From Haliotis rubra (lineage: Eukaryota), in assembly GCF_003918875.1 (NCBI RefSeq), contig NW_025767427.1, forward strand, positions 186,001 through 250,000: a stretch of DNA of 64,000 nt, given 5' to 3'. How positions within the stretch are numbered: position 1 is the first letter of the stretch; each line of letters starts with the position of its first letter. The notes below the pieces were generated by a model. The model saw only the letters and a program-made list of their open reading frames with translations. It made no database searches and was not told where the DNA came from. This document shows positions 1 to 64,000 of the stretch, piece by piece. The translations under genes and the position numbers were made by a program.

Positions 1-48
1 GCTATGCAGCCAGGATGAAGACCACAACACATTGCGGATGTGCCGCTG
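1..48 (+). CDS. Penultimate exon (partial) of an upstream gene, ..YAARMKTTTHCGCAAG
   Basis: Open frame from position 3; donor G|GTGAGT at 48/49; phase 1 matches the acceptor at 803. Confidence 0.55.
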
Positions 49-621
49 GTGAGTACAGCTGTGATTCACCAAATCTATGATTTTGTTTGTTGTTTAACGC
101 CGCACTCAGCAATATTCCAAGTAAAACAGTGGCGGTCTGTAAATAATCGAATCTGGACCAGAGAATCCAGTCGTCAACATGTGTATAAGATTCTGAGAGG
201 GGTGTTTTCACACAGGAGCCTAATGTTACCACATGGAGAGCACAGACCTAAACGTTATTTTATCAAACGAAATTTCCGTTATTCCAATTTTTGGTTTATT
301 TTCAGTTTATTCTCGTTAATTCAGTTGTCTTTCAAAACCTAGAACATTTTAAGGTTTCTTTTTGTTTTTTTGTATTTTTGTCTCCAAATTTCGAGACTGT
401 TTTCTGTTACTTCGAGTATTTTCATGCAAATTCAATTGTTTTCTCTTTTGTTACTTATTTTTTAACTCGAAAAGTGTAACGGAAATTGCGAAAATATTCA
501 AGTAACGAGAACATGGAAATTGCGCAAAATTAAGCAAAAACTTGAATTAACGAGATGTTTCGGCGTAAAACCATACTCACTCACAGAAAAATTACGAATA
601 ACTCTCCTCTCTGTTTCCATT

Positions 622-792
622 GGGGGCGGTGGGGTAGCCTAGTGGTTATTTATCGTTCGCTCGTCACGCCGAAGACCCAGGTTCGATTCCCCACATGGGT
701 ACAATGTGTGAAGCCCATTTCTGGTGTCCCCCCTTCGTGATATTGCTGGAATATTGCTAAAAGCGGCGTAAAACTAAACTAACTCACTCACT
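622..792 (+). mobile_element. tRNA-derived SINE, family 1
   Basis: Box A/B-like GGTAGCCTAGTGG / GGTTCGATTCCC, tail GCTGGAATATTGCT..GCGGCGTAAAAC(ACTC)n; TSD tgtttcca. Confidence 0.9.
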
Positions 793-802
793 TTGTTTCC
801 AG

Positions 803-870
803 GCAACGCTGTCCGAGTCTCCTTCATCAGTTTCGTGTTCGTCGTTGTTGGGATGTTTCTGAAGAACTAG
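803..870 (+). CDS. Terminal exon encoding hydrophobic tail NAVRVSFISFVFVVVGMFLKN* (GPI-signal-like or tail anchor)
   Basis: Acceptor TTTCCAG|; phase-compatible with exon 1-48; TAG at 868-870; ATTAAA at ~1078. Confidence 0.55.
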
Positions 871-2650
871 ACGCGGACGACAGCCACTACCTTCCAACGG
901 ACGGTCATAACAGAGTGTTTTCCTCATTCAGTAGTCATCAGTTTACATGTATAAAGTACATAACATCTTCTTCAGTTGATCGGTTTTTAGTATCTATCGT
1001 CTTATTTCGGCTGGAGAAACAGCACCACCTCTTAATTTCCAGACAATGCGAATGACGTGTGATGTGAGTTTCACTGAATTAAACTGCTTTGTCTTGTTGC
1101 TGTTTGTGAATTGGATTGTTCTTGCACAAAGCAAACTATTAGTACTGTCAACAGACTGATGCAGATAAAACTTATACTATATTAGTGTCAACACCAACTG
1201 TCAACAGTTATTTAGTGTGGCTAACACAAATTGTCATCATAGTCGAAACAGAAAAAAAGAGGTAAGACAGGGATACAGCTTTTTGATGGGGAACGGATGT
1301 GTGCATAATTTCTTAAATCATCCTAGTAGAAATTTTGATGGTAATTGAGGCACTGATATTAACAAAAAAGACAAATACATATGCTAATTAATTTACTCAG
1401 TCCAACTTTATACCCATCAGTGAATATTTATTTATATTTTTGTTAAATATGTGTTTATTTTTTAATATATATTTAAACACTATGTCAAGGCAGGATGGGG
1501 AGGTGGCACCCCTCTGAATACATCCTTGTGAGAGAAGTGTAAGACATAAAATAAGGCTGTAGATGTAAGATCATGCAAAAACCCAACCCTGTGACATACC
1601 ATATTCGTTTGTTTCTTCAGTGTTTAACCTGATACTCAGCAATATATTATATGTGAAAGTTGTCTGTAACTAATTGGGTCCAAACCAGACTTGTTTTACG
1701 CAGCACCTTATAATATACTGTGAATAAAAGTTAAGCGCTGCCTAGTATATTTTGCCAATATAGGAAATCTTTCAGAAAAAACAACTACCATAATTTGGTT
1801 TAGTTCTTTTAGTTTAAAAACAAAACCATTATGGAAATTATCTTTTACTTTAAACAGTATATATGTGCTTTTGGAAACTATGCATTTTGTTTTCCTCAAA
1901 AAAGTTACCTTCTTTTGAAAAGTGAAAATCAGAAATGACTGTTATATAAGTCACATGATAGTCATTTTGACAAGTGAAACCTAAGTTTAATAGTGTTGTA
2001 TAAGCAGAATAGGAATAGTTATTTTGCATTAAAAATCAGTGCCATCATATCTTTAACAATATTTCCTTTAATTGTAAATACAAATGATTATGATATCCCT
2101 AAACCAGTTACCAGATGAACCTTCTCTAACTATGGATTGGTCTTCCCAATTATTTTAGCCTAACATTTCCACAGCTTCACATCTAAGGTTTGAAATAGGC
2201 TGGCGTTTAACTTTTATTCTCGGTATATTACAGTGGTATGAAGTCGATCTGAAAATAATTATTCTTGTTATTAACACTGTTATGAAAACAATAAGGAAAC
2301 AGAACTTAAAGGCCCAAATGGACTCTTAGAGGTTGACTCTACACCACATTGACATCCTCACCTTGTGCCACAGACAATGAAACACAGGACACAGAATAAA
2401 TGCAGTGAATTTAATTTGTAAATCACATAAACAAGGTCAACATTCCATGCATAAAAACAGGTGACTGTCAAAGTTATTCCATCAGACAAAGTCTGACAGA
2501 TGACAAACAATGATACAAGATTGATTGATATATGTACTAAACTACTGTACATAACACACATGCTTGTAACATCCTACAAACATATATAACATATCATATA
2601 TGAACATGAAAAAATACCACACTGGACAAACAGGTCAAAAGCTAAAACAC

Positions 2651-2893
2651 ATGAAGATCCAGGTTAGAATTGATCTCCAGTAACCCATGCTTGTGGTAAC
2701 AGGCGACTAACAGGATCAGGTGGCCAGGTTTCCTGACTTGGTTGATACAGGTCATTGTATTCCAACTGTGTAGATAGATGCTCATGCTCTTGATCACTGG
2801 ATTGTCTGGTCCAGACTTGAATGTTTACATACAGCAGCCATATAGCCGGACTATTGTTGAGTGTGGCGTAAAACTAAACTCACTCACTCACTC
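2651..2893 (+). mobile_element. SINE-like element, family 2 (non-tRNA, pseudoknot head)
   Basis: GAAGATCC.GGTTAGAATTGATCT..AGTAACCCATGCTTG..GGCGACTAA head; LINE-like tail; TSD tcaaaagctaa; absent from copy B. Confidence 0.85.
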
Positions 2894-3419
2894 AAAAGCT
2901 AACCCATGGTATGTATTTCACCTTGATTGTGAGCATTGCCATGGAGATGGATAATGGAAGACAGAATGACACACAAACTGTGATTGATCTCTCACCTGGG
3001 AATGTCAGCCCTTACTCATGCCATCTCACAGACATTGTAAATGATGTCTTGTGTTTGACATAAAGTTGTCTTTTATAATTTAGAGAGATGTTTTCCAGTC
3101 ATTCATGACACTGGAAACATAATAATGAACGTTTCTTAAGTGTCCACAAACAAGTAATACAAGGATATTTCTAGCTCTTAATTGTCTCCAGAGTAACTAT
3201 GGCAACATTTGTAATCTATTGAAACTGGTAATGGAAAGCATTTCATTCTGGTGGGCCACTGCTGCAGATAAATAAGTAACAAACTGCTAAGGCTTCTTGA
3301 TGAAATATCATGAGATGTTTTCCTTGAGTTATTCTTGTCTCTCAATTCTGTCTCTTCCTTTAGTATCTGAGCACCTTGGACAGATATTTTGTTACAGTGC
3401 TACTCATACAGAAACTAAA

Positions 3420-3910
3420 TTCACTATATAGTGAGATGTGAGTCTCACCACTGATCTTAGTCTCACTACAGAACAGTCTCACAAAATTTCTGCATGTCAC
3501 TATAGATCAGCCCCTCTCTCCACAGACCAGCATCTCACCATTGAACAGTCTCACCACAGATCAAAGTCTCACTAAACAAGAGTCTGTCCATAGATCAGCA
3601 TCTCAGAATAGACTCCGGACTCACCATAGACAGGCGCGTAGCAAGCCAATTTTTTCGTAAGCCTGATAGGTTGCAAAGCTTTATATTTAGATAGTATTGA
3701 GGGCTTGTCCAACTTATTAGCAACAATCATGTGTAAACCCGGGCTTTTTTCTGTAATGGTAGCTATGCCCCTGACAGATCAGTATCTCACCACAGATCTG
3801 TGTCTCACTATCTATCATCTATATATTTGAGTCTCACCACATATCTGAGTCTCACTATACATCAGAGTCTCTCTATAGATCAGCATCTCATCACAAACTG
3901 GAGTCTCAGG
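3420..3910. repeat. Degenerate ~18-bp minisatellite (AGTCTCACCACAGATCTG-like), interrupted by a small TIR element at 3631-3773
   Basis: Recurrent TCTCAC(C/T)ACAGATC; shorter version at 24900-25040. Confidence 0.6.
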
Positions 3911-4460
3911 TCAGTAATAATGTCCGACAACATCCTCCTCACAAGTTATTATGATATTGCATCAAGTCATTATTGCTTATCAAACATACACATACCGATA
4001 TGATTCGGATAATAATAAAACTAGCATTTTATGTCCACTGAAAGACCAATAAGAACTGTGGCACCAAATGTACAAACACTGATTATACCAATTGTTCAGC
4101 CTCAACAATGTTAGTTTCTAGGAGAAGATGCAGAAAAGTGAACATGTTAATGACTTAATGTGAGACAAAGGACAAATTGTGATGAAGTGATTTAACAACA
4201 GCTAATGATGATGTTAAACACCTGATGATGTTAAACTCTTTCCTGCCTAACATCTAAACATGCTAAATCTAGTTTCAAATTAAGCAGCTTCAAAGTGATC
4301 CCAACTTAAATTGTAAGATGAATGACCTTTCAGCAGCATAGAGACAGCCCTGAGGTCTGGGTTTGATTCCCTACATGAGTACCATATAAGAAGATACCTG
4401 GTTAAGGGGGGATGGGGTTAACAGGATTCCAAATGTCATTGTGCTTATCAATCATATTAT

Positions 4461-4606
4461 GTGGGGTAGCCAAGTGGTTACAGTGTTCGCTTGTCATGCC
4501 GAAGATGGTTTGATTCCCCATATGGACACTGTGTGAAGCCCACTTCTGGTGTTCTCCGCCCTGATATTGCTGGAATGTTGCTAAAAGAGGCACACACTCA
4601 CTCACT
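4461..4606 (+). mobile_element. tRNA-derived SINE, family 1
   Basis: Matches 622-792. Confidence 0.8.
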
Positions 4607-5280
4607 CCTCTGAATCATTATTATTTGATCATCTGTAAATCAGAAACACAAACAAAACAAAAATTGATGACAATGAGACTGTAATACTAGTAAATTCATT
4701 TGTCATCATATTCAAAGTAACAGTTCTGTATTGAAAATGAAATTGAGATCAGAATATCGTTTGATTAAATAGCACAATACTGTTTCAAGGTTGTCACTGA
4801 GACATATCAATGATACATTACCACATACAGCTTCTCAAAGACAAAGTATATCTTAAAATCGTGAATGAGTTTGTTGAAGATTTCAGTCATATACAATAAT
4901 AATGCGTCCATTTGTGTGGCATTATATAGCGCCAAACTCCACATGAATAGCACTGCACAATAATACCTGGATAACCTAGCTTAGGCGCTAGAAGGTTATA
5001 GTCACATGACTTATCCCACCAGGTACCCATTTTCTGCTGGGTGACTCCTATGTATTATTACATGTGAAACTTCATAAACAATACGAAGAATTTATTGATA
5101 AGTTAATGCTGAAAAGGTTTTTCAAAAACATGTGACATATTTTTATGTCTTTGTTAATTTACGACAAAAGCATGATTCCTATTCTTTATTCTGTACATAT
5201 AGAAAAGTTGTAAATATGTATGTATAGGACAAAATAGCAAACAGTCAGCATCAGTTCTAAAACAAACTAATATAAACATG

Positions 5281-7600
5281 GGAGCACGACTGCTTAGGTG
5301 TCTAAAGGCGACTGGGACCACAGCTGCCTAGGTATCTAAAGGAGACTGGGTGACCACAGCTGCCTAGGTGTCTAAAGGAGTCTGGGTGACCACAGCTGCC
5401 TAGGTGTCTAAAGGCGACTTGGACGACAGCTGCCTAGGTGTATAAAGGATACTGGGACGACAGCTGCTTAGGTGTCTAAAGGCGACTGGGACCACAGCTG
5501 CCTAGGTGTATAAAGGATACTGGGACGACAGCTGCCTAGGTGTCTAAAGGAGACTGGGACCACAGCTGCCTAATTGTCTAAAGGAGACTGGGACCACAGC
5601 TGCCTAGGTGTCTAAAGGAGACTGGGACCACAGCTGCCTAGGTGTCTAAAGGAGACTGGGACCACAGCTGCCTAGGTGTCTAAAGGAGACTGGGACCACA
5701 GCTGCCTAGGTGTCTAAAAGAGACTGGGACCACAGCTGCCTAGGTGTCTAAAGGAGACTGGGACCACAGCTGCCTAATTGTCTAAAGGAGACTGGGACCA
5801 CAGCTGCCTAGGTGTCTAAAGGAGACTGGGACCACAGCTGCCTAATTGTCTAAAGGAGACTGGGACCACAGCTGCCTAATTGTCTAAAGGAGACTGGGAC
5901 CACAGCTGCCTAATTGTCTAAAGGCGACTGGAACCACAGCTGCCTAATTGTCTAAAGGCGACTGGGACCACAGCTGCCTAAGTGTCTAAAGGAGACTGGG
6001 ACCACAGCTGCCTAATTGTCTAAAGGCGACTGGAACCACAGCTGCCTAATTGTCTAAAGGCGACTGGGACCACAGCTGCCTAATTGTCTAAAGGAGACTG
6101 GGACCACAGCTGCCTAAGTGTCTAAAGGAGACTGGGACCACAGCTGCCTAGGTGTCTAAAGGAGACTGGGACCACAGCTGCCTAGGTGTCTAAAGGAGAC
6201 TGGGACAACAGCTGCCTAGGTGTCTAAAGGAGACTGGAACCACAGCTGCCTAGGTGTCTAAAGGAGACTGGGTGACCACAGCTGCCTAGGTGTCTTAAGG
6301 CGACTGGGTGACCACAGCTGCCTAGGTGTCTAAAGGAGACTGGGACCACAGCTGCCTAGGTGTCTAAAGGTGTCTAAAGGCGATTGGGACCACAGCTGCC
6401 TAAGGTGTCTAAAGGAGACTGGGACCACAGCTGCCTAATTGTCTAAAGGCGACTGGGACCACAGCTGCCTAGGTGTCTAAAGGAGACTGGGTGACCACAG
6501 CTGCCTAGGTGTCTAAAGGAGACTGGGACCACAGCTGCCTAAGTGTCTAAAGGAGACTGGAACCACAGCTGCCTAGGTGTCTAAAGGAGACTGGGACAAC
6601 AGCTGCCTAGGTGTCTAAAGGAGACTGGGACAACAGCTGCCTAGGTGTCTAAAGGAGACTGGGTGACCACAGCTGCCTAGGTGTCTAAAGGCGACTGGGA
6701 CCACAGCTGCCTAAGTGTCTAAAGGAGACTGGGACCACAGCTGCCTAATTGTCTAAAGGCGACTGGGACCACAGCTGCCTAGGTGTCTAAAGGAGACTGG
6801 GACAACAGCTGCCTAGGTGTCTAAAGGAGACTGGAACCACAGCTGCCTAGGTGTCTAAAGGAGACTGGGTGACCACAGCTGCCTAGGTGTCTTAAGGCGA
6901 CTGGGTGACCACAGCTGCCTAGGTGTCTAAAGGCGACTGGGACCACAGCTGCCTAGGTGTCTAAAGGAGACTTGAACCAGAGCTGCCTAGGTGTCTAAAG
7001 GCGATTGGGACCACAGCTGCCTAAGTGTCTAAAGGAGACTGGGACCACAGCTGCCTAATTGTCTAAAGGCGACTGGGACCACAGCTGCCTAGGTGTCTAA
7101 AGGAGACTGGGTGACCACAGCTGCCTAGGTGTCTAAAGGAGACTGGGACCACAGCTGCCTAAGTGTCTAAAGGAGACTGGAACCACAGCTGCCTAGGTGT
7201 CTAAAGGAGACTGGGACAACAGCTGCCTAGGTGTCTAAAGGAGACTGGGACAACAGCTGCCTAGGTGTCTAAAGGAGACTGGGTGACCACAGCTGCCTGT
7301 GTCTAAAGGAGACTGGGACCACAGCAGCCTAGGTGTCTAAAGGAGATTTGGTGAGCACGACTGCTTTGTCTTTGTTAATTTACGACAAAAGCATGATTCC
7401 TATTCTTTATTCTGTACATATAGAAAAGTTGTAAATATGAATGTATAGGACAAAATAGCAAACAGTCAGCATCAGTTCTAAAACAAACTAATATAAACAT
7501 GGGAGCACGACTGCTTAGGTGTCTACAGGAGACTGGGTGACCACAGCTTCTTAAGTGTCTCAAGGCAACTGGGTGACCACGGCTGCTAGGTGTCCAAAGT
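5281..7600. repeat. 34-bp minisatellite (GCTGCCTAGGTGTCTAAAGGAGACTGGGACCACA)n, roughly 60 units, with 36-bp variants
   Basis: Direct tandem repeats; a ~160-bp flank is duplicated (5147-5310 = 7367-7530). Confidence 0.97.
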
Positions 7601-7960
7601 GGATTTGATGGTTACAGATTTTTGTAGGGCATTAAGTTTGCAGTTCACAAGTTTGATAAAAATTTAATTACATTTTCAAGCTATATAACAGTGAAAAACA
7701 ATGGTGAAATATTCACATCTTCAGAACAAAAATACACTGATTTTATTACTATTGCATATTGTTATTGTACAAGACAAGTTCATGAACACTGAAGCACAAG
7801 TACATCATTCCACAACTACAATGCCCTACAGGAAAAAGATGATTATCATGGAGAGGTTACGATTCAAAACCGAGTTGTTATTTCTTGACCCTAAAATGCC
7901 AGGTGATATCGTCAGATGGAAAAAAGTTTGGGGTCATGAATATTATGGAGGATATATTTT

Positions 7961-8271
7961 GGCCAAATAAAAAAATGTGGTACCGATTACACCTCTTTAA
8001 AATTTAGGGTAGGTAAGTAGGATATTATTTTTTTACATATTTTTTTTTAGAAGGAAAGTACAAACTAATAACACATGTATCAACATGTAATTGTTTATTC
8101 AATCAAGCTTGCGGCCATCATGTCGACTTTCTCTATGGCCGATATATGTCAGTGCCAGGAAAAAACAATGGTATCTGAAAGCTTATTTTATTCAGTCTGC
8201 TTAAAAAAACTGGGTCAACACCAGAATTCAAGGGTCGGTCGGGTAATCGGACCACCACATTTTTTTAGGCC
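7961..8271. mobile_element. Non-autonomous TIR element (MITE)
   Basis: GGCCAAATAAAAAAATGTGGT / ACCACATTTTTTTAGGCC ends in a T-run; empty site in copy B near 28740. Confidence 0.7.
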
Positions 8272-8634
8272 TTTTTGTAATCATCAAACAATTTCTTTTC
8301 GTATCCCAAAAATATTCATGATCTCTTATTTCTCTTGTTTTGTAAGAAACAATCATGTTATTTATCCAACATTATGAGCTGCTTGTGAATTTTGTCACAC
8401 TACAACATTTACTATCATAATAAGTTTGCAACATGAAACATAGTATGTCACTGATAATAATATACATATTCATTTTCTTTCAATGTAATATCATTTTCAT
8501 TAAACATACATGCATTCGGTCATACCAGTTTATAATCTCCCATCACAACATATTGCGACTGTCATGATTCATCGATAAGATGACATCAGTGAAGCCCTGG
8601 GTTCTCTGGTCCACAAAGCCATCTTAGTGTTAGA

Positions 8635-8778
8635 ATGAGTGAGTGAGAGAGATGAGTTTTACGCCGCTTTTAGCAGGGGACAAAAATGGTTTCACAAAGA
8701 GTACCTATGTGGTGAATCGAACCCGGGCCTTTGGCATGATGAGTGAATTCTTTAACCATTGGGCTACCCCACCGCCCC
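8635..8778 (-). mobile_element. tRNA-derived SINE, family 1
   Basis: Reverse complement of the family 1 pattern. Confidence 0.8.
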
Positions 8779-9092
8779 AGTTTTAAGATACAGGTAACAT
8801 CCATATTATAACACTGGCTAAAGAAATTGTAGCACTAATATCATGTTTGAACTTGCATAGCCTTGTTTATGAAACCGGACTGCCCTGAAGTGGACCTTGA
8901 AACCTTAAACGATGATGAATATCAGGTCCAGTAACTAACAAGAGAACTCTCCACTGTGATATCACCTAGTTATAACTGTGGGGATAAAACTGCTGCTGTT
9001 GCTGATAATATGCCTAGATCATAGCTGCATCATAGTGTACTTGACCCAGGATCAACTCTCCACTGTCATAAGGCTCATATGTGTTTTATCAC

Positions 9093-10668
9093 CTAGTTAT
9101 AATCATGGGGATAAAACTGCTGCTGTTGCTGATAATATGCCTGAATCATAGCTGCATCATATGGCTGCTGGTTATTGCCTACTGAAGTCACCGTCTCATA
9201 TGTCTGGGTGGCGTCTGGGGTCATGACTTGAGGAACAGATGCTGGGGTCAAGGTCGTGACTACTTGAGCCGCCTGGAGGTTGAGAGGCGACACAGCTTGC
9301 TGCAAGCTGGTGATGACTGGGTAGGGGGTGTGGGGGGAGTCAGAGGAAGGAGGAGGGCTGATGGGAGAATGCTGCATGTAGAAATGACTGGCATTGGTGG
9401 CCATGGCGTGCTGTCTCTGAGGGCTGAGTGTGGGACTGGATGAGGGAGGCTGGTCAGGGACTTGGGCCTCAGTGGTAATGGTAGTGAGGGGGATGGTTGA
9501 CTCCACTGTATTGGTTGTGATGCTCTGAGATGTTGTGGAGTCTGTCGTAGACAGAGGCAGCAGGATGGCATGCATGGCATGTTCTGCTGCAATGACATTG
9601 ACTGCTCTGTCTAGAACTTCAGCAGTGGGCATGGAGGTGTCTGTCACAGTTAGCGAAGTGTCTGCTATCCCAGAAGTGTCTGATGCTGAATGTGTCATAC
9701 CAGACTGGTCCAGACTACCAGTTTCAAGATACATCTTAGGGGCATCAAACCCAGGTTCTAGAGTCTTCAACTGGGACATAAGAGCCTTGATACGTTCAGG
9801 GTCATACTTATGTTTGTTACAAAGATGCAGCCTCATGTTTCCTCGTGTGGTACTCTTGTACGGACAGTCAGGGCAGCTGAATGGCTTCTCCCCTGTGTGA
9901 GTCCTCATATGAACAAGTCGCTGTGTTTTTGTCTTGAAAGTTTTGTTACACTCAGAACATGAATGTTTTCTTTCATCACTGTGTCTGTGGAAAACATGGC
10001 TGTTGAGACAGGTCCTGCTTTTGAATCCCTGCCCACAAACTTCACATACAAACGGAGTCTCTACCTGGTGGATAAGCTTGTGGTCCTTCAACTGAAACTT
10101 GGTGAAGCACTCCTTGCCACAGATGTCACAAGTAAACGGTTTCCATCCTTGTGGAAGTGGCACGCCATGTCGGAAATACTTGTGGTAATGGATGTAGTAG
10201 AAGTTGGGATCTTTAGTCTTGTAGCCACAGATATCACAAACTTTTGGACTTGCTTCCCTTCTCCTTATCACAACATTCTTAATCACTTCATCAGCCGTAA
10301 CATTGTGGGTGTTCAGAAGATGAGTCACACACCGTTTTGGAAACACAAACTCATTGCCACAAAGCTCACACTTGTACTGTCGTTCACCTTCCTCTATATG
10401 TTCTGCCATTCTCTCAAGTTCACTAGCAAGCTGGCTAGTGATGTCTGCTTTGGGCCATCTTTTCCTCTTCTTGGGCCGAGGCTTTGTGATCCTTGGTGCT
10501 GATGGCTTTTCCAGCTCTTTGGCTGGACTCGGGCTCGGGCTGAGGAAGATCATTGGCAGATCATAATCATCATCCTTGTCATTCTCTCTCGTCAATCGAT
10601 TCAACTCCATCTTTGCTCTCTTCTTTGGAGGAGGTCTCACAGCCACGTGGGTCGGCAGAGGCAATTTT
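9093..10668 (-). CDS. ZBTB-like gene copy A, last exon: six C2H2 fingers plus S/T/P/Q-rich tail
   Basis: CELC..H..H, CDIC, CDIC, CEVC, CSEC, CPDC fingers with TGEKPF linker; acceptor TTTACAG| at 10669-10670; phase 2 fits the exon ending at 13106. Confidence 0.92.
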
Positions 10669-10958
10669 CTGTAAATACAAACAGGTAATGATTAATTTTC
10701 AGCAATGTTACTTCTTCAAGGTCATCGCAGTCATCTACTGGCCACCTTCATCAACCCCACCTGTATACATATGACATTGTTGAGAGGTGTATCTAATATT
10801 AATCAGCCCATAAGAATATGCCATGAATGATTCCAAGCCAAATATGCCCTACAGCTACCCAATGCATGAACTTTATGAGAAGCAAACTCTAAACTCTAGG
10901 CTAACACTGAAGCATGATATGTGTGGAGCATACACCACTCGGTTTGGAGAATGTACAA

Positions 10959-11119
10959 GTGAGTGAGTATGGTTTTACGCCGCTTTTAGCAATATTGCAG
11001 CAACATCATGACGGGGACACCAGAAATGGGCTTCACTCACTGTACCCATGTGGGGAATCAAACCCAAGTCTTCGTCGTTACAAGCAGACACTTTAACCAC
11101 AAGGCTACCCCACTGCCCC
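10959..11119 (-). mobile_element. tRNA-derived SINE, family 1
   Basis: TSD atgtac(a/g)agtga; empty site in copy B at ~31741. Confidence 0.9.
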
Positions 11120-11697
11120 ATGTACGAGTGATGTCACGCAAGAACCATTTCTGTTTATGAAAGGTAAACTGAGTGCTCATTGCTTTCAGCACTCTTTGGA
11201 TTCAGACTCATGGGAACCAGACCACAAACTGACTGCATGATGTCTCACATAATGTGGTTACACAAGGAGTATACTTCCATCAGATTCCGTCGCAGATGTA
11301 CCATACAAACAACTGACTGATATCTTTCCATTGTCTGGTATACTTTGCACAGGTATTGGTAACCATGGATACCATGGGGTGCACTGAAGCAAGTTAAACG
11401 AACTCATTATACTGCAGTATTGAAACAGAATCCTAAAAATCCTCTTTCTGAAAAATCTACTGCAGAAGTTATATAACTACACCAATAGATAATTACATGG
11501 AAACACACTAATTCAGTCATCCAGGTGACAATATTTCACCTAGCTGACTGTGTTTCACCGTACTCAATGGTAGAGACTGCTGCTTTTGCATGAAACACTG
11601 CTTTGCTTCAGTCAGTTGTTTACAGGGCACTGGCTAGGGCATAAAACAACATACATACATTTGGCCTAACAGATTAATCAGTTATTAGGGGATGGAT

Positions 11698-11968
11698 GAG
11701 TGAGTGAGTGAGTGAGTGGGTGGGTGAGTGAGTGAGTGAGGTTTTATGCTGCACTCAGCAATATTCCAGCTATATGGTGGCAGCCTGTAAATAATAGAGT
11801 CTGGACCAGACAATCCAATGATCAACAGTATGAACATCGATCTACGCAGTTAGGATATGATGACATGTGTCAACCAAGTCAGCGAGCCTAACCACCCAAT
11901 CCCGTTAGACACCTCTTACGACAATTAAGAGTTGCTGAATATCAATTCAAACCCAGATCTTCACAGGG
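11698..11968 (-). mobile_element. SINE-like element, family 2, with (ACTC)n tail
   Basis: Full-length reverse-complement match to 2651-2893. Confidence 0.85.
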
Positions 11969-12189
11969 ATGATGACTGAGAGAGTATCTGACGAGGGTCA
12001 TAAAAAATATGGCAGGCTCAATGGAAGGGTCATAAAATTTAACATATTTGGGGAGAGTCAAATAAGAAAGGACATTTTACGATAAAACATAAAGTGATTT
12101 CAGGGGATGGGACATGTAAAGAATGTAAAACAAGAAGACATGGTCATCAATATCCCCGTCACAGTGTTCTGTTCTTACTTGGTTCTTGT

Positions 12190-12650
12190 TTTTTAACTCC
12201 ACCACAACATTCATGCCCTGAAAACACATACTGCATTTGGTTTCCCTAACTATAACTTTTTTCGAGAAAATCTGTCCCCAATGGGGATAACTAAGTCAAG
12301 TAACACATGACAAGGGCCATAACTCGCTAACAAATTGGAACATGGTTTCCGTTTTCAAACTCCATCAAGGCATTCATGCCCTGAAAACATATACCAAATT
12401 TGGTTTCCCTATCTTTAACGGTTTTCGAGAAAATCTGTCCCCATTGGGGATATCGTGCACTAAGTCAAGAAACGCATGACAAGGGCCATAATTCTGTAAC
12501 AAATTGTAACACGAGTTCCGTTTTCGACCTCTATCAACGCATTCATGCCCTGAAAACACATACCTTTTCCCTCTCTATAACGGTTATCGAGAAAATCTAT
12601 CCCCATTGGGGATACCGTGAACATAGTTTCCGTTTTCGAACTCCATCAAG
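12190..12650. repeat. Element with three ~160-bp internal tandem subrepeats (Helentron/HINE-like)
   Basis: CATTCATGCCCTGAAAACA..GAGAAAATCT.TCCCCA.TGGGGATA repeated three times. Confidence 0.6.
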
Positions 12651-13105
12651 GCAGTCTCTAAGGGACAGCCATGTGTTCGAGAACAGATGGAGACGGCACA
12701 GCACAGGTTAATGAATAAATAACTTTGTCTGTGAACGTGCTTCTCGAACACCTGGCTGTCCCTTTCTCTGCACTCCTCCCTCGTAACAAACAGTGAACTG
12801 TGTCAATATTTTAATGATAGTTTGTTAAACAACTTTATTATTTTTATGACAAAAAATCTGCAAAAACCTCACAGAGTGGGTATGATGTTTTGATCATGAT
12901 CAGCGTTTCATTGAGTATGTTATGTTTATTAGTTTTCGAGTTAGATTGCAATTCATCGGTCCGCTTTTGAGCCAAACGGACTATAGGAGAGGGTCATTAT
13001 TGTCAGTACACTTCTGCATCAAAATCCTCCCTCCCTTACTCCTTAAGAAATGACTGGTCCCTAAGTCATGGCAGTGACTGTCCACTATTTCCAAACAGTT
13101 CTTAC

Positions 13106-14245
13106 CTTGCCCTTCCTTTCTTGCCTTTCTTCATCCCCGTCAAAGCATCCGATGCATTGTCTGGCTTTCCTGCTACCTCATCCAGGATAGGCTGAGGCAC
13201 TGTCATATTGGCACATGCTTGGATCCCCTCAGTTGTTTCACTGACATTGTTCTTAAGTATTTCAGGCATACTTGGTGTGACAATTATTGTCGAATCTTGC
13301 ATACTTGTCTCCATAGTAACAGGCACAGTGTTACTGACGTCCTTGTTGACTAGCTCAACCGACTGAAGCAACTTCTGTTTCCTGCCCTGAAGAGTTGGAA
13401 CAGGAGTCTCCTCTGCTGCCCCTCTGTCCATGGAGTCCATGTCTAGACCCAAGTTATCACCTGCCTCAGACATCTCCAGCAATATGTCTGAAGCACCCAA
13501 AGGTTGTTTCCACTTTGTAGCAGTGTAACCAGGTTTCACATCATTAAAACTTATGGATTTCTCAACCTTCTGTCCAACTTTGCCTTTTCTGATGGACTCT
13601 TTCTTGGCAGCGTTTCTTGCCTGAAATCTGCCTTTTGGTCCTGCCTTAACAACTGGTCCAACAACTTCCTCCTCCTCATCATCATCAGTAGTCATCAGTA
13701 GCATCATCATCATCATCATCTTCCCACACATCCTCAACAACCTTCGGGGCAGTTGCTCCTCTGGTGCCATATCTATGCCCCACAGTTTTTGAGATGGTTC
13801 CTGTCAGTTTTTTCTTTTGACCCCGCTTGAGTCGGACCCTTTTGGCTGTTTGAAAAGGGGATTTAGCAATCTCAGACATTGCCTTGAAGTAACTCTCTTC
13901 TGTCCCCACATTTTGATCCTTCTTAGAATTCTTATTTGCATTTTCAAAGGACACCTTCAGCTTTGGCCAGCTTCCAACATTTGTGGACATATTGTGCTTA
14001 ATCATGATACCATAGCATAGATGTTCCAGATTATGGATTTCAAATATTTTGGATAACACTTTTATCTCCTTGACTAATCCAAGGTTAACTTTGACCTTGC
14101 CAAGGTACAGGAATGTCACAAACACTTTCAGGGTAGATTCAGAGATGTGCACCGGAACAATGATGTTTGAAAACCTAGAGTCGACACCTTCTGAGAGGAG
14201 GCTTGCAAACCGCTCACTCGACATGGCAAGCACCAGCTTGTGCAG
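13106..14245 (-). CDS. ZBTB-like copy A, coding exon 2: C-terminal BTB half (LHKLVLAMSSERF..FLYLG) plus acidic/basic linker; one frameshift at ~13690
   Basis: Acceptor TTTTCAG|CTG, donor AG|GTAAG; two overlapping ORFs equal the single ORF of copy B (35001-36142). Confidence 0.88.
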
Positions 14246-15067
14246 CTGAAAACAGGCATAATGGCTTACAGTCAGTCTTCATTATGAGGGAATACGACTG
14301 CAGTTATTTGTCATTTGACAATAGTGAAAGTTTGTTTTGTTTATTGTTCTACACCACACTCGAGATATATGACAGTCTGTAAACAATTGTGTCTGGATCA
14401 GACAATCCAGAGACTGACATCAAGAGCATCGATCTCTTCAATTTGGATATGATGACATGCATCGCCTGACCACCTAATCTCATCAGTTGCCACTTACGAC
14501 AGGCAGCTTGCTGATCAATTGTAACCAAGATCTACATAGGACTAATTGTTATAATAGCTGTCTGCTATTTGATGTGGTGGGTTGCAAAGAAATAGTAGAG
14601 AAAAATATAGCAATGTTGCATGGGTCTGAGGTCCATGGTTTAATAATACCTATTTTTCAAATCTTGCCATATTCACTAAGAACAAGTTATAACTTCTTTT
14701 CATCCATCATATTTATACATATTTAGTTGCTTTGCTTGTTCTCAGTTTATTTTTCAATGCTCATTATGTGTGCATGAGTGTGAGGGTATGTGTGTATGTA
14801 TGCATGTGTGTACGTATCACAAAGGGGCATCAAATATTGTGGTACATTTAGGTTATACGATTTTTTCCAATTATTTTATTTTTTAACCGGTTCAGTGAAG
14901 AGTGAGGTTAAGCCAGTTTATATAATTATGTTGTAAAGGAATAGAACTTTTATCCTGTTTTCATGAAATTTACCTTTTCATGGTCCATTTCAGAACACAA
15001 ACTGTGGTTTCAATCATCATGATTGGATGAACGAATTACTAAAGAATGATTCTATTGAAGTTTTTAC

Positions 15068-15962
15068 CTTGATAGTAAACTTTCCAGTAGAGATTGAAGC
15101 ATCACACAGTTTGTGCTCAGTCATCAAGTGGAACAGCAACAGCCGCGTCTGATCGCCCCACTCCTGGTCATACAGCTCCACCTCCTCTGCAGGATTGATT
15201 CTCACTGGTCGCTGTGTTGTCTTCGCCTTCTCAGCTATCTTCTTGGCAGGAACGTTGACAACCATCTTCATCTGGGTGTCCTCCACACAGGTGGGCGGGG
15301 ACATCATGACTGTGTTGGCCATGTTGTGGGAGCTGTACTGAGTCTGCTGGTGCTTCAGCATCACCCGGCCATACTCCGTCATTTCTGTTTTGGATGGCAG
15401 GGGAACATCTTTAGCAGTGTCTTGACTCATTAAGTGAGTGTTACTTTCGAAAAGCGGTAAGCTGTCACTGATACTTTTTTGGAAGATGTCTATAAGCAGT
15501 CTCTGCTTGATGTTGATGAAGAGTTTGTTGTGGAAGAGACTTAGCCATCTCCTCATCTAGAACGACAGTGTGTACAATCTCCAAACCTTTACTTCTAAGC
15601 AGCTCATAGTTCCTTCTGTCAGTGTCAATGGATCGAGAAAAGCCTCCAGGGTCTTCACAGCTCTTATCCAGACCGGAATCAACGGAATATGTAAATTTAT
15701 CTGTTCCAGGATCTGTCTGAACAAGAGCAGACTGTAGGTATGCTTGCTGGACAATATCAGTGACCTGAGCTTCGTACACTGCTTGTGATCCTGTGTTGGT
15801 AACGAACCCTCCATACTGCCCATCTTCCGCGGCATGGGCTTGAGACCAAGCAACCAGCTGGGAGGGATGGGTCATCCCGATGTCGGGGATGGTACTCTGA
15901 AGGTCGGCGGATGACACATCGTTCACCCCGTGGTCCTGACCGTCACCTGGGTAGTCATCCAT
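15068..15962 (-). CDS. ZBTB-like copy A, first coding exon (MDDYPG.. to BTB start ..LCDASISTGKFTIK); +1 frameshift in the T-run at 15475-15480
   Basis: Acceptor TGTTGCAG| (exon starts 15986), ATG 15962, donor AAG|GTAAAA, phase 0. Confidence 0.85.
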
Positions 15963-16849
15963 TCCTACCAGTCTTGTACTGACACCCTGCAACATAAAAC
16001 AGCCCATGGAAACCACAGAAATAGAGTGAGTGAGTGAGTGAGTGGGTTGATGCCAGTGATTGAGTGAGTATTGAGCAAGAAGTGAAGAGGAGTGACCAGA
16101 GTGAGGAGTGAAACATTGAAGTGGTTTTACCACATTTAGCAATATTCCAGCAAGAACAAAGAGGTGACACCAGAATTTGGCTTCAAACCATTGACTGACT
16201 GACTGAGTTTAGTTTACAGCTTTTAGCAATATTCAAGCTACATCAAGCGGGGACAAAAAATGGGCTTATCAAATTGTACCCAGGGATTTGTTCTTCCTGA
16301 AGATGCCATATCTTTAACCACTGGGCTAAGATAACTTGCTCAAAACATTGAAACCATGTTGGGAATTGAATACGGGTCTTCAGCGTGATAGGCGATCGCT
16401 TTAACCACACTAGTCTTTGATTGGTGTATAAACATGTAATTGTCAGCCAAATAGTAGTAAAAGGCAAGTACTTTTATTTATGCTGCATCTTTTCCATCCT
16501 GTGCTTGGACCAACCTCAGCATCATGCATAACAATGAATTGAAAATTGCCTACTGGGAATCAAGAACAGTTCAGACTACCAATGACATTGACAAGCAAGT
16601 AAACTCAAACTTTAAACTCAAATTTTATCCTCAGCAGATTTCAATCACAGATTTTCATTATAGACTTTTTTTTCAAACTTACATTATACTATAACAATAG
16701 TGTTTCATAACAATAGTGTTTCGGAGTTGCTTAACATTGGTTACCATGGTTACAACAAAACCCATAAAGAATCTCTTATAAATCTCAATGTTTCCATTCA
16801 GTGTTAACCTTTTACACTGACATTCTACTCATGCCTTTCCAGTATTAAA

Positions 16850-17290
16850 AAATAAATTTGCTATTTGCTCTTTTCCTATGGATTTGGATTTGTTGGCTGT
16901 CACAAACTTGGAAATCGTGTAAGTTTTATCGGAATCTTTAAAATGCATTAAGTGGATGTTTTTAAACAAACCTGAAGATCTGATCTTGACAAAAGCAAAA
17001 AATACCTTTTAGAAATTGCAGATTATAAATTACGTAGATATTTAGTTAGATTCAGAGCTGGATTACTAAGGTTAAAATTTAATGAAGGACGATGGTGTAA
17101 AATTAACACAAATCTGAGAACATGTCCTATTTGTATGGAGGTCTAGAAGACGAATACAACTGTGCTTTCAATTGTCCTAGATTTGATGACTTACGTCGTA
17201 AATATTTACCAAGTGACTTCAAAAAATACTAGTATGCATAACCATAAGAAACTACTTTTAACAAATAACGTACATAGACTGAAAATCCTC
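16850..17290 (+). mobile_element. Degenerate 3' fragment of a LINE ORF2
   Basis: YGFG motif and RTCPIC..EDEY..CPRFDDLRRKYL zinc-knuckle remnant; absent from copy B. Confidence 0.6.
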
Positions 17291-17889
17291 AGCAATTGAA
17301 CAATGTAAAGTTACTATATTTATATGGGATAATATAAGAAACTAACGGATTGTTATCCAAATTTTACTAAACATGTTTTTCATATATTTGGATATGATAT
17401 AGTCCAATAAAAAGTTATAAACTTGTGACAATGTCCTAGCTATTCCTATTTATCTCTGGTAAAAACACTTTAAATATGATAGCTAACACACTAATTTAGA
17501 AACAAATTATTGTATTTTTGCACAGAATTTAATAGTATAATTCATTTGGTTCTTTAAATTTCAATATATTTAAATAACATAAACCTTACTATATCTGTAA
17601 ACGATGTTAATTGTTCAAGACATAATTAATTAAGAATTGACTCAAAATGTAACATAGTTATCGAGTTTAATTTTTTTTATTTCAATAAATAATTCATTAT
17701 CTAGTACTAACCTAAACTTTTTCCTGGATTACTTTTTTCAAAATGTTTCAGAGATGTATCTATCTGTCAAAAAAATCAGTACATTATACAGATACAAAGG
17801 TCACTAAATAATAACCCAAGGTACTTTTACAAAATGAAAAAAACATTTCCAATACATGTGCAGAGTGCAAACATTGTCAGTTAGCTTTG

Positions 17890-18620
17890 AGATGTCCCGT
17901 TATAACAACATCTCAATCTGGGTCAGCGGTTTCGAAAGCTTCCCGACCATTCTATACTTCGTATCAGATAAGTCACGATCCCCTAAGTTTCGCGACTGAA
18001 AACAAGCTTTTTAATTTGTTTTGGACATTGTCATGGTTTCATCTGCAAACTACGCGACACAACCCATCGATTTACACAATTTCCAGATGCCACAAGTCCT
18101 ATAATCTCTTCCAGTTCGACATTATACGTTTCTGTTTGCGCGAGGCGCAGGCAAATTATCTGATATGGCGGCCATTTTTAGTGAAGCTGAGCCTAACCCC
18201 GTTATAAAAACCTTCATACTTGACTTTAGGCATGATTAAAATAATATATCGCATAGTCTCGTGAATAAAATCAACAATCTGCTTTACCGATCCAGATTCT
18301 TGATCTTGCCCAGTATGTTATAATGCTGATTTTGATGACGTTTTAACACGCATCGCTTCGTTGTCCAGAACAGACTTCAGTAATGTGACCTTGACTGAGA
18401 GTTTGCAGCAATTTGATTGGCTTATTTGTGAATACATCAGTTTTTACATCCAGTCTCTCAGGTGCTCGACATTGAGTATTCATTGATTATTTGGCCAAAC
18501 TACGGAATGTGAATGTACCCTCTTTAGATATAATAATAGCAGCTCAAATCATAAGTATCATATGTGTCTACATAAGTAACATTGTTAGAGTTTGAATAAA
18601 TGTGGTAAATTATGTTTCGG
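17890..18620 (-). promoter_or_regulatory. Promoter and non-coding exon 1 of ZBTB-like copy A
   Basis: CpG-richer block conserved in copy B; donor CG|GTAAAG at 18288; CCAAT 18416-18420; TCAAGGTCA 18386-18394; YY1-like ATGGCGGCCATTTT 18165-18178. Confidence 0.6.
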
Positions 18621-18954
18621 CACTTGAGTTACTTTTTATGATTATTTAACTTTCAAGTTAAGTGGTTATATTTTCGGAAAAAGTAAAATTTCACCAAATT
18701 AGCTGGTTAACTACAACTCGGACAAATTATCCTTATTTCAGTGTGATTTTTAACGAACGTCAATCTTGGTAATTCTGCTTCTGGAAGGGGATCATTGCTT
18801 GGGGGCTACAGCTTTTGGGTATGTATGTTGAATATGCCTCATTAGCATAATGGTAAACAGTAAAATTCGCCCTCCCCTCCAGGCTGCGTTTTTGACAGAT
18901 CTTCAGCAATTTTAGTTATTAGATATTACAAAACTATACGATCAGCATAATATA

Positions 18955-19388
18955 TACTACCCATCAAAAGTTTAGACTCACCTAAAGCACTCACTATATC
19001 AATATGTTATGCATATAGATACGGTTAAATCGAAGATGACTTTCTCCACTAACTAGGGACAACCAACTGCAAACCATATGCAGATGAATTGTCCGAGGAC
19101 CGTGCATCAAATTGCTGAAAAGCATGTGCAAATATCGTGGATGTGAACAGCTGCGTTTTAGTGTAAAGTTTGGTTAAGAATTCTTCAATTTTCACAGAGT
19201 TTCATCATTTATTGAACCTATGGCCATAACGTTTTCAACGTTACGAATTTGTTTTACAATACATCAGTTCATGTGTAAACAGCACCTTTAAACAGTGTGG
19301 AGTATTTTGCAAAATCTAGTTCAGAACAGTTGCCTGAAGTAAGTGGCTACATTTACACTAGTGAGTCTAAACTTTTGATGGGTAGCAT
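18955..19388. mobile_element. Tc1/mariner-type MITE
   Basis: 25-bp TIR CTACCCATCAAAAGTTTAGACTCAC, TA-rich flanks; absent from copy B. Confidence 0.85.
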
Positions 19389-19729
19389 ATTTCATGCATG
19401 CAGGATTCAAATAGTACTAGAACAACTATTCTGGCACTCTGTCTATGCTGCACCTGTCGGTTCTACATTGCTACGCTATGATCTCGTCCGTTACCCCTTC
19501 AATAATGATCATGAAATTAAACCAACAATAAGTCATACCTGCTTGGGTTGGTCAGCCTGGTGAGGTCACATTGTCACTGTCACGTTGGTCATAGTTGTTG
19601 TAAGCATATCCGCTTTTAAGGACACATCTACTGAATGCACTGTCATGAAAGGGAAGCATATTTTTCTTGAATTTACAATCACCTTGCATTCCTGAAGCGA
19701 TCGCCTTGGTAAAGAATTGTCGTAAATAT

Positions 19730-19891
19730 NNNNNNNNNNNNNNNNNNNNNNNNNNNNNNNNNNNNNNNNNNNNNNNNNNNNNNNNNNNNNNNNNNNNNNN
19801 NNNNNNNNNNNNNNNNNNNNNNNNNNNNNNNNNNNNNNNNNNNNNNNNNNNNNNNNNNNNNNNNNNNNNNNNNNNNNNNNNNNNNNNNNNN
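19730..19891. other. Assembly gap
   Basis: Run of N. Confidence 1.
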
Positions 19892-20589
19892 ATTTTTTCA
19901 TCAGTAACCCGTGTTTGTCCCAGAGACCATGTGCCATCCTATCCCGGTTGCGAAGATCGATGATTATGATGTCAATCATAAAATTGTCTGATCCAGACTC
20001 GATTATTTATAGCTAGAATACTGCTGGGAACGTCGTTAAACAACAAACAAATTTCATGTTCTCTTTGTGTAAGCTTTAATTGTGGTATAATGTGGTCTCG
20101 TGGCTATAGGCTGAGATAGTGCCGATGCTGCATTAGAATTTACTCATTTCATTTGGTTGGTCGTCTTGTTTCGTAAGATTGACATTTAGTCCCAGAAATA
20201 TTGTTATCACATTTAAAAATATGATTAAAAATATTTACTAGTATCTACAAAACACATAAAAATAGGGCCCATAGCAAACCTAAATTCCAGGGACTGATGC
20301 AAACTAGTCTTGCCAAATCATTCTAAACTTGAGTAGGCCTTCGACTCCATTTTAATCTATTATCAATGTGTAGGAGAAAGACTACTACTGTTTCGTCGCA
20401 GTATTATATAAGTGCTGATAAATGTTAACTATTTCTCAAAAGCCCGTTGTGATCGTGCGGTCTAGTGTTTTTTTGTATACTGCCATTATCTTCTTATATC
20501 AAAGTGGAACAAACTTCCAAGAAAGGTCAAGCCAATATATTTTTAGATCTGAGCATTACAGTCAAAACATTGCCCAATTACACTTACGG

Positions 20590-20635
20590 AGTATTTGACA
20601 ACGGTTTAAGCATCTATATACCGAAACGGCGCATC
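20590..20635 (+). ncRNA. Degenerate Penelope-type minimal hammerhead ribozyme motif (U3-A8 core; cleavage triplet mutated to GGC)
   Basis: TTGACAA-C-GGT..ACC-GAAAC-GGC; paralog of 43191. Confidence 0.5.
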
Positions 20636-21092
20636 ATAATAAATAATATTAATTTAAATATGCTCTCAGCTATAAAGTATCTTGCCCTTTTATTTCTTCA
20701 ACACACACCCCACCCACCCCCGTTACTGATTAACAACTTTTTAAAGGCTTTTTAGAATACGGAAAGGGATTCACGAATGCAGCTATATCAAATAAGCACT
20801 AATAGTGTTGAATGGTTCATTGATCCATGACAAATCCTGACAATTCCCTAACTCTGCATTTCACACCTGACCAATACATTTAAGCTGATAAATACTAGTA
20901 GCCTCAACAGCTAATCTATTTACAAGGGGGTGAACCCCAACCATTCAGGATAGGGGGGTGGGGATCGGGGTGTTGTCTGCATTATTGTTTACAAAAAAGT
21001 ATATCTACAAAACACATCAAAATGAGGCCCATAACAATCCCCACCCCACCCTTAGATCCACCTATGCCAGGTGTCAGATAGCTTAAATTATA

Positions 21093-22590
21093 CAGTCAGT
21101 GGCCAAAAGTGAGTTCGCGCACGATTTTAAGCACACTATATAACTTCTGTGTAGATTGAAATGGTACTCACGTCTATCGATAATCTCCCCGACGTTCCGA
21201 GTCAGATCGACTTGGTTTCTGATTTCATGAACTCGTCTTTTCAGAGAATGTTTCAGAGTTTTCCACACATCATCTATCACATTCAAGTATGCGCTTTGAG
21301 CAGGCCATGGCAAAGTACGAGTTCCATAGTCATTTTTCCACTCCATTAGCGAAACATGGCTAGCGTTGTCATCTTGGAACATCCACGGTCTTCTGTGAAA
21401 TGTCTAGTTAGGGACCGTTCATAATTTATGGCTTGGGGGTGGGGTGGGGTGGGGTAATGATGACGGGGGTTCCACCCATTTTTGTTCTCGGTGGTAGGAG
21501 GGTCAACAATTTTGTACATAAAATATTTAAATATGTTTAAAAATTATGAGAAGGGGGAGGGGGGTCACTGATTTCATACATGATATGAAAGGGGGGGTTA
21601 CTTACTTTGTACGTTAATTTTAGGGGGGTCATCTACATTGTACACGCTTCTGCATAAAATCATCATTCCCTCCTCCTCTCTCTTCCCCCAAAAAAATTAT
21701 GAACGGCCCCTTATGACAGGCCACAGGTTTGCATCAAGAATGCCATTATACTTATTTGTGTTCATGTTTCCATCGATAAATGCGATTATTCCAACACCAT
21801 GATATGCTAATTGCTATGCATCTCCAGCACATCGCCGATATCACATTCCGGTTGTCATGGTCGGTGCGAACACCTAAACATTCGGGGAGTAGTCTCTCAT
21901 TTCTCTTCCTTCAAACAAAAACCTTCTGATCCCTTCCGATTTGTACTTGAGTAACACAATTATCTCTCACCCGTTTGCAGTTTGGTGCGGCAAAATCGAA
22001 GTCGACGCTCTCTGTTCACAGGTGATAATGTTCTTGGAAACTTGTCTTCGCTAATAACCCTGGGCGAATGATTGTCCTCGAACAGTTCTAGAAGACACTG
22101 TTTGAGGAATTTGTGTATTTAAAATGTCAGGAATGTTCTTTAAATTACTCCGCCGATTCCGTTTCACAAGACGAAACAAGTCCTGTCACTTCGATGTGAT
22201 GATTTTTTCGGCAGTCCGCTTCTCGATCGATTTTCACTAGAGACAGTGTCACGAAAACGTTTTAAAAAATTCTTGGTTGTTCTAGTGTTAATGCCGATAG
22301 TTTCGGTAATCTTATAGCAAGGTTTACCTTGCTGAGAGAGAGAAACAATTACTTGTTTCTGATCGGGGGCAACTTCACGGCCGTGGGCACGCATCGCGTA
22401 GCAGACGATAAAAATGTAAACAAAGGGGAGTAACTGCTTCTACCGGTGTTAGCCTGAATTTGCACCCTGTGAAATATGACTATACTTTCATGACGAGTTA
22501 TGTCCAATACAGAGACAAGACACATTTAATTATACCTGACGGCCTGCACACCTTTCAGCGCAGACAGTTTTGCGAACTCACTTTTCGCCC
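21093..22590 (-). mobile_element. Degenerate Tc1-like transposon
   Basis: FQDDNA..WPAQS..LNVIDDVW and paired-like HTH (..RSRSGLPKK) fragments; TIR CCAAAAGTGAGTTCGC / GCGAACTCACTTTT. Confidence 0.85.
21411..21710. mobile_element. PIF/Harbinger (Tourist-like) MITE nested in the Tc1 element
   Basis: TIR GGG(A/G)CCGTTCATAATTT, TTA TSD; the same end recurs at ~47709. Confidence 0.85.
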
Positions 22591-22864
22591 AGTTGTCAGA
22601 CAGCTTGTACCAGAATCAGTTAAGTTTGGTGAGGCCACCTGTTTTTACCTGTCACTTAACTACCTATTGTTACCTTTTCACCCAAGTAGAATAGACCATG
22701 AAACACAAATTTGAAAGATTCAAAGGATAGGTTTATGATGCACATCTTACCATCAAGTCACACAAAATATCACATATCTTGAAGTACTTAGACGATATGT
22801 TTCTTGAAATCACTGTTAAATCACAGTTAAATTGTAGCTTCTTCTGACTCGTTTCATCAAAGAG

Positions 22865-23052
22865 TTAGTGAGTTTAGTTTTACGCTGCACTCAGCAATAT
22901 TCCAGCTATATGGCGGCGGTCTGTAAATATTCGAGTCTCTATCCGACAGTCCAGTGATCAACAACATGAGCATTGATCTACACAATAGGGATACGAAGTT
23001 GTGTGTCAACCAAGTCTGACCATACAATCCCATTAGTCGCCTCTTACGACAA
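22865..23052 (-). mobile_element. SINE-like element, family 2
   Basis: Matches family 2; interrupted by a family 1 SINE. Confidence 0.8.
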
Positions 23053-23053
23053 C

Positions 23054-23224
23054 GGGGCGGTGGGGTAGCCTAGTGGTTAAAGCATTGGTTCGTCACGCCG
23101 AAGACCCGGGTTCGAATCCCCACACGGGTACTATGTGTGAAGCCCATTTCTGGTGTCCCCCGCCGTGATGTTGCTGGAATATTGCTTAAAGCGGCGTAAA
23201 ACCAAACTCAGTCAGTCAGTCAGT
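23054..23224 (+). mobile_element. tRNA-derived SINE, family 1
   Basis: Near-consensus copy; TSD tcttacgacaac. Confidence 0.9.
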
Positions 23225-24399
23225 CTTACGACAACATGAGCATCGATCTACACAATAGGGATTAACGGCGTTAAACAACAAACTAACCAGCCATCATATG
23301 CTATCATAAATCTCGAAACCTGAATACTGTGCCGAGTCCTTGAAACCCCTTGACATCATGTACAGAATACAGGATGTCCCAACTGACTAAAATACCATAC
23401 CCCTGGGGCTAGGGGGTTTTCTAAACAAGAACTGGCAGTTTTGGAGTAGCTAAATTGTTTAAGTGATTGCACATTAGACTTCTGATTGGGGTTCAGTTCC
23501 CCACATTTGCTAAACTGTTTCAAGCCGAATCTCCCGCTTTGTAATATGGACAAAATAGTGCACAAAACTATCATCTAATCACTGGAAGGCAACTGTTGCC
23601 AGCCTCACAATTGCTGTGCAGAATTACATACCTTTACCTGAACAGGATCTGCTGGATCTGGATGGGACAGACTCCACCCAATGGGATCCTTAATATTTCA
23701 GTAGTGAATGTGTGTGCTGGTTTTACTGCCACTTTTAATGGTATCCTGGGAATAAATCACCTTCATGTTCAAGTAAAGACCAAAGTGATGCATGTCTTAG
23801 AATTTGGTGAAGCCTACCAGGAAGAGAATGGTGATGACAAATCAATGAACAATTCAAATCCATGACGACAGGTTCCTGGTGTGTCCAAGAGAAGGTACTG
23901 GCTAAACCATACTACAATACTAAAAGGCCAACCCCCTGTAGATCCTGGTTAGAACTGGTGTTCAGGAACCCATGGTAATCGTAAAAGGCGACAAGGATCA
24001 GGTGGTGCAATAAAAATTAAGCAGAACTTAATGCCCAAATGGACAGTTAGAGGTTGACTCTACATCACACTGACATCTCACCTTGTGCCACAGACAATGA
24101 AACACAGGACACAGAATAAATGCAGTGAATTTAATTTGTAAATCACATAAACAAGGTCAACATTCCATGCAAAAAATTGGTGACTGCCCAACTCATGTAC
24201 AATTCATTTGGCAGTCAATAGTCTCACATGCAGGTATACTATTGGGAATACTTGGAAATAACATGAAAAAAAATCCCAAACACTGGACTAACAGGTCAAA
24301 AGCTAACACTATGGTATGTAGCTTACCTTGATTGTGAACGTTGCCTTGGAGATGGTTAATGGAAGACTGAATGACACACACCTGGGGATGTCATTCAGA

Positions 24400-24630
24400 T
24401 TTTGGTTGGTTGGTTTGTTGTTTAACGCGGAACTCAACAATATTCCAGCTATATGGCGGTGGTCTGTAAATAATCAAGTCTCGATTCGACAAGCCAGTGA
24501 TCAACAACATGAGCATCGATCTACACAAAAGGGATACGAAGGCTTGTGTCAACCAAGTCAGCGAGTCTGACCATACGCTCCCATTAGTCGCCTCTTACGA
24601 CAAGCATGGGTTCCTGAAAACCAATTCTTA
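24400..24630 (-). mobile_element. SINE-like element, family 2
   Basis: Matches family 2 with (AACC)n tail. Confidence 0.8.
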
Positions 24631-25110
24631 GAAGCATAACAATGAATGTTTCTTAAGTGTATGAAAACAAGTAATACAAGGCCATTTCTAGCTTGTAATG
24701 GTCTCCAGAGTAACTATGGCAACAAGTTTGTTTGTACTTGGACATCCTATCCTAATAAGACAAACAGCTATGACTTCTTGATGAAATATCATGAGTTTTT
24801 TCCTTGAGTTATTTTGTTGCTCAATTCTGTCTCTTCATTAAGTATCTGAGCAACTTGGGCAGATATTGTTTGAGAGGGATACTCATACAGCAGCCCTCTT
24901 CACTATATAGTGAGATGTGAGTCTCATTAAAGATCTGAGTCTCACTACAGAACCATCTCACCACATTTCAGAGTCTCACTATCTATCATCTAAAGATTTG
25001 AGTCTCGCCACATATCTGAGTCTGACTATAAATCAGAGTCTCCCTAAGGCCAAATCACCGCCAAAACGTAAATAAATGGTTTTGCAAAAACACAAACATC
25101 ATCTAAATGA

Positions 25111-25329
25111 ACAACAGGGACAGTCTATGGATATACAAATTCTTTATTTTTTATAAATATTCTACCATGTATATATAGCTTTGTCTACAATATTGTTCAC
25201 CACTTGCTTGATGATGGTGTTAGTAGCTACACCAAAACGTCGCTCATATTAATAATAAAGAAGTTGTATAACCATAGAACCCTCCTGGTTGTTCAAAACA
25301 CCAACTTCTAAATGCCACTCAAAGAAGTT
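25111..25329 (+). mobile_element. Penelope-like pseudo-LTR fragment with hammerhead motif and inverted partial copy
   Basis: 13-bp TSD atcatctaaatga; ~40-bp inverted repeat; TTGATGA-T-GGTG..CACC-aAAAC-GTC; 3' end CCAACTTCTAAATGCCACTCAAAGAAG shared with 51510-51537. Confidence 0.65.
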
Positions 25330-26437
25330 ATCATCTAAATGATCTGTGGACCTTCCACACAAATGTAAAGATCCATCTCTACCTCAATTCCATATGAGAT
25401 AAACAACATGGCTGACAACATCCTCCTTACAACTTATTATGACATTGCACCAAGTCATTATTGCTTATCAAACATACACATACAGATATGATTCGGATAA
25501 TAATAAAACTAGCATTTTATGTCTACTGAAAGACCAATAAGAACTGTGGCACCAAAATGTACAAACACTGATACCAAGTGTTCAGCCTCAACAATTTTAT
25601 TTTCCAGGAGAAAAAGCTGAAAAGTGAAGATGCTAATGACTTAATGTACGACAATGGACGAAGTAAAGTGAGGTGATTTAACAAATGACGATGTTAAACA
25701 CCTGATGATGTTTAACTCTTTAACATCTAAATTTGCTGCTTAACATCTAAACATGCTATATATATTTTGAAAATGAGCAACTTATCCTAACTTCAAAGTG
25801 ATCCCAACCAAACTGGTAAGATGAATGACCTTTTCGCAGCATAGGGATAGCCTTGAGGGTAAACTGTTCATTTGTCATGCCATTGGCCTGGGTTTGATTC
25901 CCTATATGAGCACCATGTAAGAAGCATTGGTGTCCCAAAAAGTAACATAACTGTAATATAGCTATAAGAGTTAAAACCCATAATCATGCAAGCAGAAACC
26001 ATCACATGACAACCAATCAATATCTTTCTATATTTCATATACCAGTATCTTATTGCAAGGTTGTTTAGAATACTTGTCCCTTTAAACACACACTCAGTTA
26101 TTCTGGAAATATATGCATCCAGTTTAGAACCTACACATATAAAATACAGGATTACGGGGACAGGTTCCATAAAATCATTTTGTGATAAACATGGTCGTTC
26201 CAACTATATCGTGGCAGGGGACACCAGAACTGGGCTTCATACATTGCTACAAATGTGGACAATTGAACCCATTCTTTTGGCATGGCTGGGGAATGACTAC
26301 TCAGCCACTCCTGTTTTCATGAGTTTTGAGACAGGGATGCAAAGTGGTAATAGCAAAACATTGCAAGTTGAGTGTTGTTACATAATGTTCAGTGTTGTAC
26401 ATCAATCATGAACAAAAAGTGGAATTTGATTACCATA

Positions 26438-26619
26438 CTGGCTAGCGACCAGTTATCGCCAACACAACGCAGACAGCTTGATTTGAACTCTCGTAGCTTA
26501 TCGCTTTTGTGATGTGTCAATGTGTGAAACACTACGGAAGTACAAGTGAAGCTGTCTGCAAGCGCTACACCCAGGTGTTGGCGATAACTGTTACGCAGCG
26601 ATAACTGGTCGCTAGCCAG
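26438..26619. mobile_element. Palindromic MITE with TA TSD
   Basis: 22-bp TIR CTGGCTAGCGACCAGTTATCGC. Confidence 0.85.
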
Positions 26620-28164
26620 TAGTCTTTCATTCATCATTCAAACCAGACTCAAAACAATGTTATGGTGGCAAATAGACCCAGGGTAGGTACAACAAGAGAA
26701 AGAAGATATACACCCCGGACAAGGGAGGATGGGATTAACAAGATCCCATCAAGTGTCGCTGTGCTTATCAATCATATCATTTCACTGCAATGTAAACAAC
26801 CATGATAAAATACTTCATCTGAACCATTATAAAAGGTATCTATGATAAATTCTGTACATGAGAAACACAAACAAGACAGAAATTGATGACACAGTAATGT
26901 GTTTGTGTTACAATTCATTTGTCATCATATCTAATATAACAATTCTGTATTGAAAATAAAATCCCATTTATGTCAGAATGTCATTTGATTAAATAATAAA
27001 ATACTATTTCAAAGGTGTTACCCATATTAAACACGATTGAGGCATCACTGATACACCACAGCATCCCAAGAACTAAGTATATCTTAGAATCATGAATGAC
27101 ATGTCAAGGATTACAGTCGTTCTATACAATGCTTGTTTATCCTATTTATCACATTTGGAACTTCTTGAAATTGTTAAAGAATTTGTAGTTCGGTTGAAAA
27201 GGATTTTCAAATACATGCAACATATTTTACTGTCTTTGTCAATTTCACGACAAAAGCATAATTCCTATTTCTTATTCTGTACATAGAAAAGTTGTAAACA
27301 TGAATGTTTAGGACAAAATAGCAGTCAACATCAGTTCACAAACAAACTGACATAAACATGGGAATATATTTCTCTTGGTGGTATCATTTGACTATTCCAT
27401 GATCAAGATTTATCCCAAATCTCAAAATGCCATGTTAATATCACGATATGTAAGGGAGACAACTCTATACAGCTCTCAGCCTCTTCCACCACTGGGCCAT
27501 CCGGAACCAAAATGGCAAAATGAGAGGTTTGTATACCCCTGAGTAAGAGAACAGATTAAAGTTTCTGGTGATTTTCTAGCTGTGATGAGCGATACATCAT
27601 CCCCATTTCTGCCCCTAATACACGAGTCCTCAAGGTCGTCTTAATGCAGAATAAAGACATGATAAAGTCAACAAACAAGATCTGGGTTTATGATAACTGT
27701 TTCATTTTTTATTACAAATTTTGTTATTATTTTGACAACCAATATTTATTTTTGGGAAAAAACACCTGTTAACCGACTAAACAAAAGGATTTCATAGATG
27801 CACACATTTCAGGGATGCAAACTGAACATATCTCAATACTATAACAGGATATAGGTGTATCATGAGAAGGCTGTATTCAGTGACTTATCATTCTTTAACA
27901 TATTCTTGAATTGTCAAAATGTGACAACCTACTTATCTACGAGAAAATCATTCCAAATGACGACATTAACACTGGCATCCAGTAGACCACATCACAACAA
28001 TAACAAAACAACTGTTTCTAGACATAATCATGGTAACAGAACAACAAATAACAAATATGGTGATCAATAAATAAATAGCTACTTACAAAACTTTGGGGTA
28101 CATGTGTCCTCCTATTTGAGGAGGAATACTTCGACTACAACATCTATGCAAGCTTCTAATAGGC

Positions 28165-28375
28165 ACTAGTTTGGCACAGATGCCTAGGCATGTCAAGGAG
28201 ACAGTTGGCACAGCTGCCTAAAGGAGATTTGGTGAGCACAGCTGCCTAGTTGTCTAAAGGAGATTTGGTGAGAACAGCTGCCTAGGTGTCTAAAGGAGAT
28301 TTGGTGAGCACAGCTGCCAAGGTGTCTAAAGGAGATTTTTTGTGAGCACAGCCGCCTAGGTCAAAAAGGGACTGG
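28165..28375. repeat. Short unexpanded version (about 5 units, 36 bp) of the 34-bp minisatellite
   Basis: CACAGCTGCCTAGGTGTCTAAAGGAGATTTGGTGAG repeats at the paralogous position. Confidence 0.85.
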
Positions 28376-29685
28376 ATGTTTACAGATTCTTGTAGGGCAT
28401 TAAGTTTGCAGTTCACAAGTTTGATGTCAGATAAGAATTTAATTACATTTTCAAGATATATAACATCTTCAGAACAGAAATACACTCATTATATTACTAT
28501 TGCATATTGTTATCAAAGTATAGTACAAGAGAAGTAAATGAAGTACTTCATTCCACAACTATAATGCCCAACAGGATAAAGATGATTATCATGGTGAGGT
28601 TACGATTCAACACTGAGTTGTCCTTTCTAGACTCTAAAATTCCAGGTGATATCTTCAAATGGAAAACTTGCATTCCACTAACAACCCACCAGAAACTAAA
28701 CTGAAAAAAGTTTGGGGTCATGAACATTATGGTGGATATATCTTTTGTAGTGATCGTACAATATTTCTTTCCGCATCCCCTCACTTTTCCATGATCTCTA
28801 ATATCTCGTTTTGTATGAAACAATACATTTTTTTTTTATCCAACATTGTGAGCTGCTTGTGAACTTTGTCACAGTACGACGTTTACTATGATTGTAAGGT
28901 TGAAACATGAAACATGGTATGTGACTGAAAATTGCATTCCTTGATTATTATCATGGCTAAGGAACCTCATCAACATACAGAAGAGATGACTAGCAGCCTA
29001 ACAAAACCATATTTCGAAATAGTTAATGCTTGATAGTAAATGCACATAATGTCATTCCTGTTTAAAATTAAGGAGGTCCTGGGTTCCTTAAGATTCTAGG
29101 CACCTTATAATACACATCTAGATTAGATTAGAGTAATGATACTTAAAATGCTGTAAACAGTCATTAAACAGTGTCATTTTACAATTCATTTTCTTACAAT
29201 GCAATTTCATTTTCATTAAACATACATGCATTGTGCTTATCACAAAATATTGCGATTTACAAGCTTCATCGATAAGAATACTTCAGTGGAGCCCTGGGCT
29301 GTTCCACATAGACATGATAGGTTTATGATGTGCGTAACTTCTATATTATAACACTGGCTTACAAAAGAAGCAGCACTAATATCATGTTTGAACCTGGATA
29401 GCCTTTTTTATGAAAATGGACATAACCAGAAGTGGACCTTGAAGCATTAAAGATGATGAATATCACCATGTGGTACAGGGCCCAGTACCTTAACAAGGAG
29501 ACAACTCTCCACTGTGGCGGAGTCTCATCGTGTTTTAACACTAAGTTATAACCATGGGATATAAACTGCTGTTGTTGCTGACAACATGTCTGGATCATAG
29601 CTGCATCACAGTGTATGTGACCCGGGGTCCAGTACTTAACAGAGGGAGACAACTCTTCACTGTCATAAGGCAGGTGTTTTATCAC

Positions 29686-31289
29686 CTAGTTATAACCATG
29701 GGGATAAAACTGCTGCTGTTGCTGATAATATCGCCTGAATCATAGCTGCATCATATGGCTGCTGGTTATTGCCTACTGAAGTCACCGTCTCATATGTCTG
29801 GGTGGGGTCTGGGGTCGTGACTTGAGGAACAGATGCTGGGGTCAATGTCGTTACTACTTGTGCCGCCTGGAGGTTGAGAGGCGACACAGCCTGCTGCAAG
29901 CTGGTGACAACCGGGTAAGGGGTGTGGGGGGAGTCAGAGGGAGGAGGAGGGCTGATGGGAGAATGCTGCATGTAGAAATGACTGGCATTGGTGGCCATGG
30001 TGTGCTGTCTCTGAGGGCTGAGTGTGGGACTGGATGAGGGAGGCTGGTCAGGGACTTGGGCCTCAGTGGTAATGGTAGTGAGAGGGATGGTGGACTCCAC
30101 CGTATAGGTTGTGATGCTTTGAGATGTTGTGGAGTCTGTCGTAGACAGAGGCAGCAGGATGGCATGCATGGCATGTTCTGCTGCAATGACATTGACTGCT
30201 CTGTCCAGAGCTGCAGTGGCTGTCAGAGTCAATGGAACTTCAGCCGTGGGCAAGGTGGCGTCGGTCACAGTTAGCGAAGTGTCTGCTATCCCAGAAGTGT
30301 CTGATGCTGGATGTGTCATACCAGACTGATCCAGACTACCAGTTTCAAGATACATCTTAGGGGCATCAAACCCAGGTTCTAGAGTCTTCAACTGGGACAT
30401 AAGAGCCTTGATACGTTCAGGGTCATACTTATGTTTGTTACAAAGATGCAGCCTCATGTTTCCTCGTGTGGTACTCTTGTACGGACAGTCAGGGCAGCTG
30501 AATGGCTTCTCTCCTGTGTGAGTCCTCATATGAACAAGTCGCTGTGTTTTTGTCTTGAAAGTTTTGTTGCACTCAGAACATGAATGTTTTCTTTCATCAC
30601 TGTGTCTGTGGAAAACATGGCTGTTGAGACAGGTCCTGCTTTTGAATCCCTGCCCACAAACTTCACACACAAACGGAGTCTCTTCCTGGTGGATAAGCTT
30701 ATGGTCCTTCAACTGAAACTTGGTGAAGCACTCCTTGCCACAGATGTCACAAGTAAACGGTTTCCATCCTTGTGGAAGTGGCACGCCATGTCGGAAATAC
30801 TTGTGGTAATGGATGTAGTAGAAGTTGGGATCTTTAGTCTTGTAGCCACAGATATCACAAACTTTTGGACTTGCTTCCCTTCTCCTTATCACAACATTCT
30901 TAATCACCTCATCAGCTGTAACTTCGTGGGTGTTCACAAGATGAGTCACACTCCGTTTTGGAAACACAAACTCATTGCCACAAAGCTCACACTTGTACTG
31001 TCGTTCACCTTCCTCAATGTGTTCTGCCATTCTCTCAAGTTCACTAGCAAGCTGGCTAGTGATGTCTGCTTTGGGCCATCTTTTCCTCTTCTTGGGCCTA
31101 GGCTTTGTGATCCTTGGTGCTGCTGGCTTCTCAAGCTCTTTGGCTGGACTCGGGCTCGGGCTGAGGAAGATCATTGGCAGATCATAATCATCATCCTTGT
31201 CATTCTCTCTCGTCAATCGATTCAACTCCATCTTTGCTCTCTTCTTTGGAGGAGGTCTCACAGCCACGTGGGTAGGAAGAGGCAATTTT
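29686..31289 (-). CDS. ZBTB-like copy B, last exon: six C2H2 fingers; +1 indel at ~29732 near the end
   Basis: Near-identical to 9093-10668, with an 8-aa in-frame insertion; same acceptor. Confidence 0.9.
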
Positions 31290-31489
31290 CTGTAAATACA
31301 AACAGGTAATGATCAATTTTCAGCAATGTTACTTCTTCAAGGTCATCGTAGTCATCTACTGAGCACCTTCATCAACCCCACCTGTATACACATGACATTG
31401 TTGAGAGGTGTATCTAATATTAGTCAGCCCATGAGAACATGCCATGAATGACTCCAAGCCAAATAAGTCCTACCCAATGTATGAACTTT

Positions 31490-31660
31490 GGGGGCGGTGG
31501 GGTAGCCTAGTGGTTAAAGCGTTTGCTCGTCACGCCGAAACCCCGGGTTCGAATCCCCACATGGGTACAATGTGTGAAGCCCATTTCTCGTGTCCCCCGC
31601 CATGATGTTGCTGGAATATTGCTTAAAGCGGCATAAAACCAAACTCAGTCAGTCAGTCAG
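31490..31660 (+). mobile_element. tRNA-derived SINE, family 1
   Basis: Near-consensus; empty site in copy A at ~10870. Confidence 0.9.
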
Positions 31661-32397
31661 TATATACTTTGTACAAATTTTAGTCTTAAGTAATACTGAA
31701 GCATGATATGAGTGGAGCATATACCACTTGGTTTGGGGACATGTACAAATGAAAGAACGATTTCTGTTTATGAAAGGTAAACTGTGTTCTCATCGCTTTC
31801 ATAACTCCCTTTATTCAGACTCACGGGAACCAGATCCTGGTTCACTGGATTAGCAACTGCACCACAAACTGACTGAGTGATGTGACAATGACTGTTTCAC
31901 ATAACTCAACTCATGAGGCTGCACATGAAATATACCATAACAGTCCACTGAAGCGAGGTAAATTACTCATCAAACAGCAGTACAGAAATTGAATCCTCCA
32001 CAGTCCTCTTTCTGAAAGATTTATTGCAAAAGTTGAGTAACTACACCAGTTGATTATTACATAAACACACTAATTCAGTTAATCCTGTTACAATGGGGTA
32101 CAATGGCGGGGATTGCTGCTTTTGGATCAAACACTGTTTGCTGCAGTCAGTTATTCACAGGCAACTGGCTTGGGCATAAAAAAAATAATTCATTTGGCCT
32201 AATTAATCAATGGAGGACTGACAGCAGGACAGGCTCTAATGAAGGGTCATAAAAAAAGAATAACATATTTGGTGACATTTTACGATAAAACATTAAGTGC
32301 TTTGGGGAATCGGTCATGAAAAGAATGAACAAGAAGACTAGTGTTTTAACATGGCAAAGTCCCCCTGCTAAAGAAGAATGAAATGTAACATATATAC

Positions 32398-32798
32398 TAG
32401 GGGTGTCACGATACACCAATCTCACGATACGATACGTATCACGATTTTAAGGTCCGCGATCACGATCGTGTATCGCGATACATAATTTTCGCGCCTTTTC
32501 ATAGCATTACCTTGCCGGCAACGTCGGGCTCGCTGATTGGTCCATCAAAATAGTCTAGCCAATCACAAAAGCTGTTAGTTTCCAACCTATTTTTTAAGTA
32601 AAGCTAGCTACATCTATTTATCGGAGCGGTCTCGTATAATTTTACTATCAAGACTTTGAAGGAGATGGATATAGCATAAAAATTTGAATCGATAAAGTTT
32701 TAAAATAGGAATCGATACACGTAAGCATGTATCGCGTATCGTATCGTCAGTAAAAATGTATCGATGCATCGATACATTCGCGTATCGCGACACCCCTA
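32398..32798. mobile_element. hAT-type MITE
   Basis: TIR TAGGGGTGTC(A/G)CGATAC, 8-bp TSD atatatac, subterminal CGATAC repeats. Confidence 0.9.
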
Positions 32799-33420
32799 AT
32801 ATATACTAGTATTTATCTTTTGGTCACACATAAAATTACCTGTGCTGTAGTTATTGCATTAACAAGATTTTGAAAGTGTCATGTGACCTTGAAAATAAGG
32901 TTAAGGTCACCTTGAAATGACTGGTGTATGCCTCATCCCCCAATTACTTCGACATAATTGAAGACATTGGGTGCAAAGTTTTATGAGATATCGAGTTTGA
33001 AAAGTGGTCAAAGTGTTGTAGAGACCTTGAAGATAAGGTCAAGGCCACCCAAATCGACCCGTGTCTGTGTAATCCCCCCCAATGTGGGCTGTCACCAAAT
33101 TTAAAGACATTGGGTTCAACAGTTAATGAGATATCGCATTAACAAGAATCGGGACGTATGTATTAGGGCTTCAACGAGTCCATTTTCTTGGACTCGAGTA
33201 CTCGAGGGGTGAGACTCGACTCGGACCCGAGTACTCGAAATTCATACCTTTCAAGCAAACAATAGCGTAACTTGCATGACATGTGTTCTGATCACACAAG
33301 TGACTACTTACTTCATTCCGACTTCATATCGTTATGTGACTAACATTTCCCACTGGTCAGAATCAGTATTTGGATGTTTACTTGACACTTGTTTTTTTCA
33401 TCGTACTTCTTGTACTGCCA

Positions 33421-33583
33421 GGGGCGGTGGAGTAGCCTAATGGTTAAAGCGTCCGCTCGACACGCTGAAGACCCGGGTTCGATTCCCCACATGGGTGCAA
33501 TGTGTGAAGCCCATTTCTGGTGTCCCCAGCCGTGATATTGCTGGAATATTGCTAAAAAGCGTAAAACCAAACTCACTCACTCA
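33421..33583 (+). mobile_element. tRNA-derived SINE, family 1
   Basis: TSD cttgtactgcc. Confidence 0.9.
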
Positions 33584-33779
33584 CGCTTGTACTGCCTGCA
33601 AAAGCGCAGTGATATACCGCACAGGCAGCATTTGGTTATTTTTCTCTTTTCTCTATCCAGATCAAGATACGCCCACACATTTGATTTTTTATCTTTCGCC
33701 ATGTCTATCAATTGTCAAGATAGTTACCTTATCATTTTAAGAAGTGAAATTTCAAACGATGTATAATATTTACTCTCAT

Positions 33780-34440
33780 CTGCAGAGAATTGTAACAACT
33801 AATACCATACAGCCACACCTTATGAGGAGTAAACTATTTAATATAGGTCTTAATAAAAACATTATCAGATGGGTACATAGAACTCAGTATGTCAGTGTAA
33901 AGGCTATCAATCTTCTTTTCTCTCAACCTCTACTGCAGAACCAAATGGCTGTGTTCCTTCATCCGTACTCTTCGTTTTGTATACCAATGACTGTTACTTG
34001 TCAATATATGACGTGTTTACTGTGAAATTCGCAGAAGACGCCACTGTTACTGGCCTAATTTCCGATTCTGAAGATTATTATTGTCAAGGCATTGACAAAA
34101 CCGTAATGACAGTTTTTTATCAAACCTCTATTCAAAGTGTGTTGACCTACAATTTTCTATGTTGGTATGGGAGTCTGTCTCATTGCAACAAAAACAAGCT
34201 TTTCAAAATTGTTAAAACTGCTTGCAAAATTTCTGGGGTGTCTTTTAAGTATATTCCCTTTATCTATGAGCGCCAGATTGTCACAAAGGCAACAAAAATT
34301 AGATTTGATAGTTGACATATTTGATCTCACCATTTTGAACTACTTCCTTCTGGACGCTGCTGTCAATTACCTTCCCTCAAAACAGAGTTCGACAGTCTTT
34401 CATACCATCAAGTATTAGTGAATGCAACAATATTTTGAAT
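33780..34440 (+). mobile_element. Degenerate Rex1/Babar-like LINE reverse transcriptase fragment
   Basis: NTIQPHL..KL, YTNDC..VKFAEDATVTGLI, FYQ..IQSVLTY...WYG motifs. Confidence 0.75.
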
Positions 34441-35000
34441 CACCATCAAGCGTGATTACAACTAGAATTATTCAGCCTCTTTACCTATGTGGTTAATTGA
34501 ATTATATCATGTCAGTTTTATTGTGTAAATAGCATTCGTTTTCTGCATGTAATTATTGTGTATATTTTTGTGAACTGTGTATATATTCACTTTGAGACAG
34601 TTGGATGTATAAGAATATCCTCCGGGATAATCAAGTTACATCTTATCTTAATATTAGACGTTAACGGCCGCTCATGCTTAGCACATGGCAGACAGTCTGT
34701 CAACGTCAATAATTCGAGTTATCTCCCCTTTTCAAGTCCTCGAGTCCTTGAAAATGGACTCGAGTCCAGCTAAACCCGACTCGTCCTCGAGTACTCGAGT
34801 ACCCGTGGAAGCCCTAGTATGTATGGGCGCTGCTGAATACATAATCCCCCATTCTGTGCTGTAGGGGACAATAACATAGGGAGAGTCAGCCAAAAATATG
34901 ACAAGCATTAGGAGAGGGACATTATTGTCAGTACATCAAAATCCTCCCTCATTCTTAATAAATGACTGGTGATTGTCCACTATTTCCTAGCAGTTCTTAC

Positions 35001-36142
35001 CTTGCCCTTCCTTTCTTGCCTTTCTTCATCCCCGTCAAAGCATCCGATGCATTGTCTGGCTTTCCTGCTACCTCATCCAGGATAGGCTGAGGCACTGTCA
35101 TATTGGCACATGCTTGGATCCCCTCAGTTGTTTCACTGACATTATTCGTAAGTATTTCAGGCATACTTGGTGTGACAATTATTGTCGAATCTCGCATACT
35201 TGTCTCCATAGTAACAGGCACAGTGTTACTGACGTCCTTGTTGACCAGCTCAACCGACTGAAGCAACTTCTGTTTCCTGCCCTGAAGAGTTGGAACAGGA
35301 GTCTCCTCTGCTGCCCCTCTGTCCATGGAGTCCATGTCTAGACCCAAGTTATCACCTGCCTCAGACATCTCCAGCAATATGTCTGAAGCACCCAAAGGTT
35401 GTTTCCACTTTGTAGCAGTGTAACCAGGTTTCACATCATTAAAACTTATAGATTTCTCAACCTTGTGTCCAACTTTGCCTTTTCTGATAGCCTCTTTCTT
35501 GGCAGCGTTTCTTGCCTGAAATCTGCCTTTTGGTCCTGCCTTAACAACCGGTCCAACAACTTCCTCCTCCTCATCGTCATCAGTAGCAGCATCATTATCA
35601 TCATCATCATCATCATCTTCCCACACATCCTCAACAACCTTCGGGGCAGTTGCTCCTCTGGTGCCATATCTATGCCCCACAGTTTTTGAGATGGTTCCTG
35701 TCAGTTTTTTCTTTTGACCACGCTTGGGTGGGACCCTTTTGGGGCTTTGTAAAGGCAATTTAGCAATCTCAGACATTGCCTTGAAGTAACTCTCTTCTGT
35801 CCCCACATTTTGATCCTTCTTAGAATTCTTATTTGCATTTTCAAAGGACACCTTCAGCTTTGGCCAGCTTCCAACATTTGTGGACATATTGTGCTTAATC
35901 ATGATACCATAGCATAGATGTTCCAGATTATGGATTTCAAATATTTTGGATAACACTTTTATCTCCTTGACTAATCCAAGGTTAACTTTGACTATGCCAA
36001 GGTACAGGAATGTCACAAACACTTTCAGGGTAGATTCAGATATGTGCACCGGGACGATGATGCTTGCAAACCTAGAGTCGACACCTTCCGAGAGGAGGCT
36101 GGCAAACCGCTCACTCGACATGGCAAGCACCAGCTTGTGCAG
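35001..36142 (-). CDS. ZBTB-like copy B, coding exon 2 (BTB C-half), intact
   Basis: Single ORF; 1142 bp; phase 0 to phase 2; canonical splice sites. Confidence 0.9.
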
Positions 36143-36763
36143 CTGAAAACAGGCATAATGGCTTACAGTCAGTCTTCATTATGAGGGAATACGACTGCAG
36201 TTATTCGTCATTTGACAATAGTGAAAGTATGTTTTGTTTATTGTTCTACACCACACTCAAGATATATGACAGTCTGTAAACAATTGTGTCTGGACCAGAC
36301 AATCCAGTGATTGATATGCCTCGGCTAAGTTAACAGGCCTGACCACCTGATCTCATCAGTTGCAGGTAGGTTGCTGGTCAATTGTAACCAAGATCTACAC
36401 AAGACTAAACGTTATAATAGCTGTCTGTTATTTCATGTGGCAGGTTGCAAAGATATAGTACAGAAAAATATAGCAATGTTGCATGGGTCAGAGGTCCATG
36501 GTTTAAAATACATATTTTTCAAATGTCATCATATTCACTACTGACATGAGAACAGCAAAGCAGAAAAAAGACGGGGTTTGGGGGGTCTTTTAGGGCAGAT
36601 TTACAATAAAATCAGTGAGCCTGACCACCTGATATTGTTAGTCGCCTCAAGACAAGCATGGGTTATTGCAGATCAATTCTAAGCTGGATCTTCACGGGTG
36701 TGTAGTTCAATCATCATGATTGGATGAAAACATTACTGAAGAGTGATTCTATTGAAGTTTTAC

Positions 36764-37654
36764 CTTGATAGTGAACTTGCCAGTAGAGATTGAAGCATCA
36801 CACAACTTGTGCTCAGTCATCAAGTTGAACAACAACAGCCGCGTCTGATCGCCCCACTCCTGGTCATACAGTTCCACCTCCTCTGCAGGATTGATTCTCA
36901 CTGGTCGCTGTGTTGTCTTCGCCTTCTCAGCTATCTTCTTGGCAGGAGCGTTGACAACCATCTTCATCTGGGTGTCCTCCACACAGGTGAAGCGGGGACA
37001 TCATGACTGTGTTGGCCATGTTGTGGGAGCTGTACTGAGTCTGCTGGTGCTTCAGCATCACCGGCCATACTCCGTCATTTCTGTTTTGGGTGGCAGGGGA
37101 ACATCTTTAGCAGTGTCTTGACTCATTGAGTGAGTGTTACTTTTCGGCGGTAAGCTGTCACTGATACTTTTGGAAGATGTCTATAAGCAGTCTCTGCTTG
37201 ATGTTGATGAAGAGTTTGTTGTGGAAGAGACTTAGCCATCTCCTCATCTAGAGCGACAGTGTGTACAATCTCCAAACCTTTACTTCTAAGCAGCTCATAG
37301 TTCCTTCTGTCAGTGTCAATGGATCGAGAAAAGCCTCCAGGGTCTTCACAGCTCTTATCCAGACCGGATTCAAGCGGAATATGTAAATTTATCTGTTCCA
37401 GGATCTGTCTGAACAAGAGCAGACTGTAGGTATGCTTGCTGGACAATATCAGTGACCTGAGCTTCATACACCGCTTGTGATCCTGTGTTGGTAACGAACC
37501 CTCCATACTGCCCATCTTCTGCGGCATGGGCTTGAGACCAAGCGACCAGCTGGGAGGGATGGGTCATCCCGATGTCGGGGATGGTACTCTGAAGGTCGGC
37601 GGATGACACATCGTTGACCCCGTGGTCCTGACCGTCACCTGGGTAGTCATCCAT
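36764..37654 (-). CDS. ZBTB-like copy B, first coding exon; four single-base indels (sequencing error or pseudogenisation)
   Basis: Aligns to 15068-15962; indels near 37372, 37170, 37060 and 36990; in-frame TGA at 37370 as assembled. Confidence 0.75.
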
Positions 37655-38703
37655 TCCTACCAGTCTTGTACTGACACCCTGCAACATAAAACAGCCCATG
37701 GAAACCAACAGAAACAGAGTGAGTGAGTGACTGACTATTTCTGCAAATGAATGAGTTTGATGCCACTTTTAGCAATATTCCAGCAATATCACAGCGGAGA
37801 CATCAGAAATGGGCCTCACAAGTGGGGAATCAAATTCGGGTCTTCGTCATGATGAGTGAATGCTTTAACCACTAGGCCACCCACTATGTAGTAGAGTTAC
37901 TTTCATTGTACAGTACTGCAAAACATTTTAAATCAAATCAGGAACTAGGTTTTTTATTGCCTGAAGAAGACATGTCAACCAACTTTATAAAATATAACTT
38001 GCTCGAGAAGATACAATTTTCATTCAATAATATTTTGTTAACAGTGTACGGTAGGCCACTTCTCGTACACATTATGTCTTTGATTGGTGTAGAAACAGAA
38101 AGTAATTTATTGCAATTATTAGGCCGGTTACCATGGTTACAACAAAACCCATCAAGAATCTCTTATAAATCATAATGTTTCCATTCTGTGTTAACCCTTA
38201 GACTGTGACACAGTATTAAATAATGAAAACTAATCCCACAATTGCACAGTTGTGAAATTTGTAAAAAGAGCTGACTGTAGTATATGGACATGTATGTTAT
38301 GTACATATATGGGAGACAACTCCTGCAGACTTATTTGACAGTAGCAGCAAGCCGATTAGAGTTGCATCCCTTGGGGACCCCAACATGTAACCTCCACTTC
38401 TGTAGTAAACACTGAAAATACTTCATGTGTTCTGTTCGGCTACGGGCTAAGAAGTGTATAGGATTCAAACACTAACAAAGCAGTTTGTTGGCTAAAAACA
38501 GGCTATATGTATACAGAAACTGATTAATAAAGGAATCCTAATATAGTGAGTACGTTTTCAAACTGTTCTAATCAATATTCCTTCAAGACCAGAACATTTT
38601 ACCATGTGTAGGGAATCAAACCCAGGCCTCCTGCATGTCAAATTAACACTTTAACCACTAAACTACCCACTCCCTCCACACAGAACACAACACAAATGCT
38701 AAT

Positions 38704-39048
38704 CAGGGCTCCAGATAACAGCCGTATCGGCGTATATACGGATATACAATATGCACGATACGGTAGGAAATAATTTAGAAAACGTAGCAGATATGCACCA
38801 CAGCAATGATGTACGGTCTTAGAATCATTTACAGGCGTATTTATCTGAAAAGTATTGTTTTATTGTTTATTGACCTGTTTACACAAAAGTAGCAATGTTG
38901 TGGTGCATAAAGCTAAAACACAAGATTACTGATCCGCCATTAAATTCCATTCAGTACTCTAAATGTACTGTTATTGTTTTCCAGGACTCCTATATAGAAA
39001 AAATAAGGAGTACGTATTCCTGATCATGAAAAATTATCTGGAGCCCTG
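38704..39048. mobile_element. hAT-like MITE
   Basis: 15-bp TIR CAGGGCTCCAGATAA; TSD degenerate. Confidence 0.75.
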
Positions 39049-39227
39049 AGTAATGTCATGAAGTCGCTGCATAAAGTGACAACATTTGCTATATTGCATA
39101 GGTAGGAACTTCATCACTATCACACTTGCACAGTTCCAGTCAATTACAATTCCAGTATTTTTTCCCACAGTATTTAACAACAATAAAGAACAGCAAAAGA
39201 AAATTTTTCACAGTAAGTAACATAAGA

Positions 39228-39548
39228 GGTGAGGTGAGGTGAAACTGGGTTTAACGTCGTGCCTGAGAATACTCCGCTCATATGCGACGTGCATGCGTGT
39301 GTATGTGTATGTGCGGCTGCTTGTACTAGCCCAGACTTAAGCTGGTTTTATAGTGCTAGCCCACTGAGATACCATGCCGCAGTGAAGCATGAATACCCCA
39401 CTCAGACACATTATACTGACTCCGAGCCGACCAGTCCTTGTTGTACCCATTAATGCCAAGAGCCAGGCAGGGACCAACAAGCACCATATTTCAATGTCTT
39501 TTGGTATGACGCGGTCGGGGACCCGCGACCTTCCGCTCTCCGGGTGGA
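39228..39548 (-). mobile_element. V-SINE (RUDI-like), 5'-truncated
   Basis: V-domain-like GGCTCGGAGTCAGTATAATGTGTC..CAGTGGGCTAGCACTATAAAA; TSD aagtaacataagag. Confidence 0.85.
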
Positions 39549-40684
39549 CAAGTAACATAAGAGAAAAAGCAAGTTCAAGTTCACAAGTCATTAATTGTTT
39601 CATTCCCTATCAATATACTGTAAAAGAAACACTCAAATAGTCATACAATCAATTATTCGAGGTTACTGTATGTTTTAATTTAATTATTATTTCACGAATG
39701 GCATGAGAAATTCTGAATGCTGATAACTGTTAGTTAGTTGTGAGAGAAGATCTATTTCTACTGCCATGATTCCTTTCTGCCGCGTTATATATAAACATGA
39801 TCGGGCTGGACACATCGGTGAATAACTAATTAAGTATCATAATTTATTCTGTTTCATTAATTTATCGAGGCAGGCGGAGTAATTTTGTAAATACCTAAAT
39901 ATGGTAGAAACTAAACTATGGTAGTAACTGTTAAGCTAGCCAGTAAATGAAGTAAGTCTAGATTTCCTCAGGTTCAGCAATCTGATCTCCCTTCTCACTG
40001 TGGCTCCTTTTCAATTTAAAAGGATTTTTTGGTTTCAATCAAAATTATATATATTCAGAGACTAAGCATAAGTTTAACCAACACTCATGTTGAACAATGT
40101 AAAGTTATTCACAAAGGATAATATATTGCATTTTCAAAGAAATATTCAGATTATTTGTTATCCAAATATTGCTAAACATCTTTTTCACATTTGGATATGA
40201 CACTGTCTAATAAAAAGTTCATGAAACTGTCACATTGTCCTATTCCTGTTTATCTTTTGCAAACCCAGTGTAAATATGATAATAAATACCCTAATTTAGA
40301 AACAAATTATTCTATTACATATCGATCTGTACATAACATAAATAAATTAATACATTTCAAGTTCTTTAAATTTCAATAGACTTAAATAACATCAACTTTA
40401 CTACATCTGTAAACGATGTTCAGATATAATCAATTAAGAACGGACTCAAAATGTAACACAAAACTTTTTTATTTCTTGGTTAACAATAAATAATTCAATA
40501 TATTGAGCTAAACTTTTCCTGGATTACTTTCTTCAAAATCTTTTTAGAGGTGTATCTATCTGATAAAAAACCTTAATACATTATATCGATGTAAACGTCT
40601 CTAAATAATAATACAAAGTATTTTTACAATAGGAAAGGACATTTCCTATAAATGTGTTGAGTGGAAACATTATCAAATTAGCTG

Positions 40685-41400
40685 TGATGTCCCGTTACAA
40701 AAACGTCTCAATCTGGGTCAGCGGTTTCGAAAGCTTCCCGACCATTCTATACTTCGTATCAGATAAGTCACGATTCCTTAAGTTTAGCGACTGAAAACTG
40801 GCTTTTTAATTCGTTTTGGACATTGTCATGGTTTCATTTGCAAAATACGCGGTACATCCCATCGGTTTACACAATTTCCAGATGCCACAAGTCCTTTTAT
40901 CTCTTCCAGTTCGACATTATACGTTTCTGTTTGCGCGAGTCACAGGCAAATTATCTGACATGGCGGCCATTTTTAGTGAAGCGGAGCCTAACCCCGTTAT
41001 GAAAACCTTCATATTTGACTTTACGCATGATTAAAACAACACATCGCATAGTCTCATGGATAAAAAGTACAATCTGCTTTACCGATCCAGATTCTTGATC
41101 TTGTCCAGTATGTTATAATGCTGATTTTGATGCAGTTTTGACACGCATCGCTTCGTTGTCCAAAACAGACTTCAGTAATGTGACCTTGACTGAGAGTTTG
41201 CAGCAATTTGATTGGCTGATTTGTGAATACATTAGTATTGCTGCCAGTCTCTCAGGTGCTTGACGCTGGGTATTCATTGATTAATTAGCCAAGCTACGGA
41301 ATCTGAATTATCCTCTTTAGTATAATAATCGCAGCTCACATCATAAGTATCATATGTGTCTACATAAGTAGCATTGTTAGAGTTTGAATAAATGTGGTAA
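40685..41400 (-). promoter_or_regulatory. Promoter and non-coding exon 1 of ZBTB-like copy B
   Basis: Donor at 41083, CCAAT 41211-41215 and YY1-like 40960-40973 all retained. Confidence 0.6.
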
Positions 41401-43020
41401 ATTACATGCTTGATTGGCATTTTAGAAGATGCTATTTGATGAACAGAGATTTTTCTGGATTACATATTCTTTTTATCTTCAAGAATAGAAAGAACATGTA
41501 ACCCAGAAAAAAATTCTATGTTCATGTGGTAAGTTACGTTTCGGCACTTTTGAGTTACTTTGTATGATTATTTTACTTTCATGTTAAGTGGTTATATTTC
41601 ACCAAATTAGCTGGTTAACTACAACTCGGGCAAATTATCCTCACTTCAGTGTGATTGTTAACGAAAATTGTCAACCTTGGAAATTGTGCTTCTGAAAGGG
41701 GATCATTGCTTGGGGGCTACAGTATATATGTATGTATGTTGAATATGCCTCATTAGCATAATGGTAAACAGTAAAATTCGCCCTCACCTCCATGTTGGGT
41801 TTCTGGCAGATCCTTCAGCAATGGATCGCCATGTCCTCACAGTTTTGTATTAGTTGTTAGATTTTATAAAACTTAACGATGAGCATAACATATTTCATGT
41901 ATGCAGGAATCTGGTACCAGAACAACTATTCTGGTTCTCTGGGTATGCTGTGCTTGCGCTACATTCCCGGCGACCAGACTGGATTTCACCAATTTATCTG
42001 CGACGTATGCCGTTACCTCCTTTCAAAAATGAGTATGAAATTAATCCAACTTTAATTAATCCATCCATTTTGTACATAATAATATTTTTTAAATATAGGA
42101 AGGGTGGGGGTGGATTTGTTTTTGTACACGACATGAGGGGGGTTGTCACTTACTTTGTACATAACCCGTGCTTGTTGCAGAGACCATATTCTATCCCGGT
42201 TGCGTAGGTCGATGTTTATGATGTCAATCACTGAATTGTCTGCTCCAGACTCGATTATATTGCTAGAATATTGCTCAGCGCGGCGTTAAACAACAAATTT
42301 CATGTTTTCTTTGTGCATGCTTTTAATTGTTATGTAATGTGGTCTTGTGGCTATTGACTGAGACAATGCCGATGCACTAGACTCTTTAAGTCCCTGAATA
42401 TAATATTGATAGTATCAAATACACCCATTTAAATTGAAAAGGAGCCCAAGTGAGTTGGGAGATTAAGGCCCTGGGGAAATCTAGACTTGCTTCACAAATT
42501 TATTGCTATAGCATTGCAGGGACGGCTAGGCGGTATAGGGAAAATAATGTGGTTCAGGGACTGTGAGACAGACTAAATTGGCACATACTCATTTGGTTGG
42601 TCGTCCTGTTTCGTCCCATAGATAAAGTAATTACATTCAAAAAGATGTTTAAAATATTTATCTACAAAAACATCAAAATGGAGCCCAAAACAAACTGGAG
42701 CTGATGCAATCTATAGTCTTGCCAAATCAGTAAACTTGAGTAGCACCCCTTTTTAATCTATTATCTGTGTCTGGGAGAAAGACTTCTGTTTTGTCGCAGT
42801 ATCATACACTAAGTACTGATAAATGTTAACTATTTCTCAAAAGTGATCATGCCGTCTTGTGGTGCGCTTAGCGGTCCCATTTTTTTCACGGTCATTATCT
42901 TCATTTATTAATGTGGAACACAATTCCAAGAATGGCTACGCCTATACATGCGTATTTTTAGATATGAGCATAAAACATTCAGCTAAACATTGACCACTTA
43001 CACTTACGGTGTACTTGACA

Positions 43021-43190
43021 CCGAATACACAATAATGCCCTTTAGAAAGTGGATGCCGCGACGGCTGACGATTAGGTGCCTGACTCTGAGAGTGTGGGTT
43101 TGCGTCCGGGATAGGACTCAACCCAACGAAAAGAACTAGAATCTGTACTTTACCTAGAAAGTGTAATCCCAAATATAGCATTACAATATA
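43021..43190 (+). mobile_element. Degenerate tRNA-related short element inserted at the hammerhead 5' core
   Basis: TSD tacttgaca (43012-43020, 43191-43199); homologous to 61110-61340. Confidence 0.6.
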
Positions 43191-43232
43191 TACTTGACAA
43201 CGGTAAAAGAATCTATACCGAAACGTCGCATC
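43191..43232 (+). ncRNA. Penelope-type minimal type I hammerhead ribozyme motif, U3-A8 variant, core intact
   Basis: TTGACAA-C-GGTA..TACC-GAAAC-GTC-GCA; palindromic ACGT stem III; stem I imperfect. Confidence 0.6.
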
Positions 43233-43287
43233 ATATGTAAAGGCGCTCTCAACTATAAAGTATTTTGCCTTTATACTTCTGCAAGAG

Positions 43288-43643
43288 GACCGCCTCCGTG
43301 GTGTAGTAGTTAGAGCGTCTGCCCGGAGAGCAGAAGGTTGCGGGTTCGATCCCCGACCGCTTCATACCAAAAGACGTTAAAATATGGTATTTGTTGGTCC
43401 CTGCCTGGCGCTCGGCATTAATGGGTACAACAAGGACTGGTCGGCTCGGAGTCAGTATAATGTGTCTGAGTGGGGTATTCATGCTTCACTGCGGCATGGT
43501 ATCTCAGTGGGCTAGCACTATAAAACCAGCTTCAGTCTGGGCTAGTACAAGCAGCCGCACATACACATACACACGCATGCACGTCGTCATATGAGCGAAA
43601 TATTCCCAAGCACGACGTTAAACCCAATTTCACCTCACCTCAC
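43288..43643 (+). mobile_element. V-SINE (RUDI-like), full length
   Basis: tRNA head, V-domain-like body, (CACCT)n tail; TSD acttctgcaaga. Confidence 0.9.
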
Positions 43644-44127
43644 TTCTGCAAGATCTTAGCTTCTCGTGTTACTGATAATCGTAAAAACATGATTAATAGC
43701 TTCTTAGAATACGGAAAGGGATTCACGAATGCAGTCATATCTTAAAAAGCACTACCTAATGGAGTTCAGTTCTAATGGTTCAGTGATCCATGACAAATCC
43801 TGAATACTTTTAACTCTGCATCACACCTGACCAACACATTTAAGCTGATAAGCTTAATAGCCTCAACAGCTAGTCCTTTATAACGGGGTGAACATAGACA
43901 ACAGCAAAGCCATAGGTATGGCACCTGTGGAACGGTAACCTCCCAGCTGCCAGACAGCTGAGGCCACCTCTTTTTACCTTTCACTAAAGTAAAATAGACG
44001 ATAAAACACACATTTACAGGATAGGTTTATAATGCACATCTAATCACCAAGCTACACAAAATAGACCATATATTTTAAAGTATTTAGAGGATATGTTTCG
44101 TCACATCACTGCAAGGCCACACTTTAA

Positions 44128-45178
44128 AGGTCACATGCAACGTAAAACACAACTTTGCAGATTCTGATACCTTTCGGTATGGACTTACCGAAACAAATCA
44201 TCAAAAATGCAAATTCAACTTATAAAGTTGAAAAATAACGCGATGAAGAAAAAACGCGCGAAATCGGAGTTCAAACGATTCACTAATTTTCCTCCGACTT
44301 TTCGGGGGAAAACTTGTTTCAACAGCTGGGCTGCGCTCATAAGCATGTGCGCAGTGAAATAGGTTCGCGCAACTTGGAAGCGGGCTGTCCGGTGAATACT
44401 CGGTGAAGGTTTTGGTGTGAGCTATTTTCCTAGGCGCGAGCTTTTTATATGTTATGACAGTAAATAAACTGTTTATATAATTTCATTTCTCTGTTTCACC
44501 ACACGTTCTTCTTACCGAGTCACTTTCTCAGTTCGATACTTAAAAGCAATGTCATTATTTAGCGTTGACAGAATTTCTAACTGTGATATAGATATGTCGT
44601 TGTCACAGACAAAACTCAATGTCTTGTTTTATTGACACCTGTGTGTCTGCCTGCCTGTCTGCTAATGACAATATTCAATACACAACTTCGATCACTGACC
44701 ACATGCAATTTGAACTTAATACCAATCAGGCTATACACCATAAACAAAACGCATTGATTTATGGCCCGAGTTCGGTCTCTGTCACATTATGTAATTACAC
44801 AGACAGGCAGGTGTGATACTTGAACACATGACATGTTATGATGTCTATTGATTGCAAAATGTTATACACAAAAAATGAGCATGTATTTACAAAACCCAAG
44901 ATCTCTATATATACACACACAATGAGCCGTGCGGGCATCTGCAAATGAACCAGCCGTTACACTGGAGTGCACACCCACCCGCTCTGACTGGGTTCGGTAT
45001 CCTGGCTGCTTCGTTTCTTGGGAAGTAAACCCAAGTACACAATATTGCACTTTTGATTTGCGATTGTACGCTTATAATTTTGTTTATGTTTTTTCATAAC
45101 CAGCAATGTATATTATATGTCATGAATAAGTGATAATTGTGTTTTAATTATGTTTGATTTTTTGGTTGCATGTGACCT
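44128..45178. mobile_element. Kolobok-type non-autonomous DNA transposon
   Basis: TTAA TSD; TIR AGGTCACATGCAAC; absent from copy A. Confidence 0.85.
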
Positions 45179-45388
45179 TTAAGCTTCTTCTCATTCCAGT
45201 TGACAAGCGTGACAGGAGTCGGATATCCAGGTGGATCGCAGAGGGCCGTAACGCCTTTCAGAAAGTCCCCAACAGTGGACCAATTCTCTCGGTTTTGATC
45301 ATAATTTCCTCTTGTCTGGCCTCTAGTTTGATAGAGTAGGTGAACCCATCAAGGTATACTTCAAGGACTTCGTGCTATATAGTACACG

Positions 45389-45540
45389 TGAGTGAGTTTA
45401 GCTTTACGTCGCTTTTTAATAGCAATATTCCAGCAAAATCTTGGCGGGGGACGCCAGAAATAGGCTTCACACCTATGTGGGGAATCGAATTCGGGTCTTC
45501 GGCGTAACGAGCGAACGCTTTTGCCACTATGTAACACCGC
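45389..45540 (-). mobile_element. tRNA-derived SINE, family 1
   Basis: Matches the family 1 pattern. Confidence 0.8.
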
Positions 45541-45731
45541 CGAAGCGTAGCACAAAATGTTTTTGAGAAGTTTAAAGGGAAGCAAAATTCCAAGTTTGAA
45601 AACATCGAAAAATGGATCGGTTACTTCTTCGCGGAATACGAAATTGCTTACTATGGGCTATACTATCGACAGAGAGAAACTGTCTATGGAAAATATCATG
45701 ATTACAACCAAACGAGTAACCTTGTTTGAGG

Positions 45732-45889
45732 CACGGGGGCTTGTAACGCTAAAAACTGACATCAAGGTATGAATGTACTGTCACTAACGGGGTCTGACTA
45801 CTATATAGAAGGATCCTTATATAGTGCTCATACCTGGTTAGTGACAGTAGATACCTTGACGGCAGTTTTTAGCGTTACAAGCCCCTGTG
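45732..45889. mobile_element. MITE with 8-bp TSD (P- or hAT-like)
   Basis: ~38-bp TIR CAC(A/G)GGGGCTTGTAACGCTAAAAACTG; TSD gtttgagg. Confidence 0.85.
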
Positions 45890-46457
45890 GTTTGAGGAAG
45901 ATATCCGTCAATATCCACACACAGGAACAACATCCGATACATCTAAATCTGTACAAAGAAAGTTGTTCATGTAAAATTATGTATAAAGCCTTTCGGGATA
46001 TTTTAAGCACTGTTCGCCTTTCCACCCGTGTTCGCTTTGTGTGTAAACGTCAGAGGTGTCATGTCTCAAGAGATAGCTTGGTTGGTTTGTTGTTGAACGC
46101 CGCACTCAGCAATATTCCAGTTATATGGCGGCGGTCAAGTGATAGCACATGTGACATCTATATTCATGATAAACCGCTGATTGTTGTACATCCTTGACAC
46201 ATTCAGGGACAGGTGTTAATTTTGTAGAGTTATTTTGAATTGTCCAGTACGCTGTCACCACTATAATTGGTACTTGTAATAAAGTGATTTACTGATCGTC
46301 AAATGAATGACGACAAATACACAAGTGTAGTGCTTACACAATAAAACATGGGTGACAAAGGTGACGAGTAAGTCAGTGTTGTATTCTTCGCCTGAAATAG
46401 TAAGAGTCGTCGCTGTTTTGAGAAGATTAACTGAACTTCATTGTTGCGAAAATCATA

Positions 46458-46461
<4 letters not shown>

Positions 46462-46499
<38 letters not shown>

Positions 46500-46503
46500 T
46501 ACA
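46462..46503. repeat. (CA)n microsatellite
   Basis: Seen directly. Confidence 0.95.
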
Positions 46504-46953
46504 TGTTTACTGAGCTACATAACTGTACACACACTACACGAATGTGCAAGGTGAAAGGTTTTCATAAGCATAATCCGGCCAAATATTAGAATTCAAGGGA
46601 TTCCATTGGTTTTCAACGAGATTCTCTACCTTGTTGGACCGAAACCCAGTTTGTTGGGTGGCAGACGCTAATTGGCATACGGTGCTTAAAAAGTTGCTAG
46701 TTTCGTTTTCAATTGATCTATTTAACGTGTTCATGTTCTACATACTATTGTATTCAATGAGAATAATTCTAATCTCGGCGGTTTAAAGGTATTTGTTAAT
46801 CTTCATTGAGTTATCTATATCACTGCAAACAAAATTCTAAATCTTGGCTGACACTAGAGACCGAACACAGATCAAAGGCAGAAGATCGCTTGCTTACGCG
46901 GATTTCATTGGGTCGTGTCCGTATTTTATTTCGAGTAAGGGACACAACTCGTT

Positions 46954-46963
46954 GACTTCCGGT
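46954..46963. promoter_or_regulatory. ETS-type site (ACTTCCGG) upstream of the THAP ATG
   Basis: Consensus match ~65 bp upstream of ATG 47028 in a CpG-richer patch. Confidence 0.4.
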
Positions 46964-47027
46964 CCAAGCCCAAAGCCAGTACGTGTTGTATGCCTCAGAA
47001 AGGACAGGTGTATTCTTGACTCGCAAC

Positions 47028-47527
47028 ATGGTGCACAAAACCTGTGGTTACGGCGATTGTAGAAGCGATAGCCGAAAAGAAAATTTAGACAATGTGACTT
47101 TTATTTCTTTTCCAAGAGACACTGGCATAAACCACGAAAAATGCCTCCGATGGATAAAGTTATCTGGGCGGGTTGATCTGACACCCGAGCGGGTTAACAG
47201 ATACACATATGTCTGCTCTAAACATTTCGTCGGTGGCAATGGTCCAACTGACGAACATCCAGACCCAGTTCAGTTTCCAGGCAAAATATCAAGAATACCC
47301 AGAGGTATCCACGGAAACATGCGGGTAGCACCGCACCAAGTGATTCAAAAGCCAGCCAAGAAGCAAAAGACATTCACGGAAACATCTGCAGCTCAACTAA
47401 AACATGTAGATGTACAGAGTACAAATTACATGTACTTCAGTCAAGTAAAGGAAGAGCCAGGCTACTCAGATTTTACCATGGCACAAGTGGGCGGTGATGC
47501 AGCCAGGAATCAGACTAAGTCAATCAA
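47028..47527 (+). CDS. THAP zinc-finger exon (exon 1 of putative THAP-BTB gene; donor position uncertain)
   Basis: MVHKTC-x4-C..FP..W..VCSKHF..P C2CH signature at the N-terminus; phase-2 donor candidates AA|GTCAGT (47527) or TG|GTGATA (47545); unspliced ORF stops at 47549. Confidence 0.8.
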
Positions 47528-48180
47528 GTCAGTCGTACACCAGTGGTGATAACGTAGGCGGTAAAATGAAGCCATAAAATTATGCCAATAGTGGATGTCC
47601 TGTCCTGGCAACAGTGCAGTTGCATGGATGCAGCCCATACAGTATTTATTACTTTGATCAGGCTGTTTGCTCTCAGTTTCCGTATATCCTGTGCCAATTA
47701 GATCCTTAGGGACCGTTCATAATTCATGGCTAGGGGGTAGTTCATATGAATAAACTCGTATTCCAGCCAAGGCCTACATCAACCTTGGTATAGTGCAAAG
47801 TCGTCTAGGTATATGCTAGACTAGGCTAGGGGGGTGATGATGATTTTTATGGAAAAGCATGTACATGTGAATGACACGCACACAGAGAATAATCTACCCT
47901 TGGTAATTTGGTATTTGTTTGTGAAAGGGCCTGTGATCTGATGATTAAACTCATTGCCTTAGTTCCAACTGGCAACATGAGCTTAAGCCTACACATAGCT
48001 AACTGAAGTCTGAAAATGTGGGTACGGTGCTCTTCTCTCCTTACATGCCTTAGCTTAACCCAATTTTGTTTGGGGAGATGCAAGTTAAGTAGATCCACTC
48101 CAAGAAGCCTTGTTGACTTACAACCTGATTCAATACATCTGTTTTCAGTAAATAGTTCATGTTAACGTTTTAATATTCAG

Positions 48181-48346
48181 GTTCTTGGTGAAAGAATGGG
48201 GGAGTTTTGTGGAGCCTGACTGTGGCCTGACATCTGGGTATGTTGACGACAATCACTCAAATGATGTCATTAAGCAGATGTTCAACATGTGGAAGGAACA
48301 GAAGATGTGTGATGCAGCGTTCATCGTACAGGGAATGAAAGTTCCA
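48181..48346 (+). CDS. BTB domain N-half exon (..HSNDVIKQMFNMWKEQKMCDAAFIVQGMKVP)
   Basis: TTCAG| acceptor, |GTGAGT donor, open frame; not in the ORF track. Confidence 0.85.
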
Positions 48347-48543
48347 GTGAGTAAATAAATCTTGAGTGTGTTTATTATAGAATATAAACAGAATTATATA
48401 CATAAAAGTTGTGCTTTGCTGATTCAGTAATTTCAACATAATATTTGACACAATGTTTGACTGTACATGATACATTTTGTATCCTGATCTTTTTTTTCTA
48501 AGTGTCTTCAGTCTGGAAATTATTTTGTATAAATGTGTTGCAG

Positions 48544-49489
48544 TTTCATCGCCCTTATGATGTCAGCATGCAGCTCCCCATATGAAGACAGTGTTGGACA
48601 GAGAGGACCTGTCATCCAGCTTAGACATCCACATGCCTGACTCAGTCTCCATAGAAGCAATGTACTGCTTCCTGCACTACATCTACACGGCTCCCTCAGC
48701 CTCACCATCAACACTGCACAGGCGGTCCTGAAGATAGCCACTATCCTCCAGGTGATCAAAGTACAGCAACACTGTAAACAGTTCATAGAGAACATTGCAG
48801 GCAAGCTGGGTCTCAACCCAACCCTCACTCAGTCGGTCAGGTTTACTGTGTCAAGGGAAGAAGAAACCGTTACAGGACGATCAGGGGATAGAAGGACCAT
48901 TGTCATTCCTGATCCTAGTGCTTTTGAACCTGATGGAGACCTTCCAAGAACCTTTGGTCCCAAATCTGCAAGAGTCTCTTCAGACACTCAGTGTGATACT
49001 AGAGATAGGCCTTCTAGTTCAAGCAATGTTGGAAGTTCCAGCATGACAGATTGTGTCATGAATACTGCAAAGAGTGACATGAAATCTTATGATACCAGTT
49101 TGTCAACATGTGTGAACGACAAGGCTTCATTTCCTGCTAAGATGATCTCACAGAGGAACTGCAATGGTTCTAACTTTGCCATGTCTAGTGGTTGTCAGTT
49201 CAGTAACCTTGAGCAAACAGTCCCAAACCGTCATTCCTCAGCTGAGTTCTGTCAGCCTGAGAGTAACCATAGCAACACAGGTAGCTCCATCTACAATGGG
49301 CAGTGGTCAAGTAAGGTGACCAATTCTGGGACTCAGGGAAGCTCATGTGTGGAAGATGGGGAAGAAAATATGGTTAGTTCTGATACAGAACCGTTTATAA
49401 AGCAGGAGCCATGTCAAGACAGTGATTTTGAGCCTTATGTATTCTTTGAGGAGCAGCAGCCTTTATCCTTTCAGAACACACAGACTTAG
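48544..49489 (+). CDS. BTB C-half plus S-rich tail, terminal exon; three 1-bp indels in C/G runs
   Basis: Corrected read FHRLMMSACS..MKTVL..FLHYIYTGSLSL..VLKIATILQVIKVQQHCKQFI; IKQEP motif; TAG ending at 49489. Confidence 0.8.
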
Positions 49490-50545
49490 AATTACATGAA
49501 CTGGAAATGATTTGTCTTTGAAATCATGTGCACAAACTCAAAGAATGTTAAAATAAATATTTCTAATTTTCTTGTGGGCATTGTTTTTTATTTCCTATCT
49601 GCAATGTATACTTCAGTGTATATGATATATGAACACAAACAGGTTTTATTTCACTATTTATCTGGTTGCTGTTTTTCCTTTAAGAAAATGCGTTGCTGAT
49701 TTTCGTTTCAAAGTTAACGTTTTTGTAAAAATGTGTTGCCGTCTTCATGTACGGTTTTTCGTGTTATTAAGATTTAAAGTTCCTTGTATAAAAGTCTAAA
49801 GGCACAGATAAAGTTCTTCAAACTTAAAAACCATACTTTGTTTCAGTTTACTTTCACACAAGTCGTCTGCACAAGCAAATGTATCTTTTTCTATTCTGGA
49901 CCTGTCTTCTTTTGTTAACCCAAAGCTTTATTCAAGGGGAGAGAGACATCTTATCTGAGCAAAGGTGTTCGAGACATCAGACTAAAATCTGCAGACATTG
50001 TTTCAGTAGAATTCATTCAAAGGGGTTGGGAAGAGAATGATGATGACAAAGACAGATTTTGCATTTCTCTTCTTTAACGCAGTACTTTGTAAAATAATGG
50101 TAATCTTAAAACAATTGGGTCAAACAAGTTTCCAGTGATTGACAATATGAGCAGGGATCTACGTAATTCAAATAAAATACAAAACACGACTTAGCCTCTA
50201 TTAGAAACCCCTATGGAAACACGAGCAGAGTTATCTCCCCTAAATGTTCTCCGGTTTATCAGAAACATTACCATCGGATAGACATTTCTTGCTTCATATT
50301 TGCCAACATTAACTTTGATTGTATACTTTCTTATGTCTGGTAGCTTACGATCATACATGGCATAATGTTACTTCGACTAATGGGTATACGCATACGTTTT
50401 AACACACTCACTTGTGGTCGTCAATTAAATACTCTGTTGGGATAAACAAGAAGAAGTACTCTTGGGTTACTCAATACGTATTTAGAATAATGGTCCACTT
50501 TAATATATAACAGAAGAGATACTAGGCCACATCCGAAAACTTAAA

Positions 50546-50695
50546 GGGGCGGTGGGGTAACCTTGTGGTTAAAGCGTTCGCTCGTCACGCCAAAGGTCCG
50601 GCTTGATTCCCCACATGGGTACAATGTGTGAAGCCCATCTCTGGTGTCCCCTTTCGTGATATTGCTGGAATATTGCTAAAACAAATTCACTCACT
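50546..50695 (+). mobile_element. tRNA-derived SINE, family 1
   Basis: TSD tccgaaa(a/g)cttaaa. Confidence 0.88.
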
Positions 50696-50714
50696 CCGAA
50701 AGCTTAAATTACTC

Positions 50715-50940
50715 CCTCAGGTTAGAAAAGGTCTTCAGCAACCCGTGCGTGTTGTAAGAGGCGACTAACGGGATCGGGTGGTCAGGCTCGCTGACTAGGC
50801 TGACACATATGTCATCTTATCCAGCGTAGTTCGATGCTCATGCTGTTGTTCACTGGGTTGTCTGGTCCAGACTCTATTATTTACAGACCGCTGCCGTAGC
50901 TGGAATATTGCTGAGTGCGGCACAAACAACAAAACAAACG
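50715..50940 (+). mobile_element. SINE-like element, family 2
   Basis: Matches family 2. Confidence 0.85.
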
Positions 50941-51409
50941 AATTACGCGCTGACCACGTAAATCCAAGGACATGCAGACCATATGTAACCGAATCAGCTT
51001 GTTCGGCATGAGGTTTTCAATTCACCTTTCCAATCCTATCGTGTACCCATTGAAAGAACAGGCGTATAACGCTTGACATTTGTTGAACTAATGGACCAAA
51101 TGCCACATGTGGTATTCATTTACAGTACAGTTTATTGTATCTAAAATGGGGACTGACTGGGCATCCATGAGACACACGGCGTAATTAAATTCGAAAAGTG
51201 CTTAAAATGTATCGATGGACGGCCATGAAATACATAAATGTAGATGCGTGGGTTTAGTTTTGCGCCGTACATTGTACACGTGGGGAATCGAACGCGGGAC
51301 TTCGGCGTGACGAGTAAACGCATTAACCACTATATACTGTAGGCTACCCCACCGCCCCGAAATAGATGATCGATATCAAATTGCTTACTTAACAAACAAG
51401 TTTCTTTTC

Positions 51410-51540
51410 TTGCTTGACAACGGTACTGATCAGTACAGGAATCTGTACCGAAACGTCTAAAATGACTTGTTATCTATACTGCAGGTTGTCTAATACTGTA
51501 CTGTACTTCCCAACTTCTAAAATGCCACTCAAAGAAGAAG
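51410..51540 (+). mobile_element. Penelope-like fragment with U3-A8 hammerhead motif (51411-51457)
   Basis: TGC-TTGACAA-C-GGTAC..GTACC-GAAAC-GTC; tail shared with 25301-25327. Confidence 0.6.
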
Positions 51541-51672
51541 GTTCTTTTCTACATAAAATTACGAACTTTGCACAATGTTTCAAAGTAATAGGGTTACCTT
51601 TCCTTTGTAAATATATTATGGAATTGTAATGTGTAAGATAAATGCACTTTTCCCTAGTGGGACTGATGGCAC

Positions 51673-52936
51673 CAACACTCTTGTGCCAAAAGTTTCGTCA
51701 CTGCCGAGCTGACAACGTCATTTTGCAGAACGGGTCGCGCTTCATTAACTGCGATTAAACAAGAACATGTGTTTGTCTTACCTTGATATTTGGTGGAATG
51801 ACCCTTCATTTTCACCACTGCTTGCACACGATCCGATATTGACATATAAAGCGTCTGAATGTATTCTGCGGTCAGGTTGACCCTGGTCGTGTCAAACAAG
51901 TCCTCTTTTGTCCTGATGTCCACTGTGTTGGTTTTGATCGCTCTTTTCACATTCAACCAGATATTTTCAATGATATTTATATCCGGTGACTGTGCAGGCC
52001 AAGTCAGGCACTTAATATTGTTCTTTTCTGTTCTTTTGTATGTGCCAACGATACGGGCCCGAAGAACGGGAGCATTGTTATCCCGGAAAAGGTAATTTTC
52101 GTCGGGGAAGTGCCTTGCTAATACTGGCCACAAGTTATCATGCAGTATATCAACATACTTCTGAGCGTTTATGTTTCCTTCAATGGGCACTAAAGTTCCT
52201 ACACCATAACATGCTGTCGTAACGGACACACACATTGCGGGCGGTTGACTTCGTCGGCCTTTCTCCAGATATACACACGGTTACTTTTGCCAATAACCTT
52301 TTGACTTTCACCCGAAAATATTATAACATTCCAGTTACCTTCCACAGTCCATGCCTTTCGTTCCTTACACCAAGCCACTCGTTTAGATACGATTTATTTC
52401 TCACAACCATCTTCATTTTAACAATTCGCCTGTGATTGTGAACCTTCATTGTGTTCTCTGTACTGCAGTACATTCCTCCTAGACACAGGGTGATTCATAT
52501 TATCATTAATTTTGGTGGTTTTGTCCGTCAAAGTTGACTTGCGATTATTTTTCACCATTCGAAAAACCGAGGTCTTGTCCCAGTTTGATAACGATGAATG
52601 TTTCGAGGCCGATTTTCCACACTTCCAGTCACACGAAGTTCTTCAACAACGCTGTGAACACTAGTCACGAGATTTTTGTCCTTCCTGATTTAATCTGACT
52701 ATTAATTGTTTGGTGTCAGTGTCGAGTTCTTATTTTTGCGAGCCATCTCGTCAACAGTAAAAACACCGGAAATAAGAGAGCAGACGACAGGTTTAGCTTA
52801 TCACGTGATAGTCACGTGTATAAACAACAGATGTTTGTGTCGAATGCAGCGCACAATGACAACGCTAAACTGTCTTAATTTTCAAAGAGCGCAACACAGA
52901 TTGCAAAATGACGAATATTTTTAGCACGAGTCTGTA
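51673..52936 (-). mobile_element. Degenerate Tc1-like transposon
   Basis: G.GTLV.IEGNINAQKY..FRDNNAP..WPAQSPDINIIENIW; imperfect TIRs. Confidence 0.88.
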
Positions 52937-53039
52937 GTTATAACAGTAAACGATGCAATTTCCGACATGGTGCATAAACAATATGGTTTGGAACGGTTTA
53001 AATAGTCCGGGCGTTCACAAGTGCTTTTGCCAGCTGTAA

Positions 53040-53190
53040 CACTATTTTCCATTGGCTAAATCTCGCCATGTCAGCCAATCGCTATTTCAATAGCAAATGG
53101 TACGATGGATTCAATTATGTTTACATCATGGCCGCCGTGATTTCTTCCATGGGCTCGTATGTGGAATGTGTTTTGTGTTTGAGTTGTAAG
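53040..53190 (+). promoter_or_regulatory. Probable promoter and non-coding first exon of the NEK gene
   Basis: Paired ATTGG/CCAAT at 53051-53079; GTAAGT donor at ~53186. Confidence 0.4.
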
Positions 53191-54090
53191 TGTAATTTCG
53201 GGTACAATTTCAAACATATTTTTATTTTTCCTTGTTGAAAAGATGTTTAATAATGATTTAATTGAGCTGTCAGGGCTAAAATTAACCTTGGCTCGAAAAT
53301 AGATCTCAACATTTAGATCAACTCTAATTTCGGAATTGGTCACCCCAGCTCGGAAGGACAATGTGTCATTTAACTCACTGAAGCGTGTACTGCAGTCGTG
53401 GCCTCCGCTAGCAGAACCGATTATTTGATACATTTGCGTTAAACGCTGTCGATGACTTTCCACCTGTCGTTATTAAAAACAAGAAACTGACCAAAATTTG
53501 GAATGTCCTGCAGGAATGTCCTGTGAATTTCAGATGTGAGAAATTATTTGCCAAATGACCCCTATTTAGACTATCCGCCTCCTATACATGTTGGCATTTA
53601 AATGGCGGTGGGTCTTATGCATTAAACATAAAATAGACGCCTCTTACTTTTTACTTTGATATGTGTGTATGGTAATTAATTATGACTCCTTCGAGCAGTT
53701 GCACCCTTTGTTTGACTCCTTGATCATATGATTAGCAAGATAACACCATATGTATCTTTAAGTGTCTGAAGACTTATCATACCAGGATAATTATACAGGT
53801 TAATTGCTGTGTCAGCATCTTGCACAAAATTTATACACTTCTAATTGACAAAATAGAGCTGTCAGAGGTGCACAAAGCCATTGGTTAGGAAGAACTTCAT
53901 GTATGTAAAGTTTCAAATCTTAATCATCAAATAAAAGTCCATGGACACATCAATACAAAAAATATCAATCTCGATTTCAAAGAAGAAGACATGAATGTAT
54001 CGAATTATATCAAATTATCTGGTTTTAATGTGTGTGTTTTCGTCTGTAACAGGTAAACAACATGATGAGATGATATAACAGGTTAACAAA

Positions 54091-57000
54091 ATGGACAAGT
54101 ATGAAACTATCAAGCGTCTTGGCTCAGGGTCATGTGGTGCGGTGTACCTGGTCAGACATAAGGATACAAAAAGGTCAGCAAGTGCAGAATCATAATCATT
54201 CTTACTGATAAAATATTATGTTCATGAATTATCCTAGCTTGGCTGTTATAATTTTCTTTTAAGTGAAGATATTAATGAATTAAATAATTTTTAACAGGCT
54301 ATCTGCCTGATGAACAATTTGAACTAGCCAATAATATTTGATTTGTTTACAAATGTAATTGTGAAGGTTGATGTATGGCAGGTATGGCCCTCAGAAAACA
54401 CATTGTCAGTTATGGTAAATTTTAAATGATTATGAGTGCAGGACAGATAGTTTCACTGTTGTATTATTGAACCAGTTTGAACCAACTGTTCATGTACCTA
54501 TCTACATAATGTTTCTGGGAACAATGTGTGAAGCCCATTTCTTGTGTCCCTCACCATGATATTGCTGGAATATTGTTAAAAGCGGCGTGAAACCCAACTC
54601 ACTCACTCACATACTGTTTTCACTTTCAGGATGTTTGCTTTAAAGAAGATCGACCTGGATGAAAGGAGAAAAGCACGAACAAGAGATGCAGTTATAAAGG
54701 AGGCCAGGTAAACATTTTCTTCTCTTGTCAATAGAGAAAGTATATCTTTTTCTGGAGTATTAGATATTGAAAAGATAAAATAGATATGCAGTGAATAAAA
54801 GTGTGCGGACAAAAAACACTCCTTTTTTAAATCACAGAATTTTGTTTGTGGGGGTGAACAAGGGACAATAAGTTTGCTATTGGCTTGTTTCCCATTTGAC
54901 TAAGATCTAGTCTCTGAAATGAAATGCTTCAGAGAAAAAGAACAGTTGTTAAATTGTCTAGATATAATAAAAGAGTCCATAGACTCTGTTCTCCAAAATC
55001 GGTTGTAATCTAGACTTGTATTGGCTGTTTAGGATATATTTGTTTCAAGGTCTGTATGACAGACTTATTCCTATCAGCATTTTGTATTTATCTTCTTGAT
55101 CAAGCCTTGTTCTTTTCCTTCAGAATTCTGGAGAAACTAAAGCACCCACACATTGTTGCCTTTCAAGAGAGCTTCTGTGATGAAATAGAAGAATGTCTTG
55201 TCATAATACAGGTGAGAGCATAGAGTGACTTAAATGTGTACAATCATAGACTGGAAAATGTTCATGTGTTTATCATGTTTTTGAGGGAGAGTTCATACTG
55301 ATTATGGAATAACCAGATAAATATTGGATAGCTGGTACCATATTTAGTGATAATTTTTTAAAACCGCACAAGACAAAACTTCAACAATATGTTTTGTATG
55401 TGATCCATATTGGTAGGTAAATGGAAAAAATATTTAAATAAGTGCTTAGGATTTTATGATCAAGGAGCAAAGATAAACAATTCCTTGGTGCAGCAAATTT
55501 CAGACAAATGCTATTTCTAGGATGCACTGCTATTTATTACAGTGTTATCTCCCTTGATTAAATATTGTTGTAGTTCTGAATGGCGACACAGCATCTAGAC
55601 TACAACATTATTCACGACAAGGAAGAAAATCCAATCTATGGTGCTAATTTTGTCTTTGAAAAAAAATAATCAAATAACCTGGTTCGAAAACTACCAGTAA
55701 CTTAATGGCAATATATTGCAATGCACAGTGTGATACAAAGGCAGATATTGCAATATATTACTAGCAAAATTCTGCGCGCTGTACACAACCGTAATTGTAA
55801 TAATATAATCATGGATAGTATTTTAAGAAATATGAAAAAACAAATCTTTAACTTAATTAGCAAAGTTTGCCCCTTACTTTGTAGATATGGTTCAGACTTG
55901 TTGTTTGATAGAATGTCAACATCTGTTGTGTTTTCCATTATAATTGTTGTAATTGTTGTTTTCAGGACTATTGTGATGGTGGTACAATTGAGGATAAGAT
56001 CCAAGATGCAACAAAGGTATTTATAGTATTTATGTGTATCGGTTTTGAATTTTAGTGAGTCAGTTGATCAGTTCATAAATTGTTATTGTTGTTAAAGAAA
56101 ACGTTATATATAATATGGGAAAGTGTTACCGGTTAATAAATTGCCGTGACAAAAGGTTTAAGAATCCCCTTTGAACCAAAATATAACACAGACAAGTCTA
56201 AAATATTCAATAATAATATTGAGCAAACAATGAGCAAGCTACAATGAATCACAATACAGATTTCTAGTACAATGCAATTGAGTCACAAATCTAAAGTAAT
56301 GGGTCACATATAAAATATTAACTCACCAGAGTCGTGGTAACCACAGTGAGATCAGATTTTCTAAATGGAGCATGTTTACAAATGAGAGCTGTCAGGCACG
56401 AAGTGTCAGGGTCAGACAATGGCAATGTGACGAAGGACGAAGGCAAACAACGATGGGCAACTCCAGTAATATCGAAAGTTGCGTGTAATTCTGTGTGTTA
56501 GTCCGTGTGTCAGTCCTTGCGTGTCGCTCAACACAACAGCCAGCCTTTATAGATACTGACACAGATTCTCGAACTTTCCAGCAAAGCATGGCTGTATCAT
56601 TAAACACTTAGATCTTTCTCGAAGCGTGTTGAACATACGACCGGGAGTCAAAGCATAAACATCCGGTCAAGGAAGGTAACTCTGGAGCGCTTTCTCAGAA
56701 GGCGTACCGCTAAAATACTATTGCCATTGCACATACATGACACGAAATGTGACCCAAAACCAACACTCAAAACTTTAACATTGTGACTCATAATATCTAT
56801 CACCTTACCGATGTTATTACAAACCCCATAAAAAACACACTCTCGTAACAGAAAGAAATAAAAACTGAAGTTTATGTTACATATGATCAGTACGACATTC
56901 TAAACAGGGGTACATGTGTTGCCCAGTAATCTAGCAGTGTTTGAAATAAGCCAAAAAACCAGCCAGACATCAGGGCTGGTAACTTCAAAATGTTACCAGC

Positions 57001-60000
57001 CCAAAATAGATTTAACCAGACCAAATATGATGAATTTACTCAGGTGTATGGAACATCTAAAACATTTACCAGACCATCGGGCTGACTAGCTGTAAATTTG
57101 GACCGTCCGACAGAAATCTTGCCCGTCTCGGGCGGTCGGACGGGCCTTATTTCATACACTGAATCTAGGGTAACCAAGTTATCTGTACAGAGTTGTGTCC
57201 CTTTGCACTCTTTGGAGCATAGGTTCAAATCTCAGATTCATCCCGTTATGATGCTGGATTTATCAGTGCCAGAGCTGATGCGTTTTATCAAAGTTGATGA
57301 TAAATATCCAAGACCTGTGTCACACAAACAGAATTCTGTCAAAAACAGCATTGGGCCTAAAGCCCTCTACATGGTCAGTTATTGGCGCCAACAAACCTAT
57401 GTTGGCACACTTTATTTTAAGCAGCGATTTCTTTATAAAGGACTTTTAATTTCCATTTTCAAAATAATTGATATTTCTAGGACATTTTTTGATGCACCAC
57501 AATAAAGGATTTAATTTTCATTTCAATTTTTTCCAGGACAATAAATTTTTTCAAGAAAAGCAGATCATGGAGGTTTGTGATTTCTTTTCATTAAATCTGA
57601 TAAAATCAGCCAAATGTAAACACTAATTTATCTCAAAATGAATTTATTAGCGTGACAAAAGATTTATGAACATATAACATTGAGCTTATGTTGAATGTAG
57701 CAGGTGAGCAACAGTACCTGTGTTTGATGTTCTTTTCAGTCGTAACATGCATAGTAACATCAGATAATTCAATCAGGTTATTCCTGTTTTCATCAGTGGT
57801 TCCTGCAGATTGTGATGGGCGTACAGTATTTCCATTCCAAGAAGATTCTACACAGGTATGTCAGTCAGTTACTTTGTGACTATGAGCTGTTGAGGAGGAT
57901 TCCGGGGCAGAATAGGTCCCAACTATCCAGAGTTTGTAGGAGCTGAAGTACTATGGGCTGTTCATGGGTATACCGATGAGAATAGGTCCCCACTGCCTAG
58001 ATCTGGATAGAGCTGATGGACTATGGGCTGTTCATGGGTATACCGATAGGAATAGGTCCCCACTGCCTTGATCTGGAAAGAGCTGATGGACTATGAGCTG
58101 TTCATGGGTATACCGATGAGAATAGGTCCCCACTGCCTAGATCTGGTAAGAGCTGAAGGACTATGGGCTGTTCATGGGTATACCGATGAGAATAGGTCCC
58201 TACTGCCTAAATCTGGTAAGAGCTGAAGGACTATGAGCTGTTCATGGGTATACCGATGAGAATAGGTTCCCACTGCCTAGATCTGGTAAGAGCTGAAGGA
58301 CTATGGGCTGTTCATGGGTATACCGATGAGAATAGGTTCCCACTGCCTAGATCTGGTAAGAGCTGAAGGACTATGAGCTGTTCATGGGTATACCGATGAG
58401 AATAGGTTCCCACTGCCTAGATCTGGTAAGAGCTGAAGGACTATGGGCTGTTCATGGGTATACCGATGAGAATAGGTCCCTACTGCCTAAATCTGGTAAG
58501 AGCTGAAGGACTATGAGCTGTTCATGGGTATACCGATGAGAATAGGTCCCCACTGCCTAGATCTGGTAAGAGCTGAAGGACTATGGGCTGTTCATGGGTA
58601 TACCGATGAGAATAGGTCCCCACTGCCTAGATCTGGTAAGAGCTGATGGACTATGGGCTGTTCATTGGTATACCGATGAGAATAGGTCCCTACTGCCTAA
58701 ATCTGGTAAGAGCTGAAGGACTATGAGCTGTTCATGGGTATACCGATGAGAATAGGTCCCCACTGCCTAGATCTGGTAAGAGCTGATGGACTATGAGCTG
58801 TTCATGGGTATACCGATGAGAATAGGTCCCCACTGCCCAGAGCTTATTTTGAATTGACAGGAATCAAGGAGAAACGGCCAGAAAAAAATATTTCCAAAAT
58901 ACGAACCGCATTTGGGAGAGAATGTCAAAATAAACAATCTTTTCAAGCTTTGTAAGAATACCATTTTACTGGTGACTCTCAAATGCTATCTGATATTTCA
59001 GTGACAGATGGCCACGTTTTTTGCGATTTGGCGGTGTTCTGATGACGTCAGGGCTCATTTGAAGAGCATTCGGGACATTCTGACTGTATTCGAAGTACAT
59101 TCGAGCTGTATTCCAACTGCAATCGAAATATTCCGATACATTTGAAGAATATTCCACTTGAATTCCAGCAGCAATCAAGATACATTCCGACTCATTCAAG
59201 GTGTATTCGGGACATTCTGACAGGATTTTAAGTAGCTTGCCTTGTCCATTCTCCCTCGAATATGTTCTGCTCAGAATGCAGTAAGAATACTAAGAATACA
59301 CTTCAAATACCTTTTGATATTTTTCCACTGTGAATGTATCTCAAAAGTTTTACCTGAATAGTTGGAATGCATTTGGAATGCAGTAAGAAGTTTTAGAATG
59401 CAGTTCGAATTTCCAGGAATCTCCAGGAATTTTCATTCCGACAGCATTCCATCTCATTCCTCCTCAAGTGCATTCTCTTCCCACAGAGGTTACTTGTCAT
59501 ATCTTCCTACGAACCTCTGTTCTAATACGGCCATATTTCCCGGTTCTCGTAAAATCCCCTAGCGGCAAAAGATCGCAACACGAACTATCTCCCTTCTTTC
59601 TATCCAATCAGAACACGTGTTACATTAGATTCAACTTGACTAACACAAGCAAATGTGGGGCCACAAATATCCCCCATCTTCCGGGGACTTGTGTTGTTGG
59701 TACACACAAGACGTTTAATGGCTAGCTTGTCCGTTGTCAACGAGGGCGATGGAGACGCCACTGATCCGCCATAACATGACTGAGTTCTGTCTAGAAGAAA
59801 CGTTTGCGTATCGCGCAGGGGAAGAAGTTTAGTTTTCTCGAAGCATACGGAAATTACCGAGGCCTTGCGAATGATCACTTTTGAAACAACGTCGCTGATT
59901 GCACAACTAAATCTGATTGCCTCCAATCACGAGTCTTGAACGCTCACACTATGAAAGGGCCGTATTAGAACAGAGGTTACGTAGGAAGATATGACAGGAG

Positions 60001-61785
60001 TAACCTCTGTGGGAAGAGAATGCCTCAAGTGTAACAGGGGTATAAGAGTTGACAGACTATGGTCACGATGTGGGGATTCTGGGACCTAATCGACCCCAAA
60101 TACCTAATGCTTGTAAGAACAAACTCAGTAACTGTCTGTGAGCCCTCAATGAAGACCTTGGGGCAGAGTAGGTCCTGCTGTGTGCTTGTTGAGTGAGTGA
60201 GTGAATGAGAGAGCAATATTCTGTTTCACTATTTCCAAAATGGCTTTATCTTGGAATCACTTTGAGAGATTGTGATTAGCCTTCTTATGAGATGTTCAAA
60301 ATTCTTAATTCTGTTTTATGTTTCAGAGACTTGAAAACGGAGAATATTTTTCTGACAAAGAAAAATGTAGTAAAGATAGGTAAGTTAATTTGGATTATGG
60401 ATATATTATCACTGCATTGGGTTGTGGTGTTTTGAAACAATTTTGTTTTGTTGCATTGTTTACCAATATTTGGGTTTTTAACCCTTCAGAGGAACTAAAC
60501 TGAAACAATCACTTTGTGAGAGTTGTTCTTTAATGCAAGACTGTGTTCAGTTTGGAAGGAATTTTATTTCTGAGAGTGGTCGCAATGGAAATTTTATGTA
60601 AAGTCTTCTTGAGGTACTTACAAGAGGTGACTAAAGCTTGTTTGGGTGGTCACCCGTGAAGATCCTGGTTGTCATAAGAGGCGACTAACGGTATCGGGTC
60701 CTCAGGCTCGCTGACTTGGTTGACACATGTAATCGTATCCCAATTGCGCAGATCAATGCTCATACTGTTGGACACTGGATCGGACATGATTATTTACATA
60801 CAGCCGTCATATAGCTGGAATATTGCTGAGTGCAGCGTAAAACAAGAAACAATCAAACATTGAAACATGCTGTTTCATGCACAGGTGATTTTGGAATCTC
60901 CAAGACATTAGACAGTACTATTGATGTAGCCAAAACAGTTGTTGGGACGCCAACATATCTTAGTCCAGAGGTGTGCCAGGATATCCCATACAACTCCAAG
61001 TCAGACATCTGGGTAAGTAAACAGTGAGGTAGTGAATTTGGTTTATCATTTTACTAAAGCCTTTACCCTTAACATGAGCTTTGAGATAAAGCTGCATATT
61101 GGTTATGAAATACACCATGCCATTTTAGAAAGTGGTCAAATGTAATGTATGTCATATTTGGGATTACACTTGCTTAGTAAAGTACAGATTCTAGTACTTT
61201 TTGGGTTGAGTCCCATCCGGGATTCGAACCCACACCCTCAGAGTCAAGCACCTAATCACCACACAAAGTCAGACGCCCAGACCGCTCAGCCACCGCAGTA
61301 TTTTATTAAGAAAGTGTAATCCCAAATATAACATACGTTACGTATGTTGGTTGGTTGGTTTGTTCAACACCACACTCAGCAATATTCCACCTATATGGTG
61401 GAAAGTAGCATGTCATCCCAATGACTTAAGTATGCAAATTAGAACTCTGACTTCTCCCCCACAAGACATTCTTCACACGAGATTGTCATTTGAAAAGCTA
61501 ACCATTATTTGAATTGTGCCGGGGATACAATCAAATGACATAAAAATCATTGATGTTACCATTATTAATGTTTTACTAATTCTTCAAAACTCTGTGCAAG
61601 TATTTTGTTTTAAATAATCAGAGGAACATTTTTTCCTGGATGAATATGCAAAAAAGGAGTTAACGTGTGTTTTGTCTATCCAGGCTCTGGGCTGTATCCT
61701 GTACGAGCTGTGTGCTCTCTGTACTCCGTTTGATGCCCCAAACATCCTCAGTCTCTTCTACAAGATTGTTAAGGCAGAATTTGTG
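54091..61785 (+). CDS. NIMA-related (NEK) Ser/Thr kinase, 3'-incomplete. Exons 54091-54173, 54630-54707, 55124-55211, 55966-56016, 57537-57572, 57797-57855, 60327-60379, 60885-61012, 61684-61785
   Basis: Spliced product [74 protein letters not shown]; all introns GT-AG with consistent phases. Confidence 0.93.
54520..54609 (+). mobile_element. 5'-truncated family 1 SINE
   Basis: 3' half plus (ACTC)n tail. Confidence 0.8.
56124..56850. mobile_element. Solo LTR (BEL/Pao or Gypsy)
   Basis: TGTTAC...GTAACA termini, 5-bp TSD gaaag. Confidence 0.8.
56935..57161. mobile_element. MITE
   Basis: TIR CAGTGT(T/A)TGAAATAAG; flanking direct repeat aatctag. Confidence 0.75.
57881..58840. repeat. 70-bp minisatellite (about 13-14 units) in a NEK intron
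   Basis: CTATGGGCTGTTCATGGGTATACCGATGAGAATAGGTCCCCACTGCCTAGATCTGGTAAGAGCTGAAGGA in tandem. Confidence 0.97.
59471..60022. mobile_element. MITE with ~60-bp TIRs and 9-bp TSD
   Basis: CATTCTCTTCCCACAGAGGTTAC.. TIR; TSD cctcaagtg. Confidence 0.9.
60652..60855 (+). mobile_element. SINE-like element, family 2 (internal deletion in head)
   Basis: CCCGTGAAGATCC..GAGGCGACTAACGG..GCTGGAATATTGCTGAG. Confidence 0.85.
61110..61340 (-). mobile_element. tRNA-related short element with inverted-repeat flanks
   Basis: Minus-strand GGTGGCTGAGCGG / GGTTCGAATCCC boxes; IR 61149-61171 vs 61312-61334. Confidence 0.6.
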
Positions 61786-61824
61786 GTAAACACGTTTTAC
61801 TAATTATCTTACCTTCATGTAAAA

Positions 61825-62390
61825 TACTTTAATTTCATTGGTCAATGACGGTTTGACAAGAACTGGAAAAAATATTATCCGCTGCCACGGTAACCGCCAA
61901 GTTCTCCAAGTTCTACAATCGTATGACGTCATAATATGACACATGCCGTGCCTGGAGTTCGAAAACCGTTCGATCAGCTGTTTTTGTGTTCACTTTGTAC
62001 AGATTTATTTTACCAACTTTCACTGCTTTATTTAAGCTATTTTATACATTGAGTGGTTTGCACACTCAGCTTTAACATAATTAACAATTTTTATAGCAGT
62101 TTTATGCTTGTCAGAATATGTTTCACTGATGTTTAAAATCCAGTCGGGAGGCAGACTCCATTTTGTTTGCATGTCATATAGTCGGTAGCGATCTTTAACA
62201 TAAAATAAAATGATATTTTGTAATTTAACATGGCAGTAAGATAAATACGTTGTATGGTTCTCCCTCGGGTAATACGGTCTGATATATGCCTCTTTGTAGC
62301 AGTGTCATCCCTCGCCTACCGACTCGGGTGACACTGCTACAAAGAGGCGTACATCAGACCGTATTACCCTGGAAAGAAGCATACAGCTTA
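61825..62390. mobile_element. Crypton-like non-autonomous element
   Basis: ~45-bp-arm palindrome 62267-62369 around CCCTCG..CTCGGG; CATTGG at the other end; no TSD. Confidence 0.55.
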
Positions 62391-62901
62391 TAATACTTTA
62401 CCAAGTTATAAATGTATATGTAAGAAGATGGTAGTACTGAGGAATGCAGCATGTTTGTGTCATTGCTTTCAGATGCCTACTGATATATAGAATACTTAAT
62501 ACAGTTTTATACTCATTTATAAACAGACATATTTCACTCTTCATAATGTTTATGTAGACCTAGCAAAACATAAATACGATTTTCATTAATCTGCATCAAA
62601 TCATGAGTCCCATGACAAAATATCTGAAACTTTTAATAATCTCATTATTATTAAGAACAAGCAGTACTGTTAGAGATTATTAAAATCCATTAATCTCTAA
62701 CAAGTCATTGATGCAGGATGCTGCTGAGTCACCTATCACTTGAACCAGCATAGTTCGGGGAACTTGGGACTCAGTTAAATAGAGAAGCATCATAATTCAA
62801 ACAACACATCCTCAGTTAAGATCCCAGGATGATCTGCTGGATCCATTCACTCCATTGCTCTGGCTGAGCAAACTGTCTCCCCATGCTGTTCCTATACATG
62901 A

Positions 62902-63268
62902 GACCGCCTCCGTGGTGTAGTGGTTAGAGCGTCCGCCCGGAGAGCGGAAGGTCGCGGGTTCAATCCCCGACCGCGTCATACCAAAAGATGTTAAAATATG
63001 GTACTTGTTGGTCCCTGCCTGGCGCTTGGCATTAATGGGTATAACAAGGACTGGTGGGCTCGGAGTCAGTATAATGTGTCTGAGTGGGGTATTCATGCTT
63101 CACTGCAGCATGGTATCTCAGTGGGCTAGCACTATAAAACCAGCTTAAGTCTGGGCTAGTACAAGCAGCTGCACATCCACATATACATGCATGCACGTCG
63201 TCATATGAGCCAAATATTCTCAAGCACGACGTTAATCTCAATTTCACCTCACCTCACCTCACCTCACC
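62902..63268 (+). mobile_element. V-SINE (RUDI-like), full length
   Basis: Near-identical to 43288-43643; TSD cctataca. Confidence 0.9.
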
Positions 63269-64000
63269 TATACACGATTGTGATGTTGACTTAACACTAT
63301 GCAGAGCTATTGCCTGTTCCACTGTGTAGACTTGTCTTGTTTTGATGGGGAGTATGTAGCAGGGTGAGGAGTCATCCCGAAGGTGACACCCTTACCTTGT
63401 CAGCTTGCTGTGGGGTTAACCCCTTTAGTCATGTGGACAAGGCAATTAGACCTCAGTTCAGAAGGTCTGCGGTTCAAATCCCATAACATGACTCAGGAAA
63501 TGTTTACTGCTTCAAAATCATGATTAATACCCCGGTGAAAGTGCAAGTTGCTGTGATAGCCATCCAATCAAATTGCAGTCAAGAGTGGGAGAAATTCTGT
63601 CTAAGTTGAAGATAGTATTGATGAAGGTGTAGCGTCACTTCTGAAACAAAGCAATGGTGGGAAAAATGTCCAGGATATTATCGATATGGTGATTAACATA
63701 TGCTGGTTATTCGTGTTAGTATTAGACTTGACACAGCAGTACTATTTTGGATGTAACTTATTGTTTTCATACATTATAGTAGTGGTGGTCTGATTATTTG
63801 AAATAATCAAAGATTGGTCGCAGTGCCTAAACGACCAAGCAATCGATTGTGTTTTCTCATTATGAAACACAACCAATTTTGGAACACTTGTTTGCATCAA
63901 CAATATTTTACACAAGGTTGGTTTTGTCTGTCATTAAATTTACATTTCATAAGCACTACAATCTCGTTCCAAGTCATGATTGAAGTTATCTTAAAGAATC

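What the first reader, a model, noticed from the sequence alone, without database searches (positions are those of the whole stretch)
47028..49489. Putative THAP-BTB chimeric transcription factor, possibly from transposase domestication
Seen: a complete N-terminal C2CH THAP finger, followed 0.65 kb later by two spliceable exons that rebuild a full BTB domain. The ORF track misses this because of introns and three 1-bp indels. The BTB exon needs a phase-2 upstream exon, and the THAP ORF offers phase-2 donors at 47527 and 47545. There is no C-terminal zinc-finger array, no DDE domain and no flanking TIR. SUMO-type VKEEP and IKQEP motifs are present. Known: THAP is the DNA-binding domain of P-element and ISL2EU-type transposases; BTB is a dimerisation/corepressor/CUL3 module usually paired with C-terminal C2H2, kelch or BEN domains. 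Inference: the CxxxxCRSDSR..EKCLRWIK..GR..YVCSKHF..PT..PDP pattern recalls ISL2EU-type THAPs, so this may be a transposon DNA-binding exon captured onto a host BTB. I cannot confirm novelty without a search.
Basis: partly seen in the sequence, partly recalled or inferred. Interest (0 to 1): 0.72.

Follow-up and report, generated by a model that had tools for sequence, protein, structure and literature searches.

The report
Abalone THAP-BTB gene, frame-broken in assembly
This is a real three-exon abalone gene joining a THAP DNA-binding zinc finger to a BTB/POZ dimerisation domain; it is already annotated, but unnamed, in two other abalone species, and its three frame breaks here are probably Nanopore assembly errors.

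Summary
Window 47028-49489 (+) carries a three-exon gene: exon 1 (47028-47527) holds a THAP finger, and exons 2 (48181-48346) and 3 (48544-49489) hold a BTB/POZ domain and a long tail.

- **Species:** the genome is Haliotis rubra.
- **Orthologs:** annotated orthologs in H. rufescens (LOC124112163, 522 aa) and H. asinina (524 aa) have the same exons, splice sites and phases. Both score for Pfam THAP and BTB.
- **Selection:** THAP and BTB are under strong purifying selection (dN/dS 0.04-0.19).
- **Frame breaks:** only this assembly has three 1-bp indels in exon 3. At two or all three sites the length of a short C run differs. The assembly comes from about 30x Nanopore reads with one Pilon round, so I rate assembly error at about 0.7 and a real null allele or pseudogene at about 0.25.
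- **THAP origin:** the nearest THAP relatives sit on PIF/Harbinger transposases (HTH_Tnp_4 + DDE_Tnp_4), not on ISL2EU or P elements.
- **Novelty:** a THAP+BTB pairing was already reported for Octopus (PMC10027918), and H. rufescens has a second such gene.

It is an ordinary, uncharacterised lineage-specific transcription factor. An earlier scan note made the same homopolymer-indel point on other DNA of this genome.

The parts
47028..47527 (+). Exon 1: start codon, THAP zinc finger and a disordered linker. It ends in phase 2 (AA of a Lys codon).
   Evidence: Open frame. Pfam THAP 36.4 bits. 82-85% aa identity to P0003 and P0152 over the whole exon. The ortholog exon ends at the same place.
47043..47228 (+). 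THAP domain core (aa 6-67), with C2CH ligands C6, C11, C63 and H66.
   Evidence: 98% aa identity to H. asinina over 93 columns. dN/dS 0.04-0.13.
47445..47459 (+). VKEEP, a psi-K-x-E-P sumoylation-type consensus in the linker.
   Evidence: Kept as VKQEP in H. rufescens and VKEEP in H. asinina. The function is inferred only.
47528..48180 (+). Intron 1 (653 nt), GTCAGT...CAG.
   Evidence: Sequence. The ortholog proteins read ...KSIK|FLVK... across this join.
48181..48346 (+). Exon 2: N-terminal third of the BTB/POZ domain. It enters in phase 2 and leaves in phase 0.
   Evidence: Single copy in the genome. 87-90% nt identity to the orthologs with no indels. dN/dS 0.12-0.32.
48347..48543 (+). Intron 2 (197 nt), GTGAGT...GCAG.
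   Evidence: Sequence. The intron sequence is also seen upstream of the exon in Logan contig L015.
48544..49489 (+). Exon 3: the rest of the BTB/POZ domain, a long low-complexity tail and the TAG stop. As assembled, the frame is broken three times within the first 146 nt.
   Evidence: The 265-aa open part (48692-49486) is single copy and 80% identical to P0001.
48552..48554 (+). Frame break 1: CCC here, against CC in H. asinina and the SRR5986942 species, and a single C in H. rufescens.
48572..48579 (+). Frame break 2: one extra base. AGCTCCCC here against AGTTCCC in all three relatives.
48685..48691 (+). Frame break 3: one base missing after 48688. ACACGG here against ACACCGG or ACACTGG in the relatives.
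49397..49411 (+). IKQEP, a second psi-K-x-E-P motif in a conserved C-terminal patch.
   Evidence: Conserved in P0001, P0003 and P0152.
49552..49557 (+). AATAAA, a likely polyadenylation signal 63 nt after the stop.
   Evidence: Read from the sequence. Inference only.

Best explanation
This is the Haliotis rubra ortholog of H. rufescens LOC124112163. It is a three-exon gene for a protein of about 530 aa.

**Domains.** The protein has an N-terminal C2CH THAP zinc finger, a disordered linker and a ZBTB-like BTB/POZ domain. A long, fast-evolving tail follows and ends in a conserved acidic patch.

**Likely mode of action (inferred from the domain families, not shown).**
- The THAP finger reads a specific DNA site.
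- The POZ-type BTB makes the protein a homodimer, so it binds paired sites, and offers a surface for corepressors or CUL3.
- The two conserved psi-K-x-E-P motifs are sumoylation sites that tune repression.

**The frame breaks.** The three 1-bp frame breaks in exon 3 are most likely residual homopolymer errors of the Nanopore-based assembly, so the animal's gene is probably intact.

**Origin of the THAP finger.** The THAP domain belongs to the sequence group found on PIF/Harbinger transposases of molluscs and other lophotrochozoans. A transposase origin of the DNA-binding exon is therefore plausible but not shown.
For: - **Species:** H. rubra protein XP_046542771.1 matches own-genome locus L002 at 100%. 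The genome's size and contig count equal the published assembly plus 16,907 bases and one contig, the size I would expect of a mitochondrial genome.
- **Orthology:** same three exons, phases and GT-AG sites in H. rufescens (L016) and H. asinina (L018). The downstream flank is collinear up to a kinase gene.
- **Architecture:** both orthologs score for Pfam THAP and BTB.
- **BTB type:** the nearest solved BTBs are ZBTB17/Miz-1, ZBTB7A, BACH1 and BCL6 (E 1e-14 to 1e-5).
- **Selection:** dN/dS is 0.04-0.13 for THAP and 0.08-0.19 for BTB, including pairs with the window once the three indel columns are set aside. The linker and tail give 0.24-0.72.
- **Other indels:** every other indel among the four species is a multiple of 3.
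- **Context of the breaks:** at two or all three sites a short C run differs in length. The assembly used about 30x Nanopore reads, two Racon rounds and one Pilon round (PMC6774278).
- **Window lineage:** there are no stops other than those the frameshifts create. Window-specific changes are 9 synonymous to 8 non-synonymous.
Against: - The frame breaks are therefore unverified.
- Three breaks within 146 nt against none in the other ~1460 coding nt is clustered under any uniform error model (my estimate p about 0.02).
- No H. rubra protein for this locus came back from the protein searches. That would fit a pseudogene call in its annotation, or withheld records.
- No transcript-derived sequence was found in any abalone, so the splice join rests on predicted orthologous models and conserved splice sites.
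- DNA binding, dimerisation and sumoylation are inferred from domain families only.
- The structure prediction failed (mean pLDDT 31).
Confidence: 0.68

Rival explanations
1. The gene is really broken in H. rubra, either as a recent pseudogene or as a null allele captured in the assembled haplotype. As assembled, translation stops 14 codons into exon 3. That would give a protein of about 235 aa with THAP, the linker and one third of a BTB. The stop lies in the last exon, so nonsense-mediated decay is not expected.
For: - The three indels are in the sequence as given, and no frame runs through them.
- No H. rubra full-length protein for this locus was returned.
- The neighbouring duplicated BTB-zinc-finger genes also differ by frame-breaking indels that are not in homopolymers, so real decay does occur in this region.
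Against: - The broken stretch, read in the orthologous frame, still shows dN/dS of 0.09-0.17 against relatives.
- There are no other stops, and no non-3n indels, in about 1460 further coding nt.
- At two or all three breaks a C run differs in length, the typical Nanopore error, in an assembly polished only once with short reads.
- Another scan note on this genome made the same point on other DNA.
Confidence: 0.25
2. Two unrelated things lie side by side: a THAP exon left by a transposon, and a BTB gene whose true first exon lies elsewhere.
For: - The closest THAP paralogs in this genome belong to multi-copy Harbinger-type transposase genes.
- There is no RNA evidence for the join.
Against: - The THAP exon is single copy. 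Its best paralog is only 53% identical.
- It is syntenic and 82-85% identical in aa in three other abalones, and its THAP domain has dN/dS of 0.04-0.13.
- Its phase-2 donor matches the phase of exon 2, and both are conserved.
- Two annotation pipelines join them.
- There is no DDE domain and there are no element ends.
Confidence: 0.04
3. The whole unit is a mobile element, or a recent retrocopy, that carries THAP and BTB.
For: Dispersed-repeat copies in opposite orientation flank the gene.
Against: - All three exons are single copy in 1.38 Gb.
- The introns are kept.
- The same ~170-nt repeat occurs at ten or more other places in the window, and at different places in the H. rufescens locus.
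- The position is syntenic across species.
Confidence: 0.02

Closest known systems
H. rufescens LOC124112163 (P0003, 522 aa) and the H. asinina uncharacterised protein (P0152, 524 aa)
   Same: They are orthologs. They share the same three exons, phases and splice sites, the same THAP + BTB + tail layout, the same psi-K-x-E-P motifs and syntenic flanks.
   Different: They have intact frames, while the window has three 1-bp indels in exon 3. Their introns are longer (1.6 and 1.9 kb in H. rufescens). The tail diverges quickly (60-72% aa identity).
ZBTB/POK and BACH transcription factors (ZBTB17/Miz-1, ZBTB7A/LRF, BCL6, BACH1)
   Same: These are the best sequence matches of the BTB domain among solved structures. 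The logic is also the same: a dimerising POZ domain joined to a sequence-specific DNA-binding domain.
   Different: Here the DNA-binding domain is a single N-terminal THAP finger, upstream of the BTB. In ZBTB and BACH proteins it is a C-terminal C2H2 array or a bZIP. The domain order is reversed.
THAP-bearing PIF/Harbinger transposases of molluscs, brachiopods and others (for example H. rubra XP_046542771.1, Lingula XP_013389213.1 and Mytilus proteins)
   Same: The N-terminal THAP domain is 46-57% identical, the closest THAP relatives outside the orthologs.
   Different: The window gene and its orthologs have no HTH_Tnp_4 and no DDE_Tnp_4, are single copy and have no element ends.
Octopus THAP proteins with BTB/POZ (Mukherjee and Moroz 2023, PMC10027918) and H. 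rufescens LOC124116783 (P0095, THAP+BTB, 975 aa)
   Same: The same THAP-then-BTB pairing in molluscs.
   Different: P0095 is only 46% (THAP) and 23% (BTB) identical, and it falls elsewhere in the THAP tree. It may be an old paralog or a separate fusion. The Octopus sequences were not compared here.
Human THAP proteins (THAP1, THAP11 and others)
   Same: An N-terminal THAP finger followed by an oligomerisation module. The role is transcription regulation (established knowledge).
   Different: The human proteins dimerise through a coiled coil and often carry an HCF-1 binding motif. Here a BTB/POZ domain takes that place.

Membership tests
THAP domain (PF05485) | Profile score above Pfam's gathering cut-off | tested here: met
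   36.4 bits against 23.9, aa 6-67.
THAP domain (PF05485) | C2CH zinc signature C-x2-4-C-x35-53-C-x2-H, with conserved P, W and F | tested here: met
   C6, C11, C63 and H66 (Cx4Cx51Cx2H), with P29, W42 and F67. The signature itself is from established knowledge of the family.
THAP domain (PF05485) | C-terminal AVPTIF-like box | tested here: inconclusive
   The sequence reads HPDPVQFPG at the matching place. The Pfam match stops at profile position 58 of 87.
BTB/POZ domain (PF00651) | Profile score above Pfam's gathering cut-off | tested here: inconclusive
The window pieces alone gave no hit, because each is short and the frame is broken. The orthologs score 66.7 bits over residues 198-301, and the window pieces align to that stretch.
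BTB/POZ domain (PF00651) | Uninterrupted reading frame through the domain | tested here: not met
   There are three 1-bp indels at about 48552, 48574 and 48688 in the assembly. Whether they exist in the animal is untested.
ZBTB / POK transcription factors | BTB/POZ plus a C-terminal C2H2 zinc-finger array | tested here: not met
   No C2H2 hit in the 265-aa tail or in the orthologs. The BTB is ZBTB-like by sequence.
PIF/Harbinger transposase | DDE_Tnp_4 catalytic domain (with HTH_Tnp_4), terminal inverted repeats and multiple copies | tested here: not met
   There is no such domain in the window pieces or the orthologs. The gene is single copy. The flanking inverted repeats are dispersed-repeat copies.
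P-element / THAP9 or ISL2EU transposase-derived gene | Closest THAP relatives lie on P-element or ISL2EU transposases | tested here: not met
   16 of 28 long relatives carry HTH_Tnp_4 and/or DDE_Tnp_4, and none carries a P-element transposase domain.

The most novel reading that the evidence does not exclude
The gene arose in the abalone lineage when a ZBTB-type gene exchanged its DNA-binding part for the THAP exon of a PIF/Harbinger transposase. The neighbouring BTB-C2H2 genes, 9 kb away, are of that type and carry an intron at the same place and phase inside the BTB. If so, this would be a datable case of DNA-binding-domain swapping by transposase exon capture. It would have happened at least twice in abalone, because a second THAP+BTB gene, LOC124116783, has a THAP domain that falls elsewhere in the tree.
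Probability: 0.25. Interest if true: 0.45.

Novelty: new member of a known kind. Interest (0 to 1): 0.27.

Why it matters
The finding adds a well-delimited, selection-constrained example to the little-studied THAP+BTB class of lophotrochozoan transcription factors. It also ties the THAP finger to Harbinger-type transposases rather than to P elements. On the practical side, it flags a locus where the H. rubra reference probably carries three homopolymer errors that hide a conserved gene from annotation. It does not open a new kind of system.

Tried and rejected
- **Pfam on the window's BTB pieces:** no hit, because the pieces are too short.
- All searches were exon by exon or used ortholog proteins.
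- **Word-based protein searches:** searches with the tail, the full ortholog and the BTB region found only abalone relatives. They therefore give no view of how far the family reaches outside Haliotis.
- **Structure prediction:** the prediction for P0152 with a four-row alignment failed (mean pLDDT 31). No fold search was run.
- **THAP tree:** the abalone THAP-BTB clade is starred (100/99), but its place among the Harbinger THAPs is an open polytomy. Donor and direction remain undecided.
- **Branch-specific counts:** the counts for the window lineage are too few for a firm test (9 synonymous, 8 non-synonymous).
- **Neighbouring BTB-zinc-finger copies as an error gauge:** the comparison was uninformative. 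Their frame-breaking indels are not in homopolymers and may be real.
- **Rejected readings:** an ISL2EU/P-element origin, a mobile element, and two unrelated units. The reasons are given under the rival explanations.

Full report
**What is in the sequence**

Window 47028-47546 (+) is an open frame. Its first 67 residues hit Pfam THAP at 36.4 bits, against a cut-off of 23.9. The zinc ligands are C6, C11, C63 and H66, and the usual P, W and F are present.

Downstream, 48181-48346 and 48544-49489 encode the two parts of a BTB/POZ domain and a long serine-rich tail. Each BTB piece alone is too short for Pfam, which gave no hit.

All three exons are single copy in the 1.38-Gb genome. The best THAP paralog is only 53% identical.

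**Which genome**

An H. rubra RefSeq protein (XP_046542771.1) matches another locus of this genome at 100%. The genome has 1,378,282,171 bases in 2855 contigs. The published H. rubra assembly A6 has 1,378,265,264 bases in 2,854 scaffolds (PMC6774278). The difference is 16,907 bases and one contig, which is the size I would expect of a mitochondrial genome. The window is therefore from Haliotis rubra.

That assembly was made from about 30x Nanopore reads with wtdbg and DBG2OLC. It was polished with two Racon rounds and one Pilon round.

**Orthologs and the gene model**

A full scan with the THAP exon found two near relatives.
- P0003 is H. rufescens "uncharacterized protein LOC124112163" (522 aa). 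It scores for both Pfam THAP (35.6 bits) and BTB (66.7 bits, residues 198-301).
- P0002 is the THAP-exon ORF on a Logan contig of run DRR299178 (locus L017).
- P0152, an H. asinina protein of 524 aa with the same two domains, came up in the search with P0003.

A Logan contig from run SRR5986942 carries exon 3 of a further species as one open 317-aa frame.

In the H. rufescens and H. asinina genomes the gene has the same three exons. The donor and acceptor sites sit at the same places and in the same phases.

The ortholog proteins read ...KSIK|FLVK... across the first join. In the window this corresponds to exon 1 ending at 47527 (AA|GTCAGT) and exon 2 starting at 48181.

The downstream flank is collinear with H. 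rufescens as far as the start of a protein kinase gene.

Everything above rests on exon-by-exon comparison and on the orthologs' own proteins.

**Selection**

| Region | dN/dS (Nei-Gojobori, exon-wise alignments) |
|---|---|
| THAP domain | 0.04-0.13 |
| Exon 2 (BTB N-terminal part) | 0.12-0.32 |
| BTB part of exon 3 | 0.08-0.17 |
| Linker and tail | 0.24-0.72 |

The BTB figures include pairs with the window sequence once the three indel columns are set aside. dS reaches 0.45-0.66 between the window and H. rufescens, so the gene has been kept over a deep split within the genus.

The two psi-K-x-E-P motifs are kept in all species seen, while their surroundings change. They are VKEEP at 47445-47459, which reads VKQEP in H. 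rufescens, and IKQEP at 49397-49411.

**The three frame breaks**

In the four-species alignment of exon 3, the window alone has the following differences.

| Site in window | Window | Relatives |
|---|---|---|
| 48552-48554 | CCC (one extra C) | CC in H. asinina and the SRR5986942 species; a single C in H. rufescens |
| about 48574 | AGCTCCCC (one extra base) | AGTTCCC |
| after 48688 | ACACGG (one base missing) | ACACCGG or ACACTGG |

- Every other indel among the species, in all three exons, is a multiple of 3.
- Apart from the stops the frameshifts themselves create, the window has no premature stop. Its lineage-specific changes are 9 synonymous to 8 non-synonymous.
- At two or all three sites a short C run differs in length, the typical residual error of Nanopore assemblies. 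This assembly had a single short-read polish.
- An earlier scan note on another piece of this genome reached the same view for a transposon. I treat that note as a lead only.
- The three breaks are clustered: three in 146 nt and none in about 1460 nt. No H. rubra protein for this locus came back from any search.
I put assembly error at about 0.7 and a real pseudogene or null allele at about 0.25.

**What kind of BTB and what kind of THAP**

Among solved structures, the BTB is closest to the POZ domains of transcription factors. These are ZBTB17/Miz-1, ZBTB7A, BACH1 and BCL6. The KLHL and KBTBD adaptors come next.

I scanned 28 long proteins among the THAP relatives.

| Architecture | Number of proteins |
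|---|---|
| THAP with HTH_Tnp_4 and/or DDE_Tnp_4 (PIF/Harbinger) | 16 |
| THAP only | 8 |
| C2H2 fingers (in one of the two, THAP fell below the Pfam threshold used) | 2 |
| THAP + VWA | 1 |
| THAP + BTB (P0095, H. rufescens LOC124116783) | 1 |

The closest paralogs in the window's own genome are multi-copy THAP-Harbinger transposase genes.

A maximum-likelihood tree of the THAP domains gives a starred abalone THAP-BTB clade on a long branch, inside an unresolved set of Harbinger THAPs. P0095 falls elsewhere. This is consistent with a transposase origin of the THAP exon, but it shows neither the origin nor its direction.

**How it most likely works**

Shown:
- the domain content;
- the exon structure;
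- conservation;
- purifying selection.

Inferred from the families:
- The THAP finger binds a specific DNA site.
- The POZ-type BTB forms a homodimer and recruits corepressors or CUL3.
- The psi-K-x-E-P motifs are sumoylated.
- The conserved acidic C-terminal patch is a partner-binding site.

The structure prediction was too poor to add anything.

**Novelty**

The orthologs are in public protein sets with both domains recorded. H. rufescens has a second THAP+BTB gene. Mukherjee and Moroz (PMC10027918) already reported that Octopus THAP proteins mostly carry BTB/POZ. No functional study of such a protein turned up.

This is a new, uncharacterised member of a known kind. Its main local interest is that the H. 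rubra reference probably hides it behind three assembly errors.

Noticed in passing
window 9093-16142 and 29690-37708, minus strand: A tandem pair of BTB + C2H2 zinc-finger (ZBTB-like) genes, 94-96% identical in nt, separated by a gap of N at 19730-19891. Each copy has frame-breaking indels that the other lacks, and these are not in homopolymers.
   Followed up: partly
window 15000-15080 and 14180-14300, minus strand: The neighbouring ZBTB-like gene has an intron inside its BTB (FTIK|LHKLVLAMSS). It sits at the same position and phase as intron 2 of the THAP-BTB gene (KVP|FHRLMMSACS). The two BTBs are otherwise too diverged to align.
   Followed up: partly
window 51654-52235, minus strand: An ORF remnant of a Tc1/mariner-type transposase (Pfam DDE_3, 35 bits), 2 kb downstream of the gene.
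   Followed up: no
window 45388-45542 and 50545-50685, and at least ten other places (for example 623-796, 10958-11119, 23054-23221, 31491-31658, 33420-33588, 54516-54610): A dispersed repeat of about 170 nt, shared with H. rufescens (L016:940-1110 and 8181-8289). Two copies in opposite orientation bracket the gene and could be mistaken for element ends.
   Followed up: partly
window about 52976-54384, plus strand: This stretch is collinear with the H. rufescens flank, which leads into a protein kinase gene (Pkinase, 462 aa in H. rufescens) starting near 54.1 kb.
   Followed up: no
G000:C546 at 725336-725578, 761841-762083 and 791063-791314: Three clustered exons 61-66% identical to the BTB start of the second abalone THAP+BTB protein (LOC124116783). 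No close H. rubra ortholog of that protein was seen.
   Followed up: no
L002, L003, L004 (G000:C2336, C2248, C547): Multi-copy, intron-bearing THAP + HTH_Tnp_4 + DDE_Tnp_4 (Harbinger-type) transposase genes in H. rubra. The copies are 82-100% identical to XP_046542771.1, which suggests a young family.
   Followed up: partly
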